Shown here: positions 1-64,000 of the stretch, one piece after another
How positions within the stretch are numbered: position 1 is the first letter of the stretch
Layout of the letters: every line of letters begins with the position of its first letter
Notes under the pieces: model-generated
The model's database searches: none
The model's input: the letters and a program-made list of their open reading frames with translations, nothing else
Told to the model about the DNA's origin: nothing
Translations under genes and position numbers: made by a program
Assembly: GCA_041650335.1 (NCBI GenBank)
Contig: JBAZLK010000001.1
Coordinates: 228,940-292,939, forward strand
Length of the DNA stretch: 64,000 bases
DNA from: Patescibacteria group bacterium
GTDB taxonomy: Bacteria; Patescibacteriota; Patescibacteriia; JAHIZJ01
Direction of reading: 5' to 3'

Positions 1-1
1 G

Positions 2-1042
2 CTGAACGGCGCCGGCATTCAGCCCGACTTTTTACTCTGCCGCGCTGAGAAGCCGCTCGATCAGCCGCGCCGTGAAAAGCTCGCCATCTTCTGCAATATG
101 AAACCGGCGAATGTTTTGGCGGCAATTGATGTGGATAATATCTACAACGTGCCAATCAATTATGAAAAAGAGAGACTCGCGGAGAAAATACTCCAGCTTC
201 TCAATATTGCCCCGAGAGCGAATACCCTCAGTTCCTGGAAACGCTTGCTCCGGAACATGGACCAAGCGACAAGGCCGGTTCGGATCGGAATTGTCGGAAA
301 ATATTTTGCCACGGGTAATTTTATTTTGGCTGATTCGTATATTTCAGTTATCGAAGCAATCAAACACGCCGCCTGGGCGCGGCATTTGAAGCCGGAACTT
401 CATTGGATAAACTCTGAGGAATTCGAAAAAGATCCGAGCGCGGCGAAAGAATTGTCGCGCTACGACGGCATAATCGTTCCGCAGGGCTGGGGAAGTCGCG
501 GCGCCGAAGGAAAAATATCGGCGATTCGCTATATCCGCGAACACAATATTCCATACCTCGGATTATGCTATGGCATGCAGATGGCCGTGATTGAATTTGC
601 CCGGAACGTCGCCAGATTAAAAGGCGCTCATACGCTAGAGGCCGATCCAAAAACGCCCAACCCGGTCATTCATATCATGCCGGAACAAAAAGAATACCTG
701 GCCAAGAAGCAATATGGCGGAACCATCCGGCTCGGTAATTGGCCTTGCCGATTGACGCCAAAAACGAAAACTGCCGCCGCCTATGGCACTGGGGTTCGAA
801 CCGTGCAGGAACGCCACCGCCACCGGTACGAGTTCAACATGGCATATCGCAAACGGCTGGAAGACAAAGGCTTAGTTATCGCCGGCACCTCACCGGACGG
901 GAAGCTCGTCGAAGCGATTGAATTACGCGGCCACCCCTTCTTTGTCGGCACCCAATTTCATCCAGAATATAAATCGCACCCGGAAGCCCCCCACCCGTTG
1001 TTTCTTGCCTTCGTGAAAGCGTGTGCGGTGCCAAAGAAATAG
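2..1042 (+). CDS. pyrG: CTP synthase, C-terminal part (5'-truncated by window edge); glutamine amidotransferase domain
   Basis: Translation from frame 2 gives GIQPDFLLCRAEKPLD..., GLCYGMQMAVIEFARNV, HRHRYEFN, FFVGTQFHPEYKS, all typical of CTP synthase GATase domain. The ORF is open to the window start. Confidence 0.9.
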   Translation: MNGAGIQPDFLLCRAEKPLDQPRREKLAIFCNMKPANVLAAIDVDNIYNVPINYEKERLAEKILQLLNIAPRANTLSSWKRLLRNMDQATRPVRIGIVGKYFATGNFILADSYISVIEAIKHAAWARHLKPELHWINSEEFEKDPSAAKELSRYDGIIVPQGWGSRGAEGKISAIRYIREHNIPYLGLCYGMQMAVIEFARNVARLKGAHTLEADPKTPNPVIHIMPEQKEYLAKKQYGGTIRLGNWPCRLTPKTKTAAAYGTGVRTVQERHRHRYEFNMAYRKRLEDKGLVIAGTSPDGKLVEAIELRGHPFFVGTQFHPEYKSHPEAPHPLFLAFVKACAVPKK

Positions 1043-1052
1043 GTTGTTCCCA

Positions 1053-1090
1053 TACAAAAAAACCGCGCTTGGCGGGTTTTTTTGTATTGA
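1053..1090. terminator. Rho-independent terminator, bidirectional (A-run / GC hairpin / T-run) between pyrG and rpmA
   Basis: aaaaaaaccgcgcttggcgggtttttttg directly after the pyrG stop and downstream of the minus-strand rpmA stop. Confidence 0.7.
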
Positions 1091-1098
1091 ATGAGTCG

Positions 1099-1377
1099 TT
1101 ATTGCGGTTTGACGCTGACGTAGACGGCCGTTTTTAGCGTGCCGTCAAAGCGTTTGCGCTTTTTCTTTGAAAATACGACCACCCCATCGGTTAACGAGAA
1201 AAGAGTGTCGTCCTTTCCGCGTTTGACGTTTTTGCCAGCATGGTATTTTGTTCCGCGCTGTCGGATCAGAACATTCCCTTTTCTGGCTGGTTGGCCACCG
1301 AAGAGTTTCACCCCGAGGCGCTGACTCTGTGAATCGCGGCCGAGACTAGTCGAACCCCCTGATTTTGTGTGTGCCAT
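1099..1377 (-). CDS. rpmA: 50S ribosomal protein L27
   Basis: [29 protein letters not shown]...[14 protein letters not shown] is the canonical L27 N-terminus; 92 aa. Confidence 0.9.
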
Positions 1378-1440
1378 GCGTTCTCTCTAAAAAGTAGATT
1401 AACGAAAACAGTATATCGTCGATTAATAAAAGTGTCAACT

Positions 1441-1737
1441 CTACTCGGTTTCAACGCTCGCGTTGCTCGGGGCCGGGGCGAACGGGTCATGCGTCGGGAG
1501 CGTCAGATGAGTCGAGTCTTTTTTTATTATCTGGTTATCTTTCAACGATTTGAGTAGTTTCTGGTTTATTTTACTCTGCCGGGCGGTTACCTGATTTTCT
1601 TGGACCAGCGGCGGGTGAAGTATCGCCTCATCAATGACGCGATACTGGCTGTAGAGCACCCAAATGAGGAAGAGGCTGCAAACGAGCCAGGCGATTTTCG
1701 GACCGTACGTTCTGAGAATGGTTGTCGGAATTTTCAT
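1441..1737 (-). CDS. Small membrane-anchored protein at the distal end of the pilus operon (PilP-like position); hypothetical
   Basis: MKIPTTILRTYGPKIAWLVCSLFLIWVLY has one N-terminal TM. GGAGAT RBS lies before the ATG and overlaps the pilO stop. Confidence 0.45.
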   Translation of the reverse strand: MKIPTTILRTYGPKIAWLVCSLFLIWVLYSQYRVIDEAILHPPLVQENQVTARQSKINQKLLKSLKDNQIIKKDSTHLTLPTHDPFAPAPSNASVETE

Positions 1738-1739
1738 AT

Positions 1740-2309
1740 TTATCTCCAATATGAGTTACCGCCGAGCGTAAGTTGTAGGGTCTGGCCGGTGGGCGGTGGC
1801 AAGGTTGTCGAGTTTGTTTTATTTGATACTGGACTGGTGGTTACCGTTACGTTCAATTGTTGGAAGGACAAATAATATTCTTGCGATTCGAGCTCGGCGA
1901 CAAACCCGATGATATTGGCATAACCCCCATCAACTTTTATTGAAATCGGCTGTTCGATCACTGGGCTGGTATTGTCATCCGGAAACTCGTCCAAGTCAAT
2001 GGTTATTTCCAGTGAGTGTTTCTCGGCAATTCCTTCAAGCGTAGAAATAAATTGTAGAATTTCAGTTTTGTCGATGAGAAAGGAATTGAGTTGGTTTTCG
2101 GCCTGGGTGAGTTCGCTGGTAATGTCGGTGGTGTCAATCTTTTGCACCTGTTCTTTTAAGAGCGTCAGATCAACCCGTTTTTCGTTTAAGGTCGCTAAAA
2201 TTTCCTCATTTTTTTCTTGGTAGGGGATAAAGACAAAAACAATTGAGCCAACGATCACGAGGATAATAGCGACAGCGAGGTAGAAAGTTTTATTGACGCG
2301 CAATGTCAT
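1740..2309 (-). CDS. pilO: Type IV pilus assembly protein PilO-like
   Basis: N-terminal TM followed by a coiled-coil and periplasmic domain; sits after pilN with a 20 nt overlap; 189 aa. Confidence 0.6.
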   Translation of the reverse strand: MTLRVNKTFYLAVAIILVIVGSIVFVFIPYQEKNEEILATLNEKRVDLTLLKEQVQKIDTTDITSELTQAENQLNSFLIDKTEILQFISTLEGIAEKHSLEITIDLDEFPDDNTSPVIEQPISIKVDGGYANIIGFVAELESQEYYLSFQQLNVTVTTSPVSNKTNSTTLPPPTGQTLQLTLGGNSYWR

Positions 2310-2862
2310 AATTTGGGATTTTCGCTTGGTTGAGGATGCCCGTAAACCGAAAGGGGATGTTCTCCTTGATCGTAAGATAGGCGGTTGGGTAGTCGAGGTT
2401 CTCTAGAAATGGAACACTTTTCAATTTATTTTGGAAATTGACAAGGTCGGTGCGCGTTCGGGCGGTGCCGCTAATCGTAATATTGTTATCCTCGGGCGCA
2501 ACGACAATTGTTTGCAGGGTGATATTTTCACCAACCGCCTGGCCGATGGTCGTGAGAACGGTTGACCATTTGATATAGTTCTTCTGGACGGAAAAGAGCG
2601 TATTCGCTTTTTGGTTGATCTTTTTCACCAGGTCATCCGTTGGGGCGTGGCCGCTCGTTTGAAGGGTTTGCTTCAAGCCGTCGATCTCGCTTTGTACCTT
2701 TCGGGCTTCAGTCTGAATCAGATAGCGCGTGGTCAAGGTCAGTGCGACCGCTAAGGCGCAAACACCAAAGAATGAGATAACCACCCGTCGAATACGGGAA
2801 AAGTTTTTTTCTGAGAGCAGCTGCGCTTTTTTTGACGGTGGTAAAAGGTTTAAAATAATCAC
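2290..2862 (-). CDS. pilN: Type IV pilus assembly protein PilN-like
   Basis: MIILNLLPPSKKAQLLSEKNFSRIRRVVISFFGVCALAVAL is the typical PilN N-terminus (LNLLP motif plus TM); immediately follows pilM. Confidence 0.65.
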   Translation of the reverse strand: MIILNLLPPSKKAQLLSEKNFSRIRRVVISFFGVCALAVALTLTTRYLIQTEARKVQSEIDGLKQTLQTSGHAPTDDLVKKINQKANTLFSVQKNYIKWSTVLTTIGQAVGENITLQTIVVAPEDNNITISGTARTRTDLVNFQNKLKSVPFLENLDYPTAYLTIKENIPFRFTGILNQAKIPNYDIARQ

Positions 2863-2864
2863 GG

Positions 2865-3941
2865 CTATTTTGAATATGATTCAGAAATTCCGATCAAGCC
2901 GAGCCCGATCGCAGTACAGTGCGAGGCTGCCTGACTGGGGGAGACTATGTTTGTCTTTCGCAGTGATTCCGCTCTTTGCCATGGGTTTCCAAGGCTCACT
3001 TTTTTGGATAGGCGCTGGCTCAGTACAATATCAACATTCTTTAAATTCGCACCCCCGCCGACGAGAACGATTTGTTGGATGTCCGATCCAAGGGTATTAT
3101 GCGTTTTGTAGAAACTGAGAATCGTGGCAATGTGCTTCTGGATTTTTGAAAGATAGGGCAAGAGCGTGTTCGGGATGACGGCTTTGCCACGGGTTGGATC
3201 AAGGCCGCAAAGGCGTTTTGCGTCCTCAGCTTCCTGATCGGTGATTTTCAGTTTTTTGGCAATGAGCTCGGTCATGGCATACCCGGAAATATCTTTGGTC
3301 GAGGAGCTGTAGGTAACAACGCCGCGGTCAACGATGATGCTGCTCGTTCGATGGAGGCCGATGTCGAGAACCAGGGCGGAAAAATCTTTTTCCGTTTTTT
3401 GAGGCGCCAGGGCGTAGGTTATCGCCATTGGTTCAATGATCAGACCGATCGGCTTTAAGTCGGCGTCTTCGAGAACAGCCGTATACGCGTCAGCCACAGT
3501 TTTCGGGATTGCCCCAATCAGGACGCGATGGGTGTTGGCGGTTTGATTTGATTCCAGCACGCGCCAGTCAAGGTACATGTCATCGATCGCATAGGGGATA
3601 TGTTGCGCCGCCTCCCAGCGGATCGTTTCCGCCATTTGGCTATTGTCGACTTGCGGTATTTCAATAATCTTCACAAACGATTTCCATTCGGGCAATGAAG
3701 CAAAAACCCGCTTCGTCGTGAAACGGCCTTTTTTGGGACCGGCGATAAGTTTCTTGATCACTTCGCTGACAGCGCGCGGTTCTAAAATCTCGCCGTATTT
3801 CATGAGCCCGGCCGGTACGGGCGTTTGATTGTACGCTTCAATAGAAAGCGTGCGGCCTTGGCCGGTAAATTGAATCGCCCGGATAGTCAGATCGCTGATA
3901 TCTAGGCCGAAGGCTTTTGAATTATTATGGAGTGATGACAT
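2865..3941 (-). CDS. pilM: Type IV pilus assembly ATPase-like protein PilM (actin/FtsA fold)
   Basis: FGLDISDLTIRAIQF...IGAIPKTV...LVLDIGLHRTSSIIV is actin-like. The ORF extends to 4085 but would overlap the upstream gene; an internal Met at 3941 (MSSLHNN) was chosen. Confidence 0.75.
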   Translation of the reverse strand: MSSLHNNSKAFGLDISDLTIRAIQFTGQGRTLSIEAYNQTPVPAGLMKYGEILEPRAVSEVIKKLIAGPKKGRFTTKRVFASLPEWKSFVKIIEIPQVDNSQMAETIRWEAAQHIPYAIDDMYLDWRVLESNQTANTHRVLIGAIPKTVADAYTAVLEDADLKPIGLIIEPMAITYALAPQKTEKDFSALVLDIGLHRTSSIIVDRGVVTYSSSTKDISGYAMTELIAKKLKITDQEAEDAKRLCGLDPTRGKAVIPNTLLPYLSKIQKHIATILSFYKTHNTLGSDIQQIVLVGGGANLKNVDIVLSQRLSKKVSLGNPWQRAESLRKTNIVSPSQAASHCTAIGLGLIGISESYSK

Positions 3942-4014
3942 TGCTGAAAATAACTTTTTTGGCGTCTGCTGAATATTAGTATACCTTTTTTTTCTTACAA
4001 GAACCAGGCGGCTA

Positions 4015-5406
4015 TCAGGTTTTAATTTCTTTCCAGGAAATAAAGTTATATTCGCCGGTACCGGGAAAGAACGGCGGTGGGGCATAGATTAAAGCCGGTT
4101 CGAAATAGGATTCCGTGATTTGATACCCTGAAATTACGGTGCCGCCGCTATTCACCCATGACCAAGTCCAGACATTGTTCGTAATAATCGAGCCCCGGAC
4201 CATAATTCTGTTTTTTACGTCGCCGGGATAGTAGTAACGCTGGACAGCGCCTTTTTGGGCGACCATGACGGCTTGGATTTCCAATACATTCGGGGAGTAG
4301 CGGGGAACTAATACATTTTTTTGAGCGATCAGGCCGAGCATGGTGTCAGTCGGATCGGCTCTGGTCAGATTGCCGTTAATGATGATTGACGAATTCGTGG
4401 CGTCGAGATCCGGAAATTGGGCGGCCGCGACAGTAGCTTTTTCTTTTAACACGCCGTCAACCCATACTTTTTTATCTTCAACGAAGATCAGATTTTGAAT
4501 GCCGCATTCATCAACGGCCAAATCATACCGGTCGACAAAATCTTCGTGTTTAATGTCGTTTGAATCCCAGCCGCAATTTCCCTGAGTATCGCAGCCATAG
4601 ACGTCCGATTTTAGCTGGGTGACTTTATAGAGCTCGAAGGCGCCGGTATTTTTAAACAAAATGTGATAACCATACGCGCCGGATGGCCCGAAGTAGTAGC
4701 CGCCGTTTTGCGCTTTCGTTTTTAGATCAGCCAGGTCGGTCGTGATGACGTTAAAATCCACGGTGGACACGGGGAAGCGCCATAAACCATCGGCGCCGCC
4801 GCTCCCGTTGCCCCAGATCCCTGGCTTTTCTTCAGCCGGATCGCAACCGTGCATCGGCTGGCAGGTATATGTTTCCTTCGCTGAGGTCGATTCGGCGTTT
4901 TGGGTGCCGTCCATTCGAATGCCGCCATTGGAATGAAGCGGTCCTTGGACGTCTTCGTTCTCACCAATCCAGATATCAGAATTTGTTAGAAAGGCGTACT
5001 GAGCCAGCGAGGCCCGATTATACCGCACCTCGATCGTGCGTTTAACATTTGGAAAATCAAGCGTCCAGCCGGTCGATTTGACCGTAACCATCGTGGTGCA
5101 GGTAACGGGCTCCGTAATTTCCAACTGGTACTGGCCGATGACGCCGCCCTGAGGGTCGTTGTAATCATAGGTTCCCGAAAAACTGAAGTCGTTTGAGGCG
5201 TGGACGAGGTGCCACCGGCTGTAGTTGGCGCCGGCTTCCGCGATGGCCAGCGAGCGTTCCCAGGAGATTTGTCGGATTGTGTACTTATTCTGCGACAGGA
5301 CAAGATTGATGATGCCGCCAAGCATAAGCATGAAAATAGTCAAAAAGACGACCGCCATAACAAGAATGGCGCCTTGGGGCTTATGATGTGTCGCGTTTTG
5401 GTTCAT
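4015..5406 (-). CDS. PilX-like minor pilin / pilus-associated protein with large C-terminal domain
   Basis: N-terminal TM helix (GAILVMAVVFLTIFMLMLGGIINLV) followed by SQNKYTIRQISWERSLAIAEAG..., which resembles the PilX N-terminal domain. The start overlaps the upstream stop by 4 nt (ATGA). Confidence 0.55.
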   Translation of the reverse strand: MNQNATHHKPQGAILVMAVVFLTIFMLMLGGIINLVLSQNKYTIRQISWERSLAIAEAGANYSRWHLVHASNDFSFSGTYDYNDPQGGVIGQYQLEITEPVTCTTMVTVKSTGWTLDFPNVKRTIEVRYNRASLAQYAFLTNSDIWIGENEDVQGPLHSNGGIRMDGTQNAESTSAKETYTCQPMHGCDPAEEKPGIWGNGSGGADGLWRFPVSTVDFNVITTDLADLKTKAQNGGYYFGPSGAYGYHILFKNTGAFELYKVTQLKSDVYGCDTQGNCGWDSNDIKHEDFVDRYDLAVDECGIQNLIFVEDKKVWVDGVLKEKATVAAAQFPDLDATNSSIIINGNLTRADPTDTMLGLIAQKNVLVPRYSPNVLEIQAVMVAQKGAVQRYYYPGDVKNRIMVRGSIITNNVWTWSWVNSGGTVISGYQITESYFEPALIYAPPPFFPGTGEYNFISWKEIKT

Positions 5407-6020
5407 AAGTTATTTTTCAGATTACGTATCTGGACCTCAGTCACCACCTCGGTTTCATTCGGCGCCTGACTTTCATTAACATTTATTCGTAAATAAAAGT
5501 TTAAGAGCTTTGTTTCGGTTAAACGGGTCGGCGTCGGCAGGGGATTATGGGTCATATCGCCCGGGTAATCGCCATTGTAATACACGAAGATGGGCGTTGC
5601 CCCATTCCGGACGTATTCGGCAATTGTGGTGACAGACTCGGTGGTCGGGTCGTATACGATCGGAATGCCGCTGGGTTCGACCACCCCTTTTTTAAAAACC
5701 GTTCCATCAAGAAAATACCGGACGCGCTCGATCGCGCCATCGCTATCGATATTGCTAAAAAAGATGATCTCCTGGTCTTCGGCCCGATTGAGAATATACG
5801 AGCCGTCATCACCCGGTGCCGCGTCGCGCAGTTCTTTGACCATCGTTTGGGCGCTTTGGCGTGCATATTCCACTTGTTGTTGCTGTTCGGTGGCGAAGGT
5901 TTGAAAGCGTAAGCCCTGGAAAAAGAAGGTCAATAAAGCCGCCAACGCCAGACTAAAAATCGTAAGCGCAACCAGTGTTTCAATAAGCGTAAACCCAGTT
6001 TTTTTAGTATTGGTAGGCAT
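5403..6020 (-). CDS. Type IV pseudopilin (prepilin-type N-terminal cleavage/methylation domain)
   Basis: KTGFTLIETLVALTIFSLALAALL carries the class III signal-peptide motif G/FTLIE; 205 aa. Confidence 0.8.
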   Translation of the reverse strand: MPTNTKKTGFTLIETLVALTIFSLALAALLTFFFQGLRFQTFATEQQQQVEYARQSAQTMVKELRDAAPGDDGSYILNRAEDQEIIFFSNIDSDGAIERVRYFLDGTVFKKGVVEPSGIPIVYDPTTESVTTIAEYVRNGATPIFVYYNGDYPGDMTHNPLPTPTRLTETKLLNFYLRINVNESQAPNETEVVTEVQIRNLKNNL

Positions 6021-6023
6021 GGT

Positions 6024-7367
6024 TTAGATAGGAGGAATCATCACGACCTCGATGGTTCTTTGACCTTCGACGGTAATGAGCTCGTTATAGATCTCATAGC
6101 CGGTGACTTCGATGTGAAGCACATAATCGCTTTGTTCGAGCGGTGTGAAAAACGCTTGCCCCCAGGCCGTCGTTGTCTTCTGTCCGTTGTACGGTGGCAC
6201 CACCCGGTTCAGCTGGACGGGAACATTCGGCATGAGGACCATGTTTTGGTCACGGACAGTGACGAGCAGGGTGTGATTCGCATGCGGTGTCTCGAGCGCG
6301 ATGTCGGTATTCTGTGTCGCGCCCGGATCAAGCGTTATCGGCAGCGGTGGATTGGCACCGGCGATATCGTAATTGATTCCGGCATTATCGATGCTGAAGT
6401 GGTAGGTATCCCATTCAAGATCAGGAATTGTGATTTCACCTGATGCGTTCGTGGTGAACGTCTGGGTATATTTATAGATCGGATTGTTTTCTCCGTCGGT
6501 GCCAATTATTTTTGAACCGTGCAACGCGAAATCGATATTCGGGAGCGGCTGACTGGCCTGATCGAGTGTCCGGATTGTCGCCGTGCCAAGCTGGTCAATC
6601 GCAAAGCTCGCTTCGGTCACCACGTTTAAATATACCGACAAGGGCGGATGGGCGGGATTGGGATTGGCGACAGGATCTACCTCATAGGTTTGATCTGTGC
6701 TGAAGCCGTCCTTTGTCACCCGGACGTCATAGGTTTCGATTGACGGGGGCATGCCTGGTAAAACCAGCGTACCGTTCGTCTGAGTCGTTGTATCGTACGA
6801 GATAACCGGAACAACGTCGGTATTTTCGATATGGACAGCGGCTGATGGTACGGGCTGTCCATGCGCATCAAACACGGTCAGCAGAATTGTTCCACCGTCG
6901 ACCGTTTTCTCCATCCCCTTGGGCGTTACTTCAGTGACCAAAACGATGGGTTTATTGATAAGCATCCGCGACCACGTTACCTCGATCCGAACGCTCTTGT
7001 AATCGGCGCTGTTTGTGTCAGGCGGGCTGCCGCTGGCCGTGCCATCAAACGGATCGTCAACATAGCGGATATCTGTTTCGAGGGTATAGGTAATGTGGTT
7101 TAACACCACCACTTCGGTTTGCGGGATCGTGCCATTCGGAATGCCGCTGGCAATGCCGACATCATCATATGAGAGGTTTCGGATCATTTCCATTCGTTTA
7201 TTCGCGATCGCGATCGCGTCGACGCGGGCTCGGTTGTCGGACAGTATCTTCGTGCCATAATCCATCAGGGTGTAGAAACCGACCATCACGATGGCGAATA
7301 TCGTTAAGCCGACTAAAACCTCAATAAGGGTAAAGCCGTGTTGTTTTATCGCAGTGTTAGATCGCAT
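6024..7367 (-). CDS. Type IV pseudopilin (PilV-like) with large C-terminal beta-rich domain
   Basis: KQHGFTLIEVLVGLTIFAIVMVGFYTLM carries the prepilin methylation motif; 447 aa. Confidence 0.8.
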   Translation of the reverse strand: MRSNTAIKQHGFTLIEVLVGLTIFAIVMVGFYTLMDYGTKILSDNRARVDAIAIANKRMEMIRNLSYDDVGIASGIPNGTIPQTEVVVLNHITYTLETDIRYVDDPFDGTASGSPPDTNSADYKSVRIEVTWSRMLINKPIVLVTEVTPKGMEKTVDGGTILLTVFDAHGQPVPSAAVHIENTDVVPVISYDTTTQTNGTLVLPGMPPSIETYDVRVTKDGFSTDQTYEVDPVANPNPAHPPLSVYLNVVTEASFAIDQLGTATIRTLDQASQPLPNIDFALHGSKIIGTDGENNPIYKYTQTFTTNASGEITIPDLEWDTYHFSIDNAGINYDIAGANPPLPITLDPGATQNTDIALETPHANHTLLVTVRDQNMVLMPNVPVQLNRVVPPYNGQKTTTAWGQAFFTPLEQSDYVLHIEVTGYEIYNELITVEGQRTIEVVMIPPI

Positions 7368-8571
7368 TGGTCAGGCTATACATTGGTAAAATAATGGCGA
7401 CGGCCATGATGGCGACGGCCACGCCCATGATGACAAGAATGATTGGTTCAATAATCGTAGCCAGCGAGGCCATAGTTTCCTCGACGTCTTCCTCATAAAA
7501 AAGCGCGATTTCTTCCGAGAGTGTGTCCAGCGTACCCGATTGTTCGCCGACATTGATGATCTGAGTGACAACCGGCGGGAAAAGGCGCGGGTATTTTTCG
7601 ATGACGGCGGTTATCGGCACGCCCTGCTTCACGCTGTCAGAAATGGCCATCATGGCATCTTGGTAGAAAACATTGCCGAGCGTTTTTGAAATGATTCTGA
7701 AAACCTCAACAATCGGGATGTCGGTTTTTAACAGGGAGCTCAAGGTTCTGGTAAAGCGGGCTAAATTCACCTTTTTAACAATTTTTCCGAAAATCGGTGT
7801 CCGCAAGAGGATCCGATGATAGAGGCGCCGGCCGGTCTTTGTTCGAATGAGGCGGAAAAAGATAAAGGCGAGAGCGACCGGAATGCCTAATACGAGAAGA
7901 ATATTCTTGGACGCAAAATTGCTTACGGAGATAATAATCCGGGTAATGAGGGGCAAGTCCACACCGCTCTCGGCAAATACCGCCGTTATTTTCGGCACGA
8001 CAAAGATGAACATGACGATGCCGATGCCGATCATCGCGACCAAGATAAAAGCGGGGTAGGTGAGAGCGCCCTTTACTTTCGCCAGCAAATTGTGGTCTTT
8101 CTTCATTTGGATCGTGAGCCGGTCAAGCACGGTTTCAAGCTGACCGGAGACCTCACCGGCTTCGATCATGTTCACGAATACCGGCGAAAACACTTTCGGG
8201 TAATTATGCATGACCGAAGCAAGTGTTTTTCCGGTTTCGACTTCTTGGCGGAGCTGATCGATAATTTTCGCGAAATACTTATTGCCCGTTTGGAGGCTTA
8301 AGGTTTTCAGCGCCTTGGCGATTGAGAAACCTGTCCGGGCCATAACCTGGAGATTTTGGGTGAAGAAGATTTTATCGACCAGCGTGACAGACTTAAATTT
8401 ATCGAGCCAGGACAACTTGGTTGAAGCGCGTCGGTCGACGACGGTAGCTGAAACAAGCAGAAGACCTTCTTTCTTCAGCTGTTCTTGAAGCTCGTTTTGA
8501 TCGGCCGCCTCGCTCTGAGCGCGTTTCATCGCACCCGTGGCGCTTTGGGCCGTATACAAAAATACTGGCAT
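7357..8571 (-). CDS. pilC: Type IV pilus assembly platform protein PilC (GspF family)
   Basis: 404 aa polytopic membrane protein with a duplicated GspF-type domain; positioned between pilB and the pseudopilins. Confidence 0.8.
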   Translation of the reverse strand: MPVFLYTAQSATGAMKRAQSEAADQNELQEQLKKEGLLLVSATVVDRRASTKLSWLDKFKSVTLVDKIFFTQNLQVMARTGFSIAKALKTLSLQTGNKYFAKIIDQLRQEVETGKTLASVMHNYPKVFSPVFVNMIEAGEVSGQLETVLDRLTIQMKKDHNLLAKVKGALTYPAFILVAMIGIGIVMFIFVVPKITAVFAESGVDLPLITRIIISVSNFASKNILLVLGIPVALAFIFFRLIRTKTGRRLYHRILLRTPIFGKIVKKVNLARFTRTLSSLLKTDIPIVEVFRIISKTLGNVFYQDAMMAISDSVKQGVPITAVIEKYPRLFPPVVTQIINVGEQSGTLDTLSEEIALFYEEDVEETMASLATIIEPIILVIMGVAVAIMAVAIILPMYSLTNAI

Positions 8572-8573
8572 GA

Positions 8574-10307
8574 TTAATCCTTCGTTACCCGCAGGACTTC
8601 CTCAATGGTCGTAATACCCATTTTTGCCTTGATAAAGCCGTCTTCCAGCATGGTGGCCATGCCTTTTTTTCGGGCCAGCGGTTGCAACTCTTCGCTGGTG
8701 GCATTTTTTGTCACGAGCTCGGCGATCTCATGGTCAACCTCGAGCACCTCGTAGATACCGAGCCGACCCTTATAGCCAGTTTGGTTGCATTCTCGGCAGC
8801 CCTTGCCGCGATAAAACAACAGCGCTTCTGGCGAGGCGGCGGCCGGCGTCACTGCGCCTTCGCGTTCGAGGGCGGTGAGAAGCTCTTTGAAATTAATCTG
8901 CCGTTCCAGTTCTTCAATCGCTTTCGTGCTCAAGGTATAGCTCATGATACAGTTAGGACAAATTTTTCTGACCAGCCGCTGTGCCATGATTAAATTGGTT
9001 GTAGTCGCAACCAGGAACGATGGGATGCCCATCTCGAGTAAGCGCGGCAAGGCGCCGACCGCATCATTCGTATGCAGGGTCGAGAGAACGAGGTGTCCGG
9101 TCATAGCCGCATTGGCGGAAATCTCAGCCGTTTCTTTATCGCGGATTTCTCCGACCATGATGATATTCGGATCCTGACGGAGTAGGGCGCGCAAACCGAC
9201 CGAAAAACTGAAACCGATTTTCGGGTTTATCTGGCTTTGATTAATTCTCGGAATTCGATACTCGATCGGATCTTCGACGGTGGAAATGTTTACGCCAGGC
9301 TTATTGAGGATGTTTAAAATAGTATAGAGAGTGGTGGTTTTTCCCGATCCAGTCGGACCGGTGACGAGGATCATGCCGTGCGGTTTACTGATATTTTTTT
9401 TCACAATGTTGTAGGCGCTGGTCAGAAGGCCAAGCTGCTCCAAGCTCAGGATTTGAGCGGATTCGTTCAATAACCGCAAGACGACTTTTTCACCGTCATA
9501 CACCGGGATGATCGAAACGCGGAAGGCCACCTTATATTCCTCGGTGCTGACCTTGAACCGGCCATCCTGAGGCAGGCGATGTTCATCGAGCTTTAGATTC
9601 GAAAGAATTTTTATCCGAGCGATCACGCCGGATTGTATTTTTTTTGGCAGGGTCATGACCTCACGCAGGATGCCGTCGATCCGATACCGCACGATGACGT
9701 CACGCTCGGTCGGCTCGATGTGTATATCCGAAGCGCTTTCATAGATGGCATATTCAAGGAGCGTTTCGACAATCCGAATGATCGGCAAATCTTGAGCCAG
9801 TTTTTTCAGGTCACCTTGGTCAGCAGCGGCTTCTTCATGTTCGCCCGGGCTCGTGATTTCTTGAAACTTCGCTTTGATGCCTTTATGGTACTGTTTAATG
9901 ATTTCTTTGATTGAGCTCGGCGTGGTAACGGCAATATTTGGCTCGAGGTTAGTTTTTTTCTTTATGAAGTCGATTATTTCCAGATCGGTCGGATCGGTCA
10001 TGGCCAACTGGATGGTGCCACCCTCCTGGTCATAGGCAACAACCTGATGCACTTGGACAATCGTATCCGGTATAGTTTGGAGTAAATCCTTGCGGATTGC
10101 TTTTCGCTTCAAATCAACGAACGCAAGATTGAAATAACCGGCGATACCCTCGTATAAACCGTTTTCCGTCAGGATCTTTTTTCCGATTAAATAATCAGCC
10201 AACGATACATTCTCGTTGGCGGCATCAGTAATAGCTTTATTAAGATCTGCCTCGGGCAGGATCTTTGATTTCTGGAGTATTTCCTGGATTTGTTCCTGTT
10301 TTAACAT
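8574..10307 (-). CDS. pilB: Type IV pilus assembly ATPase PilB (GspE family)
   Basis: Walker A VTGPTGSGKTTTLYTILN, Asp box and His box (GEIRDKETAEISANAAMTGHLVLSTLHTN), and tetracysteine CPNC...CRECN. Confidence 0.9.
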   Translation of the reverse strand: MLKQEQIQEILQKSKILPEADLNKAITDAANENVSLADYLIGKKILTENGLYEGIAGYFNLAFVDLKRKAIRKDLLQTIPDTIVQVHQVVAYDQEGGTIQLAMTDPTDLEIIDFIKKKTNLEPNIAVTTPSSIKEIIKQYHKGIKAKFQEITSPGEHEEAAADQGDLKKLAQDLPIIRIVETLLEYAIYESASDIHIEPTERDVIVRYRIDGILREVMTLPKKIQSGVIARIKILSNLKLDEHRLPQDGRFKVSTEEYKVAFRVSIIPVYDGEKVVLRLLNESAQILSLEQLGLLTSAYNIVKKNISKPHGMILVTGPTGSGKTTTLYTILNILNKPGVNISTVEDPIEYRIPRINQSQINPKIGFSFSVGLRALLRQDPNIIMVGEIRDKETAEISANAAMTGHLVLSTLHTNDAVGALPRLLEMGIPSFLVATTTNLIMAQRLVRKICPNCIMSYTLSTKAIEELERQINFKELLTALEREGAVTPAAASPEALLFYRGKGCRECNQTGYKGRLGIYEVLEVDHEIAELVTKNATSEELQPLARKKGMATMLEDGFIKAKMGITTIEEVLRVTKD

Positions 10308-10452
10308 AAAAAACGTTTTTATTTCTATCTATATTATATCACATATGAAAATATTCGTCAAATCCATTATATTGACTTTTCAATATGGTCATGTTTTATT
10401 TGTTAAGTTCGGGCAATGCTAGCGGCAATTTCTCTCACGGAGGAGGGTCGGC

Positions 10453-10899
10453 ATGTCGGTCAGGGGGTTGGCCGTTTTCCAGCTACGCGCACATTCGTGG
10501 CAACTTCTCGCAGTCAGCGGTGGCACCTCGCTCGCAATCAGTCTGATGTACCTGGCGCTGCTGGCGGGTACAGAAAACCATCTAGCCGCCCAATGGATTC
10601 TGATTGGTCTCGGGGTAGCCGGGTGGTTCGGCTTTGCTCAACAGACGGTGCGGCTTGTCATTGCGGCCGGCCTGCTGGCGGTCGTCTCCGTGGTCACAGC
10701 CGCGCTCTTCAGGCACGATGGTATTTCTTTGGCCGTCGCCGGTCAGGTCGGATTACTGGTCGCAATTATCGGCAGTCTCTACCAGTTGCGAAGTCGTCGC
10801 CCACATCTGCCGAAAATGACCTGGATCATTGTCGGACTCGAGGCGATCGGTGTCGCCAGCGTGGTCTGTGCAACGTTCTTTGCCGCCTTCCCGCAGTAG
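10453..10899 (+). CDS. Hypothetical 4-TM membrane protein encoded on a GC-rich islet
   Basis: ~63% GC; four hydrophobic helices; RBS ggaggagggtcggcATG. The overlapping alternative frame 10416..10931 reads Arg/Pro-rich and was rejected. Confidence 0.5.
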   Translation: MSVRGLAVFQLRAHSWQLLAVSGGTSLAISLMYLALLAGTENHLAAQWILIGLGVAGWFGFAQQTVRLVIAAGLLAVVSVVTAALFRHDGISLAVAGQVGLLVAIIGSLYQLRSRRPHLPKMTWIIVGLEAIGVASVVCATFFAAFPQ

Positions 10900-10952
10900 C
10901 GAAGGCAGTCGTCTTGGCTGCGGTCAATTAGAAATCCGCCGCCGGAACGACA

Positions 10953-10990
10953 AAAGACCGATGAGCCTCAGCTCAGTCGGTCTTTTTCTT
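10953..10990 (+). terminator. Rho-independent terminator after the GC-rich membrane ORF
   Basis: agaccgatgagcctcagctcagtcggtctttttctt: 7 bp stem then a T-run. Confidence 0.6.
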
Positions 10991-10999
10991 AAGCGGTCT

Positions 11000-12925
11000 C
11001 TATTTTATTTCATACACCCAGATCGAGTCGTCGATGACGGCAATCGGCGTATATGACTTGAGCCATGAATACTCGCCCGATTCAGAGTATAATCCAGAGA
11101 CGCTGATTGCTACCGTCCCGTGAAAATCAGGCAGGCGCTTAATCTCATCATTTGTTGGCGGCGAGGTGTGATTGATTCCGTATGCCTGAGGTTCGGCCGT
11201 CCCAAAATAGTGGAAGTAGATGAAATTGAGATCGTGCTTGTCCATATACTTCTTCAGACCGATCAAGCCCTGGCCCCAGTCTATGTTTGAATCGAGGAGA
11301 TACTTGTGGCCGTTTTTTACGCCGCCAACCGCCTCATTGAAATATGAGAGGTAGTTCGGATAGATCGCTACCGTAGAGGTAAGATAGAAGGCGGTCAGAA
11401 CGATCAAGGCAGTAATCATGGGTTTGCGCCAGCGCTGGGATAATTTGAACGTGGCGAAGGAACCGATCCAGACGAAGATAAACGGATACACAGGCAAGAG
11501 ATGACGGACGCCGAGATTGAGTTTGCTGGTTAGGGTCCAGATGAAATACGCGGCCGGCGTTAGGATCAAGATGTATTTGTCAATAGGTGCTCGCCGAAGC
11601 TTGTGATAGAAATCTCGGAACCAACCGGCGGGCGGGGGAGTGGATCCTTCGACGACCCGGGAACGCCGCACCAGCCAGGCCACAAAAAGGGAAAGCAAAA
11701 CGAACGTGAATAGCAGGGTGACCAACGGCGTCTTGACCAGGAAGGCGATGATAAAGTAGTACCACCAGCCGACGCGCGAATACTGGCCGAGGAGGTATGA
11801 ACTGTGCCCCCAATAGTTGTGATTGGCCAGAACGGCGAAGCCCTTGGCAAAGGTATAGGCCGGCACCGGAACCGTTTTTGCGAGTTGTTCCGTGGCATGG
11901 CCAAGGGAGGTATTGGTGTCGGTGATTTGATTGACGAATTTGAGCCAGAGCTTATCAAATTGCTGCGTCGATTTCCCGGGAGCGAAGCCAACCGACACCT
12001 CCGGATCACTGAAGGCCGTTTTGACCTCGAAGCCATACGTCGCCCAGACGGTGAAGAAAACAATGACGAGAATCATAAGCAGGCTCGGCCAAAACCTGGC
12101 CGGCCACCTCGGCTTTTGTCCGGATGAGTCAGCGGGGAGCACATTCTTTGGCCAGCCCTGCCAGCGCGCGATGAGATAGTAGACCAGGATGAGCGGTATC
12201 AGGATGACCGCTGAAAATTTCGCGACTAATGCCAGGCCTAAAACAAAAGCGAATAACAGCAGGCGCTTGACTGTTGGTCGTTTCAGATAGCGGCTGAACA
12301 TATAGAGTGTCGCGAACATGAAGAGGGCAATGCCGAGATCGGTCGTAATCCAGCGGGCATGGGCGATGGTAGTCGGATCAAAGGCATAAAAAAGCAACGC
12401 CAACAGGCCGCCGCCAAGGCCAAAGAGCTCCTTGGCCCATTTGAAAATTATCAGGCCAAGCACTATACTGAGAAGCATGATTGGCAGGCGACCCCAGAAG
12501 AGCAGCCAGAAATGATCGACGGTGTTGTGATAGAGAAGCCATTGCCCGGCGTACCATTGGTTATTGGACAGCCAGCCTGGGTTTTCAGACAGCGGTGAGA
12601 GCTTCATGAAGAGAAGCGGAAAACCAGCCATCATCTTAATCAGCGGGGGATGCTCGGGATTGAGATGAAAATCCCACAGGCGGACGTAGGAGTACCCAGC
12701 GGCAATATGCGGCGCCTCATCGATGATTTGCGACGACTGAATCGCGCTCGTGATTTCAGCCGTGAACATAATCGCTAAAATAACAAGAACCACAACCCAA
12801 TAGTGTGTTTTGAAAAATTTAAACATGGTTGATATGTTCAATAATGAAAAAGCGATGGGCCGCTTCCGCGACTTCATAACCGATCGGATCGTCTTGGTAA
12901 CGGTCAGTTTGGCGCTTATTCTCAC
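11000..12925 (-). CDS. GT39/ArnT-like integral-membrane glycosyltransferase (dolichyl-phosphate-mannose protein mannosyltransferase / aminoarabinose transferase family)
   Basis: QIIDEAPHIAAGYSYVRLWDFHLNPEHPPLIKMMAGFPLLFMK is the signature N-terminal loop (DE...H..AG) of the GT-C fold GT39/GT83, followed by >10 TM helices. The start is uncertain (12925, 12877 or 12826). Confidence 0.7.
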   Translation of the reverse strand: MRISAKLTVTKTIRSVMKSRKRPIAFSLLNISTMFKFFKTHYWVVVLVILAIMFTAEITSAIQSSQIIDEAPHIAAGYSYVRLWDFHLNPEHPPLIKMMAGFPLLFMKLSPLSENPGWLSNNQWYAGQWLLYHNTVDHFWLLFWGRLPIMLLSIVLGLIIFKWAKELFGLGGGLLALLFYAFDPTTIAHARWITTDLGIALFMFATLYMFSRYLKRPTVKRLLLFAFVLGLALVAKFSAVILIPLILVYYLIARWQGWPKNVLPADSSGQKPRWPARFWPSLLMILVIVFFTVWATYGFEVKTAFSDPEVSVGFAPGKSTQQFDKLWLKFVNQITDTNTSLGHATEQLAKTVPVPAYTFAKGFAVLANHNYWGHSSYLLGQYSRVGWWYYFIIAFLVKTPLVTLLFTFVLLSLFVAWLVRRSRVVEGSTPPPAGWFRDFYHKLRRAPIDKYILILTPAAYFIWTLTSKLNLGVRHLLPVYPFIFVWIGSFATFKLSQRWRKPMITALIVLTAFYLTSTVAIYPNYLSYFNEAVGGVKNGHKYLLDSNIDWGQGLIGLKKYMDKHDLNFIYFHYFGTAEPQAYGINHTSPPTNDEIKRLPDFHGTVAISVSGLYSESGEYSWLKSYTPIAVIDDSIWVYEIK

Positions 12926-13208
12926 CGGCCTGGTCAGCTGGCTCCTCTATACAAAATTTCACCAACAGACGGAATTTGTGCCTCTCCATTATAACATTTA
13001 TTTCGGCATCGATCTATATGGACCGTGGTACCAAATACTCACCCTGCCGGCCACCGGCCTCGGCCTTCTCTTTATTAATTTTATCCTTTCTTTTATACTA
13101 TATAAACGGGTCAAGCTGTTCAGCTACGCCTTGCTGATCAGCCTAGATCTGTGCGGTCTCATGTTACTTGGTTCCGGCTGGCTCATTGTCAGCCAGTTGC
13201 TTACCTAA
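12855..13208 (+). CDS. Hypothetical small membrane protein
   Basis: 3 TM helices; divergent from the GT39 gene. The start was chosen at an internal Met to avoid overlapping the divergent gene; the ORF extends to 12810 from a TTG. Confidence 0.4.
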   Translation: MGRFRDFITDRIVLVTVSLALILTGLVSWLLYTKFHQQTEFVPLHYNIYFGIDLYGPWYQILTLPATGLGLLFINFILSFILYKRVKLFSYALLISLDLCGLMLLGSGWLIVSQLLT

Positions 13209-13217
13209 CGAAAATCG

Positions 13218-14270
13218 ATGAACATCGCCCAGGATTATCAAATAATAAAAATATTTTCGCTCACCGTCTTGTCGTTCGTTGTGACGATTCTGTGGACTCC
13301 GGCCCTGACCCATTTTTTGTACAAATACAAGCTGGGCAAAAAAATACGCGACGACAAATCAGCGCCGATATTTTCGAGTCTCCATCAAAAGAAATCAGGC
13401 ACACCCGTCATGGGCGGGCTCTTGATTTGGGTAACGACGTTTGCGCTCGCGGTACTCATCTACTATTTGGGCAAGTTCAGCGGTCTGGAGTTTTTTCAGA
13501 AGCTGAATTTTCTGACCCGTTCGGGCACGCTTCTGCCGTTGGGCGCGCTGGTGGCGACCGCGCTTGTCGGTCTGGTCGATGATGTATTGAATGTCCGCGG
13601 CATCGGTCCCTACGGCGGCGGCCTGAAAATCCGCCACCGCCTTTTGATCTATACGGCCATCGCCGCAGTCGGGGCGTATTGGTTTTATTTCAAACTCGAT
13701 TGGGATGTTTTGCATGTTCCGTTTCTCGGCAACTACTCCATCGGCTGGTGGTATATCCCGATCTTTATTTTTGTGATCGTCGCCACCTCGTTTTCCGTGA
13801 ATGAAATTGACGGCTTGGATGGATTGTCGGGCGGAACGTTGTTGGCCGCGTTCGTCGTGTATTCTGTGATTGCCTACGCGCAAGGCCGGTACGAACTGGC
13901 CACCTTCTGCGGGGTGATTGTCGGCGCCCTGTTCGCATTTCTCTGGTTCAATATACCGCCGGCCCGGTTCTTCATGGGCGATACCGGCGCGATGGCGCTC
14001 GGCACGACCCTCGGCGTGGTGGCCATGCTGACGAATACCGCCTTGGTGCTGCCCGTGATCGGCCTGCTCTTCGTGATCGAGTCGCTATCAGTGATCATTC
14101 AATTATTCAGCCGGAAGTTCCTCAAGCGCAAAATATTTCTCTCAGCGCCAATCCATCACCACCTCGAAGCGATCGGTTGGCCGGAAACGAAGATCGTCAT
14201 GCGCTTCTGGGTCATTTCAGCCGTTTCCGCAGTCGCCGGATTGATTATCATTTTGATCGATAAGACTTAA
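13218..14270 (+). CDS. mraY: Phospho-N-acetylmuramoyl-pentapeptide transferase
   Basis: DDVLNVRGIGPYGGGLK, NEIDGLDGLSGG, FMGDTGAMALG and HHHLE are MraY motifs; 350 aa. Confidence 0.9.
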   Translation: MNIAQDYQIIKIFSLTVLSFVVTILWTPALTHFLYKYKLGKKIRDDKSAPIFSSLHQKKSGTPVMGGLLIWVTTFALAVLIYYLGKFSGLEFFQKLNFLTRSGTLLPLGALVATALVGLVDDVLNVRGIGPYGGGLKIRHRLLIYTAIAAVGAYWFYFKLDWDVLHVPFLGNYSIGWWYIPIFIFVIVATSFSVNEIDGLDGLSGGTLLAAFVVYSVIAYAQGRYELATFCGVIVGALFAFLWFNIPPARFFMGDTGAMALGTTLGVVAMLTNTALVLPVIGLLFVIESLSVIIQLFSRKFLKRKIFLSAPIHHHLEAIGWPETKIVMRFWVISAVSAVAGLIIILIDKT

Positions 14271-14271
14271 A

Positions 14272-14766
14272 ATGTCAGTTAAGAAGTTATTGGTCTTTAT
14301 CGGCAAGCCCGGCGCCGGCAAAACAACCTTAATAAACCAGGCGTTTCCTGATAAAAAGATTATCGATGTCCTGCCCTTTGTGATGTCATTCAAGGTGGCC
14401 GGCAAGGTTCCGGAAGAAAAGACTATAATCGGGTATCGCAACATGTATCGTCATTTGCAGAAGCTCGATGACGATTTTGTTATTTTAGAGCTAGGTACCA
14501 ATCATGCCGATTTTAATGTTGCGGAACTGAAAAAAATAAGCCAGCTGTTTCCGGTTCAGATTTACCTTTGTGTTGCTTCAAACCAGACATTGCGTGAACG
14601 AATACAATCGCGAAATAGGGGCGATGACATGGAAGCCATGGAACGCCGGCTACAGCGCGTTTTTCCGGATGATCACATTACTCTGTTAGAGCGTGCCGGC
14701 CTGAGTTATACCGTCCTCGATATGGAAAAGCCCCTAGCAACACATTCGGCTCTAATTGAGAAATAA
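14272..14766 (+). CDS. P-loop NTPase / predicted small kinase (AAA_33-like)
   Basis: Walker A FIGKPGAGKTTL; 164 aa. Its last ~120 nt are duplicated at 15381-15500. Confidence 0.55.
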   Translation: MSVKKLLVFIGKPGAGKTTLINQAFPDKKIIDVLPFVMSFKVAGKVPEEKTIIGYRNMYRHLQKLDDDFVILELGTNHADFNVAELKKISQLFPVQIYLCVASNQTLRERIQSRNRGDDMEAMERRLQRVFPDDHITLLERAGLSYTVLDMEKPLATHSALIEK

Positions 14767-14783
14767 TAACCTATTCATTATCT

Positions 14784-15137
14784 ATGAAAATAATACGGGC
14801 GGCCGAAAAATCATGGACCGAAAAAAAAGGGTATAGTAAAAAAATACTTCTAACGGAAGAAGATTTACAAACGCCCGGCTCACGCGTTCAATTAATTAAA
14901 ATAAAACCGAAGGAAACAGCAAATAATCACTATCATAAAAAACAAACTGAAATTTCTTATTTTCTGAATAATAACGGATACTACATTATTAATGGAAAAA
15001 AACATCAAATTGAGGCGGGCGACCTCATTGTAATTGAGCCAAATGACAGGCATGAGGTAGTAAACAATAGTGACCATGATTTTGTTTATGTGGTCTATAA
15101 AATAAATTATACGGAAGATGATTTCTATTGGGAGTAA
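14784..15137 (+). CDS. Cupin-domain protein
   Basis: NHYHKKQTEISYFLNN...HQIEAGDLIVIEPNDRHEVVNNSDHDFVYVV matches cupin motifs G(X)5HXH...E...G / PXG...H. AT-rich, ~35% GC. Confidence 0.6.
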   Translation: MKIIRAAEKSWTEKKGYSKKILLTEEDLQTPGSRVQLIKIKPKETANNHYHKKQTEISYFLNNNGYYIINGKKHQIEAGDLIVIEPNDRHEVVNNSDHDFVYVVYKINYTEDDFYWE

Positions 15138-15221
15138 TAGCAATATTGAAAATCGGCCGCTGGAGTTATTTTTTGTAGGCACCGATAGGTAGAAAATATT
15201 ACTAAAACGACTGGCTGTCCC

Positions 15222-15500
15222 ACACAGTTTATTTTTTTTATAGAATTGCGGTATTATGAGATGGATGAAAACGAATTGGAAGGGAAAACGCGTTCTGGTC
15301 ATGGGCTTGGGTTTGCACGGCGGGGGAGTGTCAGTCGCCCGGTTTTTCGCTCGGCAGGGCGCGGCGGTAACAGTTACGGAATAGGGGCGATGATATGGAA
15401 GCGATGGAACGCCGGCTACAGCGCGTTTTTCCGGATGATCACATTACTCTGTTAGAGCGTGCCGGCCTGAGTTATACCGTCCTCGATATGGAAAAGCCAA
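15222..15500 (+). repeat. Junction of a tandem duplication: a copy of the murD promoter plus 5' end (15222-15380, ~88% identical to 16241-16396) fused to a copy of the 3' end of the P-loop kinase gene (15381-15500, ~97% identical to 14614-14737)
   Basis: Direct alignment by eye: cacagtttattttttttatagaattgcggtattatgagatggatgaaaacgaattggaagggaaaacgcg... versus caacagtttatttttttatgaaattggggtatcataatatggatgaaaacgaattgggaaggaaaacgcg...; then ataggggcgatgatatggaagcgatggaacgccggctacagcgcg... versus ataggggcgatgacatggaagccatggaacgccggctacagcgcg... Confidence 0.85.
15265..15384 (+). pseudogene. Truncated murD 5' fragment (39 codons, [39 protein letters not shown]) ending at the duplication junction
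   Basis: Same reading frame and near-identical sequence as the true murD start at 16281; stops at TAG at the junction with the kinase-tail copy, which lies in another frame. Confidence 0.8.
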
Positions 15501-15772
15501 TGTCGGAGATCCGGTCACAGCTCCAGAACTAACAGCAATATCATTTTTCATTTCCGTTTACAGGTGAACCATTTTTTTTATTAAGGGAGGAATTCAGCAA
15601 AAATCATTTATAACCGCATCATCAGCGATGAGGATGATCTTTAGATCGTTCATGTCGTCTATTCTTTGACAGACAGTATTTTTTGTAAAAAAAGCAGATG
15701 GGAGTCACAAACGACCACCATCCGCAGCGTGGCTTAGCAGTACCGTGAGTGGCGCCACCTTGCTACGCCCGA

Positions 15773-16066
15773 TCAGCGGGCAGAACCATCATCGATGCTC
15801 ATGAACGCCGAGACCATAGAGGAGAGAACCTCCGTAGCCTTCGGGTAGCGCCGGAGTAGACGAACGATTGCGGCTGTGATCTCCTCATCTCCGGGCATCC
15901 ACGACCTGATCAGGGTGATCTGCGCCTTGAGCTGTTCCTCGACCACGGCTCTGGCCTCTCCGACCGTGTGAGCCACAACCACATCAATCCGATAGCAGTC
16001 TCCTGTCCCGACGTTCACCCTCGACTTAAGGACAAACAACTTGACCGATTCCGTCTTCCTGGGCAT
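15773..16066 (-). CDS. Hypothetical 97-aa protein on the GC-rich cargo segment between the duplicated flanks
   Basis: ~60% GC; AAGGAGAA RBS 7 nt before ATG; MPRKTESVKLFVLKSRVNVGTGDCYRIDVVVAHTVGEARAVVEEQL...; no family recognised by eye. Confidence 0.5.
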   Translation of the reverse strand: MPRKTESVKLFVLKSRVNVGTGDCYRIDVVVAHTVGEARAVVEEQLKAQITLIRSWMPGDEEITAAIVRLLRRYPKATEVLSSMVSAFMSIDDGSAR

Positions 16067-16280
16067 GTGCGATTTCTCCTTCTCTTGCGGCTAGGCAATC
16101 TATCATAAACATAAAACCCTTGTCAAGGAAAAAAACGCTCGCTCACGTGCTTGGGTTAAATCGTCTAGCGACGTCTTTATGCCGTTACGTTTTGTCTATG
16201 AGCATGCCATACTCATTTCCATAACCACCAACCGTTCGCAACAGTTTATTTTTTTATGAAATTGGGGTATCATAATATGG

Positions 16281-17666
16281 ATGAAAACGAATTGGGAAGG
16301 AAAACGCGTCTTGGTCATGGGCTTGGGTTTGCACGGCGGGGGAGTGTCAGTCGCCCGATTTTTCGCGCGCCAAGGCGCAACGGTCACGGTTACAGATTTG
16401 CGGCCGCAGCGGATTCTCAGGCCATCTTTGGACAAACTTAAGGGCTTGCCAATTCGTTATGTTTTAGGCCGGCATCGAAATGAAGATTTCGCTCAGGCCG
16501 ATCTGGTGATCCAAAACCCCGGCGTGCCGAATAACTCATCCTTTCTCGCAGTGGCCAGAAAGCATGGCGTGCCGATTGAAAATGAAGCCGGATTATTTTT
16601 TACCCAGGCAGCGGGGCGGCTGGTCGGTATCACTGGTACAAAAGGAAAGAGCACGGTCTCGACGCTTGTTTATGAGATATTACGAAAACGGGAGCCTGGC
16701 GCACTCTTGGCGGGCAATATCCGCACAACTGCCATGCTGGATATTATTTGGCGACTGAGCCAGTCGACACCGGTCGTGCTTGAACTGTCGTCCTGGCAGC
16801 TTGAAGGACTGGCGAAGCATCGGATAAGCCCGCCGGTTTCTTTGATCACCAACATTTATCCCGATCACTTGAATCGTTACGGCTCATATCGGTCATACCA
16901 GGAAGCGAAGACAATTATTTTTCGTTATCAAAAACTAAAAGACCTCGTCGTGTTGAATTATGACAATCCGATTACGCGCCACTTCAGTCGGCGGGCGAAA
17001 GGACGCGTGATTTGGTTTTCATTGCAGAATCAAGATAAAGCCACCTGGACCGGCGCGTCCGTTTCCGCTGGGACAATTTGGTATCATGCGCGAAAGCGAA
17101 AAAAGCCGGTGATGACCACGGGGGAAGTCCAATTGCCCGGCCGCCACAATTTGGAAAATGTCGTCGCGGCCGTTGCCCTGACCTCGGCCCTCGGCGTACC
17201 AAGGGAAATTATTCGTTCGGTTGTACGAAAATTCCGGGGCGTTTCCGGCCGACTCGAACATGTACGGACGCTTCACGGGGTGCGGTATATCAATGATACG
17301 ACAGCCACCTCTCCGATCGCGGCGCAGACGGCGCTTACGGCCTTAACCGGTCGCGGTCCGATTATTCTGATCGCCGGCGGCCAGGATAAGAATCTGCCAT
17401 GTCGTGATTTTATACGCACGGTAAATAAAATAGTTGAGGCGGTTGTTCTACTGCCGGGTACAGCCTCAACGAAATTTCTCAGGCATCTTCAGGGGACGTC
17501 GGTTATTCGAGCGAGTTCGATGTCAGTTGCGGTGCGCCAAGCGGCGCGTTTGGCGAAATCTGGAACGCAGGTACTCCTTTCGCCGGGGGCGGCCAGCTTC
17601 AATCTCTTTAAAAACGAGTTTGATCGCGGTGAACAATTTATTAAGGCTGTACGAAAGTTATCGTAA
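16281..17666 (+). CDS. murD: UDP-N-acetylmuramoylalanine--D-glutamate ligase
   Basis: [41 protein letters not shown] is the Rossmann N-terminus; GITGTKGKSTVSTLV; Mur ligase central and C-terminal domains. Confidence 0.9.
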   Translation: MKTNWEGKRVLVMGLGLHGGGVSVARFFARQGATVTVTDLRPQRILRPSLDKLKGLPIRYVLGRHRNEDFAQADLVIQNPGVPNNSSFLAVARKHGVPIENEAGLFFTQAAGRLVGITGTKGKSTVSTLVYEILRKREPGALLAGNIRTTAMLDIIWRLSQSTPVVLELSSWQLEGLAKHRISPPVSLITNIYPDHLNRYGSYRSYQEAKTIIFRYQKLKDLVVLNYDNPITRHFSRRAKGRVIWFSLQNQDKATWTGASVSAGTIWYHARKRKKPVMTTGEVQLPGRHNLENVVAAVALTSALGVPREIIRSVVRKFRGVSGRLEHVRTLHGVRYINDTTATSPIAAQTALTALTGRGPIILIAGGQDKNLPCRDFIRTVNKIVEAVVLLPGTASTKFLRHLQGTSVIRASSMSVAVRQAARLAKSGTQVLLSPGAASFNLFKNEFDRGEQFIKAVRKLS

Positions 17667-17667
17667 T

Positions 17668-18828
17668 ATGTCGCTACCCGTACGTCGGAGCAATCGAATC
17701 GTCTCGCAACGGAATTGGCACGCGCCGGATTACGTTCTGCTTGGCGTGCTTGGCGCTATCGTTGTTATTGGTATTGTGATGCTGTCGTCGGCCAGCACAG
17801 TGGTCGGTTTTGAAGGGTTCAACGATCCAAACTATTACATCAAACACCAGTTGCTCTATGGGATATTGGTCGGCGCGGTTGGGTTTTTTGTAGCCTCACG
17901 GCTTGATTATCATATCTGGGACAAACTCGCGTTTCCACTATTGGTCATGACGATCATCGCGCTCCTCTTGGTGTTCATTCCGGGCATCGGACTGGGTCTG
18001 AAGGGCGCCAATCGTTGGATCAATCTCGGCGCGTTCACGTTTCAACCGGCGGAAATGGCCAAGCTGACCTTTTTGTTGTATCTCTCGAGCTGGCTCCAAA
18101 AGCGAGGTGGCGGCATAAAAAGTTTTTCCTATGGGTTTCTTCCATTCGTCGTGATTTTGAGCGTCTTGGCTGGCTTGATCATTCTCGAACCGGATTTCAG
18201 CACGATGCTGGTGCTGGTCTTCATGTCGGTAGCAGTATTCTTTGTCGCCGGCGCGAACCTTGTCCATATGTCGTGGTTTGGCGCCATCGGTGCCGGCTTA
18301 TTTTTACTGATCATCAAAATCGCCCCCTATCGGGCGGCGCGTTTCACCGTCTTTCTTCACCCGGAAATGGATCCGCAAGGGATCGGCTATCATATCAATC
18401 AAGCGCTTTTGGCGATCGGATCGGGCGGTCTTTTCGGATTAGGACTGGGTCATTCCCGCCAAAAATATAATTATCTCCCAGAGGCGCACAGCGATTCAAT
18501 CTTCGCGATTATCTCTGAGGAGCTCGGTTTTATCTTTTCCGTGGTCTTAATCAGTCTCTATCTATTTTTAATGGTCCGGGGTTTTCGGATTGCCCGGCGC
18601 GCCCCTGATAATTTTGGGAAATATATTGCCGTCGGAATTACGATTTGGATCACCTTTCAAGCGGTTTTCAATATCGCCGCCATGGTCGGAGTCGTGCCGA
18701 TCTCAGGCATACCACTGCCATTCATCAGCCACGGCAGTACGGCCGTAGCGTTTTCACTTATTGGTATGGGCATATTAGCAAACATATCAAAACAAACGGT
18801 TACCGCGCCAGCGCCCGAGCGACGGTAA
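17668..18828 (+). CDS. ftsW: SEDS-family peptidoglycan glycosyltransferase FtsW/RodA
   Basis: ATG 2 nt after the murD stop; RSNRIVSQRNWHAPDYVLLGVLGAIVVIGIVML..., ~10 TM helices, PEAHSDSIFAIISEELGF (SEDS motif). The ORF as listed from 17434 overlaps murD. Confidence 0.85.
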   Translation: MSLPVRRSNRIVSQRNWHAPDYVLLGVLGAIVVIGIVMLSSASTVVGFEGFNDPNYYIKHQLLYGILVGAVGFFVASRLDYHIWDKLAFPLLVMTIIALLLVFIPGIGLGLKGANRWINLGAFTFQPAEMAKLTFLLYLSSWLQKRGGGIKSFSYGFLPFVVILSVLAGLIILEPDFSTMLVLVFMSVAVFFVAGANLVHMSWFGAIGAGLFLLIIKIAPYRAARFTVFLHPEMDPQGIGYHINQALLAIGSGGLFGLGLGHSRQKYNYLPEAHSDSIFAIISEELGFIFSVVLISLYLFLMVRGFRIARRAPDNFGKYIAVGITIWITFQAVFNIAAMVGVVPISGIPLPFISHGSTAVAFSLIGMGILANISKQTVTAPAPERR

Positions 18829-18890
18829 AATATACAAAATAGCAGCCGATAGATCGTTGACGGAACTGTGACATTTGCTATAGTTTAGGT

Positions 18891-19967
18891 ATGAAGATAC
18901 TTCTGACCGGCGGTGGCACAGGTGGGTCGGTGACACCATTATTAGCGGTCGCAAACGAAATTCGATTACAATATCCGGAAGCGGATTTTCTTTTCATTGG
19001 GACGCATAAAGGACCCGAAGAGATTTTCGCGCAAACGGCTAAGATACCGTTCCGATCAATTCATTCCGGCAAATATCGCCGTTATTTTTCACTGAAAAAT
19101 TTGCGCGATCCGTTTCTGGTGCTAGCCGGTTTTTTTGAATCGCTTTCAATCCTGCGGGCATACCGGCCGGACGTTGTCTTCGGGGCTGGAGCGTACGTGA
19201 GCGTTCCGGTCGTCTGGGCGGCTTGGTTTCTGGGCATACCGTCACTGATCCATCAGCAAGACGTCAATAAGAGTTTTGCCAATCAGCTCTGTCAACGCGT
19301 AGCCAGCCGTATTAGCGTAACCTTCGAGTGGTCGTTAAAAGATTTCCCCGAAAAAAAAACGCGCTGGATCGGCAATCCGATCCGCCCTGAATTGTTACAA
19401 GGTGACCGCGGACGGGGGATAAAACTCTTTGGCTTGGATCCGGCTATTCCGACGGTCCTGGTTTTTGGCGGTGGGACGGGCGCGCAAAAAATAAATGAGC
19501 TGATGGTCGGCGCGACCCTGAAACTGACAGAACATTGCCAAATCATACATCTCTATGGGAAACGGAAAGAATTAATACGGATAAATAACGAACGCTATCA
19601 CGGCTATGAATTTTTGGGCGATGAGATGAAAGATGCTTTTGCGGTCGCCGATGTTGTTGTCTGCCGGGCCGGACTGGGAAGCTTGACCGAAGTGGCCACG
19701 CTAGGAAAATCAGCCGTTATCATCCCAATGCCAGCGACGCATCAGGAAGCGAACGCCATGATCTTCCATCGCGCCAATGCCGGCGTCATTGTTGATCAGC
19801 GCACCCTTGATCCAAACTTCTTGGTGAATATTGTCGTCGGGCTACTCTCAAATAAAACCTGGCGGCAAACATTAGAAAAAAACGTCCGGACGCTGGTTCG
19901 ACCAGATGCCCGCCAGACTTTAACCGGCGAACTCCTTTCGCTCGTGAAAAAAAAGCATGGATCTTAA
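18891..19967 (+). CDS. murG: Undecaprenyldiphospho-muramoylpentapeptide beta-N-acetylglucosaminyltransferase
   Basis: MKILLTGGGTGGSVTPLLAVA and GT28 N- and C-terminal domains; 358 aa. Confidence 0.9.
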   Translation: MKILLTGGGTGGSVTPLLAVANEIRLQYPEADFLFIGTHKGPEEIFAQTAKIPFRSIHSGKYRRYFSLKNLRDPFLVLAGFFESLSILRAYRPDVVFGAGAYVSVPVVWAAWFLGIPSLIHQQDVNKSFANQLCQRVASRISVTFEWSLKDFPEKKTRWIGNPIRPELLQGDRGRGIKLFGLDPAIPTVLVFGGGTGAQKINELMVGATLKLTEHCQIIHLYGKRKELIRINNERYHGYEFLGDEMKDAFAVADVVVCRAGLGSLTEVATLGKSAVIIPMPATHQEANAMIFHRANAGVIVDQRTLDPNFLVNIVVGLLSNKTWRQTLEKNVRTLVRPDARQTLTGELLSLVKKKHGS

Positions 19968-21327
19968 TACGGCCAATCATATCTATTGCGTCGGGATCGG
20001 CGGGATCGGCATTTCCGGTCTCGCTCAGCTCTTGTATTGGCAGGGCAAACCGGTCAGCGGGAGCGATCTGGCGTCGTCGATTATTACCGAAAGTCTTCGC
20101 CGCGACGGCATCCCGGTCGTTATCGGTGAGCCGGAGCCGAGTCATCTGCCGGCGGGCGCGGATTGCGTTATTTATAGTCTGGCCATCCAGCCCGATCATC
20201 CGGAGTTGCGGGAGGCGAAAAGCCGCGGCGTCGTGACATTGTCCTACCCGGAGGCAGTTGGGCAGTACACTAGAAATAAATACCTCATTGCCGTTTCTGG
20301 CACGCACGGGAAAACAACGGCCACGGCTATGCTTGGGCAAGTGCTCGTTGAGGCCGGTTTCGATCCGACCGTGCTGGTGGGCAGCCGGCTCGCGGCGTTT
20401 AACGGCAATGTCCGTCTGGGCAAAAGCAAATACTTTGTTCTCGAAGCGGATGAATTCGGCCGAGCCTTCCTTCAGTACCACCCAGACATGGCGATTTTGA
20501 ATAATATCGAGGCCGACCACCTCGATGTCTATACGGACGTTGAAGATATAGAAAAAACTTTTCAGAAATACGTCAGCCAGGTCAAACCAGACGGCTGGCT
20601 GGTGGCGAATGCCGATGATCCGCGGATAGAAAGCATCATCAAGAAATCAGTGCGTCGAACGACATCGTTCGGCATCGGCGATGGCGAGTATCGCGGGACA
20701 CTTGAGCAATTGGTTGGGGAGGTGGTGTTTACCGAGCCTCATGTCGGTCGGGTCGTCCTTCAGGTGCCCGGGCGTCATAATGTCATGAATGCGCTCGCCG
20801 TAATCGCGGCCAGCCAGCTCTTGCGGATCAAACCGTCCGTTGTGAAAAAGGCGCTCGAAAATTTTCACGGGCTCTGGCGCCGTTTTGAAATCGTCGGACA
20901 ATGTCAGGGCGCGCCGGTAATATCCGACTACGCCCATCACCCGACGGCCTTTCGCGTCACGCTCCAGGCGGCGCGCGAATATTATCCGGAAAAGAAAATA
21001 ATCGCCGTGTTCCAGCCGCATCATCGCCACCGCACCAAGGCATTATATGACGAATTTCTAAACGCCTTAGAATTGTCGGACGAACTTATCTTGGCGGAGA
21101 TCTACGATGTTGCCGGACGCGAGGATAACACTACCGTAGGCGTCAGTTCGCGGCAACTCGTCGAGGATTTGAAAAAACGGAAAGTGGTCGTTTCCTATGC
21201 CAAGGATATTGAGATCGCTGAAACGCTGGCGCGCCAGAAGGCGACCACAAACTCGGTTATTTTAGTGATGGGCGCGGGTACGATCGACGCCGTGGCTCGT
21301 AACTTAGTCGATAAGAACAATGGTTAA
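19957..21327 (+). CDS. murC: UDP-N-acetylmuramate--L-alanine ligase
   Basis: HIYCVGIGGIGISGLAQLL and IAVSGTHGKTTATAMLGQVL; 456 aa. Confidence 0.9.
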   Translation: MDLNTANHIYCVGIGGIGISGLAQLLYWQGKPVSGSDLASSIITESLRRDGIPVVIGEPEPSHLPAGADCVIYSLAIQPDHPELREAKSRGVVTLSYPEAVGQYTRNKYLIAVSGTHGKTTATAMLGQVLVEAGFDPTVLVGSRLAAFNGNVRLGKSKYFVLEADEFGRAFLQYHPDMAILNNIEADHLDVYTDVEDIEKTFQKYVSQVKPDGWLVANADDPRIESIIKKSVRRTTSFGIGDGEYRGTLEQLVGEVVFTEPHVGRVVLQVPGRHNVMNALAVIAASQLLRIKPSVVKKALENFHGLWRRFEIVGQCQGAPVISDYAHHPTAFRVTLQAAREYYPEKKIIAVFQPHHRHRTKALYDEFLNALELSDELILAEIYDVAGREDNTTVGVSSRQLVEDLKKRKVVVSYAKDIEIAETLARQKATTNSVILVMGAGTIDAVARNLVDKNNG

Positions 21328-22204
21328 CGCTATTACAAAAAAACTCCCCGGCGTAAAAAGGGGCGAAGTAATGTCACGGCACACTACCTATCGGATCGGC
21401 GGGCCGGCGGATTATTTTTATACTGCGAAAACAACAAACGACCTCATTTCGGCCATAACGCTGGCGCGGCAACACCAGCTGCCGGTTTTTTTGCTTGGGA
21501 AGGGGAGCAATATCTTGGTGGCTGACGCGGGGGTGCGCGGTCTTGTCATCCAAGTCGAGACTAATGAATGCACGCGGAATGGCGACCGAGTGACGGTGGC
21601 TGCGGGCTACAGCTTAGGCGCGCTCGTCCAGTGGACGATTGAACAGGGTCTGGCCGGACTTGAATTTGCTTCAGGTATCCCCGGCTCAGTCGGCGGCGCG
21701 GTCCGGGGGAACGCCGGCGCGTTTGGCTCGGAAACAAAGGACGTTATTGAATCGATCGAGATTCTGACCAGTTCATCAGAACGACGGGTGTTGTCAAAGA
21801 CGGACTGTCAGTTCGGCTATCGCGACAGCCTGATAAAACACACCCCCGACATCGTTCTGTCGGCGACGTTTCATCTGCACGATGGCAATCGTGACGACAG
21901 CCGCGCCTTGGTGAAAAAATATATGGACCAGCGGACCTCAAAACAGGATTATTCAATCCCGTCAGCCGGCAGTGTTTTTAAAAACCCGCCCGGCAATTTT
22001 GCCGCCAAGATGATCGACGAGCTGGGACTCAAAGGTATGCGGATCGGCGACGCTCAGATCTCACTGACGCACGCCAATTTCATCGTGAATGTCGGCCAGG
22101 CGAAGGCGAACGACGTGCTTCAACTTATCTCTTCGGTGAAGGAAAAAGTAAAGGCGAAATATACCGTTGAGCTGGAGACGGAAATACAGCTCGTCGGATT
22201 TTAG
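21320..22204 (+). CDS. murB: UDP-N-acetylenolpyruvoylglucosamine reductase
   Basis: TTYRIGGPADYFY (FAD-binding), GKGSNILV, SAGSVFKNP; 8 nt overlap with murC. An alternative start at 21371 is possible. Confidence 0.85.
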   Translation: MVNAITKKLPGVKRGEVMSRHTTYRIGGPADYFYTAKTTNDLISAITLARQHQLPVFLLGKGSNILVADAGVRGLVIQVETNECTRNGDRVTVAAGYSLGALVQWTIEQGLAGLEFASGIPGSVGGAVRGNAGAFGSETKDVIESIEILTSSSERRVLSKTDCQFGYRDSLIKHTPDIVLSATFHLHDGNRDDSRALVKKYMDQRTSKQDYSIPSAGSVFKNPPGNFAAKMIDELGLKGMRIGDAQISLTHANFIVNVGQAKANDVLQLISSVKEKVKAKYTVELETEIQLVGF

Positions 22205-22208
22205 TTAG

Positions 22209-22240
22209 AAAAAAAACGCGGAAGGAACCGCGCTTTTTTT
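22209..22240. terminator. Bidirectional rho-independent terminator between murB and the convergent surface-protein gene
   Basis: aaaaaaaacgcggaaggaaccgcgcttttttt: an A-run, a 5 bp GC stem and a T-run. Confidence 0.75.
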
Positions 22241-22256
22241 ATATTCCAAGAAAAAG

Positions 22257-24731
22257 TTATGGTTGGCCGAGGCAGAGGATCGGATCGGTGCAGGTAAACG
22301 ACGGTTTGCTGGTCAGCGGCCCGGCGTTCGTAATGCACTCCGAAGCGGTGTCGTAGCTTTTTAGCGCGGTGTCAACGTCGCTTGTAAGATTCGCCGTGCC
22401 CTCTGAGAAAGAAGCGAGGAGATAATTCGTCCCATTATCGCAATAGATGAAACAGTCCTGGTATGATGTATTGGCAAACGGATCTCCGCTCGAGGCCTTG
22501 ACCGTGCAGCCGAGCTGGGACGTTGGAGAGAGTCCGGCGGCGAGATAGGGCTTGAGTTTTTCTTTGAGGGTCAACCAATTTTTTTCACCCTCAGCGAACG
22601 GTGTGTCACCGGTGTCATTAATATACAGTTCAAGCGCTGATTGAAACGTTCGAAGATGGGCAAGGCGCGCGTTGTCGCGCGTTTTCGGACTGGATGCGGC
22701 AGCGCTGGGAACGATGATAAGCTTGCCTTCGCCGTTTGGATTGTAGCCATTATTTACTTCCTCGCCGTCTTTGTAGCCGTCGGCATCGGTATCGTCTTTC
22801 GCCGGATCCGTGCCATAGAGTTCTTCATCGGCGTTCGTCAGAGCGTCCGTATCATCATCAGCGATTTTATCAGCCGCATCTTTTTCTTTCTGCGCAGCCG
22901 CTTCAAGCGATGAAGAATCAGGCGTGGCTGTGTTTGTGCCATCAATATAATCTATTATGGACCCGTAATCAGGCAGACTCTCGATAGCCCTCATTTGATA
23001 GACGAGCGTGTAGCTGTCTTTTTTTACAGCGTAGGGGTACGGTTTATCTGTATAGACATCGGTTAAAGTAAGATTACTGTTTATATAATTGTAACCAACG
23101 CATTCAAACGAATTTGAAGATAACGATGAATTAATTGAATTTATGTTATTTGTATTGCCATTGGTATTTGTGCTCGTATCTTTATTGAGGCATTCGTTAT
23201 AGCTTTCCTCGATCACCGGGGCGACCGCTGAAAGCGTCTCTGGATAGGCGTCCTTTTTGTTTCTGTATAGATAGAGTGCCGTCCGTAGATTTGAAATCTG
23301 TTTCTGCTGTTTCGTTGCAAGTACGGCGGCCTGGCAGTCTTCGGCCGAGATGCCTGAAATCGCGCAGACAGCATCATCAAAAAGTATCGTTTCAGTTTCA
23401 GCCGGAGCCTTTACCGTCATCGGCTGATTGGCGTCTTTTAACGAAGCGGTACCGGTTAGGCGGATCTGCCGGTCTATGAGATTTTCGTTCTGGGAATCAA
23501 GAGCAATTTTGTATGACAGGCTCAGCTTGGTCGGCAGCCAGTCTTTTGTTGAGAGCCAGAGGTCGATGGTTGCGTTATTTTTCAGCTGGTCCGTGAATTG
23601 CCGGAATTTTTCAGAACTGAGATAGGTGGTTGTTTCCTGGTCGATTGATATTTTCAGATCGGGATATTTCTCATTTAAGTATGCCACAAACGCCTGATAC
23701 GTTTCCGCCGTCTTTGTCGCATCGAACCACATCCGCCAGTGTCGTTGCTCGACGTCATTAATCTTTTCGTTTACAAGTTTTTCTTTGATAACAATAAACC
23801 GATGTTCAAGCGCCAAGCGGAGCAGGTCTCTCATTATTTGCTGGCTGGCCGTTTGGTCTAGCGATGGTATGCCGTTCCCTTGCAGAATAGTGCTGCCAAG
23901 TTGAAAGTAGGGGAAGTAGGTATCGGTAAACGACGTCTGTTCAATCTTAATCCATTTATTGACAACCTGTTGATATGAAGCACTGAGGTCTACGCCCGGT
24001 ATGGTCGGGAGTTTCGTAACTTTTACATAGGGAACCTGATCGACGACTTTGAATTGGAGGCCTGCTTCAACAGAAAGATCATTCCCCGAATAACTGCCGC
24101 TTAACTCCATTTCACTGTTTGGCGCTGTATCGCTGCTTCCAGTTGTATTGCCGAGACCGGGTAAGAGAAAACCGAGAGCCGGGTTTTTTGTCACATCGGC
24201 GTTCGTAGCGGCGTTCGCGTTGCCAGATTTATTAAACAGACCGGTGAGGAGAAGGGTGAGCGTTGAATCCTTTGGAAAGATCGAGGCGAGCCAGTCTCCG
24301 CTGGATGAACCTTCAAGAGTGAACGGCAGATAAGAATTTCCGTTCTGATTCGTATTTTCATCCGGCTGGAGCAAATTAAAATCAAGCGGCTGTATGCCCG
24401 CCTCTTTTGGTTCATTGGCGATGACGAGATCGTATTGATAGCGGCCGGAATTTATGGCGAGCAGGCTATCAAGCGCCTGGGAGAGATTTTTTTCCTGATA
24501 CTCTTCAATGACTGACGATGTTATGAACGGCAATTTAAAGGGGAGGGCGATATACCCTTTGGTTGAGGCGAAGACGGCGCCGGCGCCAAGCACGATCAGT
24601 ACGGCGAACCCGATCAAGACGTATAAAAAAATCCGCTTCCGATTTGTGGGGGCGGTTGATTTTATCTTTGGTAGGGAAGTATGCAAAGCAGACGGAGGGA
24701 CAACAACGTGCGACTGTGTTGCGTTTTCCAT
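22257..24731 (-). CDS. Large (824 aa) membrane-anchored extracellular protein with low-complexity Asn/Ser/Thr linkers, Asp-rich region and a C-terminal pilin-like globular module
   Basis: N-terminal TM (IFLYVLIGFAVLIVLGAGAVFA); NTNGNTNNINSINSSLSSNS; DDTDALTNADEELYGTDPAKDDTDADGYKDGEE. The C-terminal ~150 aa (RDNARLAHLRTFQSALELYINDTGDTP...YLLASFSEG...) resembles the post-helix part of CPR/Gram-positive type IV pilins. Confidence 0.6.
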   Translation of the reverse strand: MENATQSHVVVPPSALHTSLPKIKSTAPTNRKRIFLYVLIGFAVLIVLGAGAVFASTKGYIALPFKLPFITSSVIEEYQEKNLSQALDSLLAINSGRYQYDLVIANEPKEAGIQPLDFNLLQPDENTNQNGNSYLPFTLEGSSSGDWLASIFPKDSTLTLLLTGLFNKSGNANAATNADVTKNPALGFLLPGLGNTTGSSDTAPNSEMELSGSYSGNDLSVEAGLQFKVVDQVPYVKVTKLPTIPGVDLSASYQQVVNKWIKIEQTSFTDTYFPYFQLGSTILQGNGIPSLDQTASQQIMRDLLRLALEHRFIVIKEKLVNEKINDVEQRHWRMWFDATKTAETYQAFVAYLNEKYPDLKISIDQETTTYLSSEKFRQFTDQLKNNATIDLWLSTKDWLPTKLSLSYKIALDSQNENLIDRQIRLTGTASLKDANQPMTVKAPAETETILFDDAVCAISGISAEDCQAAVLATKQQKQISNLRTALYLYRNKKDAYPETLSAVAPVIEESYNECLNKDTSTNTNGNTNNINSINSSLSSNSFECVGYNYINSNLTLTDVYTDKPYPYAVKKDSYTLVYQMRAIESLPDYGSIIDYIDGTNTATPDSSSLEAAAQKEKDAADKIADDDTDALTNADEELYGTDPAKDDTDADGYKDGEEVNNGYNPNGEGKLIIVPSAAASSPKTRDNARLAHLRTFQSALELYINDTGDTPFAEGEKNWLTLKEKLKPYLAAGLSPTSQLGCTVKASSGDPFANTSYQDCFIYCDNGTNYLLASFSEGTANLTSDVDTALKSYDTASECITNAGPLTSKPSFTCTDPILCLGQP

Positions 24732-24766
24732 TATTTATTTTGGTTATTTTTTGTATTACAAAATAA

Positions 24767-24795
24767 AGTATATCATATTATATCGGAAAAGTCAA
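24767..24795 (-). promoter_or_regulatory. Sigma-70-like promoter for the surface-protein gene (TTGACT-17-TATACT on minus strand)
   Basis: The minus-strand reading gives cgtaTTGACTtttccgatataatatgaTATACTtta about 40 nt upstream of the ATG at 24731. Confidence 0.5.
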
Positions 24796-25322
24796 TACGT
24801 ATTTTTCATGAAAACCGCCCGAACTCGAGTAGAGCGCGGGCGGAGAATCTGTCAGACAGAGCTGTTGCCTACGGGCAGGATGCGCGAATGCGGTCGATCA
24901 GGGCATTCACGTGGTAGCACCGAGAGGCAGTTTCGCCATCGAGATGGCGCGTGGCCTGCCTCAAGGCGGCGACACATCGGTCGGGGATGCTCGGGCCAGC
25001 GTAGCGCTTCCCAGGTCTCCAGGCCTCCCGTCGTACTTCCTTGATCCGTCTCTTCTTCATCAACACAACCCCCTAAGTTCGTTCCCTCCGTGGTCTGATG
25101 TCTAGCATCGATGCAGCGCAACTTCAAAAACAAGGAAGCGTAGCATAGAAAAGGGATCCTGTCAATAGTTATAGCATAAATAAACAAAAAATAAAATATA
25201 TTAATTTTCGAAATTGTGGTTTCTGTTGATGCGTACCACATTATGTTGTGTGAGAAATGCGTAACAGGGTAATTTATAGAATAAACTTGACTTTTCCACA
25301 TAAAAACTGTTGTACCGAAGTG

Positions 25323-25351
25323 TTGACGAGTGTGGTTGGGTGGTGTAAAAT
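25323..25351 (+). promoter_or_regulatory. Sigma-70-like promoter of the mraZ operon (TTGACG-17-TAAAAT)
   Basis: gtgTTGACGagtgtggttgggtggtgTAAAATgg about 90 nt upstream of mraZ. Confidence 0.55.
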
Positions 25352-25360
25352 GGTATCAGA

Positions 25361-25386
25361 GTGGTTGAAAGTGGATAAAAGTGGGG
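25361..25386 (+). promoter_or_regulatory. Putative MraZ operator: three direct GTGG(G) repeats with 10 bp periodicity just downstream of the -10
   Basis: GTGGttgaaaGTGGataaaaGTGGGg. MraZ is known to autoregulate by binding spaced direct repeats (TGGGN in E. coli, AAAGTG[T/G] in Mollicutes) in the dcw promoter region. Confidence 0.5.
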
Positions 25387-25437
25387 ATAACCCCATTGAA
25401 GTGTGTATAAGCAAAGTTATAAAAGAAAACGTTCCGC

Positions 25438-25869
25438 ATGTTTATCGGCGAATACCATCACACGATCGACGACAAAGGGCGCCTGGCCATACCAGTGAAG
25501 TTTCGAGGCGACCTGACAAAAGGTGCCGTGGTCACGCGCGGGCTTGATAATTGTCTCTTTCTCTATCCGAAAGCGGAGTGGGAGAAGCTGGCCGAACGAT
25601 TGGCCAAGCTGCCGATCAGCCAAGCGAACACCCGGGCATTTTCACGCTTGATGCTAGCTGGCGCGATGGACGTTGAGATCGATAAGCAGGGCCGGGTAAA
25701 TCTGCCGGAGTATCTTTGCAAATACGCGACCATAAAAAAGAAGGTCGTCATGGCTGGCTTATACAACCGGTTTGAAATCTGGGATGCCACCGCCTGGGAG
25801 AAATACAAGCTCGGGACCGAAAAGAACTCCGGTGATATCGCCGAAGCCCTCGGGGAGCTCGGCGTCTAA
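25438..25869 (+). CDS. mraZ: Transcriptional regulator MraZ
   Basis: MFIGEYHHTIDDKGRLAIPVKFR...DKQGRVNLPEYL shows the duplicated DXXXR MraZ motifs; 143 aa. Confidence 0.9.
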   Translation: MFIGEYHHTIDDKGRLAIPVKFRGDLTKGAVVTRGLDNCLFLYPKAEWEKLAERLAKLPISQANTRAFSRLMLAGAMDVEIDKQGRVNLPEYLCKYATIKKKVVMAGLYNRFEIWDATAWEKYKLGTEKNSGDIAEALGELGV

Positions 25870-25886
25870 GCCGGTCAGCGTATCGT

Positions 25887-26873
25887 ATGTTTCACAAATC
25901 AGTCCTCACACGCGAGGCGGTTGAGCAGCTCAACCTGCGGCCGGATGACAATGTTATTGACGGAACGGTCGGCGGCGGGGGACATGCCGAGGCAATACTC
26001 GACCTGACGGCACCGAAGGGGCAGCTGATCGGGTGCGATCTTGATCCGGCGGCCGTGGCGGAAACAAAGCAACGTCTCGAACGATACGGAGACCGCGTCC
26101 ATCTGTTCCAAGAAAACTTTCGGAATATTCATTCAATCTATGTCGAACAATTTCCTCATCTTCCAATTCGTGGTTTTCTACTCGACCTTGGGCTATCATC
26201 TTTTGAGCTCTCGGATCGGACCCGGGGTTTCTCCTTTCTAACGCCTGACGCACCCTTAGATATGAGATTCGGTCAGCCGAACGACCGGAGCGGTCGGCGG
26301 CGAAGCCGGAAAGAAAGAACAGCCGCTGATATTCTGAACACGGCCACGCGCGACGAACTTTACAATATACTCTCGGAGTACGGCCAAGAAACTAATTCAA
26401 ACCATCTCGCCGACGAAATTGTCCGTCAACGGCAAAAACAAAAATTCGAAACCGTGGGCGACCTGGCCGCGGCGGTACTCCGGGTATATACATATAAGCT
26501 CCATTCACATACGAAGCAACCGCGGGTGGGCAAGCGCCATCCGGCCACCAAGGTTTTTCAAGCGCTGCGCATCGCGGTCAATGATGAACTGGCCAGCCTG
26601 GCGGCGGTCATGCCCAGCGCGCTCACCATTCTTCAGCCGGGCAGTCGGCTCGCCATCATCACGTTCCATTCCTTGGAAGACCGGTTGGTCAAGGAATATT
26701 TCCGACGGGAAAGCCGGGACTGCATCTGTCCGCCCGAGACACCGATCTGCGTCTGCGGCCATCGCGCGCAAATCCGCTTGGTGACGAAAAAACCGATCAC
26801 GCCAACCCCGGCGGAGATAAGAGAAAATCCACGCAGTCGTAGCGCCCAGCTCAGAGTCGTCGAAAAAATATAA
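25887..26873 (+). CDS. rsmH: 16S rRNA (cytosine1402-N4)-methyltransferase
   Basis: HKSVLTREAVEQLNLRPDDNVIDGTVGGGGHAEAIL and FHSLEDR; 328 aa. Confidence 0.9.
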   Translation: MFHKSVLTREAVEQLNLRPDDNVIDGTVGGGGHAEAILDLTAPKGQLIGCDLDPAAVAETKQRLERYGDRVHLFQENFRNIHSIYVEQFPHLPIRGFLLDLGLSSFELSDRTRGFSFLTPDAPLDMRFGQPNDRSGRRRSRKERTAADILNTATRDELYNILSEYGQETNSNHLADEIVRQRQKQKFETVGDLAAAVLRVYTYKLHSHTKQPRVGKRHPATKVFQALRIAVNDELASLAAVMPSALTILQPGSRLAIITFHSLEDRLVKEYFRRESRDCICPPETPICVCGHRAQIRLVTKKPITPTPAEIRENPRSRSAQLRVVEKI

Positions 26874-26879
26874 ACATCC

Positions 26880-27248
26880 ATGTCAAAGTACTTCTGGTTA
26901 TGCAAACTGAATAAACAAAAACACGAAAAGGCGCAGCCTCAGGGTTTCTGGCAATGTCTCTTTCGTTCTCGTTCGGCGGTCAACCTTTTGTTTCTCGTAA
27001 TCGCAATCGTGCTTGGGTCGCTGTATCTCTTCCAAGTGAACCGCACGGCTACCAGCGGGTTTGCGGTCAAAGATCTCAACGCCCAAATAACGGAATTAAA
27101 AGAAAGCCACCAAAAGCTTGAGTTGCAGGTGGCCGATCTTCAGTCGCTCCAGCAGATACAGTCAGCGACGAAGCGGCTTGAGTTGATTGCCCGGACGAAG
27201 CTTGAATATGTCCAGACGGCAACCGGCGCAGTCGCGCTCGAAAAATAA
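26880..27248 (+). CDS. ftsL: FtsL-like cell-division protein (single TM plus coiled coil)
   Basis: Conserved position between rsmH and ftsI; TM LLFLVIAIVLGSLYLF followed by a heptad-like ITELKESHQKLELQVADLQSL. Confidence 0.55.
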   Translation: MSKYFWLCKLNKQKHEKAQPQGFWQCLFRSRSAVNLLFLVIAIVLGSLYLFQVNRTATSGFAVKDLNAQITELKESHQKLELQVADLQSLQQIQSATKRLELIARTKLEYVQTATGAVALEK

Positions 27249-27273
27249 TGGTTTAACGAGGCGGTAATTTCTC

Positions 27274-29040
27274 ATGGCAAAGGTCTGGCGGAAACAGTAC
27301 TCGGCGCAACGATCCCCGGCGCGGAGATTTGACCGAATGACGTTTCTCGCGGCGGCCATTTTTTTATTTTCCGGGTTTATTGCGTATCGCTTATTTGTTC
27401 TGCAAGTATTGCAACATCCGTTCTATGCCGCTCTCGCGTCTGATCAGCATGATATCTATGAAAAACTCATTCCCGAGCGCGGCGAAATCCTGGTTCACGA
27501 TAAATTCACGGGCGATCGGCTGTATCCGGTGGCGACGAATAAAACCTACCATCTCGTTTACGCGATACCAAAACAGATCGAAGATCCGAAGAAAACCGCT
27601 GAGGCCGTCGCACCGCTCCTGGGCGTGAAACCGGAGGATATACGACCGCGCCTGGAAAAGAAAGACGATCTCTACGAGCCATTGAAGCGGCAGGTGCCGG
27701 ACGAGACTATGGAAAAAATTAATGCGCTGAATATTGCGGGTATCAAGTCTTCAGAAGACAGCTATCGGTATTATCCCGAGGGGAAGTACTTCAGCCATAT
27801 CATCGGGTTTGTCGGCTTCCAGGGCGACGAGCGCAAAGGGCAGTACGGTCTCGAGGGATATTTTGAAAGAGAGCTGGCCGGCCAGACGGGTTTTCTCCAA
27901 GCCCAAATGGACGCCAATGGCCGCTGGATAACAGTTGGGAATTCGAAGATTCAGGAAGCAGTTGACGGCTCCAGCCTGGTCTTAACCATCGATCGGACGG
28001 TTCAATTTACGGTCTGCGACAAATTGACCAAGGCTGTGCAAAAACACGGGGCTGATTCTGGCAGCGCGATTGTCATGAATCCAAAGACCGGCGCGATTAT
28101 AGCCATGTGCAATGCGCCCGATTACGACCCAAATAAATATAATGAGGTGAAAGACGCGAGCGTCTATATCAATCGGGCGATCTACGCCGAGTATGAGCCT
28201 GGCTCTGTTTTTAAAGCCATGACGATGGCCGCCGCTTTAAACGAAGGCGCCGTCGGTCCAAATTCAAAATATACTGATACCGGCAGCGTCGAAATAGGAA
28301 AATACACGATCCGCAACGCCGATAATAAAGTCTACGGCGAGCAAACGATGACTCAGGTGCTGGAGAATTCGATCAACACCGGTGCCATGTACGCGGCCGA
28401 AAAAGTCGGTAATGAAAAGTTTCGGAAATATATGCAGGATTTCGGTTTCGGCGAAAAAACCGATATCACGCTCCAGACGGAAACCGCCGGCGACATCAGC
28501 TCGCTGGATCAAATGAAAGACATTTACCGGGCGACGGCGTCGTTTGGCCAGGGTCTGACGGTGACGCCGCTCCAATTAATTGACGCCTACGCGGCGATCG
28601 CCAACGGGGGCAAACTCATGAAACCGTACCTCGTCGACGAAATTATCAGTCCAGACGGCTATCATAAGAAAACCGAGCCCGAGGAAGTCCGCCAAGTCTT
28701 GTCTTCAAAAACGGCCGCGACTCTCGGCGCCATGCTCGTCCAAGTCGTCGAAAACGGCCACGGGAAAAACGCCGGCGTGCACGGTTATTATATCGCCGGT
28801 AAGACCGGGACTGCCCAGGTGCCGAAAAAGGACGGCGTCGGCTACGATCCGAGCAAAAATATCGGGAGTTTCGCCGGCTTCGGTCCGGTGGAAGACCCGG
28901 TATTTGCCATGGTTGTGAGAATCGATGTGCCACGCGACGTCATGTGGGCGGAAAGCTCGGCCGCGCCGCTTTTTGGCGAAATCGCGGATTTTCTGCTAAA
29001 CTATTACGAAGTTCCGCCGACTCGGACGGAGCAAGAGTAA
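27274..29040 (+). CDS. ftsI: Penicillin-binding protein (class B transpeptidase), FtsI/PBP2-like
   Basis: N-terminal TM; SXXK (GSVFKAM), SXN (NSINTG) and KTG (GKTGTAQ) active-site motifs; 588 aa. Confidence 0.85.
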   Translation: MAKVWRKQYSAQRSPARRFDRMTFLAAAIFLFSGFIAYRLFVLQVLQHPFYAALASDQHDIYEKLIPERGEILVHDKFTGDRLYPVATNKTYHLVYAIPKQIEDPKKTAEAVAPLLGVKPEDIRPRLEKKDDLYEPLKRQVPDETMEKINALNIAGIKSSEDSYRYYPEGKYFSHIIGFVGFQGDERKGQYGLEGYFERELAGQTGFLQAQMDANGRWITVGNSKIQEAVDGSSLVLTIDRTVQFTVCDKLTKAVQKHGADSGSAIVMNPKTGAIIAMCNAPDYDPNKYNEVKDASVYINRAIYAEYEPGSVFKAMTMAAALNEGAVGPNSKYTDTGSVEIGKYTIRNADNKVYGEQTMTQVLENSINTGAMYAAEKVGNEKFRKYMQDFGFGEKTDITLQTETAGDISSLDQMKDIYRATASFGQGLTVTPLQLIDAYAAIANGGKLMKPYLVDEIISPDGYHKKTEPEEVRQVLSSKTAATLGAMLVQVVENGHGKNAGVHGYYIAGKTGTAQVPKKDGVGYDPSKNIGSFAGFGPVEDPVFAMVVRIDVPRDVMWAESSAAPLFGEIADFLLNYYEVPPTRTEQE

Positions 29041-29062
29041 GCACCGTTTTCCCTCGCCAACA

Positions 29063-30340
29063 ATGAAAAAAATCCTGCAACATGTTTTACGCACACTCGC
29101 TCGTCGCGTTTTGTTGCGCTACCGGCCGACGGTAATCGGCATCACCGGCAGCATCGGCAAGACATCGACCAAAGAAGCGATTTATACTGTCCTCCAGAAT
29201 CGTTATCGTTGCCGGCGCAATCAAAAAAACTATAATAACGAAATCGGCGTCCCGTTAACCATCCTCGGCACTGAGACGGGGAAAAAGAACCCGCTGGCCT
29301 GGCTGCGTATTATCGGACGTGGCCTATGGCTGGCCTACGGGAGCGCGGTCGATTATCCGAATACCATCATCCTTGAAATGGGCGCTGACCATCCCGGCGA
29401 CATTGCCTATTTGGTGAAATTCACCCGGCCGGTCATCGGCGTGGTCACGGCCGTCGGCCCGGTCCACCTCGAATATTTTTCAAAAATCGAACAGATCGCG
29501 CGCGAAAAGGGCAAGCTTATTTCCGCCTTGCCGGCGAACGGCGCGGCCATTCTAAACGCCGACGACGACTTAGTCGTCCCGATGCGCGAAAAAACAGCCG
29601 CCCACATTGTCACCTACGGTTTTGGCGAAGAAGCAATGGTTCGGGCGCACGACCTCCGGTATCGGTATGAAACCGGCCACGAAGTCTGGCTGGGCATCAG
29701 TTTTAAAGTAACGTATGCCGGCAGCACTTTTCCCGTGTCATTGCCTCATGTGCTTGGCAAGCATCAGGTCTATCCGGCTCTGGCAGCCCTGGCAGTTGGT
29801 TTTTGCCTAAAACTCAACGCCGTCGAGATCAGCGAATTGCTGCGGGAGTACCGTCCACCGGCCGGCCGGATGAACCTGATTCCGGGGCAGCGCCAAACGC
29901 AGCTGATCGATGATTCGTACAATTCGTCTCCGGCCGCGGCGATATCGGCGTTGAAAACACTCGCCCAACTGCCGCGGACAGGTCAAAAATATGCGCTGCT
30001 CGGTGATATGGCTGAGCTCGGTGCGTATACGATACAAGGACATCAAGAGGTCGGGGAGACTGCGGCAACGTGTGCAGACATTTTGGTTACGGTCGGTGAT
30101 CACGCCAAGCGTATGGCCGCTTCAGCCGCGGAAAAGGGTTTATCGAAGGATAATATCTTTTCGTTTAATACGGCTGAACAGGCCGGCGAGTTTATGCTGA
30201 CGCGCCTGAAGGCCGGCGATGTAATATTGATAAAAGGCTCGCAAGTGGCGCGCATGGAAAAAGCTGTGAAAGCGCTGATGGCCAAGCCAGATCGCGCGGC
30301 TGAGCTGCTTGTCCGGCAGGGGAGCGGCTGGGACAAATAA
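29063..30340 (+). CDS. murF: Mur ligase, most likely UDP-MurNAc-tripeptide--D-Ala-D-Ala ligase MurF (MurE not excluded)
   Basis: GITGSIGKTSTKEAIYTVL P-loop; Mur ligase middle and C-terminal domains; 425 aa is MurF-sized. No second MurE/F paralog is present in the window. Confidence 0.7.
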   Translation: MKKILQHVLRTLARRVLLRYRPTVIGITGSIGKTSTKEAIYTVLQNRYRCRRNQKNYNNEIGVPLTILGTETGKKNPLAWLRIIGRGLWLAYGSAVDYPNTIILEMGADHPGDIAYLVKFTRPVIGVVTAVGPVHLEYFSKIEQIAREKGKLISALPANGAAILNADDDLVVPMREKTAAHIVTYGFGEEAMVRAHDLRYRYETGHEVWLGISFKVTYAGSTFPVSLPHVLGKHQVYPALAALAVGFCLKLNAVEISELLREYRPPAGRMNLIPGQRQTQLIDDSYNSSPAAAISALKTLAQLPRTGQKYALLGDMAELGAYTIQGHQEVGETAATCADILVTVGDHAKRMAASAAEKGLSKDNIFSFNTAEQAGEFMLTRLKAGDVILIKGSQVARMEKAVKALMAKPDRAAELLVRQGSGWDK

Positions 30341-30477
30341 TGAGTTTCGGATGATACAAAACGTTCAGGCGTTTTTTTATTTTATTCTCGTCGCGGAACA
30401 ACGAAATAGTCAGAATCATAAGTTGACGAAACGACCGAATCAAACTACTATGGTTGCGGCCGGAAAGGAGGCTCTCA

Positions 30478-30713
30478 TGAGGCTACGCGCGCTTTCGTCC
30501 ATCAAGCGGACGGGTCAAGGCCTTTTCCAGTGTCTGTGGATCATCGTTATCCTGCCGATCCTCTTAGCGAAAGAAGCGCGGGAGGAACGCGGGAGTGTGT
30601 ACGAAGGCTTTTCCCTCTGCGTTCTGTTCCTTCTTGTCTTGCCGGGCTATGCCGGCATGATCATGGCGATCCTGCATCCGTACCAGTTCCTTGCCTGGCT
30701 GGTCAACGGCTGA
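30478..30713 (+). CDS. Hypothetical small 2-TM membrane protein
   Basis: MRLRALSSIKRTGQGLFQCLWIIVILPILLA...LCVLFLLVLPGYAGMIMAIL. The ORF was trimmed to an internal Met (the listed ORF starts at 30309, overlapping murF). Confidence 0.3.
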
Positions 30714-30809
30714 TCTGTTCACACCGAACAGATCATTTTAATTGGACTTTACAGGGATTAATCATGCGCTATACTATAGCCGTCGTAAGAATTAAAGACG
30801 GCGCTCCAT

Positions 30810-31811
30810 ATGGCGTTTAAACGCCCGAAAATCTGCCTCCTGTTCTGCGGCGGCTCGACCCTGGTCGGCCATGACAATGCGTTGATTGAGGTGACAAAAA
30901 AGTCGGATATTGAACCGTGGCTGGCGGAAGCCTCCGAGCTGGCAATTCTGGCTGACGTGCAGACGGTTTTTGTGTATGGCGATGACCGGAAGACGGTGGC
31001 CGTCGAAACCTGGATCGCCCTGGCGAAGGAAATCCAGAAGCGCTATCAGACCTTCGACGGTTTTGTGATCACACATAACTTCGACTCGATTATCTATACC
31101 GGCGCAGCCCTGAGCTTTATGCTCCGCAACCTCGGCAAACCCGTAGTTCTGACCGGCGCGCAAGAGACCAGCACAGCCGGACCAGCGATCGCCGACCGAT
31201 ACCACGCGCTAGGTATTCGGGCGAACCTTATCAATGCCATCCAGGTCGCGACCCTGAACATTGCCGAGGTTAGCATTATGTATGGCAACGTTCTTTTGCG
31301 AGCGACGCAGACGGTGCGGGCGGCCGGGGCCAAGGGCGAGCTGACCGCCTGGCTCGGCGATAATCTGGGCGAAGTCGATTTCGGGATAAAGCTGTCGGAG
31401 CAGCGTCAACACCGGCAAGGCAGCGCGCTCTTGCTCAGGCCGGAAATCGAAAAGAACGTATTCATGATGCATGTCTACCCGGGTTTTGACCTCAAGGCCA
31501 ATCTTGAGCTTTTAAGCCCGGCCTTGAGAGGGATCATCGTCAGGGCGACTGACGTTATTTTACAGCCCGAAGAGTACGCCGTGCTGGAAGACTTTAGCCA
31601 GCGCCGGCGCAGCCCGGTTTTTCTCCTGGCCGATGCCGAGGCGCCGATTCCAAAAAAAACAAAACTAATCGTGCTGCCACCGATGCTTCCGGAAATTGCC
31701 CTCACAAAGGTGATGTGGGCGCTCGGCCAGAACCATTCACGCGCCGAACTCCGGCAACGGATGAATGAAAATATCGCCCACGAAATTCTTATCCCGCCGG
31801 AAAAACCATGA
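30810..31811 (+). CDS. L-asparaginase/glutaminase-family protein (divergent; catalytic threonines substituted)
   Basis: ICLLFCGGSTLVG versus the canonical TGGTIAG; KPVVLTGAQET versus the canonical KPVVLVGAMRP; the HGTDTM region reads THNFDSI. Overall 333 aa asparaginase architecture. Confidence 0.5.
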   Translation: MAFKRPKICLLFCGGSTLVGHDNALIEVTKKSDIEPWLAEASELAILADVQTVFVYGDDRKTVAVETWIALAKEIQKRYQTFDGFVITHNFDSIIYTGAALSFMLRNLGKPVVLTGAQETSTAGPAIADRYHALGIRANLINAIQVATLNIAEVSIMYGNVLLRATQTVRAAGAKGELTAWLGDNLGEVDFGIKLSEQRQHRQGSALLLRPEIEKNVFMMHVYPGFDLKANLELLSPALRGIIVRATDVILQPEEYAVLEDFSQRRRSPVFLLADAEAPIPKKTKLIVLPPMLPEIALTKVMWALGQNHSRAELRQRMNENIAHEILIPPEKP

Positions 31812-32404
31812 AGATATACTATTTTGCCAGCCAAAGCGAGAAGCGCGCCAATCGGGATAACCAAGCCCGGATCAAAAAGCTGCTTGAGCAGGCCGGCTTG
31901 GTCGTCTTAACCAATCTCCAGGCGGGCAGCGATATCGCCACAAGCTTGCGACAGCGGGCGAACGAGCTCGGCCAAAGCATGCTGGACCAGATGGATGCCA
32001 TCGTGATCGAGGGGTCGGGCAGCGATCCGGAAATCGGGTATTTGCTCGCCTATGGCATTTCAGCCAAGAAGCCAACGCTCTATTTCATCGAGCAGGGGAG
32101 CCAAGCGAACAATCCCTTAGTTTTTCTAGCCACGAAGAATATTCCGAGCCACGTTATTGTGAAGGCCTACACCGCGGCCACGCTTGATACGGCGTTTTAT
32201 GAAATGCTCGGCCGTCTCGAGAACCAGGAATTTACCGAGGCGCCGACGATCAAATTTACCCTCCGGATCACCCATCTGATCGAACAGTATTTGCACTGGA
32301 AAACGCACAACACAAAAATGACAAAGGCTGATTATCTGCGGCGCTTGATCGAAGAGGTGATGAAGAAAGACGAATCGTTTCGCAAATATAAAAAGCACGG
32401 CTAA
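31808..32404 (+). CDS. Nucleoside 2-deoxyribosyltransferase-like domain fused to a C-terminal ribbon-helix-helix-like tail
   Basis: MKIYYFAS...DAIVIEGSGSDPEIGYLLAYGISAKKPTLYF matches the NDT-family pattern (D-G-T/S...E-hG-Y-A...KP). The C-terminal KFTLRITHLIEQYLHWKTHNTKMTKADYLRRLIEEV has a beta-alpha-alpha RHH pattern. 4 nt overlap with the upstream gene. Confidence 0.4.
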   Translation: MKIYYFASQSEKRANRDNQARIKKLLEQAGLVVLTNLQAGSDIATSLRQRANELGQSMLDQMDAIVIEGSGSDPEIGYLLAYGISAKKPTLYFIEQGSQANNPLVFLATKNIPSHVIVKAYTAATLDTAFYEMLGRLENQEFTEAPTIKFTLRITHLIEQYLHWKTHNTKMTKADYLRRLIEEVMKKDESFRKYKKHG

Positions 32405-32658
32405 AAAATATCGTAACGATTAACGGCGTGAAGCGATTCAGGCTGTTTTTTTATTGACAGCCACGTCATGTTTGCTAAACTTGTAGTAGGGAATAGCGCC
32501 GTCGCATAAATCAGCGCCGTCGCAGTTACAACCCAGGCGCTGGCTGCGACCGATGGTTAGGAAGGATATCATCGCCGTCGCACGAGAGAGCCGTCGCTCA
32601 GTCCTGGGGATAGCGCGTTGAAATGCAGAAAGTCGGCCGGGAGCACGTACGAGGCACT

Positions 32659-33078
32659 ATGAATTTAAACAAAGTCAGCCTCATCGGAAATTTGACTCGT
32701 GAACCGATGAGCCGAACCCTGCCGTCTGGCCAGTCAGTCACGAATTTCGGCCTGGCCACCAATCACATCTGGTGGGACGCGAAATCAAAAGAAAAAAAAG
32801 AAAGCGCAGAATTTCACAATATTGTCGCCTGGGGCAAGCTCGGCGAGATCTGCGGGAAGTATCTCAAAAAGGGGAGTAAGGTCTATATCGAGGGCCGTCT
32901 CCAGACGCGCGCCTGGACCGATCGAGCCGGCGCCAAGCGTTCCCGGACCGAAGTGATCGCGGAAAATCTGATCATGCTCGGCCACCTCGGCTCAAAAAAA
33001 GAAGAACAGGCCGAAGCCAAGAAACAAGAGCTCCTGGCGAAAGAAGAGGTTGATGTCCGGCAAGTACCGGTTGAATAG
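32659..33078 (+). CDS. ssb: Single-stranded DNA-binding protein
   Basis: MNLNKVSLIGNLTREPMSRTLPSGQSVTNFGLATN...FHNIVAWGKLGEICGKYLKKGSKVYIEGRLQTRAW is an OB fold; the acidic C-terminus is weakly present. Confidence 0.85.
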   Translation: MNLNKVSLIGNLTREPMSRTLPSGQSVTNFGLATNHIWWDAKSKEKKESAEFHNIVAWGKLGEICGKYLKKGSKVYIEGRLQTRAWTDRAGAKRSRTEVIAENLIMLGHLGSKKEEQAEAKKQELLAKEEVDVRQVPVE

Positions 33079-33238
33079 GTAACAACGATAAGCAACACGT
33101 TCTTTTTAACCAAACCGTTTGCTGCTTGCTCGCCTCGTCCTCAGACCCTAGTGGAAGCCAACCCGTCCTCTGGTTTTCACTGGCGGGAGAAGATCAGGCG
33201 GGCAACCAGGAGTCGGCTTGGCTATAGGTAATTATCAT

Positions 33239-33262
33239 CGACGGGCTAAAAGCCCGTTTTTT
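33239..33262 (+). terminator. Rho-independent terminator ~160 nt downstream of ssb
   Basis: cgacgggctaaaagcccgtttttt. Confidence 0.7.
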
Positions 33263-33444
33263 AATCACTTCTTTTCTGTCCGTCTTCCACTTAATTAATA
33301 AGACAAGTCTCCCTGCCGTCTTTTCCCCGAACCGCTCATCCTGGCGGATTCGGGTTCAGGGCTTCGCCCCGTACCCGAGTCTGCTTTGCGGCGAACGGTA
33401 TGGGGTTTCTGGGAGGCGGACAGGAAAGAGGTGAACGCAAATGA

Positions 33445-33468
33445 AAAGCTTACCCTAGGGTAAGCTCG
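33445..33468 (-). terminator. Rho-independent terminator (perfect palindrome) for the minus-strand Cys-rich small ORF
   Basis: gcttaccctagggtaagc followed on the minus strand by TTTTCATTT. Confidence 0.6.
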
Positions 33469-33494
33469 AGACAGGACAGAGCGATAGGAAGGAA

Positions 33495-33752
33495 TCAGGC
33501 CGGCGGCGTGACAGCAGTGAATAGGTAGGAGGGGTACCAGCGTCCGTTCAAGCCGGCCAGTCTGACGATCTGGAAAGTCAGCGGCATGCAGCAGCAATCG
33601 TATGACGAAGGGCAACCTGGCCAGTGTTCATCGTCCGTGTCGGTATCGACCTCCGTCACCCGAAATCGCCCATCAGGCGGAGCGCTTAAGAGGTCTTGCA
33701 CCTCGGCCTGGCTTTCATCAGCCAATCTGACTAGCTGTCCGACTTGCAGCAT
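33495..33752 (-). CDS. Hypothetical Cys-rich small protein (85 aa) on a GC-rich islet
   Basis: GGAGGT RBS 8 nt before ATG; MLQVGQLVRLADESQAEVQDLLSAPPDGRFRVTEVDTDTDDEHWPGCPSSYDCCCMPLTF...; terminator hairpin immediately downstream. Confidence 0.45.
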   Translation of the reverse strand: MLQVGQLVRLADESQAEVQDLLSAPPDGRFRVTEVDTDTDDEHWPGCPSSYDCCCMPLTFQIVRLAGLNGRWYPSYLFTAVTPPA

Positions 33753-33947
33753 GTTTCCATACCTCCGTGGAGTAAAGGCAAGGGAAAGGGCGAGCATTTA
33801 GAAACCGTATGATACTATCATACACTTTATTAAAACATTAATAAAGCCCAATTATCCACAATATATTTGGCTTTTGTTAGCCAAACTATTAATATTAAAA
33901 AATCCGCCCAGGCTGTCAGGCCAAGGCGGGGCATAGTTGTGTCAGGT

Positions 33948-35312
33948 TCACGGAGCGACGAGGTGGGTTGTGCCGTCCCAGAACGCCAGCTTCAGGTGGC
34001 CGTCTCCCCAGTACTGAAGGCGGTCATTGCCAGGCAGCCAGAGCGGCCCGCCCGCATAGGTATCCGGTAGGCGGCGGCGGTCCCACAGTCCGACGGTACC
34101 GAGGTAGAGCCCGCGCTGGTCGCCAGACTCAGCAAACGCGTATCTGGTCCGGTCGGGTGAGTAGGCGACAGAAGTCAGATTCGCCGTCACTACCACTTTT
34201 CCGCCGGTTCCGGAGAGCGGATCCACCCAGTAAATGCCGTAGAAGTCGGCCCAGAGGAGTATTTCAGGCGCCACCCAGCAAAGCTGCAGCGACGCATTCT
34301 GGAGGGTGCTAATTCTCATGTAAACGGTGTGAACATCGCTCCCGTCGATGCGCATGACGCGGATGATGGCCTGGGTTCCGTACGAATGGTTAACGAAAGC
34401 GATCAGCGAGTCGCCCGGCGAAAACGTCGGGTTGTGGTCGTAGACGAAGCCCTGCGTCTGATAGATCCTCCGCACGACGTTCGAGGGCGCGTCGTACAGA
34501 TAGATTCCGTCGACATAGGCGCCAAAGGCGAGCCGGTCGCCGGAATTCGACCAGACGTAGTCGTCGCTGGCGTGCGGATTCGGAATCTCCGTCCTGATGC
34601 TGCCGTCCCGGTTCGCGATCACGATGCTGTTGTTTGCTGACGTGTAGGCGACATACTGGCCGTTGGGCGACACCCGGTACAAGCCCAGGTTGCTCAAGCC
34701 GGAAGCCAGCACGCCCCACTCAATTCCGTCGGCTCTGATGAGGAACAGCTTGTCGCCGCGGACCTGGGTGAGCATGATGTCCGGGCAGGGCTCGAACGTG
34801 GCCGAGACCGTGGTCGTGTCTTCGCCGGATAGGGTAACCGTCTCGAAGTGCGGGTAGTAACCAGGTAGGCGAAGATACACGTCGCACTTGTCATCGTAGC
34901 CGAGGGGGACGTCGGGAACGATCGCCGGCGTCATGACGGACAGAAGCGTGTCGTTCAGCATGATGTACGCCTGGGGCGGGTTTGACAGCAGGCGCAGGAT
35001 GGCCGGCCGGTGTTCCGAGAAGCTGTGGTACACGGCGGGATTGGCCGAAGCGCTGACTGCGACCGTCTCGGCGTGCGCGTAGTAGCCGTGGATCGTGAAG
35101 GTAACGACATGGTCGCCGTAGTCGACGCCGGCAAGCTCGGCATCCGTCACCAGGCCGGTGTCGATGCCGTCGAGCCAGATGGCCGCGCCTACTGGCAAGG
35201 AACGGCAGTCGATGGTGCCGTGCTTCTCGGGTTCGGTTCCGTTCTGGCTGCAACCGGCAAAGGTGAGAACAAGCGCGGCGCAGATGAAGAGAATGGCCGG
35301 GGAAGTTTTCAT
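33948..35312 (-). CDS. Lipoprotein with PEGA domain(s) and a TolB-like beta-propeller domain
   Basis: Lipobox LTFAGCS; PEGA-like PVGAAIWLDGIDTGL...HVVTFTIHGYYAHAETV; repeated YSPDG/VSPNGQY/SNSGDRLAF blades. ~62% GC against a ~52% backbone. Confidence 0.65.
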   Translation of the reverse strand: MKTSPAILFICAALVLTFAGCSQNGTEPEKHGTIDCRSLPVGAAIWLDGIDTGLVTDAELAGVDYGDHVVTFTIHGYYAHAETVAVSASANPAVYHSFSEHRPAILRLLSNPPQAYIMLNDTLLSVMTPAIVPDVPLGYDDKCDVYLRLPGYYPHFETVTLSGEDTTTVSATFEPCPDIMLTQVRGDKLFLIRADGIEWGVLASGLSNLGLYRVSPNGQYVAYTSANNSIVIANRDGSIRTEIPNPHASDDYVWSNSGDRLAFGAYVDGIYLYDAPSNVVRRIYQTQGFVYDHNPTFSPGDSLIAFVNHSYGTQAIIRVMRIDGSDVHTVYMRISTLQNASLQLCWVAPEILLWADFYGIYWVDPLSGTGGKVVVTANLTSVAYSPDRTRYAFAESGDQRGLYLGTVGLWDRRRLPDTYAGGPLWLPGNDRLQYWGDGHLKLAFWDGTTHLVAP

Positions 35313-35569
35313 GGAGAGGCTCCTTTCATCACCCGCGACGCGGGGCTGAAGGTGGAGGAACTAGGTTTTCGAAACAGCGAAAGAGCTCGTAAATGTAGCA
35401 CCGGGGTAAAGGGCAGTCAAGGCTGTATTATTTGGTAAAATACCGAAATTTGGGTGGACAATATATGGCTTGAGAGAGTATATTTTTAAGAGGAGTTCGG
35501 ATAATAATGAGTTAAGTGAGATAGTTTCGGGTGTTTGGAATGATATATTTCTAGAATACTAATTCATAT

Positions 35570-36100
35570 ATGAGGATAATTACCTTACCACAACTTCATC
35601 AAACTTATGATTATGATTGCGGAGCAAAAGCTTTACAGGCTGTTTTAGTTTATTATGGTATTGAAGTCAGAGAAGACTACATTATTAAATCAGCAGGAAC
35701 CTCAAAAGATGGGACATCAATCCGGGGAATAATAAAAGTTGCCCAGAGCCATGGATTAAAAACCGATTCTAGACAAATGACGATTAATGATATTAAAGGA
35801 TATATTCAAAAGAAGATTCCGGTAATTATTGTTTTGCAAGCATGGGCAGAAAAGAAGAAGGTTAACTGGGAAAATGATTGGATTGATGGTCATTATGTTG
35901 TGGCAGTTGGTTATACAAACGACAGAATACTTTTTGAAGATCCTTATTCTTTTGTGCGCACTTATTTAAAATACGATGAGTTAGAGAAAAGATGGCATGA
36001 TGTTGATACAGATGGAAAAACAAATTTCCATCATGGCATTGCTATATTGGAAAGAGACCACAGTTTAAAAGAGACAAAGTTGTGCATATGGATTAATTAG
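35570..36100 (+). CDS. Peptidase C39-like (papain-fold cysteine peptidase, C39_2-type) standalone domain protein
   Basis: Q...YDYDCGAKALQAVLVYYG (oxyanion Gln plus catalytic Cys), GHYVVAVGY (His) and FEDPY (Asp); no signal peptide; ~36% GC. Confidence 0.65.
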   Translation: MRIITLPQLHQTYDYDCGAKALQAVLVYYGIEVREDYIIKSAGTSKDGTSIRGIIKVAQSHGLKTDSRQMTINDIKGYIQKKIPVIIVLQAWAEKKKVNWENDWIDGHYVVAVGYTNDRILFEDPYSFVRTYLKYDELEKRWHDVDTDGKTNFHHGIAILERDHSLKETKLCIWIN

Positions 36101-36177
36101 CCCGAAAAAATACTTGCTTCACTCCACGGCATATGAGACACAAACGTTAGGTCAAACAAATCTCTAATCCCTAGAAA

Positions 36178-36750
36178 ATGCCAGACCAAAACGCGTTAAT
36201 TAAAAAGACTCGCGAGTTTGTAAAGAAGGCGTTTCAGGACAAGCCGCACTACAGCTTCAATCATTGGTCAGTGATGTACAACCACAGCGTCAATGTTCAG
36301 AAGCTGGCTCTGAAAATTGCCGACGAAATCCATTGTGACAAAGTGGTCGTGGCAATCAGCGCCCTGTTGCATGATATCGGCAAAACATTTAAAGCCGATG
36401 AAATGACGCTGCACAAGGAACACGAAAATTATAATTTGGTAATGGCTGAAGCTTTTTTGAACGGCCTGGCCCTACCAGAAGCCACTTTGCATGCGATTCG
36501 CAAAATCATTTCTTACAAATCAGACTCGGTTGAGATGAAGGTTGTAGATGATGCCGACACGCTCGCGTTCTACCAGGACAAAAAACTTCATATGCTATGG
36601 ATTGCCTGGGCGAGCGAGCGCCAGATGGAAACTGATATTGGCAAGAAGATCAATAAATACGAACGCCTTAATTTCGACATCAGCCGGCGTTTAGGAAAAC
36701 CGTGGTTCGAGCAGACCAAAAAGGACTGGGAGGCGTATCGGAATAATTAA
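36178..36750 (+). CDS. HD-domain phosphohydrolase
   Basis: H...LLHDIGK...DDADTL is the HD motif set; 190 aa. Confidence 0.75.
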   Translation: MPDQNALIKKTREFVKKAFQDKPHYSFNHWSVMYNHSVNVQKLALKIADEIHCDKVVVAISALLHDIGKTFKADEMTLHKEHENYNLVMAEAFLNGLALPEATLHAIRKIISYKSDSVEMKVVDDADTLAFYQDKKLHMLWIAWASERQMETDIGKKINKYERLNFDISRRLGKPWFEQTKKDWEAYRNN

Positions 36751-36772
36751 TCACCTAGTTCGTACGAATACA

Positions 36773-37339
36773 ATGCCAAAACCATTGCTGATCATAATTT
36801 CGGGCAAGCCCGGCACAGGTAAGACAACCCTGGGCAAAAAAATCGCCAAGGAATTTCATCTGCCTTTCATCAGCAAGGACGCCATCAAGGAATCCCTGTT
36901 TGACGACCTGGGCTGGAGCGACCGCGCCTGGTCGAGAAAACTTGGCGTCGCCACGTATTCACTTCTGTACTATTTCATCGAGTCGCTGTTATCGGCCGGG
37001 GTGTCGTTCATTGCCGAGAGCAATTTCAAACCAGAATTGGCCAACGAAACCTTTCAGGCACTGAAGAAAAAACACGGTTTTAAGCTGTTACAGATCATGT
37101 GCGAAACTAAAGGGGAGGTACTGTTTGAACGGTTTAAGGCGCGCACGGAGTCTGGTGAGCGCCATCCCGGACACGTCGACCATTTAAATCTGGACGAGTT
37201 CAAAGAGATGCTATTGAAGGGCGGACACGAACCCCTAGATATCGGCGGCCAGGTGTACCGCCTTGATACGACCGATTTCAACTCGATTGATTACAAAAAA
37301 TTGTTCAGCGCGATTAAATCAGCTCTCATTAGAAAATAA
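36773..37339 (+). CDS. P-loop kinase (AAA_33/polynucleotide-kinase-like)
   Basis: Walker A ISGKPGTGKTTLGKKIAKEF and Walker B-like SFIAESNF; 188 aa; immediately downstream of the HD gene. Confidence 0.6.
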   Translation: MPKPLLIIISGKPGTGKTTLGKKIAKEFHLPFISKDAIKESLFDDLGWSDRAWSRKLGVATYSLLYYFIESLLSAGVSFIAESNFKPELANETFQALKKKHGFKLLQIMCETKGEVLFERFKARTESGERHPGHVDHLNLDEFKEMLLKGGHEPLDIGGQVYRLDTTDFNSIDYKKLFSAIKSALIRK

Positions 37340-37351
37340 GCTAGTCAAATA

Positions 37352-37380
37352 AAAACCCGCCGTAACAGCGGATTTTTATA
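37352..37380 (+). terminator. Rho-independent terminator after the kinase gene
   Basis: aaaaacccgccgtaacagcggatttttat. Confidence 0.55.
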
Positions 37381-37614
37381 TGGCTCGCAAATATTATTTC
37401 TTCAGCGGGTCGTGTTGAGTTTATAAGCTATCCCAAGAGATGATTTGGCGTGGCAAAGAAAATGTCACTCGGATCATTAAGATATTTCTTGCTTGTCAAA
37501 ATTTGTTTACCCAAATTAAAACGGACAGCCCTGGTGCGGACGGATGTCCGTACGAAGCTGCCCGGCCGGCGTGGCCACCCTAGGCGGGTGTCAGCCGGCG
37601 GCCGTGGTGGAAGG

Positions 37615-38391
37615 TCAGGCCCGCGTCATGCCGTTGAAGTTCGGCTTGATGACGTGGTACCGTCCCTGCCAGGCCGCGTTGGTCGTGAGAGCGATCTGCG
37701 CCATGGTTCCGACGTACTGGCCGTTCGTCGAGTTGGCCACGTCGGTGTTCTGCTCCGCCGTCGCCGCGAAGTCGTCGCAGGTGTCGGCGGTGGTGCTCAT
37801 CGGGATCGAGTACTCGGAGGTCTTCAGGTAGGGTAGGTTCGTCGCCGTGTTCGCGTTCTGTTCGCTGGCATCGGCGGCGGTCTTCGTGTCGGTGGTCAGG
37901 GCGGCGTCGGTCTGCGCGTTGGCTCTGCCCTGCGCTTCCTGTGACGCCGAGGTCGATGCCAGCGGGTTCTCGTTGCCGGAGAAGGTGTTCGAAAGAACGG
38001 GAGCCAGGTTCGCGGAAAGGAAGGTCGCGTTGGCTCTGCCCTCGCTTCCTACCGTGACCGCGATGGTCTGCTTCGCGATCCAGCTCGATTCCTCAGCGGT
38101 CTCGTTGTTGGTCGTCAGCTCGTTCTCGGCATAGGTCTTGCTCGTAGTAGCCGCGAACTGATCCACCCCACCCGCAGCCTCGCAGGCGATATCGGTGGAA
38201 GAGCTGATGATGGTCTCGCTGACGGCGACGGCGGTCGATGTGCCGGTGGCGGTCAGCGCGTCCGGAGCGATGGTCGCGACCTGCGCGTCGTTGCTGTACG
38301 CCGTCTTAGCGTTGGTGGCGCTGCAGAACGTGGCCGGAACCAGGAACACAACTGCGAACAGTGCGAGTATCCAGAACTGCGTTCTCCTCAT
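37615..38391 (-). CDS. Secreted Ala/Thr-rich hypothetical protein (signal peptide) on a GC-rich islet
   Basis: AAGGAGGG RBS; MRRTQFWILALFAVVFLVPATFCSA signal peptide; ~62% GC. The ORF extends to 38421 but the RBS supports the Met at 38391. Confidence 0.5.
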   Translation of the reverse strand: MRRTQFWILALFAVVFLVPATFCSATNAKTAYSNDAQVATIAPDALTATGTSTAVAVSETIISSSTDIACEAAGGVDQFAATTSKTYAENELTTNNETAEESSWIAKQTIAVTVGSEGRANATFLSANLAPVLSNTFSGNENPLASTSASQEAQGRANAQTDAALTTDTKTAADASEQNANTATNLPYLKTSEYSIPMSTTADTCDDFAATAEQNTDVANSTNGQYVGTMAQIALTTNAAWQGRYHVIKPNFNGMTRA

Positions 38392-38683
38392 GAGGGGTCC
38401 CTCCTTGAGGTAGAAAATCACGGTACCTGCGTGTCTAGCACCGATGTAGTGGTGTAGCGTTTATTCCTTTCGTGGGTCCTCCAGGTCCCGATAAGGAATG
38501 CCGCCGCAATGGACGACGACGGGTTAGCGGGCGTTGAAACAACACTCACTTCCTCATTAAGAATATCGACAAATTATAGAGAAATCAAGTTCCTGTCAAG
38601 TCTTTATTGACGCGAACGGCATTTTGCTTTCTTTTTCCAGCATTTTTGGTACAATAAAGGCAATAATACGTCATAATAATACG

Positions 38684-39481
38684 ATGGAAACACCAGCCAC
38701 TCCCACGTCCGCCCAACCTGACACGCGCTTTCAGCGATTGCGGCGTTTTAATCTACTGATGTTCATTTTGCATCTCGGTCAGGGCATTGCGATGCTTATT
38801 TTGAGCAATGATTTCAGTGTGCCGGTCACGACCGCGTTTGTTCAGTTTAGCCGCGTAACCAATACACTGGAACCGGTGCTGAACGAAGCCTTCAGGCTGA
38901 AACTTGGTCCGTTGGTCGCCGGTTTCTTGTTTCTCTCGGCCTTGGCCCATCTCATGATCTCACTGCCCCGGATCTATGACTGGTATGTCGCCAATTTGAA
39001 AAAGGGGATGAATCTGGCGCGCTGGATCGAATATGCGTTCAGCTCCTCGATCATGATAGTCGTCATCTCAATGCTGGTTGGAATGTACGATGGCATCAGC
39101 CTCATGTTCGCGTTTTTTCTCAACATGATGATGATCTTGTTCGGCTGGGTGATGGAAGTGCACAATCAAACCACGCCAAAAACGAACTGGATTTCCTATA
39201 TCTTTGGTTGTATCGCCGGTGCCATCCCATGGGTCGCAGTTGCGCTCTATCTATTCTTGTCAGGCAGCGGCGATGCCAAAGCCCCGACATTTGTTTACTG
39301 GATTTTCTTTTCCATATTCCTATTCTTCAATGTATTCGCTGTCAACATGATTCTCCAGTACAAGAAGGTCGGTAAGTGGCGCGATTACCTCTATGGCGAG
39401 CGCGCCTACATCATCCTCAGCCTGGTGGCGAAATCGCTGCTGGCTTGGCAAGTCTGGGCGGGGACGTTGCGGCCAGTTTAA
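38684..39481 (+). CDS. Heliorhodopsin (inverted-topology microbial rhodopsin)
   Basis: Block-by-block resemblance to heliorhodopsin 48C12: RWIEYAFSSSIMIVVI, MILFGW, FGCIAGAIPWVAVALYLF, LFLFFNVFAVNMILQYKKVGKWRDYLYGERAYIILSLVAKSLLAWQVWAGTL. The TM7 Lys sits in the SLVAKS context (retinal Schiff-base position). 7 TM helices. An extended -10 (tggTACAAT) at ~38647-38655 sits upstream of this Met. Confidence 0.88.
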   Translation: METPATPTSAQPDTRFQRLRRFNLLMFILHLGQGIAMLILSNDFSVPVTTAFVQFSRVTNTLEPVLNEAFRLKLGPLVAGFLFLSALAHLMISLPRIYDWYVANLKKGMNLARWIEYAFSSSIMIVVISMLVGMYDGISLMFAFFLNMMMILFGWVMEVHNQTTPKTNWISYIFGCIAGAIPWVAVALYLFLSGSGDAKAPTFVYWIFFSIFLFFNVFAVNMILQYKKVGKWRDYLYGERAYIILSLVAKSLLAWQVWAGTLRPV

Positions 39482-39483
39482 GA

Positions 39484-39585
39484 GCAATTATAAAATTCAA
39501 AATTAAGAATTAATAATTATAGTACCCACCCAAGGTGGGTCACATTCATTCCTCCTTCTGAATTCTGAATTTGGTTTAATTATTA
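39484..39585. repeat. Copy A of a ~90 bp intergenic element with ~15-20 bp terminal inverted repeats (aaattcaaaatt ... ctgaattctgaattt) and a conserved core gggtcacattcatt; contains the hairpin cccacccaaggtgggt
   Basis: Compared by eye with copy B at 47268-47352: the same terminal IR motif (aattcaaaattcaaaatt / cattttgcattttgaatt) and the same core (gggtgacattcatt). Confidence 0.6.
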
Positions 39586-39599
39586 GTAAACAACTCTGT

Positions 39600-40349
39600 A
39601 TGGAAACACCAGCCGAACAAAAACCAGTTGGCTCAGTAGAACAGCCAGTAAAGCCAATTGAAAAACCAGCTAAGAAACACCATCGTCTCCGGACGACACT
39701 GATTGTCCTGGCGATTATCATTGTTGTGCTCGGAGTCGGCGTCGCCGCGACCGGACTGATTACCATACCGGGCCTCTCGGATATTCTTGGTACCAGCAAG
39801 CCGAAAGATCTGGGCGTGAAAGCCAGCCAAGAGGCGTTGACGAGTTTGGAAAAGAAAATGCCGGTAACGATTGAGGGCGGTGCGTCGGAATTATGCCTGG
39901 CCTGTAACCAGACGTATTCGGGTGTGGTTTCAGTTACCGCCAACCGTACGTCCGAAGAGATGACTTCCTTCCTCAAGCTCTGGCCGCGGCAGGAAGACGA
40001 TATTCTAAAAAACACCCAGGTTAAATTTATTGATGGCGGGTTGGAAATATCGACCAAGCTGCACAAATACATTCAAGCGCCCGTCTACGTGAAGGTGCTG
40101 GTCGAGCGGACGTCGAATAAAACGGTGCGACTCAATATTACTCAGGGGAAGATCGGTATTTTCAGCGTACCGGATAAGTACCTCCGTCAAGCGACTGACT
40201 TTTTCCAGGACCTGGTGAATAATCGCCTGGCTGATGTGACCGGCTTTTCCATGGACCGGCTCGAATACCATGATGGGTACTCGACATTTTCCGGTACCTA
40301 TCCGGCGGTAGTGAAGCCGGCGTCAGGCAAGTGGACCGAGACATTTTAA
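39600..40349 (+). CDS. Hypothetical single-pass membrane protein with Lys/Pro-rich N-terminus
   Basis: METPAEQKPVGSVEQPVKPIEKPAKKHHRLRTTLIVLAIIIVVLGVGVAATGLITIPG then a ~190 aa extracytoplasmic domain. Confidence 0.5.
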   Translation: METPAEQKPVGSVEQPVKPIEKPAKKHHRLRTTLIVLAIIIVVLGVGVAATGLITIPGLSDILGTSKPKDLGVKASQEALTSLEKKMPVTIEGGASELCLACNQTYSGVVSVTANRTSEEMTSFLKLWPRQEDDILKNTQVKFIDGGLEISTKLHKYIQAPVYVKVLVERTSNKTVRLNITQGKIGIFSVPDKYLRQATDFFQDLVNNRLADVTGFSMDRLEYHDGYSTFSGTYPAVVKPASGKWTETF

Positions 40350-40371
40350 ATTGACGATCATCGATTGACAA

Positions 40372-40405
40372 ACCGGGCGCGGCCATGATATTGTGGCCGC
40401 GTCGG
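40372..40405 (+). terminator. Rho-independent terminator
   Basis: gcgcggccatgatattgtggccgcgtcggttttcgtttc: 8 bp stem then a T-rich tract. Confidence 0.6.
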
Positions 40406-40437
40406 TTTTCGTTTCATCCAACCACGGAGGGGTGTGC

Positions 40438-40857
40438 ATGAGCTCGACGATGTGGTCGTGGAAGCAGTGGGGGAAACTGGTCCTCTACGACGTGTTCTTT
40501 CTGATCGTGATCGGGATCGCCCTGACAGCCGTCAGCCATCGCAGCATCTTTGGTCAGTTGATCTGGCTGGCTGGTCTGACGGGCTTTTCCGGACTGATCG
40601 GATTGGTCTTCAGCATCGGGCCGAGATATTTCGTCAACATCGAAAACCGGCCCGCTCGGATCGCGCTCTGGTTCGTTGTCAGCGCGGCAGTCATCAGCCC
40701 GCTGGCCCTCGGTACCCTCTGGGCCTGGGAACTGAAGGCCGGTTTGGACGCGTTCGCGCTGTTGGGCGGCGGCCTGGCCGGTTACTTCTGGAGCCAGCTT
40801 GATCACTGGCGCCGCACCCTCAGGGCTGGAACAATCCAGCCGTCGCGCCTGGCGTAA
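40438..40857 (+). CDS. Hypothetical 4-TM membrane protein on a GC-rich islet
   Basis: MSSTMWSWKQWGKLVLYDVFFLIVIGIALTAV...; ~60% GC; RBS acggaggggtgtgcATG. Confidence 0.45.
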   Translation: MSSTMWSWKQWGKLVLYDVFFLIVIGIALTAVSHRSIFGQLIWLAGLTGFSGLIGLVFSIGPRYFVNIENRPARIALWFVVSAAVISPLALGTLWAWELKAGLDAFALLGGGLAGYFWSQLDHWRRTLRAGTIQPSRLA

Positions 40858-40904
40858 TGCGCTAGGCCTTTTTTTATCCTCGAGATATTATCAACCACCG
40901 GCTA

Positions 40905-40937
40905 AAAAATAAAAAAACCGGAATCAGCCGGAAATAT
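40905..40937 (-). terminator. Rho-independent terminator of the ABC transporter operon (minus strand)
   Basis: On the minus strand: atttccggctgattccggttttttt. Confidence 0.65.
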
Positions 40938-40953
40938 AATCCCTAAACGAAAA

Positions 40954-42051
40954 TTACTGCGCTCGTATTCGGAAGCCCTTCCAGGCCAAGATAAATGACG
41001 CCACAATCCAGCCGCCGAGGATAGCCAGGGCGGTCGGGTAGTCGAACGGCGTACGGCCGTCGATCGAAATGCCGCGCAATATTTTTAAAAGAGAGGTCAG
41101 GGGCAGGAAGTCAACGATTTTTCCGACCGCCTTTGGCAGCATATCGGGCGAGAAAAAGACACCGGAAAGAAACATCATCGGCGTGGTAATCGCGTTCGCC
41201 ATCGCTTCGGCCGTGTTCACGGTCTTTGCCTGTCCGGCCACGAAAAAGCCGATGTTCAAGAACACGATTGTTCCCACGAGCGTTGTCAGCGCCAACCAGA
41301 CGTAGCTGCCATAGACCTGGACGTGGAAGACAAACCGGCCGACCCCGATAATCAAGGCAATTTGGATCATGGCCAAGAAGAGATAATTGCCAATTTCAGA
41401 AATCAGATAGCTGCGGATATTAATCGGCGTGGCGACTAGCCGTTTCAATATTTTTCGTTCGCGATAGCGGGTGATGCCGACCGCAATGCCGATAATGGAG
41501 GAAAACATGATCGCCATGCCGAGGATGCCGGGCATGATGAAATCGAGGTATTTAATGTTGTGGCCCTGGACGCCCTCAGATCGGACGAGAAAGAGTTTCG
41601 GCGTGCCCGTGCTTTGGAGGGTGTAGTCGTTCAAAAACTGATTTACGACAGTGACGATGATCTGGCTTTGTTGGTTGCTTCCGTCGATAATGACGTTGAA
41701 CGGTATCGGTTCTTTTTGGTCTTTCGGATTAACGGTCCCGAATTCCTTTGGAATGATAATGATGCCGGCCAGTTCGCTTTTTTTCATTTGCTCACGCGCT
41801 GCATCAATCGTGCCGAAATCCTTCTGATAAAAAACATTGAGCCCCATGAGTTGATCGATCAGTTGCCGCGAGGTGTCGTTCCTCGCTTCATCGATGAATT
41901 GGACATTAAATTTCTGCGGCGTGTCAAAACGGAACAAGCCGAAAATAATAAGAAACAAAAGCGGGAACAGCAGCGACCAAAAAAGCGACTGTCGATCCCG
42001 GAAGGTCATTTTGATATTGGCGACGAACAGCCGCCAGGTCGGGTTATTCAC
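40954..42051 (-). CDS. ABC-2 family transporter permease
   Basis: 6 TM helices after a large N-terminal extracytoplasmic loop; ABC-2 architecture; 8 nt overlap with the ATPase gene. Confidence 0.75.
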   Translation of the reverse strand: MNNPTWRLFVANIKMTFRDRQSLFWSLLFPLLFLIIFGLFRFDTPQKFNVQFIDEARNDTSRQLIDQLMGLNVFYQKDFGTIDAAREQMKKSELAGIIIIPKEFGTVNPKDQKEPIPFNVIIDGSNQQSQIIVTVVNQFLNDYTLQSTGTPKLFLVRSEGVQGHNIKYLDFIMPGILGMAIMFSSIIGIAVGITRYRERKILKRLVATPINIRSYLISEIGNYLFLAMIQIALIIGVGRFVFHVQVYGSYVWLALTTLVGTIVFLNIGFFVAGQAKTVNTAEAMANAITTPMMFLSGVFFSPDMLPKAVGKIVDFLPLTSLLKILRGISIDGRTPFDYPTALAILGGWIVASFILAWKGFRIRAQ

Positions 42052-42973
42052 GGAGCCGGCTCCCGGTTAGGTGTAAGAACACATCCTCAAGATTGGCACG
42101 CGCAATCTCAATGTCGCGCAGGGGATTGTTTTGCTCATGCGCCCAACGGATCAGCGGCGGCAGGGTTTCAGAGGCGTGAGTGATCTGGAGGCGATAGGTG
42201 TCTTCGCCGTTTATTTCGGATTCTTTTACGCCCGGTATCGCCAGGAATGTTTTCGGATCGACGTTTTTCTCGAGCTTGAAATGCAGATGGGCGGTCGCCT
42301 GGAGCTGGTGAATCAGATTGGCGGGCGAATCGAGCGCCACGACTTTACCGTGGTCAATGATGCCGACGCGGTCGCAGAGCTCTTCCGCTTCTTCCATATA
42401 GTGCGAGGTGAGGACGACGGTCCGTCCCTGGGAGTTTATTTTTCGGATAAAATCCCACATGTGCCGCCGCGCTTGCGGGTCCAAACCGGTAGTTGGTTCG
42501 TCGAGAAAAACGACTTCCGGTTCATTGACCAGGCTGACGGCGATCGAGAAACGCTGTTGCTGTCCGCCCGAGAGTTCCTTGACGAGCGCTTTTCGTTTTT
42601 CCGACAGCTCGACGATTTCGAGCAGTTCAGCCGCATCAGCTTGCTTCGGATAAAAACTTCCGAAAAGCTTCAAAATTTCCATCAAGTTCAGGTAGTCGAA
42701 AAAAGACGAGGATTGCAGCTGAATACCGATGCGCTGTTTCACTTTCTGCACCTCTTTCCGTGAATCAAGACCGAGCACCGACGTGGTGCCGCGGGTGGGG
42801 TTCTGCAAGCCTTCAATAATCTCAAGGGTGGTTGTTTTGCCGGCGCCATTTGGGCCAAGTAAGCCAAAAATTTCACCTTTCTTGATCGAAAAGGAAACAC
42901 CGTCAACGGCCGTGAGTTCGCCGCCGGGTTGGGGGAATATTTTGACGAGATTGTTTACTTCGATAACCGACAT
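42044..42973 (-). CDS. ABC transporter ATP-binding protein
   Basis: Walker A GLLGPNGAGKTTT, signature LSGGQQQRFSIAVSL, Walker B VVFLDEPTTGLD, H-loop. Confidence 0.9.
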   Translation of the reverse strand: MSVIEVNNLVKIFPQPGGELTAVDGVSFSIKKGEIFGLLGPNGAGKTTTLEIIEGLQNPTRGTTSVLGLDSRKEVQKVKQRIGIQLQSSSFFDYLNLMEILKLFGSFYPKQADAAELLEIVELSEKRKALVKELSGGQQQRFSIAVSLVNEPEVVFLDEPTTGLDPQARRHMWDFIRKINSQGRTVVLTSHYMEEAEELCDRVGIIDHGKVVALDSPANLIHQLQATAHLHFKLEKNVDPKTFLAIPGVKESEINGEDTYRLQITHASETLPPLIRWAHEQNNPLRDIEIARANLEDVFLHLTGSRLRE

Positions 42974-43020
42974 AGCCTGACCAGTATATCAGAGCGACCC
43001 ACGCCGGTCAAACCCTTGAT

Positions 43021-43049
43021 TTGACAGATAAAAAAGGCTATAGTACAAT
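43021..43049 (+). promoter_or_regulatory. Strong sigma-70-like promoter for the infA-r-protein-rpoA operon (TTGACA-17-TACAAT)
   Basis: TTGACAgataaaaaaggctatagTACAAT. Confidence 0.6.
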
Positions 43050-43162
43050 GCTTTTGGGTAAATAAATATTACCAGATGTCAAGATTTTGTCTCGAACAGC
43101 GGTAGAATCAAAGAAATTCTCTGTCGGGCTATCTTGACGAGAATTTTTCGTTTTCGCAATCC

Positions 43163-43414
43163 ATGGAGAGACGAAAGCCGTATACACCAACACGACCCCG
43201 CGTTAAACCTGGCTTTGTCGAAGCCAGCGGTGTCGTCGAGGAATTATTGCCCAACGCCACCTTTCGCGTTACCTTAGACAATGGTCACGCGGTCTTGGCT
43301 CATCTCTCCGGGCGCATGCGCATGAATCGCATCAAGATTCTGCCGGGCGATCGAGTCAGCCTGGAAATGACCCCGTATGATTTAACAAAAGGCAGAATAA
43401 CGTACCGACAATAA
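43163..43414 (+). CDS. infA: Translation initiation factor IF-1
   Basis: [60 protein letters not shown] is an S1-like IF-1. Confidence 0.85.
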
Positions 43415-43416
43415 TC

Positions 43417-43530
43417 ATGAAAGTTCGCGCTTCGGTTAAAAAAATGTGCATGCAGTGCAAAGTCGTTCGACGGAAAAAACGGCTGGTTGTGATTTGCTCA
43501 AACCCGAAGCATAAACAGCGCCAAGGGTAA
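43417..43530 (+). CDS. rpmJ: 50S ribosomal protein L36 (not in supplied ORF track; below size cutoff)
   Basis: Translation of 43417-43530: [37 protein letters not shown] is a zinc-ribbon L36; the ATG lies 2 nt after the infA stop. Confidence 0.9.
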
Positions 43531-43547
43531 TATCATTATCACGTCTT

Positions 43548-43940
43548 ATGGCCGCACGTATCGCCGGAGTAACCCTCCCACAGAACAAACGCATCGAATT
43601 CGGACTAACCTATGTCTATGGCGTAGGGCATTCCTCGGTGCTGAAAATATTGGCGGCGACGAAAATATCGCCCGACATCCGAACCCAGGATCTGACCACC
43701 GAGCAAATAAAATCGTTGAGCGACTATATTACGAAGAATTTTAAAGTTGAAGGTGAATTGCGCCGCGAGCGAACTGGCAATGTGAAGCGATTAAAGGATA
43801 TCGGCGCCTACCGGGGCACCCGGCACACCAAGGGGCTGCCGGTTCGCGGCCAACGTACCCGCACGAACACCCGGACGGTTCGCGGTAACGTCCGTCATAC
43901 GATGGGCTCGGGCCGTCGGCCGTCGGCAGAAAAGACATAA
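43548..43940 (+). CDS. rpsM: 30S ribosomal protein S13
   Basis: [25 protein letters not shown]...[19 protein letters not shown]. Confidence 0.9.
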
Positions 43941-43954
43941 TCTAACGATCACCC

Positions 43955-44416
43955 ATGGCAGAACAACAACCAGCAAAAGCGGAAGAAAAAAAAGAACCAG
44001 CCGTCGCGGCTGAAAAAACCGATACCAAGGCGAAACCGGCGTATCGCAAGAAAAAAAAGACGCGAAAATTTGTTACCCGCGGGATTGCGCATATTTCCGC
44101 GACCTACAATAACACGATCGTTGCGATCAGCGATCCTGAGGGGAATGTGCTGGGCTGGTCTTCGGCCGGTCAAAATGGATTTAAGGGTCCGAAGAAAGCG
44201 ACGCCGTATGCGGCCGGTATCATCGTTCGTTCGTTGATGGACAAGCTGCGGGACTACGGCTTGCGCGAAGTCGACGTAAAGGTGAAGGGTGTCGGGTCCG
44301 GACGCGAGGCGGCCATCCGTGGTCTCAACGCTCAGGGTTTAAACATATTATCAATCAAAGACATAACGCCGGTACCGCATAACGGTCCTCGGCCGCGCAA
44401 GGTGCGCCGAGTCTAA
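43955..44416 (+). CDS. rpsK: 30S ribosomal protein S11 with Lys/Glu-rich N-terminal extension
   Basis: GIAHISATYNNTIVAISDPEGNVLGWSSAGQNGFKGPKKATPYAAG, preceded by a ~30 aa extension AEQQPAKAEEKKEPAVAAEKTDTKAKPAYRKKKK. Confidence 0.9.
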   Translation: MAEQQPAKAEEKKEPAVAAEKTDTKAKPAYRKKKKTRKFVTRGIAHISATYNNTIVAISDPEGNVLGWSSAGQNGFKGPKKATPYAAGIIVRSLMDKLRDYGLREVDVKVKGVGSGREAAIRGLNAQGLNILSIKDITPVPHNGPRPRKVRRV

Positions 44417-44433
44417 GGCGAAGGATATTTATT

Positions 44434-45063
44434 ATGGCGAGAGGTATCGATCATAAATGCAAGCAGTGTCGCCGAGAGGGTGAGAAACTTTTTCTCAAAG
44501 GCGAAAAGTGTTTCAGCGGCAAATGCCCGATCGTAAAGCGGAATTACCCGCCGGGACTCCACGGCGTGAAGGGGCGCTCGCGGCAATCAAATTTCGGTAT
44601 GCAGCTTCGCGAAAAGCAAAAGGCAAAACGCCTCTATCGCTTGAGCGAGCGGCAATTCTTTAATTATTTCCAAAAAGCCACAAAGCAGCAGGGCGAAACA
44701 GTCGAGAATTTCTTGCGCTTGCTCGAACTGCGGCTTGATAACGTCATCTACCGATTGGGTATCGGCGCCTCGCGCGATCAAGCTCGACAGATTGTCGGAC
44801 ACGGTTTTGTGCTGGTCAATGGCCGCGGGGTCAATATCCCGTCGTACCAAGTGAAGGCAGGCGACGTGATTACCATCAAGGAAACGAAGCAAAAACGGCC
44901 GGCTTTCCAGGAAGCGCTGAAGAAGCTGGAAAAACATGAAACCCCCTCCTGGCTGTCGTTTGATAAGCCCGCCGTCAAAGCAACGGTCACGGCCGTGCCA
45001 ACCATGCCTGAACTGAAGCAGAATTTTCAGCCCCAGCTGATCATCGAGTTTTATTCGCGATAA
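44434..45063 (+). CDS. rpsD: 30S ribosomal protein S4
   Basis: MARGIDHKCKQCRREGEKLFLKGEKC (zinc ribbon) and an S4 domain. Confidence 0.9.
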   Translation: MARGIDHKCKQCRREGEKLFLKGEKCFSGKCPIVKRNYPPGLHGVKGRSRQSNFGMQLREKQKAKRLYRLSERQFFNYFQKATKQQGETVENFLRLLELRLDNVIYRLGIGASRDQARQIVGHGFVLVNGRGVNIPSYQVKAGDVITIKETKQKRPAFQEALKKLEKHETPSWLSFDKPAVKATVTAVPTMPELKQNFQPQLIIEFYSR

Positions 45064-45084
45064 ATAATTAGATAAGCCACTTTT

Positions 45085-45885
45085 ATGGAAAAGATACCTT
45101 TACCAAAAAAATTAGGAATCACCCCGGTTGCCGATCATCAGGCGACCTTCACGATTGAGCCCTGCTATCCCGGATATGGTACCACGCTCGGCAACGCCTT
45201 GCGTCGGGTGCTCTTATCTTCGCTGGAAGGGGGAGCTATTACCGCCGTCAAGATCAAGGGTGTCAATCATGAATTTTCCACCCTGCCGAACGTAAAAGAA
45301 GATGTGGTCGAAATTATTTTGAATCTTAAGGCGATCCGTTTACAAGTGAACACCGATGAGCCTCAAACCGTCACCATCAAGGCCAAGGGCGAGAAGAAGG
45401 TTACCGGCAAGGATATAAAATGTCCGACCGGCGTCGAAGTATTTACTACCGACCAGATCATTGCCACGCTGACAGACAAAAGCGCGGAATTTGAAGCTGA
45501 GCTCCGGGTGGAAAAAGGGCGCGGCTATATTCCCGTCGAAAACCGGGAAAAAGAGAAGAATGAAATTGGCATGATCGCCATTGATGCCGTCTATACGCCA
45601 ATTCGAAACGTCAACTTCGAAGTGGATAGTGTGCGGGTCGGTCAGATGACGAATTTCGATAAGCTCGTCCTTGATATTACTACCGACGGCACGATTTCGC
45701 CGGTGGAAGCCTTTACGCAAGCAACGCAGATTCTCGAAGATCATTTCCAATTCATCCTGGGCGCGGCCAAAGAAGAGCACGCGACCGAGGAGCCGGCCGA
45801 GAAGGAAAAAGAGAAGGAAGAAAAAGCCGCCGAACCGAAGAAGAAACGCGGCCGCCCGAAAAAAACTGAAGCGAAAGAGGAATAA
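45085..45885 (+). CDS. rpoA: DNA-directed RNA polymerase alpha subunit, N-terminal (dimerisation/assembly) domain only, with AT-hook-like Lys-rich tail instead of the alpha-CTD
   Basis: GYGTTLGNALRRVLLSSLEGGAITAVKIKGVNHEFSTLP is the alpha-NTD; the protein ends ...EEHATEEPAEKEKEKEEKAAEPKKKRGRPKKTEAKEE at 266 aa. No helix-hairpin-helix CTD is present. Confidence 0.85.
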   Translation: MEKIPLPKKLGITPVADHQATFTIEPCYPGYGTTLGNALRRVLLSSLEGGAITAVKIKGVNHEFSTLPNVKEDVVEIILNLKAIRLQVNTDEPQTVTIKAKGEKKVTGKDIKCPTGVEVFTTDQIIATLTDKSAEFEAELRVEKGRGYIPVENREKEKNEIGMIAIDAVYTPIRNVNFEVDSVRVGQMTNFDKLVLDITTDGTISPVEAFTQATQILEDHFQFILGAAKEEHATEEPAEKEKEKEEKAAEPKKKRGRPKKTEAKEE

Positions 45886-45900
45886 TAACCGTCATCAGTT

Positions 45901-46368
45901 ATGCGTCATCGAAGTAAGAAAAAAACACTCGATCGTCCCACGTCGCAACGCCGCCTGCTTCGACGCAATTTAGCGGTGAGTCTGATTGTGTCGGAGCACA
46001 TCCAGACCACGGTCGCCAAGGCGAAATGGCTGCGTCCATTCGTCGAACGGCTCATCACCCTGTCACGGAAGCAAACTCTGGCGGCGCGGCGCCATGCCCT
46101 TGATCTGCTGACTGACCGAACAGCGGTGAATAAGCTCATCCATGAGCTCGCCCCGCGCTATGCGAAGCGCCCCGGCGGCTATACTCGTATCGTGAAAACA
46201 GGCCCGCGCTCCGGCGATGGCGCTCGGATGGCCGTGATCGAGTTTGTCGATCGTCCAGCCGCGCCAACATTGAAGAAGGGGAAGGGCAAAGACAAGGAAG
46301 AAAAATCGAAAGAAGGAACCGGCGATAAGAAAGAACATAAAGGAAAAGAGCATGCGGAGAAAAAATAA
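45901..46368 (+). CDS. rplQ: 50S ribosomal protein L17 with Lys-rich C-terminal extension
   Basis: MRHRSKKKTLDRPTSQRRLLLRNLAVSLIVSEHIQTT...GGYTRIVKTGPRSGDGARMAVIEFV followed by the tail KKGKGKDKEEKSKEGTGDKKEHKGKEHAEKK. Confidence 0.9.
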   Translation: MRHRSKKKTLDRPTSQRRLLRRNLAVSLIVSEHIQTTVAKAKWLRPFVERLITLSRKQTLAARRHALDLLTDRTAVNKLIHELAPRYAKRPGGYTRIVKTGPRSGDGARMAVIEFVDRPAAPTLKKGKGKDKEEKSKEGTGDKKEHKGKEHAEKK

Positions 46369-46726
46369 GCATACCTTTAAAACACTCGAAACACATACGC
46401 TTGATGCCACCGGACAGTCGTTCGGTCGTTTAGCGACTCAAATCGCCCGGCTGCTACAGGGCAAGCATCGTCCCGAATATTCTCCGGAAGCCGACCCGAT
46501 CATTGTGGTAAATGTAACGCACGCCGAGGCGATGAAAATAACCGGGAAAAAACCGGAACAAAAAATATACTATCGCCACACCGGTTATCCCGGACACTTG
46601 AAAGGCGTTTCACTGGCCCATTTTCTAAAGGCGAAACCCAGCGTCATTATTTATAAAGCGGTTGAAAATATGCTTCCGAAAAACAGGCTCCGCAGCCGAC
46701 GACTCAATCGATTAAAATTTATATAA
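46352..46726 (+). CDS. rplM: 50S ribosomal protein L13
   Basis: LDATGQSFGRLATQIARLLQGKHRPEYSP; 17 nt overlap with rplQ. Confidence 0.85.
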   Translation: MRRKNKHTFKTLETHTLDATGQSFGRLATQIARLLQGKHRPEYSPEADPIIVVNVTHAEAMKITGKKPEQKIYYRHTGYPGHLKGVSLAHFLKAKPSVIIYKAVENMLPKNRLRSRRLNRLKFI

Positions 46727-46729
46727 CGT

Positions 46730-47266
46730 ATGCCACGTACTGCCAAAACTCCCAGCGATAAGATAGCGAAAGAAGCCAAACCGAAGAAACGCGGCCGGCC
46801 CCGGAAAACAGCGATAAAAAAAGAAATCCCGGTTGTCCAGCCGCCGCCAGTTGTTGAGAAACCGAAGGTGAAGCGCTTTACCTATCTCTTTACCGTCGGC
46901 CGACGCAAGGAGGCGGTTGCCCGCGTCCGCTATTATCGCAAAGGCGAAGGCAAGTTTACGGTGAACGCCAAGCCGATCGAACAATATTTTTCAACCTTGG
47001 AAACCCAAAATATTGTCAAAATGCCGATTCAGGCTGTCAGCGCCACGCTCGACGGGGACATCTCGATCAAAGTCCAGGGCGGCGGCAAGCGGGGACAAGC
47101 TGACGCGAGCCGATTGGGCATTGCACGATTATTGATCTTGCTTGATAAGAAAAACCGGCCGACCCTGAAGCGGCTGGGCTATTTGACGCGCGACCCGCGG
47201 GTGAAAGAACGGAAGAAATACGGCTTGAAGCGAGCCCGACGCGCACCACAGTGGCAGAAGCGCTAA
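46730..47266 (+). CDS. rpsI: 30S ribosomal protein S9 with ~65 aa Lys/Pro-rich N-terminal extension containing an AT-hook-like KKRGRPRKT
   Basis: The C-terminal half is GRRKEAVARVRYY...GGGKRGQADASRLGIARLL...GLKRARRAPQWQKR, canonical S9. The extension is MPRTAKTPSDKIAKEAKPKKRGRPRKTAIKKEIPVVQPPPVVEKPKVK. Confidence 0.9.
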   Translation: MPRTAKTPSDKIAKEAKPKKRGRPRKTAIKKEIPVVQPPPVVEKPKVKRFTYLFTVGRRKEAVARVRYYRKGEGKFTVNAKPIEQYFSTLETQNIVKMPIQAVSATLDGDISIKVQGGGKRGQADASRLGIARLLILLDKKNRPTLKRLGYLTRDPRVKERKKYGLKRARRAPQWQKR

Positions 47267-47267
47267 G

Positions 47268-47352
47268 ATAATTCAAAATTCAAAATTCATAAGTAAAAAT
47301 GATGGTATGCTGTCGCTTGTGCGGCGGGTGACATTCATTATACATTTTGCAT
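47268..47352. repeat. Copy B of the ~90 bp terminal-inverted-repeat element (see 39484-39585)
   Basis: taagataattcaaaattcaaaattcat...gcggcgggtgacattcattatacattttgcattttgaattatt; terminal IRs are mutually reverse-complementary. Confidence 0.6.
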
Positions 47353-47353
47353 T

Positions 47354-48841
47354 TTGAATTATTACTTCACGATGACGCCAAGCTATCACCCAGATCGAAT
47401 AGCCCGGAATACCTCGTATCTGACGATTGCCCTGACCGCCCAAAAGGTACTTTCCTTCGTTTATTTTATTTATATCTCTCGGTCGATCGGAAGCGAGGAG
47501 ATCGGCCGGTATCTGTTTGCGCTGTCCTTAACGACGATTGTCGGCGTTTTCATCGATATCGGATTGAACCCGGTCCTGACGCGTGAAATCGCGAAAGACC
47601 CTCAAAAAACCCACCTCTATTTAAATACCACCTTTTCGCTGAAACTCCTCCTGGCCGTGCTTGCGTACGGTGCCGTTTTTTTGTTTATCAACCTGCCGTT
47701 TCTGGGCTATCCAGCCGAGACGAAACACTTGGTCTATCTCTCGGGCCTCGTCATGATATTCGACACCTTTGTTTTGAGCTTCTATTCGATCTTCCGCGGC
47801 TACCAAGTTCTGAAATACGAGTCGCTGGGCGTTATCCTCAATAAAGTCGTGGTGATGGGCTTGGGCGTATTATTTGTTTTAATGCACAAAGGGACGCTCT
47901 TCCTGGTCCTGGCAATTTTGTTCGGGAGCTTGTTCAACTTTGTGTATACCGTGAGTTTATTGATTCGCAAGGTCCAGTGGCGCCCGCGGTTTTACCTCGA
48001 CAAAAATGTTTTAAAAGCACTACTTCGGATCGCGCTACCATTTGCCATCGCCAGCATATTTACAGTCATTTACGGTTCGATTGATTCGGTCCTACTCAAC
48101 ATGCTCAGTGGCGCCCGCGGCAACAGTTTTGTCGGCTGGTACGGTACGGCCTATAAATTGACCTACTCATTTCAATTTATTCCGATTGCGGTCGGGGCGG
48201 CGGTGTTTCCGGCCATGAGTTCGTATTTTATTTCGTCAAAGGCCTTATTGGCGCGGACCTTTGAACGGGCATCGTATTATCTGCTCGTGATCGTCATGCC
48301 GATCGTGTTCGGCGTTTTTGCGGTTGCCGAAAAACTCATTCTCCGGCTCTGGGGCAATGCCTTCGGTACCTCAATCCATCCGCTGCAAATCTTGATTTTT
48401 AGCTTGATCTTCGTTTTTCTCACCTTTCCGATCGGAGCCCTCTTGAATGCCAGCAATCGCCAGACGCGTAATACGATCAATATCGGCATCGCCATGGTCG
48501 TTAACATTATTTTAAATTTGATCCTGATACCAAAATATACGTTTATCGGCACGAGTATTTCCTCGCTGGTCTCGACCTTCATTCTTTTTGCCCTCGGTTT
48601 GTCGGTCGTCCGTCAAACTATCGCCGTGAACTGGCGGTATCTCGTCACCATTGTTTTCAAAACGCTGGTCTCAGCCCTGATTATGGTTGGCATTCTATTG
48701 GCTTTGAAGGAAAGAGTATCGTTTATCATATTAATTCCGCTGGGCGTCGTGATATATTTTCTGGCACTTTTCCTGTTTCGGGGCTTTGGCCAAAACGAGT
48801 ATAAACGGATATTTCACGTCGTCCTGCGGCGATTTTCATGA
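47354..48841 (+). CDS. Polysaccharide/O-antigen flippase (Wzx, MOP superfamily)
   Basis: 12-14 TM helices; N-terminal TIALTAQKVLSFVYFIYISRSIGSEEIGRYLFALSL is typical of the Wzx/polysaccharide biosynthesis protein family. 4 nt overlap with the next gene. Confidence 0.75.
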   Translation: MNYYFTMTPSYHPDRIARNTSYLTIALTAQKVLSFVYFIYISRSIGSEEIGRYLFALSLTTIVGVFIDIGLNPVLTREIAKDPQKTHLYLNTTFSLKLLLAVLAYGAVFLFINLPFLGYPAETKHLVYLSGLVMIFDTFVLSFYSIFRGYQVLKYESLGVILNKVVVMGLGVLFVLMHKGTLFLVLAILFGSLFNFVYTVSLLIRKVQWRPRFYLDKNVLKALLRIALPFAIASIFTVIYGSIDSVLLNMLSGARGNSFVGWYGTAYKLTYSFQFIPIAVGAAVFPAMSSYFISSKALLARTFERASYYLLVIVMPIVFGVFAVAEKLILRLWGNAFGTSIHPLQILIFSLIFVFLTFPIGALLNASNRQTRNTINIGIAMVVNIILNLILIPKYTFIGTSISSLVSTFILFALGLSVVRQTIAVNWRYLVTIVFKTLVSALIMVGILLALKERVSFIILIPLGVVIYFLALFLFRGFGQNEYKRIFHVVLRRFS

Positions 48842-49983
48842 AGCGCTCTCTCTTTGTCACGCTCGACTACCCGCCGCGCGTGGGCGGGGTAGCGAGGGTG
48901 TATACGAACCTTATCCGCCGATTGCCGCCCGATCGCGTCCTGGTCTTGGCTCCGCCGGAAAGGCAAGACCATCTTTTTGATCGTCGCGAACCATATCGCA
49001 TTATCCGGCGAAGTTTTTATACCCGCCTGCCGTTGCTTTGGCCGAAATGGTTGCCATTACTGATAACCATTTTTCGGTTGGTCAGGCGCGAACACGTCGA
49101 GTGTATCCACGTGGGTCAGGTTTTGCCGATCGGCACGGCCGTATTACTGCTGCAAAAATTTTTCCATGTTCCCTATATTGTCTACTCTCACGGCTTAGAT
49201 GTAACCGCGCCGCAGGCATGGCCGCGCAAGAAACGACTGATCCAGAAGATACTCAATCAGGCGGCCGCGATTGTCGCCAACAGCGAGTTTACAAAGCAGG
49301 AGATAATCCGGCTGGGCGTACCGGCTGACAAGATACTGGTTTTGACGCCAGCCTGCAGCTTGCTCGGCGCGGCGGCGGGTCAGGGCTTGATTGAAACAGT
49401 GCGTCGGCGTCATAATCTAGACGGACGCGAGGTGCTTTTGACTGTCGGACGGCTCGAAGAACGGAAAGGCCAAGACAGCGTTATCCGGGCACTGGGAGAA
49501 TTACTCCCTCGCCATCCGCAACTGGTCTACGTGGTTGTCGGCGCTGGGCCGGACGAACAGCGACTGCACCATTTGGCCGATGAATGTCAGGTAGCCGGGC
49601 AGGTGATTTTTGCTGGCCGGATACCGGACGAAGAACTGCCGGCCTATTATCAAAACTGCGATGTTTTTTGCATGCCGTCGCGCGAACTCTCAAATCGAGA
49701 TGTTGAAGGATTTGGCATTGTCTATCTCGAAGCGAACGCCTATGGCAAGCCAGTCGTTGGCGGGAAGAGCGGCGGCGTCGCTGAAGCGATTATCGACGGT
49801 CAAACCGGACTTCTTGTCTCACCGGGCGATCAGCCGGCGCTGGTTCAGGCAATTGACCGATTGCTGACCGACCAGGCGTTTGCCGTTCGGCTCGGACGCG
49901 CCGGCCAAGCGCGAGTCGAAAAAGAGTTTAACTGGGAGACGCGCGCCCGCGTCGTACGACAATTGATTGAACGACTGCCATGA
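48838..49983 (+). CDS. Glycosyltransferase family 4 (GT-B, retaining)
   Basis: EGFGIVYLEANAYGKPVVGGKSGGVAEAIIDGQTGLLV is the GT4 EX7E region. Confidence 0.8.
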   Translation: MKRSLFVTLDYPPRVGGVARVYTNLIRRLPPDRVLVLAPPERQDHLFDRREPYRIIRRSFYTRLPLLWPKWLPLLITIFRLVRREHVECIHVGQVLPIGTAVLLLQKFFHVPYIVYSHGLDVTAPQAWPRKKRLIQKILNQAAAIVANSEFTKQEIIRLGVPADKILVLTPACSLLGAAAGQGLIETVRRRHNLDGREVLLTVGRLEERKGQDSVIRALGELLPRHPQLVYVVVGAGPDEQRLHHLADECQVAGQVIFAGRIPDEELPAYYQNCDVFCMPSRELSNRDVEGFGIVYLEANAYGKPVVGGKSGGVAEAIIDGQTGLLVSPGDQPALVQAIDRLLTDQAFAVRLGRAGQARVEKEFNWETRARVVRQLIERLP

Positions 49984-51164
49984 AACCAATTGATGTATTA
50001 ATGCTGAACATGTCCAGTTTCCAGGAATGGCAAAGCGGCATTGTCAACCGAAATTTTCATGTCCTTAAAAACCTGTTAGCCCGGCCCGAGATCGGACGGG
50101 TGTTGGCCGTTGATTATCTGCCATTTTCCTTGAAGCGGGGATTAAAATCATATTTAGAGTCACAGGCCTTCGGCATGAAAGGCAAGGTGTTGTATCGGGA
50201 TTTTACGAATCGGCTTGTTCAAATCGACGCCTCCCGGCTGGGCCGTCACCGCGACAAGCTCTACACATTTTCCACCATTGATTCGGTCGTGTCAGAAGGG
50301 TTGGCGATGCGGAGCATTGAGCGGGCCGTCCGAAAGGTCGGGCTCGATTCGCCCCTGCTTTGGTCTTATTTGCCTCTCTATACGAAGCCTTTTACGCTCT
50401 TTACGGACCGGCTGACTGTTTTCGACGCTGTTGACGACTGGCGCAATCATTCGTCATATCAGGCACAGCGCGAGAAACTCGAACGCAACTATGCCCTGAT
50501 CAGCGAAAAAGCGGACTGCATTTTTACCGTCGCCGATGATTTGCGCCTGCTGTTCGGAAATAAAACAAATGTTCATTGGATACCAAACGGCGTTGATTAC
50601 GAGCGGTGGCAGGGCCGGCCTGATTTTCCTGACGATCTCGTTGGCATTCCGGCACCAATCATCGGGTATGTCGGCGTAATCCAGCACCGGATAGATCTGA
50701 AATTAATCCAGCGCGTCGCCGAAAAAAATCCTAATAAATCATTCGTTTTTGTCGGCGTCGTCTGGCCAGATGTCGATCAGTCGAAACTGCAGAGGTTGTC
50801 CAATGTCTATTTTCTTGGCCAGAAGCCGTATGATGAACTGCCAAAATACCTGACGCATTTTCATATTGGTATCATCCCGCATAAAGTTGATCCTTTTACG
50901 AAGTCCATGAATCCCCTGAAGCTCTATGAATACCTGGCCTGCGGTTTGCCGGTGGTCTCGACGCCGGTGGCCGGATTGGAAATGTTTCCGGGCATGATTC
51001 GAGTCGCTTCGGACGACGAATATTTCAGCCAGCAAATCGACGAGGCGCTCGCGACTGACAGCCAAGAACAACGCCTGATGCGCAAAGCGGCCGTGAAACC
51101 GCATTCCTGGACGACTCGAGTTGAGACGATGCTGTCGGTCATCAAACCGCAACTTCGTGATTAG
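49980..51164 (+). CDS. Glycosyltransferase (GT1/GT4-like C-terminal domain)
   Basis: ...GIIPHKVDPFTKSMNPLKLYEYLACGLPVVSTPVAG... is the GT-B C-terminal nucleotide-sugar binding region. 4 nt overlap with the upstream gene. Confidence 0.65.
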   Translation: MKPIDVLMLNMSSFQEWQSGIVNRNFHVLKNLLARPEIGRVLAVDYLPFSLKRGLKSYLESQAFGMKGKVLYRDFTNRLVQIDASRLGRHRDKLYTFSTIDSVVSEGLAMRSIERAVRKVGLDSPLLWSYLPLYTKPFTLFTDRLTVFDAVDDWRNHSSYQAQREKLERNYALISEKADCIFTVADDLRLLFGNKTNVHWIPNGVDYERWQGRPDFPDDLVGIPAPIIGYVGVIQHRIDLKLIQRVAEKNPNKSFVFVGVVWPDVDQSKLQRLSNVYFLGQKPYDELPKYLTHFHIGIIPHKVDPFTKSMNPLKLYEYLACGLPVVSTPVAGLEMFPGMIRVASDDEYFSQQIDEALATDSQEQRLMRKAAVKPHSWTTRVETMLSVIKPQLRD

Positions 51165-51196
51165 GATTTTTTGATAATTTTTGTTACACTTCAGCT

Positions 51197-51526
51197 ATGC
51201 TCAAAGAATCAGTCTACGTGAAAATTGAGACGGCTGTCCCGGTGGCAGAGGCCGAACGGATACGGAAAGCGCTCGGCGATGCCGGGGCTGGGAAGGTTGG
51301 TAATTACTCGCATTGCAGCGGTTCCTGGATTTCAATCGGCCGATTTACGCCCCTGGCCGGTGCAAAACCCGCCATTGGTGTTATTGGGACGCACGAAGAA
51401 GTTAACGAGGAGATAATCCAGGTACTTTGCCACAAGGATAAAGTCAAAGATGTCGTTGCCGCCCTGAAAAAAGCCCATCCCTATGAAGAGCCGCCGATTG
51501 ACATCATTCCACGATACGAGGTATAA
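51197..51526 (+). CDS. Small alpha/beta protein, CutA/PII-like fold suspected; hypothetical
   Basis: VYVKIETAVPVAEAERIRKALGDAG...AHPYEEPPIDIIP; the terminal HPYE(V/E)P motif resembles CutA1. Weak evidence. Confidence 0.35.
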   Translation: MLKESVYVKIETAVPVAEAERIRKALGDAGAGKVGNYSHCSGSWISIGRFTPLAGAKPAIGVIGTHEEVNEEIIQVLCHKDKVKDVVAALKKAHPYEEPPIDIIPRYEV

Positions 51527-51570
51527 GTTACGGGAAAGGTATTGCATAATGTCAAAATGTTTGGTAATTT

Positions 51571-51646
51571 GCCGGAGTAGCTCAGTTGGTAGAGCAACGC
51601 TTTTGTAAAGCGAAGGTCGGGGGTTCGAATCCTCTCTCCGGCTCCA
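51571..51646 (+). tRNA. tRNA-Thr (anticodon UGU)
   Basis: Manual cloverleaf fold of gccggagtagctcagttggtagagcaacgcttttgtaaagcgaaggtcgggggttcgaatcctctctccggctCCA: 7 bp acceptor, D-arm gctc/gagc, anticodon loop ttTGTaa, T-loop ttcgaat, encoded CCA. Confidence 0.85.
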
Positions 51647-51822
51647 GACGAACGTCGCAAACCAAATCAGAAAGCCTGGCAAAAAGCTTTAAATAAGTTC
51701 ATTGCTCATATAAACTCACAAAACAGTAACAGTTGAAATAGCCAGTAAAACCAATAAACAAATTAACTAATCAATCGATAAACCAATAAATCAATCATCT
51801 ATTATTCTAATAAACCATCCTT

Positions 51823-51978
51823 ATGTCCCAGGACAACCTCATCAAGCTCGAATGCACGGTTTGCAAACACACCAACTATCAATCGCACAAAAACAAGAAG
51901 ACCCTGAAAAATCGGCTCGAACTCAAGAAATATTGTACTTGGTGTGGCAAGCATACTGTTCATAAAGAAACAAAATAA
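51823..51978 (+). CDS. rpmG: 50S ribosomal protein L33 (not in supplied ORF track; below size cutoff)
   Basis: Translation: [51 protein letters not shown] is a Cys4 zinc-ribbon L33 (LECTxCKxxNY...LELKKYCxxCxKHTxHKE). Confidence 0.9.
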
Positions 51979-51980
51979 GC

Positions 51981-52400
51981 ATGACCGGCACGGACGCTCG
52001 CTATCCAGAGACTGGCACGACCTGGAAGGTTGTTGATGAAATAATCGAAATCCGGTTAGGTGCTGATAGCGCTAGCCATGAGGCCTCAGTCGGCGAGATG
52101 CTTTGGTTGGAAGAACAGCTGAAAATTTTCCAAACGCAATTTCCAAATAAGCGCTGGGGAATCGCGATTGATTTCAGCCGCTTACCGGTTCAGCAGACGA
52201 GCGCCGCTCGATTTCGTTCGATGATGAGTTGGCTCTTGAAAGAGGCGAGTGTGGCCGCACTGGCGGTGATTCAAGCGGCGCATTCATATAAAGTGGTGAT
52301 TCAAACAATTCTTTTTGCTTCACCGAGCGCGACCGGAAAATTAAAATTTTTTGATCAACAGGAAATTGCCAACGAATGGCTGAAGATAAAAAGCAGATAA
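51981..52400 (+). CDS. Hypothetical protein, possibly STAS-like fold
   Basis: 139 aa. The alternating beta/alpha pattern (IEIRLGADSA...IAIDFSRLPVQQTSAARF...VVIQTILFASPSATG...FFDQQEIANEWL) resembles anti-sigma-antagonist/STAS-like domains. Weak. Confidence 0.3.
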   Translation: MTGTDARYPETGTTWKVVDEIIEIRLGADSASHEASVGEMLWLEEQLKIFQTQFPNKRWGIAIDFSRLPVQQTSAARFRSMMSWLLKEASVAALAVIQAAHSYKVVIQTILFASPSATGKLKFFDQQEIANEWLKIKSR

Positions 52401-52484
52401 CAAGCAATACCGCGATGAGCGCAGGCAGGCGTAGGTCTCCAGCCGCGTACCGATAGAGCGCATGAAATGATATCATTACATGAT

Positions 52485-52558
52485 GGGGGCGTAGTTCAAC
52501 AGTAGAACACTGGTCTCCAAAACCAGAAACGAGGGCGCGACACCTTCCGCCCCTGCCA
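52485..52558 (+). tRNA. Atypical tRNA-Trp (anticodon CCA) with non-canonical D-loop and T-loop
   Basis: gggggcgTAgttcAACAGTAgaacActggtCTCCAAAaccagAAACgagggCGCGACAccttccgcccctGCCA. Acceptor, D-stem, anticodon arm and 3' end closely match bacterial tRNA-Trp (compare E. coli AGGGGCGTAGTTCAATTGGTAGAGCACCGGTCTCCAAAACCGG...CCGCCCCTGCCA). The T-loop reads CGCGACA instead of TΨCGAGU and the D-loop lacks G18G19 (AACAGTA). Confidence 0.6.
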
Positions 52559-52741
52559 TGTAGTGATATACCCCTCGAACGTTTATCGAAATCAGGCAAA
52601 GTAAGGCGTCCTCTGGTGCGGGGCGATTCCCTTCGCTCCGGCCAGCAACCACCTCCCTTTGTTTAGACCGCACCCATTTTCAGTTATAAATCCGAAATCA
52701 AGAAGAATTGCATAGTACCCGAAAACCGCTATAATTATGCT

Positions 52742-54202
52742 ATGTCGAAAGCTGTGACAAACGAAAAAACAACCAAGCAAAACACGATTACCACGCGCGC
52801 CGAAGACTATGCCCAGTGGTATCTTGATGTTATTGCGGCGGCTGACCTGGCGGAGCACAGTCCGGTAAAGGGGTGCATGGTTATTAAGCCCAACGGCTAT
52901 GCCATTTGGGAGCGCATCCAACAGCTGCTGGATGGCCGTTTCAAATCAACCGGTGTGCGTAACGCCTATTTTCCTTTATTTATCCCGGAACGCTTCCTTA
53001 AACGAGAAGGCGAGCATATCGAAGGTTTTGCTCCGGAGGTTGCAGTCGTAACGCAGGCTGGTGGAAAAAAACTGGAAGAACCGTTGATTGTGCGGCCGAC
53101 TTCGGAAACGATCATGTACGAGACCTTTCATAATTGGATTCATTCCTATCGCGACTTGCCATTGCTCATCAACCAGTGGTCAAACGCGGTTCGCTGGGAA
53201 TTACGAACACGGCTTTTTTTACGAACAACGGAATTCCTTTGGCAGGAGGGACACACTGTCCATGAAACAGAAGGAGAGGCTGATGAGCGGGCGCGTCAGA
53301 TGCTGGAGATCTACCGCGAAGTCGCTGAAAAGGAAATGGCCATGCCGGTCGTAACGGGTGTCAAGTCAGAATCAGAAAAATTTGCCGGCGCCCTGAGGAC
53401 TTATTCGGTTGAAGCGATGATGCAGGACGGTAAGGCGCTGCAGCTGGCAACTTCTCATAACCTTGGTCAGAATTTTTCTAAACCCTTTAAGATCCAATTC
53501 CTTGATCGGTCCAATAAACTCCAGTATGGCTGGCAGACGAGCTGGGGTTTGAGCACGCGGTCAATCGGCGGCTTGATCATGACGCACAGCGACGATCGCG
53601 GCTTAATCTTGCCTCCCCGGATCGCCCCTCTCCAGGTTGTCATAACGACCATATATTCGTCGAAGCCGGATCAGTCGGCGACGTCGCGGGCAGCGGAAAA
53701 ATTGAAGATGTCGCTGGCCGAAAAATCAATTCGGGCCCAGGTCGATGAACGGGATCTGCGTCCGGGCGAAAAGTTTTTCACCTGGGAGAAACAAGGCATT
53801 CCCGTCCGGATTGAGCTCGGCCCGAAAGATGTCCAGGCCCAAGAAGCGGTGATAGTCCGTCGGGACACCGGCGCGAAAACAAAAGCCGCTTTCCACGGTC
53901 TCGCGGACGTCGTCGATAAGTTGTTGACCACGATACAGGCTGACCTGTATCACCGGGCGCTCGCATTTCGACAGGAGCGGACAATCAGCACCGATTCGTG
54001 GAAGACGTTTACAGCGGCCATCGCAGCCGGGAAGTTCGTCGAAGCCTATTGGTCTGAGGAAGGGGATATTGAAGCCCAGATAAAGAGGGAAACGAACGCC
54101 ACCATACGCTGCATTTCTATTGACGGCCAGACCCGGCCAGGCAAGTGCGTAAAAACCGGCCGGCCGGCCAGTCGTAAAGGTATTTTTGCCCAATCGTATT
54201 AG
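52742..54202 (+). CDS. proS: Prolyl-tRNA synthetase, archaeal/eukaryotic-type (class IIa without INS editing domain)
   Basis: YAQWYLDVIAAADLAEHSPVKGCMVIKPNGYAIWERIQ, motif 2 FRQE.., motif 3 GG..GLS.R, C-terminal zinc-binding-like extension; 486 aa. Confidence 0.85.
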   Translation: MSKAVTNEKTTKQNTITTRAEDYAQWYLDVIAAADLAEHSPVKGCMVIKPNGYAIWERIQQLLDGRFKSTGVRNAYFPLFIPERFLKREGEHIEGFAPEVAVVTQAGGKKLEEPLIVRPTSETIMYETFHNWIHSYRDLPLLINQWSNAVRWELRTRLFLRTTEFLWQEGHTVHETEGEADERARQMLEIYREVAEKEMAMPVVTGVKSESEKFAGALRTYSVEAMMQDGKALQLATSHNLGQNFSKPFKIQFLDRSNKLQYGWQTSWGLSTRSIGGLIMTHSDDRGLILPPRIAPLQVVITTIYSSKPDQSATSRAAEKLKMSLAEKSIRAQVDERDLRPGEKFFTWEKQGIPVRIELGPKDVQAQEAVIVRRDTGAKTKAAFHGLADVVDKLLTTIQADLYHRALAFRQERTISTDSWKTFTAAIAAGKFVEAYWSEEGDIEAQIKRETNATIRCISIDGQTRPGKCVKTGRPASRKGIFAQSY

Positions 54203-54269
54203 CATCTCCGGATGGTTGCGAAAAGCTTTGACGACTAATTCATTGCAATCTCCGTTAGGATAAATTTCA

Positions 54270-54295
54270 TCCGATTATAAAAGGAGGCTGACCCC
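54270..54295 (+). terminator. Weak candidate terminator after proS
   Basis: aaaaggaggctgacccctctttttgc: short stem then a T-run. Confidence 0.35.
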
Positions 54296-54338
54296 TCTTT
54301 TTGCATTGAGTTGAAATGCGTCTGTTTCAAACAGAAAC

Positions 54339-54367
54339 TTGCGAAGATTGAAAAAATATGTTATAAT
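54339..54367 (+). promoter_or_regulatory. Sigma-70-like promoter (TTGCGA-17-TATAAT) preceded by a small palindrome
   Basis: acTTGCGAagattgaaaaaatatgtTATAATag about 35 nt before the ATG at 54403. The palindrome gtttcaaacagaaac overlaps the -35. Confidence 0.5.
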
Positions 54368-54402
54368 AGATAAGTGGAGTATAATAAATAAATATTCGAC
54401 CT

Positions 54403-54672
54403 ATGGCAGAACAACTCGAACAGCAATACAAGGACCTTCTTTCGGAAATTATCGCCAAACAGGCGATCATCCTCGGTCCGGACATTGCCGTGCTAAAAGC
54501 CCGAAGCGTGCCGGGTATTCAGGTAACGAATGATGGAAAGGTGACGGGGATAGACGGCGATCCTCAGCAGCTTATCCAGCAATTAGTCGATAAGTATGTC
54601 GACCTGTCGGGACAGATTGTAAAAAATGCGCTCGGCTCAGTTTTCGCTCGCTATCCAGGCATACAAAAATAG
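54403..54672 (+). CDS. Hypothetical small protein
   Basis: 89 aa, MAEQLEQQYKDLLSEIIAKQAIILGPDIAVLKARSVPGIQV...; downstream of a consensus-like promoter. Confidence 0.45.
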   Translation: MAEQLEQQYKDLLSEIIAKQAIILGPDIAVLKARSVPGIQVTNDGKVTGIDGDPQQLIQQLVDKYVDLSGQIVKNALGSVFARYPGIQK

Positions 54673-54708
54673 CTTTTATTAGCGTCTTTTTAACTGATAC
54701 CTAACCCT

Positions 54709-55029
54709 ATGGAGACTATTGTGCGATCAATTATTCTTTTTGTCGGTTGGCCGGTTCTCGTCGGCGGCAGTGTCTATCTTTTTGTGCGGGGCCGGGCGGT
54801 GTATCGGCTCGTGAAGGGCTCGCTCGTCGGTAAAGTAACGAAGGTGCTGGTCATTTCCATGCTCACTGGCATGTATTGTCTCGGCGTGGTGACGACCGTC
54901 TTAATGCTCAAGGACGAAAAAATGGTCTGGCTGGGCCTGCCCGTGTTTCTGATTTGGTTCGTAACGTTCGTCTGGAGCCTCCGCGTTCTCAATGAAGCGC
55001 AGCAAGAAGCGAAAAAGCTTACAAAATAA
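54709..55029 (+). CDS. Hypothetical 3-TM membrane protein
   Basis: METIVRSIILFVGWPVLVGGSVYLFV... Confidence 0.45.
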   Translation: METIVRSIILFVGWPVLVGGSVYLFVRGRAVYRLVKGSLVGKVTKVLVISMLTGMYCLGVVTTVLMLKDEKMVWLGLPVFLIWFVTFVWSLRVLNEAQQEAKKLTK

Positions 55030-55091
55030 TCCAAGCGAGCGGGATAAGGACGTTGTCATAAACAACGGTTGCGGCCGTTGAGGTACGTACT

Positions 55092-56846
55092 ATGAATTTC
55101 GCATCTATTATTATTGGACTCCTGGGCATTACCGCGCTTGTTTTTGGAGTCTTTTTTTGCCGGCATTTTTATCGTCAGCGTAAAATCTTGGAAGATAAGG
55201 CGCGCCACATGGAACGGCGCATGTTTGAATTGTCGATCTTAAAAGAGCTCGGCGACCGGATCGGCTACTCGCTCAATGTTCAGAACATCGTTGACATTAT
55301 TACCGGTTCGCTCCACCAGTTTATCGAGTACAGTGCTGTTTCGTACATGCTCCTGGAGCCGGAGAAACTCATCTTCAAAGTTCATCTTGAGAAGTCGGTC
55401 TCCCGAAAATTTATCAACGACATAAAGGATCGGATGCAAAAATCGCTCTCCGCCCTGCTGAACAAAGACATGCAAAAGATGACGGTCGAAGAAGTCTTGT
55501 CGGGCGCGATCGTCGTCGACGAAACTGACGCGCCGGTACAGTCGTTTTTTAACATTCCGCTGGTCATCGGCGAAAAGGTCGTCGGTGTTCTGACCGTCGC
55601 GCACACGATAGCGGGTTTGTACAAGGAAGAAGAGACTACCATTCTCTATAAAATAACTCGGCAGGCTTCTCAGGCCGTGACGCGGTTGCAGGAGGTCATC
55701 ACGATCGAGCAGCGAAAATTGAACGCCATGGTGGCGAGCATGACCGAGGGGGTTGTGATGACTGATCGCGATTATCGCGTCGTCGTGGTGAATCCGGTAG
55801 CCCGGCAGATCATCGGCCTCACTGACCGCCAGGAGGTAACCATTTTTGATTTTATCGACCGTCTCGGCGGCAAGTTTGATATTCGCGGACGGCTCGAGGA
55901 AAGCGTCAAGCTTGATAAAACGTTGTTGGCTGACGACGTGATTATTGGGGATCGCTCATTTCAGATTTTCGTCTCGCCGGTCAAAGGGACGATCGGTTTA
56001 AATGCCAGCGCGGTCTTGGGCGGCGTGGTGATTTTCCACGATATCACCCATGATAAGGAATTAGAAAAACTCCGCGAGGACTTCACCTCCATGATGGTTC
56101 ATGAGCTCCGGTCACCGCTGGCAGCGATTAAAATGATGACGCAATACCTCGATAAGAAGAAAACAGCCAAAGACCAAAAAACCCAAGGCCAGTATAATCA
56201 GCTGATTCAAAAAAACGCAGTCAGCATGCTCAATCTGGTCAACGACCTGCTCGATGTGGCAAAGCTCGAATCCGGTCGGTTTGAGGTCCACCTCGAGCCG
56301 ATGAATATTGCCACCACAATAAAGGATAAAGCCGCTTTCTATGAGCCGTTAGCCAAGAATCGGGAAATCGATCTCCAGGTTCAGCTGGCCGCAAATTTGC
56401 CAGAAGAAATCAATGGCGACACCGTTCGGATCGGTCAGGTGCTCGGTAATTTAATTTCAAATTCTCTCAAATATACGCATGGCGGCGGGACGGTAACAAT
56501 CCAATGTTTCGTTCATAAAAAAGGACGGTCCTGGAGCGAAGAAGCGGCGCATGAAAATATCCATTGGTTCCTGCCGGCAAAAAACGATCCGAAACTTCAA
56601 GCCGTCCCGGACACGGTCGTCGTGGCGATTACCGATACCGGCGATGGCATTGCCGCGGTAAATATCCCTCAGCTGTTTAACAAATTCGTCCAGTTCCGGT
56701 CTCGGGCCACGGACGAAGAAGGCCAGAAGGGAACCGGGCTTGGTTTAGTTATTGCCAAGGGAATTGTCGAGGCGCATAATGGAACCATCGGCGTTGCTTC
56801 CGAGGAAAGCCATGGGAGTACGTTTTATTTCACGTTACCAATGTGA
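55092..56846 (+). CDS. Sensor histidine kinase (TM, GAF-like, PAS-like, HisKA, HATPase_c)
   Basis: H-box MVHELRSPLAAIKMM; N, G1 (DTGDGI) and G2 (GTGLGLVIAKGIVEAHNGTIGV) boxes; N-terminal TM. Confidence 0.85.
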   Translation: MNFASIIIGLLGITALVFGVFFCRHFYRQRKILEDKARHMERRMFELSILKELGDRIGYSLNVQNIVDIITGSLHQFIEYSAVSYMLLEPEKLIFKVHLEKSVSRKFINDIKDRMQKSLSALLNKDMQKMTVEEVLSGAIVVDETDAPVQSFFNIPLVIGEKVVGVLTVAHTIAGLYKEEETTILYKITRQASQAVTRLQEVITIEQRKLNAMVASMTEGVVMTDRDYRVVVVNPVARQIIGLTDRQEVTIFDFIDRLGGKFDIRGRLEESVKLDKTLLADDVIIGDRSFQIFVSPVKGTIGLNASAVLGGVVIFHDITHDKELEKLREDFTSMMVHELRSPLAAIKMMTQYLDKKKTAKDQKTQGQYNQLIQKNAVSMLNLVNDLLDVAKLESGRFEVHLEPMNIATTIKDKAAFYEPLAKNREIDLQVQLAANLPEEINGDTVRIGQVLGNLISNSLKYTHGGGTVTIQCFVHKKGRSWSEEAAHENIHWFLPAKNDPKLQAVPDTVVVAITDTGDGIAAVNIPQLFNKFVQFRSRATDEEGQKGTGLGLVIAKGIVEAHNGTIGVASEESHGSTFYFTLPM

Positions 56847-56868
56847 ATAAAAAAAGAGTATACTAAAC

Positions 56869-57378
56869 ATGAATATTATGAAAAAAACACCCGCGAACGC
56901 ACAGGCCGAGGACTACCGATCGCATTCAGTGCTCGTTGCCGATGATAATATCGCCACGCTCGAAGTCCTTACTGACGCGCTGAAGGATGCCGGCTTCATG
57001 GTCTATGCGGCCAAGGACGGCAGGGAAGCGCTCGAGCTGGCGTTGAAGAAACATCCCGATATCATCCTGCTGGACATTCAGATGCCGAAGATGGACGGCA
57101 TCAGCATGTTAACCGAGCTGCGCAAAGATCGCTGGGGGCGATATGCGATGGTAATTCTATTGACGCATTTACCGGGCTCAGATCGGGTCGCCAGGGCAAT
57201 ACAGCTGGGCGCCTTTGACTATCTCCAAAAAGCGAACTGGGATCTTGATTCAATCGTTGATCAGGTAAAGAAACGCATTGCGCTCAAAGTAGAGGCAGAA
57301 AAGAGAAAAACCAAATATAAACTCAAGCCCATACCGGCGTCAAAGAAAGAAATGGTTCAACGCCGAAAGATATCGTAA
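56869..57378 (+). CDS. Response regulator, receiver domain only, with Lys-rich C-terminal tail
   Basis: VLVADDN...DIILLDIQMPKMDG carries the phospho-acceptor Asp context, ...LLTHLPG. No output domain; the tail is KKRIALKVEAEKRKTKYKLKPIPASKKE. Confidence 0.8.
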   Translation: MNIMKKTPANAQAEDYRSHSVLVADDNIATLEVLTDALKDAGFMVYAAKDGREALELALKKHPDIILLDIQMPKMDGISMLTELRKDRWGRYAMVILLTHLPGSDRVARAIQLGAFDYLQKANWDLDSIVDQVKKRIALKVEAEKRKTKYKLKPIPASKKEMVQRRKIS

Positions 57379-57441
57379 GCCATAATTCCTCACCCGTAAC
57401 ATTATTCTCCTATGCGGACTACAATAAATCGAAGGCGGTCG

Positions 57442-57738
57442 ATGCAAAAGCTTTTCGCCAAAATATTTTACTGGGCTGGCACACTGCTGTTTATTGGCGT
57501 CGTGGTAATAGCGGTGATATTAAAAAAGGCTGTCGATCTGCCGCTGACGCCGGCGCTACAAAATTCCTTGATCGTTCTATTAGGCGTGAGCACGGCCGCT
57601 CTGTGTCTGGGCATAGTGAATTTTTCAGTGTATTTTATTCGCCACGGCGCACTTGCGCCTGAGGAAGTGAGGATCCCCAGAAAATATTATTTGGTGATAG
57701 TTATCTTTCTCGCGCTACTCGGTTTGTCAGCCATTTGA
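57442..57738 (+). CDS. Hypothetical 3-TM membrane protein
   Basis: MQKLFAKIFYWAGTLLFIGVVVIAVIL...; the ORF extends to 57412. Confidence 0.4.
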   Translation: MQKLFAKIFYWAGTLLFIGVVVIAVILKKAVDLPLTPALQNSLIVLLGVSTAALCLGIVNFSVYFIRHGALAPEEVRIPRKYYLVIVIFLALLGLSAI

Positions 57739-57764
57739 TCATACAACAGGCCATTTCATAGGCA

Positions 57765-57795
57765 AAAAGCCATCCTAATGCGGATGGTTTTTTGC
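57765..57795 (+). terminator. Rho-independent terminator
   Basis: aaaaagccatcctaatgcggatggttttttgc. Confidence 0.75.
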
Positions 57796-57896
57796 TAACT
57801 TGACATTTTCAGCGGTTATTGTAGGATGTCCATTGTTGTACCCAGGCCGAGGTTTTCGGCCACGACGCACACCCAGACAGGGAGGAGGGTCAGAAC

Positions 57897-58277
57897 ATGG
57901 CCATTCGGGTCGCGACGGTGAAAGCGGTGGACTTCCAGGAGGGCATGACGGCGGAGCAGGTACTGGCGGCGGCCGGCGTGGAGTTCGATCTGGAGACCCA
58001 GCGCCTGGTGAGCGCGAAGGACGGCGAGATCAAGCCGGATGCGATCATCCAGGACGGCGACATCGTCAACGTCGAGCCGATCAGCAAGGGTCCCGCCGAG
58101 ACGGTGATCGACGAGACCGACGCGGGCAAGAAGCCGGGTGCCGAGACGGTGATCGACGAGACCGACGCGGGCAAGAAGCCGGGTGCCGAGACGGTCGTCG
58201 GCGAGGCTGGCGCGGGCGGCGGAGGCGGCGAGGCCGTCCAGGCTGCGGCTGGCGGAGCCGGGGCTGCGAAGGAGTAG
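57897..58277 (+). CDS. GC-rich small protein: beta-grasp-like N-terminal domain plus tandem 15-aa repeats (AETVIDETDAGKKPG x2, one degenerate) and Gly/Ala tail
   Basis: ~66% GC; RBS ggaggagggtcagaacATG; 45 bp unit gccgagacggtgatcgacgagaccgacgcgggcaagaagccgggt perfectly repeated at 58095-58139 and 58140-58184, third copy diverged. The overlapping frame 57800..58324 is Arg-rich nonsense. Confidence 0.55.
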   Translation: MAIRVATVKAVDFQEGMTAEQVLAAAGVEFDLETQRLVSAKDGEIKPDAIIQDGDIVNVEPISKGPAETVIDETDAGKKPGAETVIDETDAGKKPGAETVVGEAGAGGGGGEAVQAAAGGAGAAKE

Positions 58278-58310
58278 CGGCTAGTCGTCTGATCGACGGC
58301 TGGACCGTGG

Positions 58311-58341
58311 CGGGGCTTGTTTGAAGAGCCCCGTTTTTTCT
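58311..58341 (+). terminator. Rho-independent terminator
   Basis: cggggcttgtttgaagagccccgttttttc. Confidence 0.75.
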
Positions 58342-58386
58342 TAGCGGTTGTTTGCGGTAAAGGACATCGCGTGATATACTGAAACC

Positions 58387-58527
58387 ATGAAAAAGCAAAT
58401 TATTATTTTAGCCATTGTAGCGGTCGTAGCAATTTTAGTCTTCTTTTGGCTGACGTCGATTCGTAAAAATCTGGAAAAAACCGCTTATCATCAAATAAAA
58501 GCCGTGGCTGCGGTCGTGGAAATCTAA
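58387..58527 (+). CDS. Possible 46-aa single-TM micro-protein (not in ORF track)
   Basis: MKKQIIILAIVAVVAILVFFWLTSIRKNLEKTAYHQIKAVAAVVEI; ATG 6 nt after gaaacc. Speculative. Confidence 0.25.
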   Translation: MKKQIIILAIVAVVAILVFFWLTSIRKNLEKTAYHQIKAVAAVVEI

Positions 58528-58539
58528 CCAGCTACGTTA

Positions 58540-58761
58540 GTGAATCATATGGAGCATAAACCACGTACAGATCTTATTAAAAGTGGGGTTACGTTTGAGG
58601 AAGAATTTGTTAATGTCTTGGCGCGCCGGATTGCTGAAACAAGAGAGTTTGGGGAATTAGACGAAGAAAAAAAAGACAAGATAATAAATATCCTTGATAT
58701 TCTGTTGAATGAGTCGGTCCGCCACGGAAAACTGTTACAAAATATACTGGATAAATACTAG
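58540..58761 (+). CDS. Half-ferritin-like helix-pair protein (E...ExxH), first of an adjacent pair
   Basis: FEEEFVNVLARRIAE...ILDILLNESVRHGKLL gives one Glu plus one E-x2-H per ~70 aa, as in one half of a ferritin-like diiron four-helix bundle. Confidence 0.35.
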   Translation: MNHMEHKPRTDLIKSGVTFEEEFVNVLARRIAETREFGELDEEKKDKIINILDILLNESVRHGKLLQNILDKY

Positions 58762-58766
58762 GACAT

Positions 58767-58964
58767 ATGAATGATTATCGGACAACACTCATCAGAGAAT
58801 TTGCCGAATTGAAAGAGATGGAGTTGAATGCCGGGGGTCTTTATCAATCAATTTTGCCAAGCATATCTGATCCGGCCGACCTGAAGATTTTAGAGGGGAT
58901 TATTGCCGATGAGAATCGGCACGCAGCGATGGTTCAGGGGATTATCAATATTCTGGAGGCTTAA
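58767..58964 (+). CDS. Half-ferritin-like helix-pair protein, second of pair
   Basis: LIREFAELKEMELNAGGLYQ...LEGIIADENRHAAMVQGIINIL resembles the second helix pair of bacterioferritin (…ILRDEEGHIDWLE…). 5 nt gap after the upstream partner. Confidence 0.35.
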   Translation: MNDYRTTLIREFAELKEMELNAGGLYQSILPSISDPADLKILEGIIADENRHAAMVQGIINILEA

Positions 58965-59103
58965 TCCGGCATCGGGGAACGGCGAGGGGTAGGCAAAGGG
59001 TTATTATTCCCTGGGCGTACGGCTTGACATCGCGCCAAAATCCGATATACTCATGAAGTCCCAGGTCGGGCTGCCCCGGCGTTTTTTTTACCGCCATACC
59101 ACA

Positions 59104-60918
59104 ATGAATATTCGCAATGTCGCCATTATCGCTCACGTCGATCATGGCAAAACAACACTTGTCGACGCGCTCTTGCGCCAATCAAAAACCTGGCTGAATA
59201 AAGAAGTCGCCGGGACTGATTTGATTATGGATTCGAATGACCTGGAGCGTGAGCGCGGGATTACCATTTTTTCAAAAAACGCATCGGTTGTCTGGCGGGG
59301 CATTAAGATTAATATTATTGATACACCCGGTCACGCCGATTTCGGCGGCGAAGTGGAGCGGGTGTTAAACATGGCTGACGGTTGCTTACTGCTCGTCGAC
59401 GCGAAAGAAGGGCCGATGCCGCAAACGCGCTTTGTTCTGAAAAAAGCCCTGGCCATGGGTCTGCGGATCATCGTGGTCGTGAACAAGATCGATAAACCCG
59501 ATGCCCGTCCAGCCGAAGTGCTTGATCGGACGTTTGACCTGTTTGTCGAGTTGGGCGCGGATGACCGGACGCTCGATTTTCCCGTGCTCTACGCCTCGGC
59601 GAAAGAGGGCCGGGCTGGTCTCACGGCAGAGCTGGCCAGTTTGACCGATATCACCCCGATTTTTGACGCCATCCTCAATGAAATACCGGCGCCGACTGGC
59701 GATCCCGCCAAACCGCTGCAGCTGCTGATCACTTCAATCGGCGCTGATGCGTACAAAGGCCGGATAGCGACTGGTCGCATCGCTCAGGGAGTGATTCGGT
59801 CAGGTGACACGATTACCCATATCAGCCGGTCAGGGATTCAAAAGAAATACCGCCTTGTTTCGCTCATGACGTATACCGGCCTTGAACGCGTCGATGTGAC
59901 CGAGGCCTCGGCCGGCGATATTGTCGCTCTGGCCGGCATTCCCGACGTGACGATCGGCGAAACGATCGCGGATGACGAAAATCCGATCGCACTGCCACTG
60001 CTCGATATTGAAGAGCCGACCGTAAAAATAACGCTGCGCGTGAATGATTCGCCGTTTGCCGGCCGGGAGGGACAGTATTGCACCTCGCGGCAGATTAACG
60101 AGCGCTTGGAAAAGGAGCTAGAAACGGATTTAGCCCTCCGAGTGGAAGACAGCCCCTCGGGCGGCTGGGCAGTGTCCGGTCGGGGTGAATTACACCTTGC
60201 CATTTTGATTGAACGGCTCCGGCGCGAGGGCTATGAACTGCAGGTTTCCCGGCCGCACGTGATTCTTCGGACGGTTGACGGCGTTGTTCAGGCGCCATTC
60301 GAGCGCGTTTTTGTCGAAGTGCCTGAGCCTCACAGCGGCGCTGTTATCCAAAAACTGGGCAGTCGGGGCGGGGAAATGCACGATTTCCAAACCCGCGAGG
60401 GCATCAGTTATTTGGAATTTGTCATTCCCACCCGAGGCCTCTTTGGTTTCCGGAGTGAATTTCTGACGGATACGCGCGGTCTCGGCATCATGAATACCCT
60501 GTTTGAGGGCTATTTTCCTGATCCGGGCAACTGGCATGAGCGCGAACAGGGCTCACTTGTCGCCCACGAAAGCGGTGTTTCAAATCTTTACGGATTACTC
60601 AACGTCCAGGACCGCGGCACGTTTTTCATCGGTCCGGGCGTCGAGGTGTATAAAGGCCAGGTTGTGGGGCAAAATTCGCGCGAGGATGATATTCACGTAA
60701 ATGTTTGTAAAACAAAGCAGCTTTCAAATATGCGTTCGAAGGGCGACGGTAGCGCCGAACATTTCAATCGGCCAAAGGAAATGGGCCTCGAGGATGCCCT
60801 GGAGTATATCAGTGACGATGAATTAGTCGAAGTCACGCCGAAATCGATCCGGATACGAAAAAAAACCTTAGACCAGGCAATCGCGAAAAAGCTCGCCCGC
60901 GAGGGAAAGGGCGCGTAA
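59104..60918 (+). CDS. typA: Translational GTPase TypA/BipA
   Basis: MNIRNVAIIAHVDHGKTTLVDALL, DTPGHADF, NKIDK; EF-G-like domain order. Confidence 0.9.
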   Translation: MNIRNVAIIAHVDHGKTTLVDALLRQSKTWLNKEVAGTDLIMDSNDLERERGITIFSKNASVVWRGIKINIIDTPGHADFGGEVERVLNMADGCLLLVDAKEGPMPQTRFVLKKALAMGLRIIVVVNKIDKPDARPAEVLDRTFDLFVELGADDRTLDFPVLYASAKEGRAGLTAELASLTDITPIFDAILNEIPAPTGDPAKPLQLLITSIGADAYKGRIATGRIAQGVIRSGDTITHISRSGIQKKYRLVSLMTYTGLERVDVTEASAGDIVALAGIPDVTIGETIADDENPIALPLLDIEEPTVKITLRVNDSPFAGREGQYCTSRQINERLEKELETDLALRVEDSPSGGWAVSGRGELHLAILIERLRREGYELQVSRPHVILRTVDGVVQAPFERVFVEVPEPHSGAVIQKLGSRGGEMHDFQTREGISYLEFVIPTRGLFGFRSEFLTDTRGLGIMNTLFEGYFPDPGNWHEREQGSLVAHESGVSNLYGLLNVQDRGTFFIGPGVEVYKGQVVGQNSREDDIHVNVCKTKQLSNMRSKGDGSAEHFNRPKEMGLEDALEYISDDELVEVTPKSIRIRKKTLDQAIAKKLAREGKGA

Positions 60919-60961
60919 GCCGGTTTTTGACAGACCGCTACGTGCACGGTAGTCTTAGGAG

Positions 60962-61606
60962 GTGACAAATATCTTTGCCGTCTATAAGCCTGTCGGTCCG
61001 ACCTCGAACGACATCCTTGAGGATATCCGTCGTCGCACCGGCATAAAAAAAGTCGGCCACGCTGGCACACTCGATCCGCTCGCCAGCGGCGTTTTGGTTG
61101 TGGCCATCGGCCGCAACGCGACGAAGCGACTTTCGGCAGAGGTGGCCAAGGAGAAAGAATACCTTGCCGCTATCCGGCTCGGCGAGGAAAGCACGACCGA
61201 CGACGCGGAGGGCGAAAAAACGAAACAGGCAATTGAAACACCGCCGAGTCGTGAGCAGATTCAAGAAATTTTGCCACAATTTGTCGGTCAGATCGAGCAG
61301 ATGCCGCCGAAATATAGCGCCGTAAAGATCAAGGGACGGGAAGCCTATAAATACGCCCGTCAGAATCAAGCCGTTATCTTGGAGCCGAGAATGGTCACGG
61401 TAAAAGAAATTACGTTGGTTTCATATGCCTGGCCGGACGTCGTCTTGCGCGTCGTCACCGGACCGGGCGTCTACATCCGTTCCCTGGCCAGGGATCTCGG
61501 TCGGGCCCTCGGTGTCGGTGGCTATATTTTCGCTTTGGAGCGGACGCGGGTGGGGGAGTTTACGAAAGATCAGTGCGTCAATCCCGATCAAATAACGGTA
61601 CGATAA
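60962..61606 (+). CDS. truB: tRNA pseudouridine(55) synthase
   Basis: KPVGPTSNDILEDIRRRTGIKKVGHAGTLDPLASGVLVVAIG carries the catalytic Asp in GTLDP; 214 aa (short, no PUA domain). Confidence 0.85.
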   Translation: MTNIFAVYKPVGPTSNDILEDIRRRTGIKKVGHAGTLDPLASGVLVVAIGRNATKRLSAEVAKEKEYLAAIRLGEESTTDDAEGEKTKQAIETPPSREQIQEILPQFVGQIEQMPPKYSAVKIKGREAYKYARQNQAVILEPRMVTVKEITLVSYAWPDVVLRVVTGPGVYIRSLARDLGRALGVGGYIFALERTRVGEFTKDQCVNPDQITVR

Positions 61607-61611
61607 TACAG

Positions 61612-62334
61612 ATGACACAAATATCCATATTTGATACTATGAAACAGTCTATGAATGAAAAAATGATCCGGCTTTCACCAAGCACTGGCCTGAATCTTTA
61701 CCGCGAATGTCCGCGCTGTTTTTGGCTGCATCACAATAAAGGCATCCATCGGCCGCGCGGAATATTCCCGTCTTTGCCCGGCGGGATGGATCTGGTCATC
61801 AAGGACTACATGGACAGCTTCCGAAAACGCGACGCCATGCCGCCTGAACTCGCCGGACAAGTAGAAGGCAAACTCATGACTGACCTGGCTTTGATGAATA
61901 AATGGCGAAATTGGCGCACCGGCATGGAATATAAAGACACTGCGATGAACGCCGTACTTTTCGGCGCGCTTGACGAATGCCTCTTTGATAATGGCACGTA
62001 CATCCCGCTTGATTATAAAACGAGGGGGAGCGCGCCAAAAGAGGGGGACTCAGAACGGTATTATCAAGCCCAGCTCGACGCCTACACCTTGCTTTTATCT
62101 GAAAACGGCTATCCGACAAAGAATCTCGCCTATTTGCTGTACTATTATCCCCATGAGGTCAGGCAAAACGGTGAGGTGACATTTCGAACCAAGGTTATCC
62201 GTCTGAGCACTGACGTCGCACGCGCCAAAAAATTATTCAGCGAAGCGGTGCGGGTATTGCGCGGGCCAATTCCGAAACGGCACAGCAACTGCGAGTATTG
62301 CACCTGGAACCACAGCCTTAATGAATTTGATTAA
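61612..62334 (+). CDS. Cas4-like / RecB-family PD-(D/E)XK nuclease with Cys4 cluster (standalone, no CRISPR context)
   Basis: N-terminal CPRC; motif II GALDE; motif III IPLDYKT; QxxxY (YYQAQLDAYTLLL); C-terminal CEYC. ORF trimmed to the Met after the truB stop. Confidence 0.55.
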   Translation: MTQISIFDTMKQSMNEKMIRLSPSTGLNLYRECPRCFWLHHNKGIHRPRGIFPSLPGGMDLVIKDYMDSFRKRDAMPPELAGQVEGKLMTDLALMNKWRNWRTGMEYKDTAMNAVLFGALDECLFDNGTYIPLDYKTRGSAPKEGDSERYYQAQLDAYTLLLSENGYPTKNLAYLLYYYPHEVRQNGEVTFRTKVIRLSTDVARAKKLFSEAVRVLRGPIPKRHSNCEYCTWNHSLNEFD

Positions 62335-62351
62335 CCATTAACGAAAATGCC

Positions 62352-62798
62352 ATGATGCGACTAATGAGTCATAATTTTATTGACAGCGGAAAAATTCCGT
62401 CAAAATACACCTGCGACAGCGAAGGAGTAAATCCGCATTTATCTTGGGAGGGCGCACCCGAGGGGACGAAAAGTTTTGCCGTAACCTGCCTTGATCCGGA
62501 TGCGACCATCGGCGAGTTCGCCCATTGGCTCATCGTCAATATTCCACCAACGGTACACGAAATTCCTGAGCAGTCCTCTTGTCCAGCCGGCGCTGATGAG
62601 ATCGAGAATGACTCTGGCCGACCCGGCTACCACGGACCATGTCCACCGCGCGGCGAGCATCGGTATATTTTCACGATCTATGCGCTGGGGATTGAACATG
62701 TCGAGGGATTAAACCGGGAAACATTTGTGGCTGAGGTAAAAAAACACGCACTTGATTCGGCCTCCCTGACAGGACTATATCAACGGGTTATTCGATAA
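62352..62798 (+). CDS. YbhB/YbcL-family phosphatidylethanolamine-binding protein (PEBP/RKIP-like)
   Basis: GKIPSKYTC...NPHLSWEGAPEGTKSFAV...DPDA...HWLIVNIP...GYHGPCPP.GEHRYIFTIYAL. Confidence 0.8.
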   Translation: MMRLMSHNFIDSGKIPSKYTCDSEGVNPHLSWEGAPEGTKSFAVTCLDPDATIGEFAHWLIVNIPPTVHEIPEQSSCPAGADEIENDSGRPGYHGPCPPRGEHRYIFTIYALGIEHVEGLNRETFVAEVKKHALDSASLTGLYQRVIR

Positions 62799-62803
62799 AA
62801 AGA

Positions 62804-63967
62804 ATGGGATCAGAAAAATACTATTCATACCGGGGGAAAATGAGTCGTGCCAATCGAAAATTCAGCACGGTCTACGTTGTTATCGGATGCATAGTTGCGC
62901 TCATTGCTGGCGCAATAATTATTGTGGCGAGTAGGCATACGCCGGTTTCCAGCCCTTTGGGTCTCTTAGCCGGTACCTCAAAGGGTGCGTCAGATAATTC
63001 CGGTACCAATACTTCTCCGCCAACTCGGTCTGGAAGAACCACCCTTATCGCAGTTGGCGATATCATGCTTTCGCGGACAGTCGGTCAGAAAATACGTGAG
63101 CACGGGATCGGGTACCCCTTCGAAAAAACCACCGGAATATTAACCTCGGGCGATTTTGCTTTTGGCAATCTCGAAACTTCGATTACCGAGGGGCCGGTTG
63201 TGAAAAGCGGAACGATGATGTTCCGGGCTGATCCCGGCGTTGAAAACGCCCTCAAGGATAATGAGCTCATCATTCTTTCGCTGGCGAACAATCATACGCC
63301 AAATTACGGACAGAAAGGCCTGCTTGATACGTTTGATTATCTGACAAAGGCTGGAATCCAATATGTTGGGGCTGGGAAGAATGGTGAAGAGGCGCATACT
63401 CCGAAAATAGTTGAGCGCGCCGGCACGCGCATTGCCTTCCTTGCCTACAACGACAGCGATGTCGTACCGGCGTCGTATGAAGCGAGTTCCAGTCGGGCCG
63501 GGACTGCTCTGATGAATATCAATACGTTGAAGAAAGATATTGAAACAGCGAAACAAAAAGCTGACGTTGTTTTTGTGTCAATGCATTCAGGTACGGAATA
63601 CGTCCCTGGCCCCAATGCGCGGCAGACTGCTTTTGCCCACGCGGCCATTGAGGCCGGCGCCGAGTTGGTCATTGGCCATCATCCTCATGTTGTTCAAAGC
63701 GTCGAGGAATATCAGGGCAAGCTCATCATCTATAGTTTAGGAAATTTTGTCTTTGATCAAATGTGGTCGACTGAAACGCAGCAGGGCGTCGTGGCCGAAA
63801 TTTTACTGGCCGGATCAACGGTAACGAATGTCGAATTTACGCCGATCATGATTGAAGACTATGCACAGCCGCGTCTCGCGCAAGGCGAGGAGATTAATAC
63901 GATTCTTGATCGTCTCCAGCTGGATAAAATCAGCCAGCGCGCTTCTGGCTGGTCGCCCGACAAGTGA
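62804..63967 (+). CDS. CapA-family poly-gamma-glutamate synthesis / metallophosphatase-like protein, membrane-anchored
   Basis: N-terminal TM; IAVGDIMLSR...GNLE...LANNH...HSGTEY...GHHPHVVQ are calcineurin-like/CapA motifs. Confidence 0.75.
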   Translation: MGSEKYYSYRGKMSRANRKFSTVYVVIGCIVALIAGAIIIVASRHTPVSSPLGLLAGTSKGASDNSGTNTSPPTRSGRTTLIAVGDIMLSRTVGQKIREHGIGYPFEKTTGILTSGDFAFGNLETSITEGPVVKSGTMMFRADPGVENALKDNELIILSLANNHTPNYGQKGLLDTFDYLTKAGIQYVGAGKNGEEAHTPKIVERAGTRIAFLAYNDSDVVPASYEASSSRAGTALMNINTLKKDIETAKQKADVVFVSMHSGTEYVPGPNARQTAFAHAAIEAGAELVIGHHPHVVQSVEEYQGKLIIYSLGNFVFDQMWSTETQQGVVAEILLAGSTVTNVEFTPIMIEDYAQPRLAQGEEINTILDRLQLDKISQRASGWSPDK

Positions 63968-64000
63968 AGCGGTGTTATCCATTGTGACAAACAGAAAGAC

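Follow-up and report, generated by a model that had tools for sequence, protein, structure and literature searches.

How the 3' end of one gene and the 5' end of another came to be present in second copies, back to back, between mraY and murD is the question raised by this locus, which lies in the 64-kb stretch of contig JBAZLK010000001.1 of an uncultivated Patescibacteria group bacterium that we analysed as a whole (the window). The preliminary description read the arrangement as a tandem duplication of one unit whose cargo was changed later. Our analysis suggests, on balance and with considerable room for doubt, that the locus is the product of homology-facilitated illegitimate recombination (HFIR) joining two diverged alleles, and not a duplicated unit; HFIR is defined by one homologous end and one illegitimate end (PMC3240628). 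The features of the locus are listed in Table 1.

Table 1. Features of the mraY-murD interval and its neighbours (window coordinates).
Feature	Position	Strand	Basis or remark
mraY	13218-14270	+	Left conserved neighbour; Pfam Glycos_transf_4, 1.4e-32; syntenic in relatives
P-loop kinase-like gene, 164 aa	14272-14766	+	Intact, resident copy; AAA_33, 9.5e-07
Repeat A (kinase codons 114-153)	14611-14732	+	119/122 identical to 15377-15498
Tail 1	14733-14766	+	Resident kinase C-terminus PLATHSALIEK, then stop; sequence unrelated to tail 2
Cupin gene, 117 aa	14784-15137	+	Cupin_2, 4.3e-13; cargo common to closest relative
Repeat C'	15224-15380	+	murD upstream element and murD codons 1-38; truncated, probably native murD 5' end
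Illegitimate joint CGGA	15377-15380		Microhomology, if any, no longer than 4 nt; sequence and three-way alignments
Repeat A'	15377-15498	+	3' fragment of second kinase allele; three differences from A
Tail 2	15499-15532	+	Intact alternative kinase C-terminus PMSEIRSQLQN, then stop; in frame with A'
Spacer left of cassette	15533-15684		Unmatched in the loci compared and elsewhere in the window
ORF97 cassette, 452 bp	15685-16136	-	Promoter-to-terminator unit; promoter scan, RNA folds, alignment
Cassette U-run	15693-15687	-	3' of terminator hairpin
Cassette terminator hairpin	15725-15694	-	RNA fold
Cassette 3'UTR hairpin	15769-15726	-	RNA fold
ORF97, small protein, 97 aa	15773-16066	-	Homologues P0037, P0038, P0039, P0041, P0036
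ORF97 RBS AGAAGGAGA	16083-16075	-	Strong RBS
Cassette -10 box TAGATT	16102-16097	-	Promoter scan
Cassette -35 box TTGACA	16126-16121	-	Promoter scan
Spacer right of cassette	16137-16240		Unmatched in the loci compared and elsewhere in the window
Repeat C	16241-16404	+	murD upstream element (ACAGTTTATTTTTTTAT…TATCAT) and first live murD codons; alignments
Tract nearly identical to lineage K	16241-16580	+	Abrupt end; putative homologous crossover of import
murD, 461 aa	16281-17666	+	Intact; MurD-like_N, Mur_ligase_M, Mur_ligase_C

Local alignment recovered two repeat pairs. The kinase pair, A and A', aligns without a gap at 97.5% identity, in agreement with the earlier estimate of ~120 nt at ~97%; the murD pair, aligned as 15224-15388 against 16241-16404, is identical at 142 of 165 positions (86.1%) with a single 1-nt gap, close to the ~88% given before for the murD promoter and first codons. 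Exact matches within the repeats extend to at most 95 nt and 46 nt, and the divergence of the two pairs is significantly unequal (Fisher p = 6e-4). A repeat search of the 64 kb found these pairs to be the sole dispersed repeats of at least 45 nt, which excludes a chance origin. The search and the alignment recovered the same two families with the internal copies abutting, and together with the sequence at the joint they bear out the head-to-tail topology.

C' and A' meet without a spacer, and murD-like sequence gives way to kinase-like sequence within CGGA, which shows that the junction first placed at 15380/15381 was correct to within 3 nt. Extant paralogues share only 1-2 nt at this point, or 4 nt if the parents had the joint's synonymous variants; one end of the inserted DNA thus shows an illegitimate joint with no or few-nt homology, as HFIR produces. 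The murD fragment consists of 38 codons homologous to murD 16281-16394, followed by GAA and a TAG stop (15382-15384) that was created at the joint, which accounts for the 39-codon pseudogene recognised earlier.

The two copies within each pair are alleles rather than duplicates. Of the 13 changes that separate C' from C, 11 are synonymous and 2 non-synonymous (dS 0.52, dN 0.024, dN/dS about 0.05), an excess that under neutrality has a binomial probability of 1.7e-5 (11 or more synonymous out of 13), indicating that C' evolved as a working murD elsewhere and not as a decaying copy of C. A', in turn, has its own tail, which resembles those of the kinase homologues P0002 (…AELQNHN) and P0004 (PLSEIQQQLVNV), from a family with 34 homologues in Patescibacteria. 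Because of this tail and the mostly synonymous divergence of C' and C, we conclude that the copies are diverged alleles of different lineages. The idea of two allelic cassettes side by side therefore holds, whereas that of one duplicated unit with exchanged cargo does not: the novel head-to-tail joint of unit end and start is what a simple tandem duplication would leave, but a common parental sequence in one genome is contradicted by the differences between C' and C, between the tails and between the cargos.

The three mismatches between A and A' (14613, 14628 and 14637) are synonymous changes confined to the first 27 nt, after which 95 nt are identical. This clustering favours the gene conversion that had been suggested for the unequal divergence, and the last 95 nt of the kinase repeats, which are spaced 766 bp apart, were probably homogenised in this way at a later time. 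Under HFIR the 95-nt exact identity has to be explained additionally, by gene conversion or by donor and recipient having been identical in this stretch, which counts against that model.

We compared the slot between kinase and murD with that of relatives. The closest lineage has a single mraY-kinase-cupin-murD arrangement in 23 independent contigs from many samples. The window cupin gene, AT-rich as described (32.8% GC measured), encodes a protein 67.5% identical (aa) to the equivalently placed cupin of loci L004-L012. In more distant relatives the slot is occupied by a gene for a REP-associated tyrosine transposase (RAYT). Across relatives, a conserved P-loop kinase directly follows mraY, and the slot behind it holds cupin, RAYT or other genes; the mraY-murD junction, which had been taken as normally invariant, is thus variable in this lineage. 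The ORF97 cassette was absent from the slot in all relatives compared, and no contig with kinase-ORF97-murD alone was found. Among the matches listed, a pattern search with the kinase alignment through metagenome and genome contigs returned irrelevant or distant loci only. The inserted DNA is foreign to the recipient lineage, being absent from its relatives' slot and present elsewhere in unrelated contexts.

The opposite-strand 97-aa ORF was correctly recognised in the preliminary description; its host segment, given there as 738 bp of ~60% GC, was overstated, with the interior (15499-16240) at only 49% GC. ORF97 itself has 57.5% GC, and its codon-position GC (0.57/0.44/0.71) is much like that of mraY. 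Another contig (L030) matches at 83.7% nucleotide identity exactly over 16136-15685 and has different flanks, and a four-way alignment revealed that the cassette boundaries are sharp and conserved over five contexts (the window and four unrelated ones), with the terminal hairpin conserved in sequence. In one of these loci (L028), the ORF97-family gene adjoins a Fic gene and has 60% GC against 43% in its flanks; in another (L029), it lies between khpA and trmD. Neither has flanking duplications, and the scar is therefore not a property of the cassette. Homologues P0037, P0038, P0039 and P0041 (98 aa) are 41-53% identical to ORF97, and P0036 is 79% identical over 56 aa. The AlphaFold2 (AF2) model (pLDDT 76) predicts a beta-beta-alpha-beta plus two-helix topology with no informative fold or family match; the model from the single sequence (pLDDT 62) retrieved nothing from the PDB in a Foldseek search. 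Searches of Pfam, NCBIfam, PADLOC, PHROGs and PDB sequences gave no significant match, and neither the protein pattern nor the terminator motif matched in IMG/VR.

Next to the scar, the murD upstream element has a sharp start whose position is shared by all lineages, and the live murD copy carries a tract nearly identical to that of a related lineage, K. Mismatches to K number 14 in 16241-16579 (339 nt) versus 44 in 16580-16759 (180 nt), and past ~16580 the identity of live murD to K falls to about 76%. The dS to K is 0.23 for C, 0.046 for murD codons 39-98 and 0.88 for codons 99-200. By contrast, C' has a dS to K of 0.48, matching the mraY background between window and K (0.51). Since C' stands at the background and C is K-like up to ~16580, the former seems to be the native copy and the latter an import that crossed over homologously at its right end; the breakpoint near 16580 may thus be the homologous end of the same insertion.

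K-like patches of high identity also occur elsewhere in the alignment (12927-13276 and 17923-18072). The patch beside the insertion could be an unrelated exchange, with a chance of adjacency of ~1 in 10.

Under HFIR, the native allele would have been kinase-cupin-murD, the same as in the closest known relative, and the donor a related strain with the ORF97 cassette in the slot. About 1.2 kb of linear donor DNA (window 15381 to ~16580) would have been taken up, most plausibly by natural transformation. This piece would have run from the 3' end of the donor kinase, including that gene's own tail, through the cassette with a spacer on either side to the murD upstream element and the first ~100 codons of murD. 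Its right end would have been integrated by a homologous crossover within murD near 16580, while its left end bypassed the kinase homology and joined illegitimately to recipient murD codon 39 at the CGGA of at most 4 nt. The outcome would be additive, retaining the resident cupin gene together with a 38-codon native murD stump and its upstream element; murD would still function, having received a complete upstream element and 5' end with the imported DNA. Owing to its direct repeats, such a structure would be metastable: an exchange between A and A' would reduce it to the ORF97 allele, and one between C' and C would bring back the cupin allele by itself. The window also contains a type IV pilus cluster, 3-10 kb upstream of the locus. 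Type IV pili and the com system occur widely across the Patescibacteria; natural transformation has been demonstrated only for Saccharibacteria, in which the DNA taken up was integrated by homology (PMC10633639), and by analogy the present organism may be competent as well.

The kinase part of the presumed donor DNA is like the window kinase and not like K, while its murD part is like K, an observation that weighs against HFIR. With these two affinities, the donor would belong to a mosaic lineage distinct from both and so far unobserved.

A circular-intermediate (Campbell) model was rejected; it predicts native murD past codon 39, with which the K-like tract to ~16580 disagrees.

The topology could also have arisen in situ, by tandem duplication of a ~1-kb unit (kinase 3' end, cupin, murD 5' end) through illegitimate sister-strand exchange and later two-armed replacement of the second interior and murD 5' end by the ORF97 allele. 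The breakpoint near 16580 would then be the right crossover, and merodiploids are known to form in transformation (PMC3784515). We regard this course as unlikely: at least two rare events are required, and A' should be identical to A near the joint with differences towards the tail, the opposite of the observed three differences in the first 27 nt before 95 identical ones.

Since the final structure is symmetrical, the mirror image of the HFIR event would yield the same product. A native kinase-ORF97-murD allele would have imported a segment from the upstream kinase through tail 1 and cupin to murD codons 1-39, with a homologous left end in the kinase or mraY and an illegitimate right end at kinase codon 114. 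The greater divergence of the cupin region from K (61-75% nt) than of its neighbours is in keeping with such an import. The murD copies point the other way, however, and make it quite unlikely: C', here the donor sequence, is at the background window-K divergence, while C, here native, is K-like with a sharp end near 16580 and would need a separate, coincidentally adjacent exchange. Moreover, the cupin arrangement is common to the nearest lineage, and a left breakpoint in the kinase or mraY is not visible.

The structure is carried by one metagenome assembly only (MEGAHIT contig k141_1409060 and an apparent deposited MAG copy), with the C'|A' joint found in no independent contig, and the sample could plausibly have contained two strains with different alleles. 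An artefact, either a chimeric join of co-existing strains or a chimeric graph path, is nevertheless improbable by a wide measure. The longest shared exact runs (95 nt and 46 nt) are below the final k of 141, and the joint is novel with an overlap of at most 4 nt, so a de Bruijn graph needs reads containing it; strain mixing at the 95-nt repeat swaps alleles and does not concatenate them; and both fragments are in-frame, undecayed gene ends, fitting a recent biological event.

As the preliminary description noted, integrase and transposase are lacking at the locus: no such domain was found in local ORFs (Pfam), no Y1/RAYT remnant of the relatives' gene in the window (tblastn) and no inverted repeats at the insert borders (repeat search); Rfam gave chance-level matches only over 14000-16600, and no tRNA was found at the locus. 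That the cassette is an autonomous or recombinase-mobilised element (integron-like, an IS200/IS605 passenger or RAYT-mobilised) whose insertion made the flanking duplications is hardly credible despite its sharp boundaries in five contexts, its conserved terminal hairpin and the RAYT gene in the very same slot of relatives, since the duplicated flanks of 122 and ~160 nt derive from different genes on opposite sides and are not target-site duplications, ~150 and ~100 nt of non-cassette spacer separate them from the cassette, the loci L028 and L029 have none, the window holds no transposase or integrase gene or remnant, and the 3' hairpin and U-run are a predicted intrinsic terminator.

If reads confirm the HFIR structure, it would be a clean natural footprint of additive gene gain, by one homologous and one illegitimate crossover, in an uncultivated member of the Patescibacteria, and would support DNA uptake and host recombination, not mobile-element enzymes, as movers of small genes in reduced genomes. 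It would also mark a tolerated insertion slot inside a cell-wall gene cluster, tolerated because murD has its own conserved upstream element; genetic studies of related organisms could use the slot as a neutral site. The analysis further defines a tiny orphan gene family, ORF97, with its own predicted promoter and terminator. A bolder proposal, which we consider rather unlikely, is that the interval from the kinase to the murD upstream element is a recombinase-free cassette-exchange slot (cupin, RAYT, ORF97) with its borders as homology arms, the window being a transient "heterozygous" intermediate of a RecA-resolvable, population-level switch or bet-hedging, and the 452-bp ORF97 unit a new minimal mobile cassette spread only by transformation and host recombination.

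Among known systems, phage morons resemble the ORF97 unit in having their own -35/-10 boxes, strong RBS and intrinsic terminator and in lying between conserved genes in several genomes, with a gene GC foreign to the surroundings in L028; unlike morons, ORF97 was not found in viral contigs and has no prophage context, its flanks being housekeeping genes. Single-crossover (Campbell) merodiploids are employed in allelic exchange. Like these and the merodiploids of transformation (PMC3784515), the locus has the form [arm-allele 1-arm][arm-allele 2-arm] and would be resolvable via either repeat pair; they differ in using long repeats or a circular vector and duplicating identical sequence, whereas the unit here is ~1 kb, heteroallelic and vector-free, with a microhomology joint. 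In the additive T6SS effector-immunity arrays of Vibrio cholerae and the Rhs/CDI orphan arrays, for which HFIR is the proposed mechanism (PMC5361080), a new module likewise lies beside the old one in a slot with conserved bounds, repeated fragments of conserved genes are left behind, and the alleles come from different strains and not from duplication; the present slot differs in lying inside the dcw cluster, in holding two modules only and in having no toxin-immunity logic. A likeness in mechanism exists with the HFIR products of transformable S. pneumoniae, A. baylyi and P. stutzeri (reviewed in PMC3240628), which share one homologous anchor crossover, one illegitimate joint at very short microhomology, addition of non-homologous DNA, replacement of the recipient DNA between joint and anchor, and no involvement of a recombinase gene. 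Unlike those products, the present case is reconstructed solely from the sequence of an uncultivated member of the Patescibacteria, and its import was homologous at both ends, yet joined illegitimately at the left, which would explain the second, partial copies of both flanking genes and the survival of the earlier cargo. The scar is of a known kind in a new host.

The window lies on a 363,808-bp MEGAHIT contig (ENA ERZ27247363, k141_1409060); a Patescibacteria MAG deposit of it carries locus tags that run from WC497_01245 for the kinase to WC497_01260 for ORF97. The 3' end of the resident kinase gene (A, 14611-14732) recurs at 15377-15498 (A') with 119 of 122 nt identical, and the start of the live murD with its upstream element (C, 16241-16404) is matched by a truncated stump at 15224-15388 (C') at 142 of 165 positions, with one 1-nt gap. 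These pairs are the sole dispersed repeats of at least 45 nt in the 64-kb window. C' passes into A' with no spacer, the switch from murD-like to kinase-like sequence falling inside CGGA (15377-15380; spanning 40-mer, GGCGGTAACAGTTACGGAATAGGGGCGATGATATGGAAGC). The alignments and the spacerless joint bear out the repeats and head-to-tail abutment of the preliminary description. The base composition it reported stood in part: the cupin gene is indeed low in GC (32.8%), but the second interior, described as GC-rich, is just 49% GC overall. Only ORF97, a 97-aa minus-strand ORF, is as high as 57.5%, and its coding pattern is normal (GC 0.57, 0.44 and 0.71 at codon positions 1, 2 and 3). The murD stump retains 38 homologous codons plus one, followed by TAG at 15382-15384. 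A 64-aa called ORF spanning the joint (15261-15455) uses a reading frame different from that of murD and is almost certainly spurious.

Features of the locus and its surroundings (positions in the window)
Feature	Position	Strand	Remark
Type IV pilus cluster (PilM, a pilin, PilC, PilB)	about 2.9-10.3 kb		
mraY	13218-14270	+	local gene order
P-loop kinase-like gene, 164 aa	14272-14766	+	local gene order
Cupin, 117 aa	14784-15137	+	scar then follows
ORF97 terminator hairpin, then U-run; structured 3'UTR precedes	15725-15694	-	predicted intrinsic
ORF97, 97 aa	15773-16066	-	follows the scar
ORF97 ribosome-binding site, AGAAGGAGA	8 nt from ATG	-	predicted from sequence
ORF97 promoter, 10/12 sigma-70-like, extended -10 box	16126-16097	-	predicted from sequence
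murD	16281-17666	+	then ftsW, murG, murC

Elsewhere in the window, an 824-aa ORF that immediately follows the mur genes (22257-24731, minus strand) had no Pfam match at E <= 1e-5, and the ORF at 57800-58324 contains three to four tandem 45-nt units (58095-58229), two of them identical, which would encode a 15-aa repeat.

The locus had been read as the scar of a tandem duplication of one unit, running from the kinase 3' end to the murD 5' end, with two allelic cassettes side by side; the duplication was not borne out, and the divergence of the copies points to alleles. Across the 38 codons that C' and C have in common there are 11 synonymous and two non-synonymous changes (dS 0.52, dN 0.024). 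Under neutrality, 11 or more synonymous changes out of 13 would arise with a probability of 1.7e-5, which argues that C' diverged as a functioning murD and not as a decaying copy. The three differences between A' and A are all synonymous in the kinase frame. Past the repeat, A' runs in frame to its own stop through a tail (PMSEIRSQLQN-stop) that is unlike the resident tail (PLATHSALIEK-stop) and resembles those of the homologous proteins P0002 and P0004, which argues that A' represents the 3' terminus of a different kinase allele that is itself intact. All three differences lie within the first 27 nt of the repeat and the next 95 nt are identical (clustering probability 0.011); this identity is best read as gene conversion across 766 bp or as local identity between donor and recipient.

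All 34 kinase homologues were from Patescibacteria. The closest (P0002, 82% identity) belongs to lineage K, which occurs on 23 contigs from many samples, and every contig of sufficient length to show the interval between kinase and murD has a single mraY-kinase-cupin-murD arrangement. Lineages with 66-69% kinase identity have kinase-Y1 transposase-murD, the Y1 gene being a REP-associated tyrosine transposase (RAYT; NCBIfam score 132 bits, cutoff 80), and a lineage with 57% identity has kinase-NUDIX-RAYT-hydrolase; more distant homologues are located outside the dcw cluster. Because the cargo differs among relatives, the kinase-to-murD interval is, judging by these loci, a variable slot. On the right it is sharply bounded by a conserved element (ACAGTTTATTTTTTTAT…TAT(C/A)AT), which lies about 40 nt ahead of the murD ATG and starts at the identical base across all lineages and in both window copies. 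This element is probably the murD promoter, which would account for the tolerance of insertions upstream of it.

Several further observations concern the slot and its flanking genes. RAYT occupies the same slot in three relative lineages (L013:5701-6081, L015:5587-6084 and L022:4982-5533; NCBIfam REP_Tyr_transpos, 132 bits), and since its position is conserved and the L015 and L022 proteins are 46% identical in amino acids, the gene appears to be domesticated and resident, not recently inserted. On two low-coverage lineage K contigs (L006:2443-4165 and L008:1450-2546), mraY is split or replaced by ORFs without a Pfam hit, and on one of them the cupin is also shortened to 73 aa; these anomalies are probably frameshift errors at 3-4x coverage. 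The Patescibacteria-specific kinase-like family (alignment A1), whose start codon here is 1 nt past the mraY stop, is weakly similar to guanylate kinase and AAA_33 and, for some members, to Zeta-toxin-type kinases; among the residues invariant in the family are GK(x3)GK(T/S)T, E73, H78, N82 and R110/R114. The location of the gene within the dcw cluster may point to a function connected with cell-wall precursors.

Comparison with lineage K bears on which murD copy is native. In a three-way alignment, unique changes numbered about 16 in C', 4 in C and 5 in K. The dS between C' and K is 0.48, matching the window-K background in mraY (0.51), and that between C and K is 0.23, falling to 0.046 over the following 60 codons and rising to 0.88 from codon 99 onward; the sequence departs from K at 14 positions in 16241-16579 and at 44 in 16580-16759. 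From these values, C' looks like the native murD start, and C, along with what follows it up to about 16580, appears to have been imported recently from a K-like source. Alignment with L004, a locus of this closest lineage, also gave patches of 93-98% identity at 12927-13276, 16241-16580, 17923-18072 and 18323-18472 against a background of 61-90%, which suggests frequent short-tract homologous exchange among these Patescibacteria species.

A word-indexed search found no relatives of ORF97; an exhaustive HMMER search revealed a small family, and a profile search added one further member. The family comprises P0037, P0038, P0039 and P0041 (98 aa), with 41-53% identity, and P0036, with 79% over 56 aa. 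The contexts of its members are mutually unrelated: the L028 copy adjoins a Fic gene and has 60% GC between flanks of 42-44%, the L029 copy lies between khpA and trmD, and L030, a 513-bp contig, aligns with window 16136-15685 (83.7% identity) but is flanked by other sequence. In a four-way alignment, homology starts at the -35 box and stops at the terminator U-run, so the second cargo is a discrete cassette. Flanking duplications were absent at L028 and L029, which argues against the scar being something that cassette insertion produces by itself. The 3'UTR holds a second stable hairpin immediately before the terminator (window 15726-15769, minus strand; L028:8007-8054; L030:423-466), and both its sequence and its fold are conserved across three of four cassette copies (z-scores -2 to -3). 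L030, the closest ORF97 homologue, reads TAG in frame at the position of an ATG in the window (126-296 and onward; …SW-stop-PGDEE…), with the frame conserved afterwards; a recent pseudogene, a sequencing error and a recoded stop are all conceivable explanations. The left spacer holds a 19-codon ORF (15597-15653, minus strand; MNDLKIILIADDAVINDFC, then stop) whose product resembles the N-terminal part of a response-regulator receiver domain; no counterpart of this ORF occurs in the rest of the window, and it may be another donor gene stump.

We are confident that this is a genuine structure in which two diverged alleles meet at an illegitimate joint. The simplest single event giving all parts is homology-facilitated illegitimate recombination (HFIR, as defined in PMC3240628), and its direction, with the ORF97 side imported, is somewhat favored. 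The donor fragment would have carried, in order, A' with its tail, a spacer, the ORF97 cassette, a second spacer, and C with murD codons 1 to about 100. It would have been anchored in murD by homologous recombination near 16580, its other end joining illegitimately to codon 39 of the recipient murD. Recipient codons 40 to about 100 would thereby have been replaced, codons 1-39 and the upstream element left stranded as C', and the cupin kept; murD would have remained intact because an upstream element came with the donor copy. Saccharibacteria have been shown to undergo natural transformation with homologous integration, and genes for com and type IV pili occur widely across the phylum (PMC10633639). 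The mosaic of near-identity patches with K indicates that short-tract exchange between these lineages is common.

A tandem duplication followed by two-armed replacement is unlikely: it requires two rare events and predicts donor-type differences near the tail in A', the opposite of their joint-proximal position. The mirror image of the proposed event, with the cupin as imported cargo, would give an identical final structure; we consider it a rather poor candidate, as it leaves the K-like tract and its breakpoint as coincidence. That the structure occurs in one assembly only could point to an artefact, which is nevertheless improbable, since the longest exact runs in the repeats (95 and 46 nt) are below k = 141 and a de Bruijn graph cannot invent a joint with an overlap of at most 4 nt. 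A recombinase-driven element is highly improbable, as enzyme, terminal repeats and target duplication are all absent.

The locus is a real, neatly interpretable recombination scar of a known kind; new here are its host and genomic place, together with the orphan ORF97 cassette. The same additive logic is found in the T6SS effector-immunity arrays of Vibrio cholerae and in Rhs/CDI orphan arrays, for which HFIR is likewise the proposed mechanism (PMC5361080).

Follow-up and report, generated by a model that had tools for sequence, protein, structure and literature searches.

A predicted canonical heliorhodopsin with a conserved chromophore site in a Patescibacteria genome

A 64-kb stretch of DNA from a Patescibacteria MAG, referred to here as the window, encodes a protein that sequence comparison and structure prediction identify, with near certainty, as a canonical full-length prokaryotic heliorhodopsin (HeR). 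Reasoning by analogy with characterized members of the family, we favor with moderate confidence a role for this protein in sensing light or in regulation, with a slow photocycle and with retinal that would be scavenged; taken as a single blended judgement, the HeR identity and the sensor-with-scavenged-retinal mechanism together appear quite probable. The identification is correct but the protein is already known: the exact sequence is GenBank MFA5106960.1, named 'MAG: heliorhodopsin HeR [Patescibacteria group bacterium]', an identical sequence occurs on a contig of 363.8 kb in ENA (ERZ27247363, k141_1409060), and HeRs from Patescibacteria have been published (PMC8612252, PMC9166423). The gene has little cataloguing value, the same protein being annotated already and CPR HeRs having appeared in at least two papers. 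Its interest is as a data point, a HeR with every chromophore-site residue kept in ultra-reduced bacteria and without a retinal pathway in the stretch of DNA covered here.

Profile, sequence and structure comparisons all bear out the original prediction, made from the DNA letters, of a HeR gene with a retinal-binding lysine. The search against Pfam PF18761 that had been proposed as a check gives a strongly significant match that covers all 242 positions of the model (E 1.3e-97), and the protein scores 337.5 bits against the NCBIfam HeR equivalog NF038020, which has a cut-off of 100. The closest solved sequence match is TaHeR, from a Thermoplasmatales archaeon (6is6, 7u55, and 7clj; E 8.8e-79 to 6is6), followed by the actinobacterial founding member of the family, 48C12 (6su3, 6su4, and 6uh3; E 4.6e-62 to 6su3). 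An AlphaFold (AF2) model calculated from an alignment of 23 sequences has a mean pLDDT of 82 and contains seven helices (residues 14-41, 74-91, 111-132, 137-163, 169-192, 202-224, and 235-261), with a long beta-hairpin at residues 45-73 (strands 45-56 and 61-73) between helices 1 and 2. When this model was compared with the PDB using Foldseek, the first 10 matches, which are all those with E <= 0.001, were all HeR structures (TM 0.81-0.89). Type-1 rhodopsins rank after them, with TM of 0.5-0.6 and identities of 10-19%. Superposition on TaHeR 6is6 gives TM of 0.84/0.89, and the Foldseek identities are 52% to TaHeR over the whole length and 43-44% to 48C12, which shares the family, the fold, and the key residues with the window HeR.

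The sequence blocks quoted in the original prediction are found in the protein, with RWIEYAFSSSIMIVVI at residues 113-128, MILFGW at 150-155, FGCIAGAIPWVAVALYLF at 174-191, and SLVAKS at 246-251. The long TM6-TM7 stretch is present as well but had been quoted with a wrong first letter, the protein reading IFLFFN and the quotation LFLFFN. With counts corrected for this letter, the 52-residue stretch is ~69% identical to 48C12 and ~75% identical to TaHeR. The description of it as 'near-identical' to 48C12 was thus overstated, and TaHeR is the closer of the two overall. The window HeR differs from TaHeR in its helix 5-6 loop, which is 4 residues longer (SGSGDAKAP), and in its N-terminal tail; the hosts also differ, TaHeR coming from an archaeon and the window HeR from a bacterium of the Patescibacteria.

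Alignment to solved HeRs shows that the TM7 lysine is present and accounts for the residues around the chromophore one by one. Lys250, the retinal Schiff-base residue, is equivalent to K238 of TaHeR and K241 of 48C12, and Ser246 of the SxxxK motif to S234 and S237, respectively. The counterion Glu116 corresponds to TaHeR E108 and 48C12 E107, and His30 and His89, which line the Schiff-base cavity, correspond to H23 and H82 in TaHeR and to H23 and H80 in 48C12. In the polar network, Gln225 aligns with TaHeR Q213 and 48C12 Q216, Glu239 with TaHeR E227 and 48C12 E230, and Glu158 with 48C12 E149. These are published residue numbers; numbering in the TaHeR PDB chain is the published number plus 6, so that H29, E114, and K244 of the chain are H23, E108, and K238. 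From the alignment and the model, Lys250 is placed so that it could form a protonated Schiff base with retinal, for which Glu116 is the predicted single counterion, and the polar network of TaHeR and 48C12, comprising His30/His89, the serine, Glu158, Gln225, and Glu239, is intact by alignment. In the 23-sequence alignment, whose other members are 66-90% identical to the window HeR, the invariant residues include H30, H89, N110, R113, W114, E116, S120, S122, D136, N147, E158, Q225, E239, S246, and K250.

The distribution of positive charge suggests how the protein sits in the membrane. Counted on the model helices, 12 lysine and arginine residues fall on the N-terminal side, made up of the N-terminal tail, the start of helix 1, and loops 2/3, 4/5, and 6/7, and 5 fall on the opposite side, 3 of them in the long hairpin. 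Because of this 12 versus 5 imbalance, the positive-inside rule predicts the inverted topology that had been expected, with the N-terminus in the cytoplasm and the C-terminus outside.

The longest open reading frame (ORF) at the locus, 38624-39481 on the plus strand, begins with TTG. We favor the ATG at 38684 over this TTG because the alignment of the window HeR to 22 homologues (255-267 aa) has an invariant column at Met1, and because a promoter-like sequence, TGgTACAAT, lies inside the longer TTG ORF (Table 1). From this ATG the protein is 265 aa followed by a TAA stop, rather than the 266 aa given originally. The promoter-like sequence is graded as weak since a two-hexamer promoter scan did not report it. 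The compositional islets that were said to mark the locus are not apparent: the two 1-kb bins that hold the gene have GC contents of 0.54 and 0.49, which are not anomalous against ~0.51 for the whole window. An Rfam scan of the window detected two tRNAs only, with no RNA element near the HeR gene.

Table 1 Features of the HeR locus, in window coordinates.
Feature	Position	Strand	Description
Ala/Thr-rich putative secreted protein	37615..38421	-	268-aa ORF, divergent; signal-like hydrophobic segment from Met11
Possible extended -10 element, TGgTACAAT	38647..38655	+	Read from the sequence; 28 nt 5' of the HeR ATG; weak candidate
HeR coding sequence	38684..39481	+	265 aa + TAA stop; Pfam, NCBIfam, PDB, and AF2/Foldseek matches
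Glu116 codon (GAA)	39029..39031	+	Predicted single Schiff-base counterion; TM3, RWIEY motif; alignment to solved HeRs
Lys250 codon (AAA)	39431..39433	+	Predicted retinal Schiff-base Lys; TM7, S246-L-V-A-K250 motif; alignment to solved HeRs
c3	39600..40349	+	249 aa; one N-terminal membrane helix and ~190-aa beta-rich domain beyond it, assumed to lie outside the cell
Terminator-like GC-rich hairpin	40376..40403	+	12-pair stem with 8 GC pairs, then T-rich tail GGTTTTCGTT
Small membrane protein	40438..40857	+	139 aa; at least 3 hydrophobic segments; no Pfam match; called as a gene at 11755-12174 of the duplicate locus L001
Hairpin after the 139-aa membrane protein gene	40847-40867		
ABC-2-type transporter	40954..42973	-	Permease 40954-42051 (PF12698, E 1.3e-40) and ATPase 42044-42973 (PF00005, E 5.9e-31); convergent with the HeR side

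We place the host, a MAG, in the Patescibacteria (CPR; Kerfeldbacteria/ABY1-like). Among the best 120 homologues listed, which are 66-90% identical to the window HeR, the named sources are Patescibacteria, Kerfeldbacteria, or unclassified 'bacterium' MAGs, and most of the named homologues are already called HeR. The 80 related loci that we collected are likewise almost all from Patescibacteria MAGs, with some TPA records that carry obviously wrong taxon labels. HeRs with SLVAK as a frequent motif have been described in several CPR classes, ABY1 among them (Chiriac et al. 2022, PMC9166423), and an analysis of HeR gene neighborhoods included Patescibacteria (Bulzu et al. 2021, PMC8612252). The window HeR shows no substantial difference from these published proteins, sharing their host group including ABY1, their SLVAK motif, and their lack of an obvious partner, and is one more member of the set. 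CPR cells are described as monoderm-like (PMC8612252), and the Pfam-scanned ORFs of the window include genes for a type IV pilus, Mur and PBP proteins, and the ABC-2 transporter, with no outer-membrane gene seen.

The statement in the original prediction that HeRs lack an established function is outdated, with regulatory roles reported that involve glutamine synthetase, photolyase, and an ABC exporter (PMC11109279 and its references 12, 13), and proton transport shown for viral HeRs (PMC9448325). The viral proton-transporting proteins carry a hallmark Glu191 and Trp195 (V2HeR3 numbering), and the equivalent residues of TaHeR are I199 and F203 (PMC9448325). In our alignment the window HeR has Ile211 and Phe215 at these positions, the same pair as TaHeR. 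Because Ile211 and Phe215 occupy the hallmark positions, the window HeR would belong with the non-transporting type, and a light sensor or regulator is its most likely role. That the protein works in the manner of V2HeR3, as a light-gated proton channel or pump, is extremely improbable. It does carry the counterion glutamate together with Gln225 and Glu239, equivalent to a proton-accepting group, but it lacks both hallmark side chains, the difference on which we rejected proton transport, and TaHeR, at 52% identity, has a hydrophobic extracellular half and showed no transport (summarised in PMC9448325).

As a light sensor or regulator, the window HeR would, by analogy with TaHeR and 48C12, bind all-trans retinal and absorb green light, and its photocycle would be slow, lasting seconds, with no ions moved. 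The light signal could then pass to a partner protein by way of the positively charged cytoplasmic loops 1 and 3. Positively charged intracellular loops mediate partner binding in regulatory HeRs (PMC11109279), and in the window HeR the corresponding residues are R96, K105, and K106 in loop 1 and K227, K228, K231, and R233 in loop 3. K228 is invariant in the 23-sequence alignment, and K227 and D234 are nearly so. The window HeR thus resembles the HeRs that act on glutamine synthetase, photolyase, and the OmrDE exporter (PMC11109279) in having positive and conserved cytoplasmic loops 1 and 3, but differs from them in having no adjacent co-oriented partner gene, and this lack of an identifiable partner at the locus counts against the functional reading.

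A HeR with this chemistry would need a supply of retinal. A Pfam scan of those ORFs of at least 110 aa in the 64-kb window that we took as real genes, with three further genes covered by precomputed Pfam hits, found no match to Blh, carotenoid oxygenase, CrtB, CrtI, or CrtY. A hydropathy check of the unannotated window ORFs turned up no Blh-like protein, rich in His and crossing the membrane several times. These results agree with the earlier remark that the window has no blh or crt genes. That remark had been taken to leave the chromophore supply open, with scavenging as an example; the lack of retinal genes in the window stands, but the question is less open than it was made to appear, since retinal uptake has already been published (PMC9296517). 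In rhodopsin-bearing Saccharibacteria, another CPR lineage, no blh was found and retinal from hosts has been proposed (Jaffe et al., PMC9296517), and TaHeR, which comes from organisms without a retinal pathway, rapidly binds external retinal through a lateral opening (PMC9296517). Neither the host of TaHeR nor that of the window HeR appears to make retinal, so that an external source is implied in each case. Because the window has no retinal genes, none were found in the Saccharibacteria, and TaHeR can take up retinal, the chromophore of the window HeR would most likely be scavenged from the environment or from a host, as for TaHeR in vitro.

The same absence of a retinal pathway from the window could instead be read as a sign that the protein needs neither light nor retinal and has, for example, a structural or chaperone-like role in the membrane. 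The titles of MAG records from close relatives, which include NC_groundwater and labels with GW or RIFCS, suggest groundwater or aquifer sources and lend this reading some support, but other HeR relatives come from lakes and marine biofilms, and TaHeR-type proteins readily bind external retinal (PMC9296517). The retinal-pocket and Schiff-base residues are, moreover, all invariant across the 23-sequence alignment of relatives at 66-90% identity, and this invariance therefore indicates selection for chromophore chemistry. On balance we regard a light-independent role as highly improbable and retain the light sensor or regulator as the preferred reading. Many of the close relatives do come from apparent groundwater sites, in which the use of sensing light is not evident, and this observation counts against a sensor role.

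The surroundings of the gene are mixed. The original prediction described an envelope and surface neighborhood, and the secreted protein and membrane ORFs on which it drew are real, but an HD hydrolase, an AAA_33 kinase, and a ribosomal cluster (infA-rpsM-rpsK-rpsD-rpoA-rplQ, in a block that goes on to rplM-rpsI) are equally near. Also in the window are genes for a type IV pilus, clustered at 1.7-10.3 kb, and a mraZ-mraW-PBP-Mur-FtsW cluster for division and the cell wall at 13-30 kb, along with genes for SSB, a PEGA/beta-propeller protein, a C39 peptidase, glycosyltransferases, ProRS, a GAF-PAS histidine kinase with its response regulator, BipA, TruB, and others. The closest relative (L002) shares 94-99% identity with the window in its housekeeping proteins and 90% in its HeR. 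It encodes an orthologue of the 139-aa membrane protein (85% identity) in the matching position, has an extra ORF between the HeR and c3 genes, and has neither the C39 peptidase nor the Ala/Thr-rich secreted protein. The immediate flanks of the HeR gene are thus variable, and the Ala/Thr-rich protein, having no counterpart in the closest relative, falls outside any conserved HeR unit. An AT-rich spacer of 118 nt with a promoter-like site at 39496-39523 separates the HeR gene from c3, and the HeR gene is transcribed either on its own or together with c3. The first hairpin in Table 1, downstream of c3, likely marks the end of a HeR-c3 transcript or of a c3-only transcript.

We searched for a conserved partner by clustering the ORFs of 82 loci, made up of the 80 related loci together with the window segment and its duplicate (L001), over 10 kb on each side of the HeR gene where available. 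No neighbor is common to more than ~30% of the 80 related loci, and none is broadly conserved. The recurrent neighbors among the 82 loci are a 184-aa lipoprotein (c2) in 14, c3 in 9, Pyr_excise in 7, and MsrA in 5, all of them lineage-restricted, and the window contains no homologue of c2 or of Pyr_excise. Published work lists ten partners that recur in HeR operons, namely GS, NAD+ synthetase, photolyase, MerR, TerC, ABC transporter, SDR, alpha/beta hydrolase, DUF2177, and DUF2238 (Cho et al. 2024, PMC11109279). None of the ten is adjacent to and co-oriented with the HeR gene in the window, where the same-strand neighbors are c3 and the 139-aa membrane protein, neither with a Pfam match. A HeR without a fixed genomic partner fits the published idea of 'photosensory promiscuity'.

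The nearest candidate of a known partner class is the ABC-2-type transporter, 1.5 kb downstream, and a HeR from another organism, OcHeR, has been reported as a modulator of the OmrDE multidrug exporter (PMC11109279). With ABC transporters among the ten recurrent operon partners (PMC11109279) and the positively charged intracellular loops of the HeR conserved, light-dependent modulation of this transporter by the window HeR might be envisaged, but several observations make it very unlikely. The transporter lies on the opposite strand, with two genes and two terminator-like hairpins between it and the HeR gene, and it is of the ABC-2 (DrrAB-like) importer/exporter type rather than the heterodimeric type of OmrDE. 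ABC ATPase genes are present in 24 of the 82 loci, and only 5 of their 27 copies are within 1.5 kb of the HeR gene, which is about the level of chance if ~10-20 ABC ATPase genes per ~1-Mb genome are assumed. The arrangement of c3 near an ABC-2 transporter is, in addition, found without a HeR in two other loci (L083 and L087). The transporter was rejected as a HeR partner on strand, transporter class, and chance-level frequency.

The other neighbor that could be coupled to the HeR is c3, which is found beside the HeR gene on the same strand in its 9 loci, the window included, lying upstream in some and downstream in others. The fold of the c3 domain bears a weak resemblance to tubular proteins that bind lipids or carotenoids, including YceB, a takeout-family beta-carotene-binding protein, and CETP, and could in principle capture retinal or another hydrophobic ligand for the HeR on the outer side of the membrane, or act as its signaling partner. 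A search of 5.8 billion proteins returned 39 members of the c3 family, all from Patescibacteria where a source is named, and several of these are on short contigs equal in size to HeR-bearing contigs. Seven c3 homologues on long contigs, however, all lack a HeR within 5 kb (7 of 7), and two of these HeR-less homologues, those of L083 and L087, are the ones near an ABC-2 transporter instead. On the strength of the seven long-contig homologues we rejected c3 as a dedicated HeR partner, and c2 and c3 were rejected as distant homologues of one another (hhalign probability 3%). That the HeR works with c3 in either capacity is unlikely, and it is quite unlikely that in one Patescibacteria lineage c3 is coupled to the HeR and captures retinal or carotenoid from a host or the environment for the opsin. 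Such a coupling, if true, would represent a dedicated chromophore-scavenging accessory in organisms unable to make retinal. Overall, c3 is possibly linked to the HeR and possibly not, and the slow-cycling sensor or regulator with scavenged retinal remains our preferred reading.

In some relatives, the HeR gene is in a tight same-strand cluster with a gene for a pyrimidine-dimer DNA glycosylase or with genes for small envelope proteins, and these clusters could guide a search for partners.

In several related Patescibacteria loci, the heliorhodopsin (HeR) gene is followed on the same strand by a gene whose ~110-aa product matches the Pfam family Pyr_excise (E 3e-25), the pyrimidine-dimer DNA glycosylases, with a gap of 1–13 nt between the two genes except at L020, where the gap is 513 nt. 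The gene order at L011 and L019 is lipoprotein c2 (184 aa), the membrane-anchored protein c3, HeR, and glycosylase. The window contains no Pyr_excise glycosylase gene. A link between HeR and photolyase has already been published (PMC11109279 and its references), and our literature search found no report of a link between HeR and a pyrimidine-dimer glycosylase.

The c3 family, represented in the window by a 249-aa protein encoded downstream of HeR, has 39 members, which are found only in Patescibacteria. Its fold weakly resembles the YceB/takeout/CETP-like proteins, which are of the tubular lipid-binding type, and genes for ABC-2 transporters and a Zincin_1 protein recur near c3 even at loci that lack HeR. 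Together, the fold and this recurrence hint at a role for c3 in lipid handling. Patescibacteria are thought to be lipid scavengers.

Coordinates of features in the window and in related loci (L-numbers)
Feature	Location	Remark
Pyr_excise glycosylase gene	L006 10811-11146	strand of HeR
Pyr_excise glycosylase gene	L011 10796-11128	strand of HeR
Pyr_excise glycosylase gene	L019 10778-11110	strand of HeR
Pyr_excise glycosylase gene	L054 2859-3188	strand of HeR
Pyr_excise glycosylase gene	L020 11275-11604	strand of HeR
c3 family gene	window 39600-40349	
c3 family gene	L083 5001-5774	locus without HeR
c3 family gene	L087 5001-5807	locus without HeR
PEGA/beta-propeller protein gene	window 33948-35312	
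Variable region	window 35313-38683	
rpoA	window 45085-45885	
tRNA-Thr(TGT)	window 51571-51646	
Second tRNA	window 52485-52555	
GAF-PAS histidine kinase and stand-alone response regulator	window 55092-57378	
Pilus cluster	window 1740-10307	PilO, PilN, PilM-like proteins, PilC, PilB-type ATPase
Two pilin-like proteins	within pilus cluster	N-methylation motifs in both

A small variable region adjoins HeR: the C39 peptidase and Ala/Thr-rich secreted protein encoded there have no counterpart in the close relative L002, which carries other ORFs instead, and the flanking genes are 84–99% identical between the two. The PEGA/beta-propeller protein gene lies within the window's most GC-rich kilobase (0.61 vs ~0.51) but is nevertheless conserved in L002 (92% identity). 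Bulzu et al. (PMC8612252) observed histidine kinases in the neighbourhood of HeRs from several phyla, Patescibacteria among them; the window's kinase and response regulator, 16 kb downstream of HeR, are too distant to be counted as HeR-linked.

Many TPA metagenome-assembled genome records with Patescibacteria-type HeR loci, including L002, L005, L016, L017 and other loci of the related set, bear a title that names 'uncultured Gammaproteobacteria', 'Actinomycetota' or 'Saccharibacteria'. Judging from gene content and 90–99% identity to window genes, these titles look wrong.

The rpoA product is only 266 aa, with Pfam matches to the N-terminal and insert domains and none to the alpha C-terminal domain, for which there is no space because rplQ begins 16 nt after rpoA; the L002 orthologue is of equal length. 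ARAGORN lists tRNA-Thr(TGT) as the window's sole tRNA and does not report the second, which matches Rfam at 56 bits. The type IV pilus cluster looks complete, and one of its two pilin-like proteins bears CarboxypepD_reg/Ig-like domains.

Follow-up and report, generated by a model that had tools for sequence, protein, structure and literature searches.

Can a tRNA whose elbow departs from the standard bases still work in translation, or does such a departure mark a gene in decay? The question is raised by a tRNA-Trp(CCA) gene at positions 52485-52558 of the 64-kb stretch of DNA analyzed here (the window). U55/Psi55 and G18 are regarded as near-universal in cytoplasmic tRNAs, and this gene has neither. 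The original prediction, made from the sequence alone, left two options: a decaying pseudo-tRNA, or a functional tRNA whose elbow is built differently. From its sequence and that of its relatives, we consider it likely that 52485-52558 encodes a working tRNA-Trp of a CPR/Patescibacteria bacterium.

Sequence and elbow of the tRNA-Trp gene

On the forward strand, 52485-52558 parses completely as GGGGGCG-UA-GUUC-AACAGUA-GAAC-A-CUGGU-CUCCAAA-ACCAG-AAAC-GAGGG-CGCGACA-CCUUC-CGCCCCU-G-CCA. This comprises an acceptor stem GGGGGCG/CGCCCCU with a G1-U72 wobble, U8 and A9 in the core, a D-stem GUUC/GAAC with a 7-nt D-loop, an anticodon arm CUGGU-CUCCAAA-ACCAG, a 4-nt variable loop AAAC and a T-stem GAGGG/CCUUC. 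The minimum free energy fold is exactly the cloverleaf, and fold energy alone is unremarkable (z -1.65). The Rfam model RF00005 aligns over its full length (1-71/71) at 56.4 bits against a cut-off of 29 (E 1.7e-9) with zero non-standard pairs flagged, far from the very low covariance-model score that had been named beforehand as the sign of a pseudogene; relatives of the gene score 52-62 bits with the same model. ARAGORN, which had also been proposed as a check, misses the gene with its intron option on or off. The features of the locus are collected in the table.

Features of the tRNA-Trp locus, in window coordinates
Feature	Position	Strand	Description
rpmG	51823..51978	+	ribosomal protein L33 (51 aa); landmark of the conserved housekeeping tRNA-Trp slot
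ORF139	51981..52400	+	139-aa ORF between rpmG and the tRNA remnants; unannotated
Probable upstream remnant of an older tRNA-Trp	52410..52441	+	degraded inserted hairpin (CCGCGATGAGCGCAGG) and 5' side of the anticodon stem-loop (GGTCTCCA, 52434-52441)
Inverted repeat, left arm	52470..52482	+	ATATCATTACATG; 13 bp; brackets the tRNA and extends its acceptor stem
tRNA-Trp(CCA)	52485..52558	+	71 nt up to discriminator G73, then encoded CCA
D-loop AACAGUA	52498..52504	+	A at 52501 replaces G18; G19 lies at 52502
Anticodon loop CUCCAAA	52515..52521	+	U33, anticodon CCA at 52517-52519, A37
T-loop CGCGACA	52536..52542	+	C54 G55 C56 G57 A58 C59 A60; bases 1-5 are a CGNRA-type T-loop
Inverted repeat, right arm	52557..52569	+	CATGTAGTGATAT; starts inside the encoded CCA
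Probable downstream remnant of an older tRNA-Trp	52615..52644	+	T-arm with shortened loop, 3' acceptor strand and CCA (GGTGCGGGGCGATTCCCTTCGCTCCGGCCA)
proS	52742-54202		downstream of tRNA-Trp

According to ARAGORN and Rfam together, this is the sole tRNA with a CCA anticodon within the window, as had been predicted; the only other tRNA, a Thr(UGU) at 51571-51646, is canonical in its T-arm (GGUUCGAAUCC) and has GG in the D-loop. Anticodon CCA, G73 and the A9/U8 core are identity elements for bacterial TrpRS. The sequence contains this whole set, and the tRNA would be expected to be aminoacylated with tryptophan.

With canonical bacterial tRNA-Trp (RF00005; the E. coli and B. subtilis trpT type) the gene shares the cloverleaf, CCA within a CUCCAAA loop, G73, U8, A9, G19-C56, G53-C61, the encoded CCA and a location next to rpmG. 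It differs in carrying A18 for G18, G55 for U55/Psi55 and C54 for T54, and further in bases 59-60 (CA rather than YU), in G1-U72, in the 7-nt D-loop and in the 4-nt variable loop. Sites for Psi55, m5U54 and Gm18 are all absent. A TruB protein is encoded in the window at about 60917-61561 and presumably serves the other tRNAs of the genome.

The sequence statements of the original prediction hold throughout, including a D-loop without the GG dinucleotide and the T-loop CGCGACA. Its view that both elbow contacts are altered was mistaken, as G19-C56 is kept (G at 52502, C56 at 52538) and the swap concerns only 18:55, together with 54. Among the three contacts of the canonical elbow (G18-Psi55, G19-C56 and T54-A58), G19-C56 alone is present; 18:55 is A:G instead of G:U, and 54:58 is C:A through the change of U54 to C54. 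The elbow contacts are substituted, not lost.

Conservation of the fold and covariation in the elbow

Relatives of the gene were collected in two scans. A genome collection with one genome per species was searched for Trp anticodon arms with a downstream T-loop whose base 55 is not U, and returned at least 120 loci. The 364-kb metagenome contig to which the window belongs has the gene content of Patescibacteria/CPR, and among the matches listed the closest come from Patescibacteria/CPR MAGs, with near-identical genes (the same D-loop, T-loop UGCGACA) in the Patescibacteria MAGs of loci L063 and L106. A Falkowbacteria MAG (L111) has both loops identical (AACAGUA, CGCGACA) and different stems, and a tRNA-Trp of the window type also occurs in Saccharibacteria (L002). 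Metagenome contigs were scanned with only the D-arm (AAYAGYA loop) and the anticodon arm fixed and the T-arm left free, which gave 94 loci with 73 distinct sequences.

An ungapped alignment was built from 59 distinct full-length members. Standard pairs fill 99.7% of its stem cells, a value that is high partly by construction, since a member had to show at least 6 of 7 acceptor pairs, 3 of 4 D-stem pairs and 4 of 5 pairs in each of the anticodon and T stems. In addition, the search patterns dictated several columns. Changes on both sides were found in 13 of the 22 pairs (228 cells), and the compensatory changes affect all four stems. The covariation score was matched by none of 500 shuffles, and slid controls were only 40-54% paired. 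The anticodon-loop columns are invariant, but the search patterns fixed them. Discriminator G73 is invariant in all 59 homologues, and G73, A9 and the stems were not fixed by the scans.

The elbow itself covaries. Canonical tRNAs have D-loops of the form ..GGYA, compared with ..AGYA in the G55 class. Across 120 CPR tRNA-Trp sequences, 18:55 is A:G in 59 and G:C in 61 with no mixed combination, and 19:56 is G:C in 119. All 72 of the A18-selected metagenome tRNA-Trp sequences that reach the T-loop have G55. When all isoacceptors called by ARAGORN at the genome loci are considered, tRNAs with G55 loops (UGC/CGC) are without the D-loop GG in 131 of 146 cases, and GG is present with UUC loops in 100 of 101 and with UCC loops in 92 of 92. 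An independent set of 63 viral contigs gave a similar distribution, GG being absent from 104 of 118 G55 tRNAs and present in 242 of 244 UUC tRNAs. Several seeming exceptions that combine G55 with GG have D-loops such as AGGAGCA, where the GG lies earlier and YA is still preceded by AG. In three independently selected sets, G55 goes with a D-loop AG in place of GG.

The neighboring 54:58 position varies within the G55 tRNA-Trp family between U:A (19), C:A (12), G:G (20), A:U (7) and A:G (1). Its mutual information of 1.31 bits is the third highest among column pairs, level with the Watson-Crick stems. C54 of the window is one state of a maintained 54:58 pair, of which the closest relatives have the U54 state. 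The rewired elbow can be described as a well-supported, single tertiary-pair swap that would turn it into a T-loop of the generic type.

This type has been characterized outside tRNAs. T-loops of FMN and cobalamin riboswitches follow YGNRA (UGNRA 88.7%, CGNRA 10.9%), an adenosine almost invariably intercalates between T-loop positions 4 and 5, closure by C-A is nearly as good as by U-A, and a GGAAG loop is on record in rRNA; compared with these, the tRNA T-loop (UUCRA with a guanine partner) is the deviant (bioRxiv 10.1101/2022.12.26.521914). The CGCGA loop of the window matches CGNRA as found among the modules of FMN and cobalamin riboswitches, RNase P RNA and rRNA, and together with A18 it fits YGNRA with an adenosine from the partner strand. 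Loops of relatives match UGNRA (UGCGA, UGCAA) or may be compared with rRNA GGAAG (GGCGG, GGCAG). As in these modules, an adenine of the partner loop replaces the tRNA-specific guanine and the closing pair varies between U:A, C:A and G:G. Unlike them, the window module lies in a tRNA elbow, where position 3 (C56) still pairs with G19.

By analogy with the T-loops of FMN and cobalamin riboswitches and rRNA, A18 would stack between G57 and A58 and bond to G55. The inner G18-Psi55 contact would be replaced by A18-G55 and U54-A58 by C54-A58, with the retained G19-C56 capping the elbow. The outer G19-C56 pair forms the flat elbow face that is read by the ribosome and RNase P, and recognition by both may be preserved. 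An elbow made without T54, Psi55 and Gm18 would not depend on those modifications. Other tRNAs without the G18G19 or T54-Psi55 signature are functional, namely tRNA-Pyl and animal mitochondrial tRNAs (PMC7609411, PMC2777451); however, these have shrunken or variable loops with weakened or idiosyncratic contacts, whereas the G55 class has loops of standard size and a clean swap of one pair.

These data bear on the first option of the original prediction. A decaying pseudo-tRNA that retained its cloverleaf by chance might explain why ARAGORN misses the gene, why its loops depart from near-universal bases and why its fold energy is ordinary. We regard it as extremely unlikely, given an Rfam score nearly twice the cut-off, 59 homologues with compensatory changes in all stems and covarying tertiary pairs, and the recurrence of the same loop pair in distant CPR lineages and phages. 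The marks of a tRNA pseudogene, i.e. broken pairs, lineage-specific decay and lack of conservation, are absent from 52485-52558 but are found in two fragments that flank it, 52410-52441 and 52615-52644. The second option, a functional tRNA with a differently built elbow, is supported by family conservation, compensatory changes, tertiary covariation and the positional orthology described below.

The rpmG slot and the wider distribution of A18/G55 tRNAs

By tblastn, 54 G55-type and 41 C55-type loci have a tRNA-Trp gene right after rpmG and in the same orientation (median gap 232 nt in the G55-type loci). The C55 type, with T-loop UCCGAUU and a normal GG D-loop, is the commoner form of CPR tRNA-Trp. 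At least 12 G55 loci have a simple layout in which rpmG is followed, after a short spacer, by the G55 tRNA and then by a terminator-like hairpin, and no second tRNA-Trp is close by. At most loci examined the G55 tRNA is the only tRNA-Trp, many of these loci being without fragments of an outer gene. By its position, the tRNA-Trp of the window would be a housekeeping gene.

The predicted placement between rpmG and proS is confirmed. The adjacency of proS is incidental, since proS is linked to tRNA-Trp in no other locus. The gap between rpmG and the tRNA is 506 nt in the window (51979-52484) because ORF139 intervenes, at the position where relatives carry the 5' half of an older tRNA or an endonuclease gene. 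ORF139 has no Pfam, NCBIfam or meaningful PHROG match, and hence no match to a nuclease family, and no homologue in 214 fetched loci. An exact-protein look-up returned ORF139 only from the same organism, and the rpmG product was not on record.

The A18/G55 elbow extends far beyond tRNA-Trp. MAGs of Verrucomicrobiota, Planctomycetota and other groups contain arrays of 10-25 tRNAs per 8 kb in which nearly every isoacceptor has a UGCRA T-loop. G55 tRNA-Trp genes were also found on 63 IMG/VR viral contigs. In some phage contigs or arrays all tRNAs are of the G55 type (18/18, 15/15 and 8/8), and in other viral contigs tRNA-Trp is the sole G55 tRNA (1/29, 1/25). Because whole tRNA sets have the G55 elbow, it is implausible that these tRNAs are non-functional.

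Long tRNA arrays and phage tRNA clusters have been described (PMC8421152, PMC6409571), and the arrayed tRNAs share the A18/G55 elbow with the window, where it belongs to a single chromosomal gene in a housekeeping position. Within the parts of these two papers reached by a term search, no passage deals with the T-loop, U55 or G18 of arrayed tRNAs. BLAST of the window tRNA and of a gut-phage G55 tRNA-Trp against cultured phages gave only canonical UUCGA/GG tRNAs, from Rhizobium, Phaeobacter, Mycobacterium and Gordonia phages, and no cultured example of a G55 tRNA-Trp was identified. Full-text searches of a literature collection with few subscription journals yielded no published description of G55/A18 tRNAs or of nested tRNA-Trp genes. 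A18/G55 tRNAs apparently form a large, undescribed class in CPR bacteria and phages.

If so, the textbook invariant has an alternative, as the generic T-loop module, in which 54:58 may vary freely, could serve to build a tRNA elbow, and the G55 class would be a natural system for asking what T54, Psi55 and Gm18 do. Genomes of this kind may have been scored as lacking tRNA-Trp, given that ARAGORN misses the gene. That phages can have the elbow throughout their tRNA sets hints at a connection with conflicts over tRNA.

Distribution and position also bear on whether the tRNA is used in translation. Staphylococcal non-proteinogenic tRNA-Gly species have altered T-loops and evade EF-Tu. The altered T-loop of the window recalls these tRNAs, and one could imagine a specialized tRNA-Trp that is kept off the ribosome, for example to serve a tRNA-dependent biosynthetic enzyme. 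In two loci the G55 tRNA-Trp does lie beside other tRNA-Trp copies (L125 and L137; in L125 a canonical tRNA-Trp precedes the G55-type copy by 41 nt), as might be expected of a specialized tRNA. However, the gene occupies the housekeeping rpmG slot, it is the only tRNA-Trp at most loci examined, no gene for a tRNA-dependent enzyme is adjacent to it in the window, and whole phage tRNA sets share its elbow. We judge such an off-ribosome role to be very improbable, and a tRNA-Trp that takes part in ordinary translation remains the favored reading.

Nested tRNA-Trp genes and signs of mobility

The 183 nt downstream of the gene, in which the original prediction had noted GC-rich, stem-forming sequence, were rejected as an independent structured RNA, being unremarkable when folded alone (z -1.48). 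Their stem-forming piece at 52615-52644 is most likely what remains of an older tRNA-Trp gene. In an nhmmer search, a CPR tRNA-Trp profile aligns 52624-52644 to model positions 54-74, the third-best match in the 64 kb and weak alone (E 2.4).

The origin of this piece becomes clearer from relatives. Locus L161, the closest among those fetched (rpmG 88% identical), has three levels: an outermost gene of the U55 type, a second gene (GGGGGUU...AGUGGUA... / ...AACCCCC-G-CCA) with a GG D-loop and a shortened T-loop, and the G55 tRNA innermost. The 5' half of the second gene is intact (GGGGGTT-TC-GTCC-AGTGGTA-GGAC), and the L161 fragment on the other side ends in AACCCCC-G-CCA, complementary to the upstream GGGGGTT; nhmmer also detects the L161 5' half upstream of the inner tRNA (E 0.008). 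The window aligns block-wise with this second level. Positions 52410-52441 correspond to the inserted hairpin and GGUCUCCA, the acceptor and D-arm portion being gone, and 52615-52644 correspond to the T-arm, the 3' acceptor strand and CCA, with an 18-nt block identical to L161. The shortened 6-nt T-loop is common to L161 and the window, and a similar GCGATT loop occurs in a distal fragment of L063. Both window pieces are most likely the debris of an older tRNA-Trp gene that has been replaced, an assignment for which homology with L161 and the loci with clearer nesting are the basis, as each piece is weak individually.

The clearest of these loci is L063. Its 5' half reads GGGGGAA-UA-AUUC-AUCGGUA-GAAC-G-ACGGU-CUCC and is followed by a 43-nt arm, the G55 tRNA and a 63-nt arm, after which the outer gene resumes with AAA-ACCGU-...GAGGG-UUCGAUU-CCUUC-...GCCA. 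The two halves flank the inner tRNA and are matched by the tRNA-Trp profile, the 5' half over model positions 2-34 (E 2e-4) and the 3' half over 34-74 (E 3e-7). In L063 and L161, where both sides are readable, the break falls within the anticodon at C35|A36. Altogether, the G55 tRNA lies between the halves of another tRNA-Trp, or just downstream of its 5' half, in L063, L106, L161, L122 and L193. L063 keeps the 3' half and L106 has lost it, with the 5' half kept. These outer tRNA-Trp genes appear to be dead and to be decaying differently among relatives.

Invading genes are not confined to the G55 type, since nested tRNA-Trp invaders of the C55 type were found in L075, L099 and L095, and the arms of L075 (CCGCCUGC... 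and ...GCGGGCAGGC) resemble those of L063, L106 and L161. In the nested loci the outer genes have U55 and GG or are C55-like, and the 18:55 pair of the invading tRNA is always a different one.

Including the 13-bp inverted repeat that brackets the window tRNA, the region 52455-52585 folds at -47.5 kcal/mol (z -5.8; 0/200 shuffles). Inverted repeats of this kind, uninterrupted over 11-19 bp around the inner tRNA, occur only in loci with fragments of an outer gene, namely L063, L122, L138, L161, L163 and the window.

Other genes at these loci point to mobility. Between rpmG and the G55 tRNA, L138 and L163 have ORFs of 81 and 83 aa for GIY-YIG proteins (Pfam E 4e-15 and 2e-9), which end 19 nt before the tRNA; in L138, rpmG and this ORF are themselves separated by the first bases of an older, broken tRNA gene. 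A GIY-YIG homologue is similarly placed in L191, and another adjoins a C55-type tRNA-Trp in L116. In L176 an HNH endonuclease gene (phrog_2255, E 9e-29) overlaps the tRNA start. Proteins of the 23S_rRNA_IVP family are encoded nearby in L125, L126, L161 and L193.

These observations would also suit a reading in which a mobile insertion or an intron-like element carries the cloverleaf as a tRNA-shaped module, to signal processing or cap a structure and not for use in translation, with the outer tRNA-Trp as the real gene. Its attractions are the five loci in which the G55 tRNA nests in, or follows the 5' half of, a tRNA-Trp, the break at C35|A36, the placement of the tRNA at the tip of the inverted repeat, and the GIY-YIG or HNH genes that adjoin it in L138, L163, L191 and L176. 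However, no group I intron (Intron_gpI) or other ribozyme was detected in 51000-53200 (E up to 10) or in nine nested loci (E up to 1), and a group I intron in the tRNA anticodon loop was rejected as its ribozyme core was not matched. The outer genes decay differently (L106 is without the 3' half, the window without the 5' acceptor strand and D-arm) and the T-loop is shortened in L161, in the window and possibly in the distal L063 fragment. Moreover, the G55 tRNA stands alone after rpmG in at least 12 loci, and its G73 and cloverleaf are kept although the scans left them unfixed. We consider this alternative unlikely. Pairing the L063 junctions by hand gave a 4x5 internal loop beside a 9-bp helix, to which the archaeal-type bulge-helix-bulge motif, with a 4-bp helix between two 3-nt bulges, did not fit. 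ARAGORN, with introns of 0-450 nt allowed, called no outer interrupted tRNA; the halves were found by the nhmmer profile. The lenient Rfam scan of 51000-53200 (E up to 10) gave no T-box, riboswitch or intron.

We return to the reading of 52485-52558 as a working tRNA-Trp. The gene probably arrived with a small insertion into an older tRNA-Trp that followed rpmG; the insertion would have split that gene and taken over its function, and pieces of the older gene would still flank the newcomer. In general terms, small cassettes associated with endonucleases likely enter the resident tRNA-Trp gene and do no harm because the replacement tRNA comes with them. The nested tRNA-in-tRNA loci point to a possible new kind of element, one that makes up for the gene it disrupts by supplying a substitute.

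Such cassettes are comparable to the insertion sequences of CPR rRNA genes, which encode LAGLIDADG, GIY-YIG and 23S_rRNA_IVP proteins and for which tRNA is not mentioned (PMC11270868). With those insertions, and with group I introns and integrative elements in tRNA genes, they share the disruption of a conserved RNA gene at a site that is itself conserved. GIY-YIG (L138, L163, L191, L116) and 23S_rRNA_IVP (L125, L161, L126, L193) are the protein families shared with the CPR rRNA insertions. In contrast to the latter and to group I introns, the tRNA-Trp cassette has no ribozyme core and brings a full replacement tRNA without splicing, and the outer gene decays.

A more tentative idea, which we think possible but doubtful, is that the A18-G55 elbow, and the C55 one, marks tRNA genes that travel, in phage sets, arrays and anticodon-inserting cassettes, in which case the elbow would be adaptive. 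If so, it might confer independence from host modification at T54, Psi55 and Gm18, or resistance to an elbow- or T-loop-directed nuclease or to the endonuclease of the cassette itself. Among T-loop-cleaving toxins, CdiA-CT of Burkholderia E479 cuts between T54 and Psi55. The nested loci, where invader and outer gene always differ at 18:55, are in keeping with the idea.

As to expression signals, a promoter and terminator scan of 51500-52900 counted no more sites than in shuffles. An extended -10-like TGATATCAT at 52468-52476 was spotted by eye only.

Detection and covariation of the G55-type tRNA-Trp

ARAGORN made no call for the tRNA-Trp gene of the window, nor for the G55-type tRNA-Trp (A18-G55 elbow in place of G18-U55) in about 20 of the 58 other family members. 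The missed genes mainly carry C54, G54 or A54 and include those of loci L123, L130, L135 and L138, whereas Rfam assigned 50-62 bits to those tested. Routine annotation may thus list such genomes as lacking tRNA-Trp.

Further covariation was found in the ungapped alignment A1 of 59 distinct full-length G55-type genes. T-loop positions 59-60 covary with D-loop position 16/17 (columns 57-58 versus 16), such that a C at 16/17 is accompanied by CA at 59-60 (39 cases) and a U by either AU or UU. A G-U wobble occupies pair 1:72 (columns 1 and 70) in 38 members.

Variant elbows in CPR, array and viral tRNAs

A T-loop UCCGAUU, with C55 for U55, combined with a normal GG D-loop accounts for 75 of the 121 pattern matches listed from the genome scan, a share of tRNA-Trp matches with a non-U base 55, the only T-loops that the scan covered, rather than of all CPR tRNA-Trp. 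This type forms the majority of the CPR tRNA-Trp recovered among the matches listed (L003, L005, L009, L010, L013 and ~70 further loci), in candidate phyla including Saccharibacteria, Microgenomates, Parcubacteria, Peregrinibacteria and SR1. C55 is a second systematic deviation from U55 and is apparently restricted to tRNA-Trp.

Adjacent chromosomal Trp, Thr(GGU) and Tyr tRNAs of a Saccharibacteria MAG (L002) all have a UGCAA T-loop and no D-loop GG, while Val(CAC) of this locus is canonical; the variant elbow is therefore not confined to tRNA-Trp in some CPR lineages. Arrays of 10-25 tRNA genes per 8 kb show a UGCRA T-loop and AG D-loop in nearly every isoacceptor (L004, L006, L038, L043, L062, L092, L102, L103, L112; viral L231, L266, L259). 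One tRNA-Met copy inside such arrays often retains the canonical UUC loop (L011, L038, L043, L051).

Multiple, nested and interrupted tRNA-Trp genes

A canonical tRNA-Trp (UUCGAUU, GG; 50.4 bits) lies 41 nt upstream of a G55-type copy (54.2 bits) in L125, and L137 has a tandem of three tRNA-Trp genes; both types therefore coexist in some genomes. Three genes are nested like Russian dolls in the oriented region of L161, each within the anticodon of the preceding one: the outermost has T-loop UUCGAAA, the middle one D-loop AGUGGUA, and the innermost is of the G55 type. Older, broken tRNA-Trp copies (L138, L163) contain GC-rich palindromic hairpins as insertions within their anticodon loop and T-loop, accompanied by 4-nt duplications (TCTC / TCTCCA[hairpin]TCCAAAACC); these hairpins look like small palindromic mobile elements targeting this loop.

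Coordinates of the features
Feature	Locus	Position
tRNA-Trp(CCA)	window	52485-52558 (+)
139-aa ORF	window	51981-52400
truB	window	~60917-61561 (L001 18176-18820)
Canonical and G55-type pair	L125	916-1098
Trp, Thr, Tyr tRNAs	L002	5363-5801
Hairpin insertions	L138	601-700
Hairpin insertions	L163	~960-1110

Neighbouring genes in the window

The 139-aa ORF between rpmG and the tRNA matched nothing in Pfam or NCBIfam and nothing meaningful in PHROG, and the fetched loci contained no homologue of it; relatives carry an endonuclease gene or the 5' half of an older tRNA in this slot. The window also encodes TruB, the Psi55 synthase, despite the organism's tRNA-Trp lacking U55.
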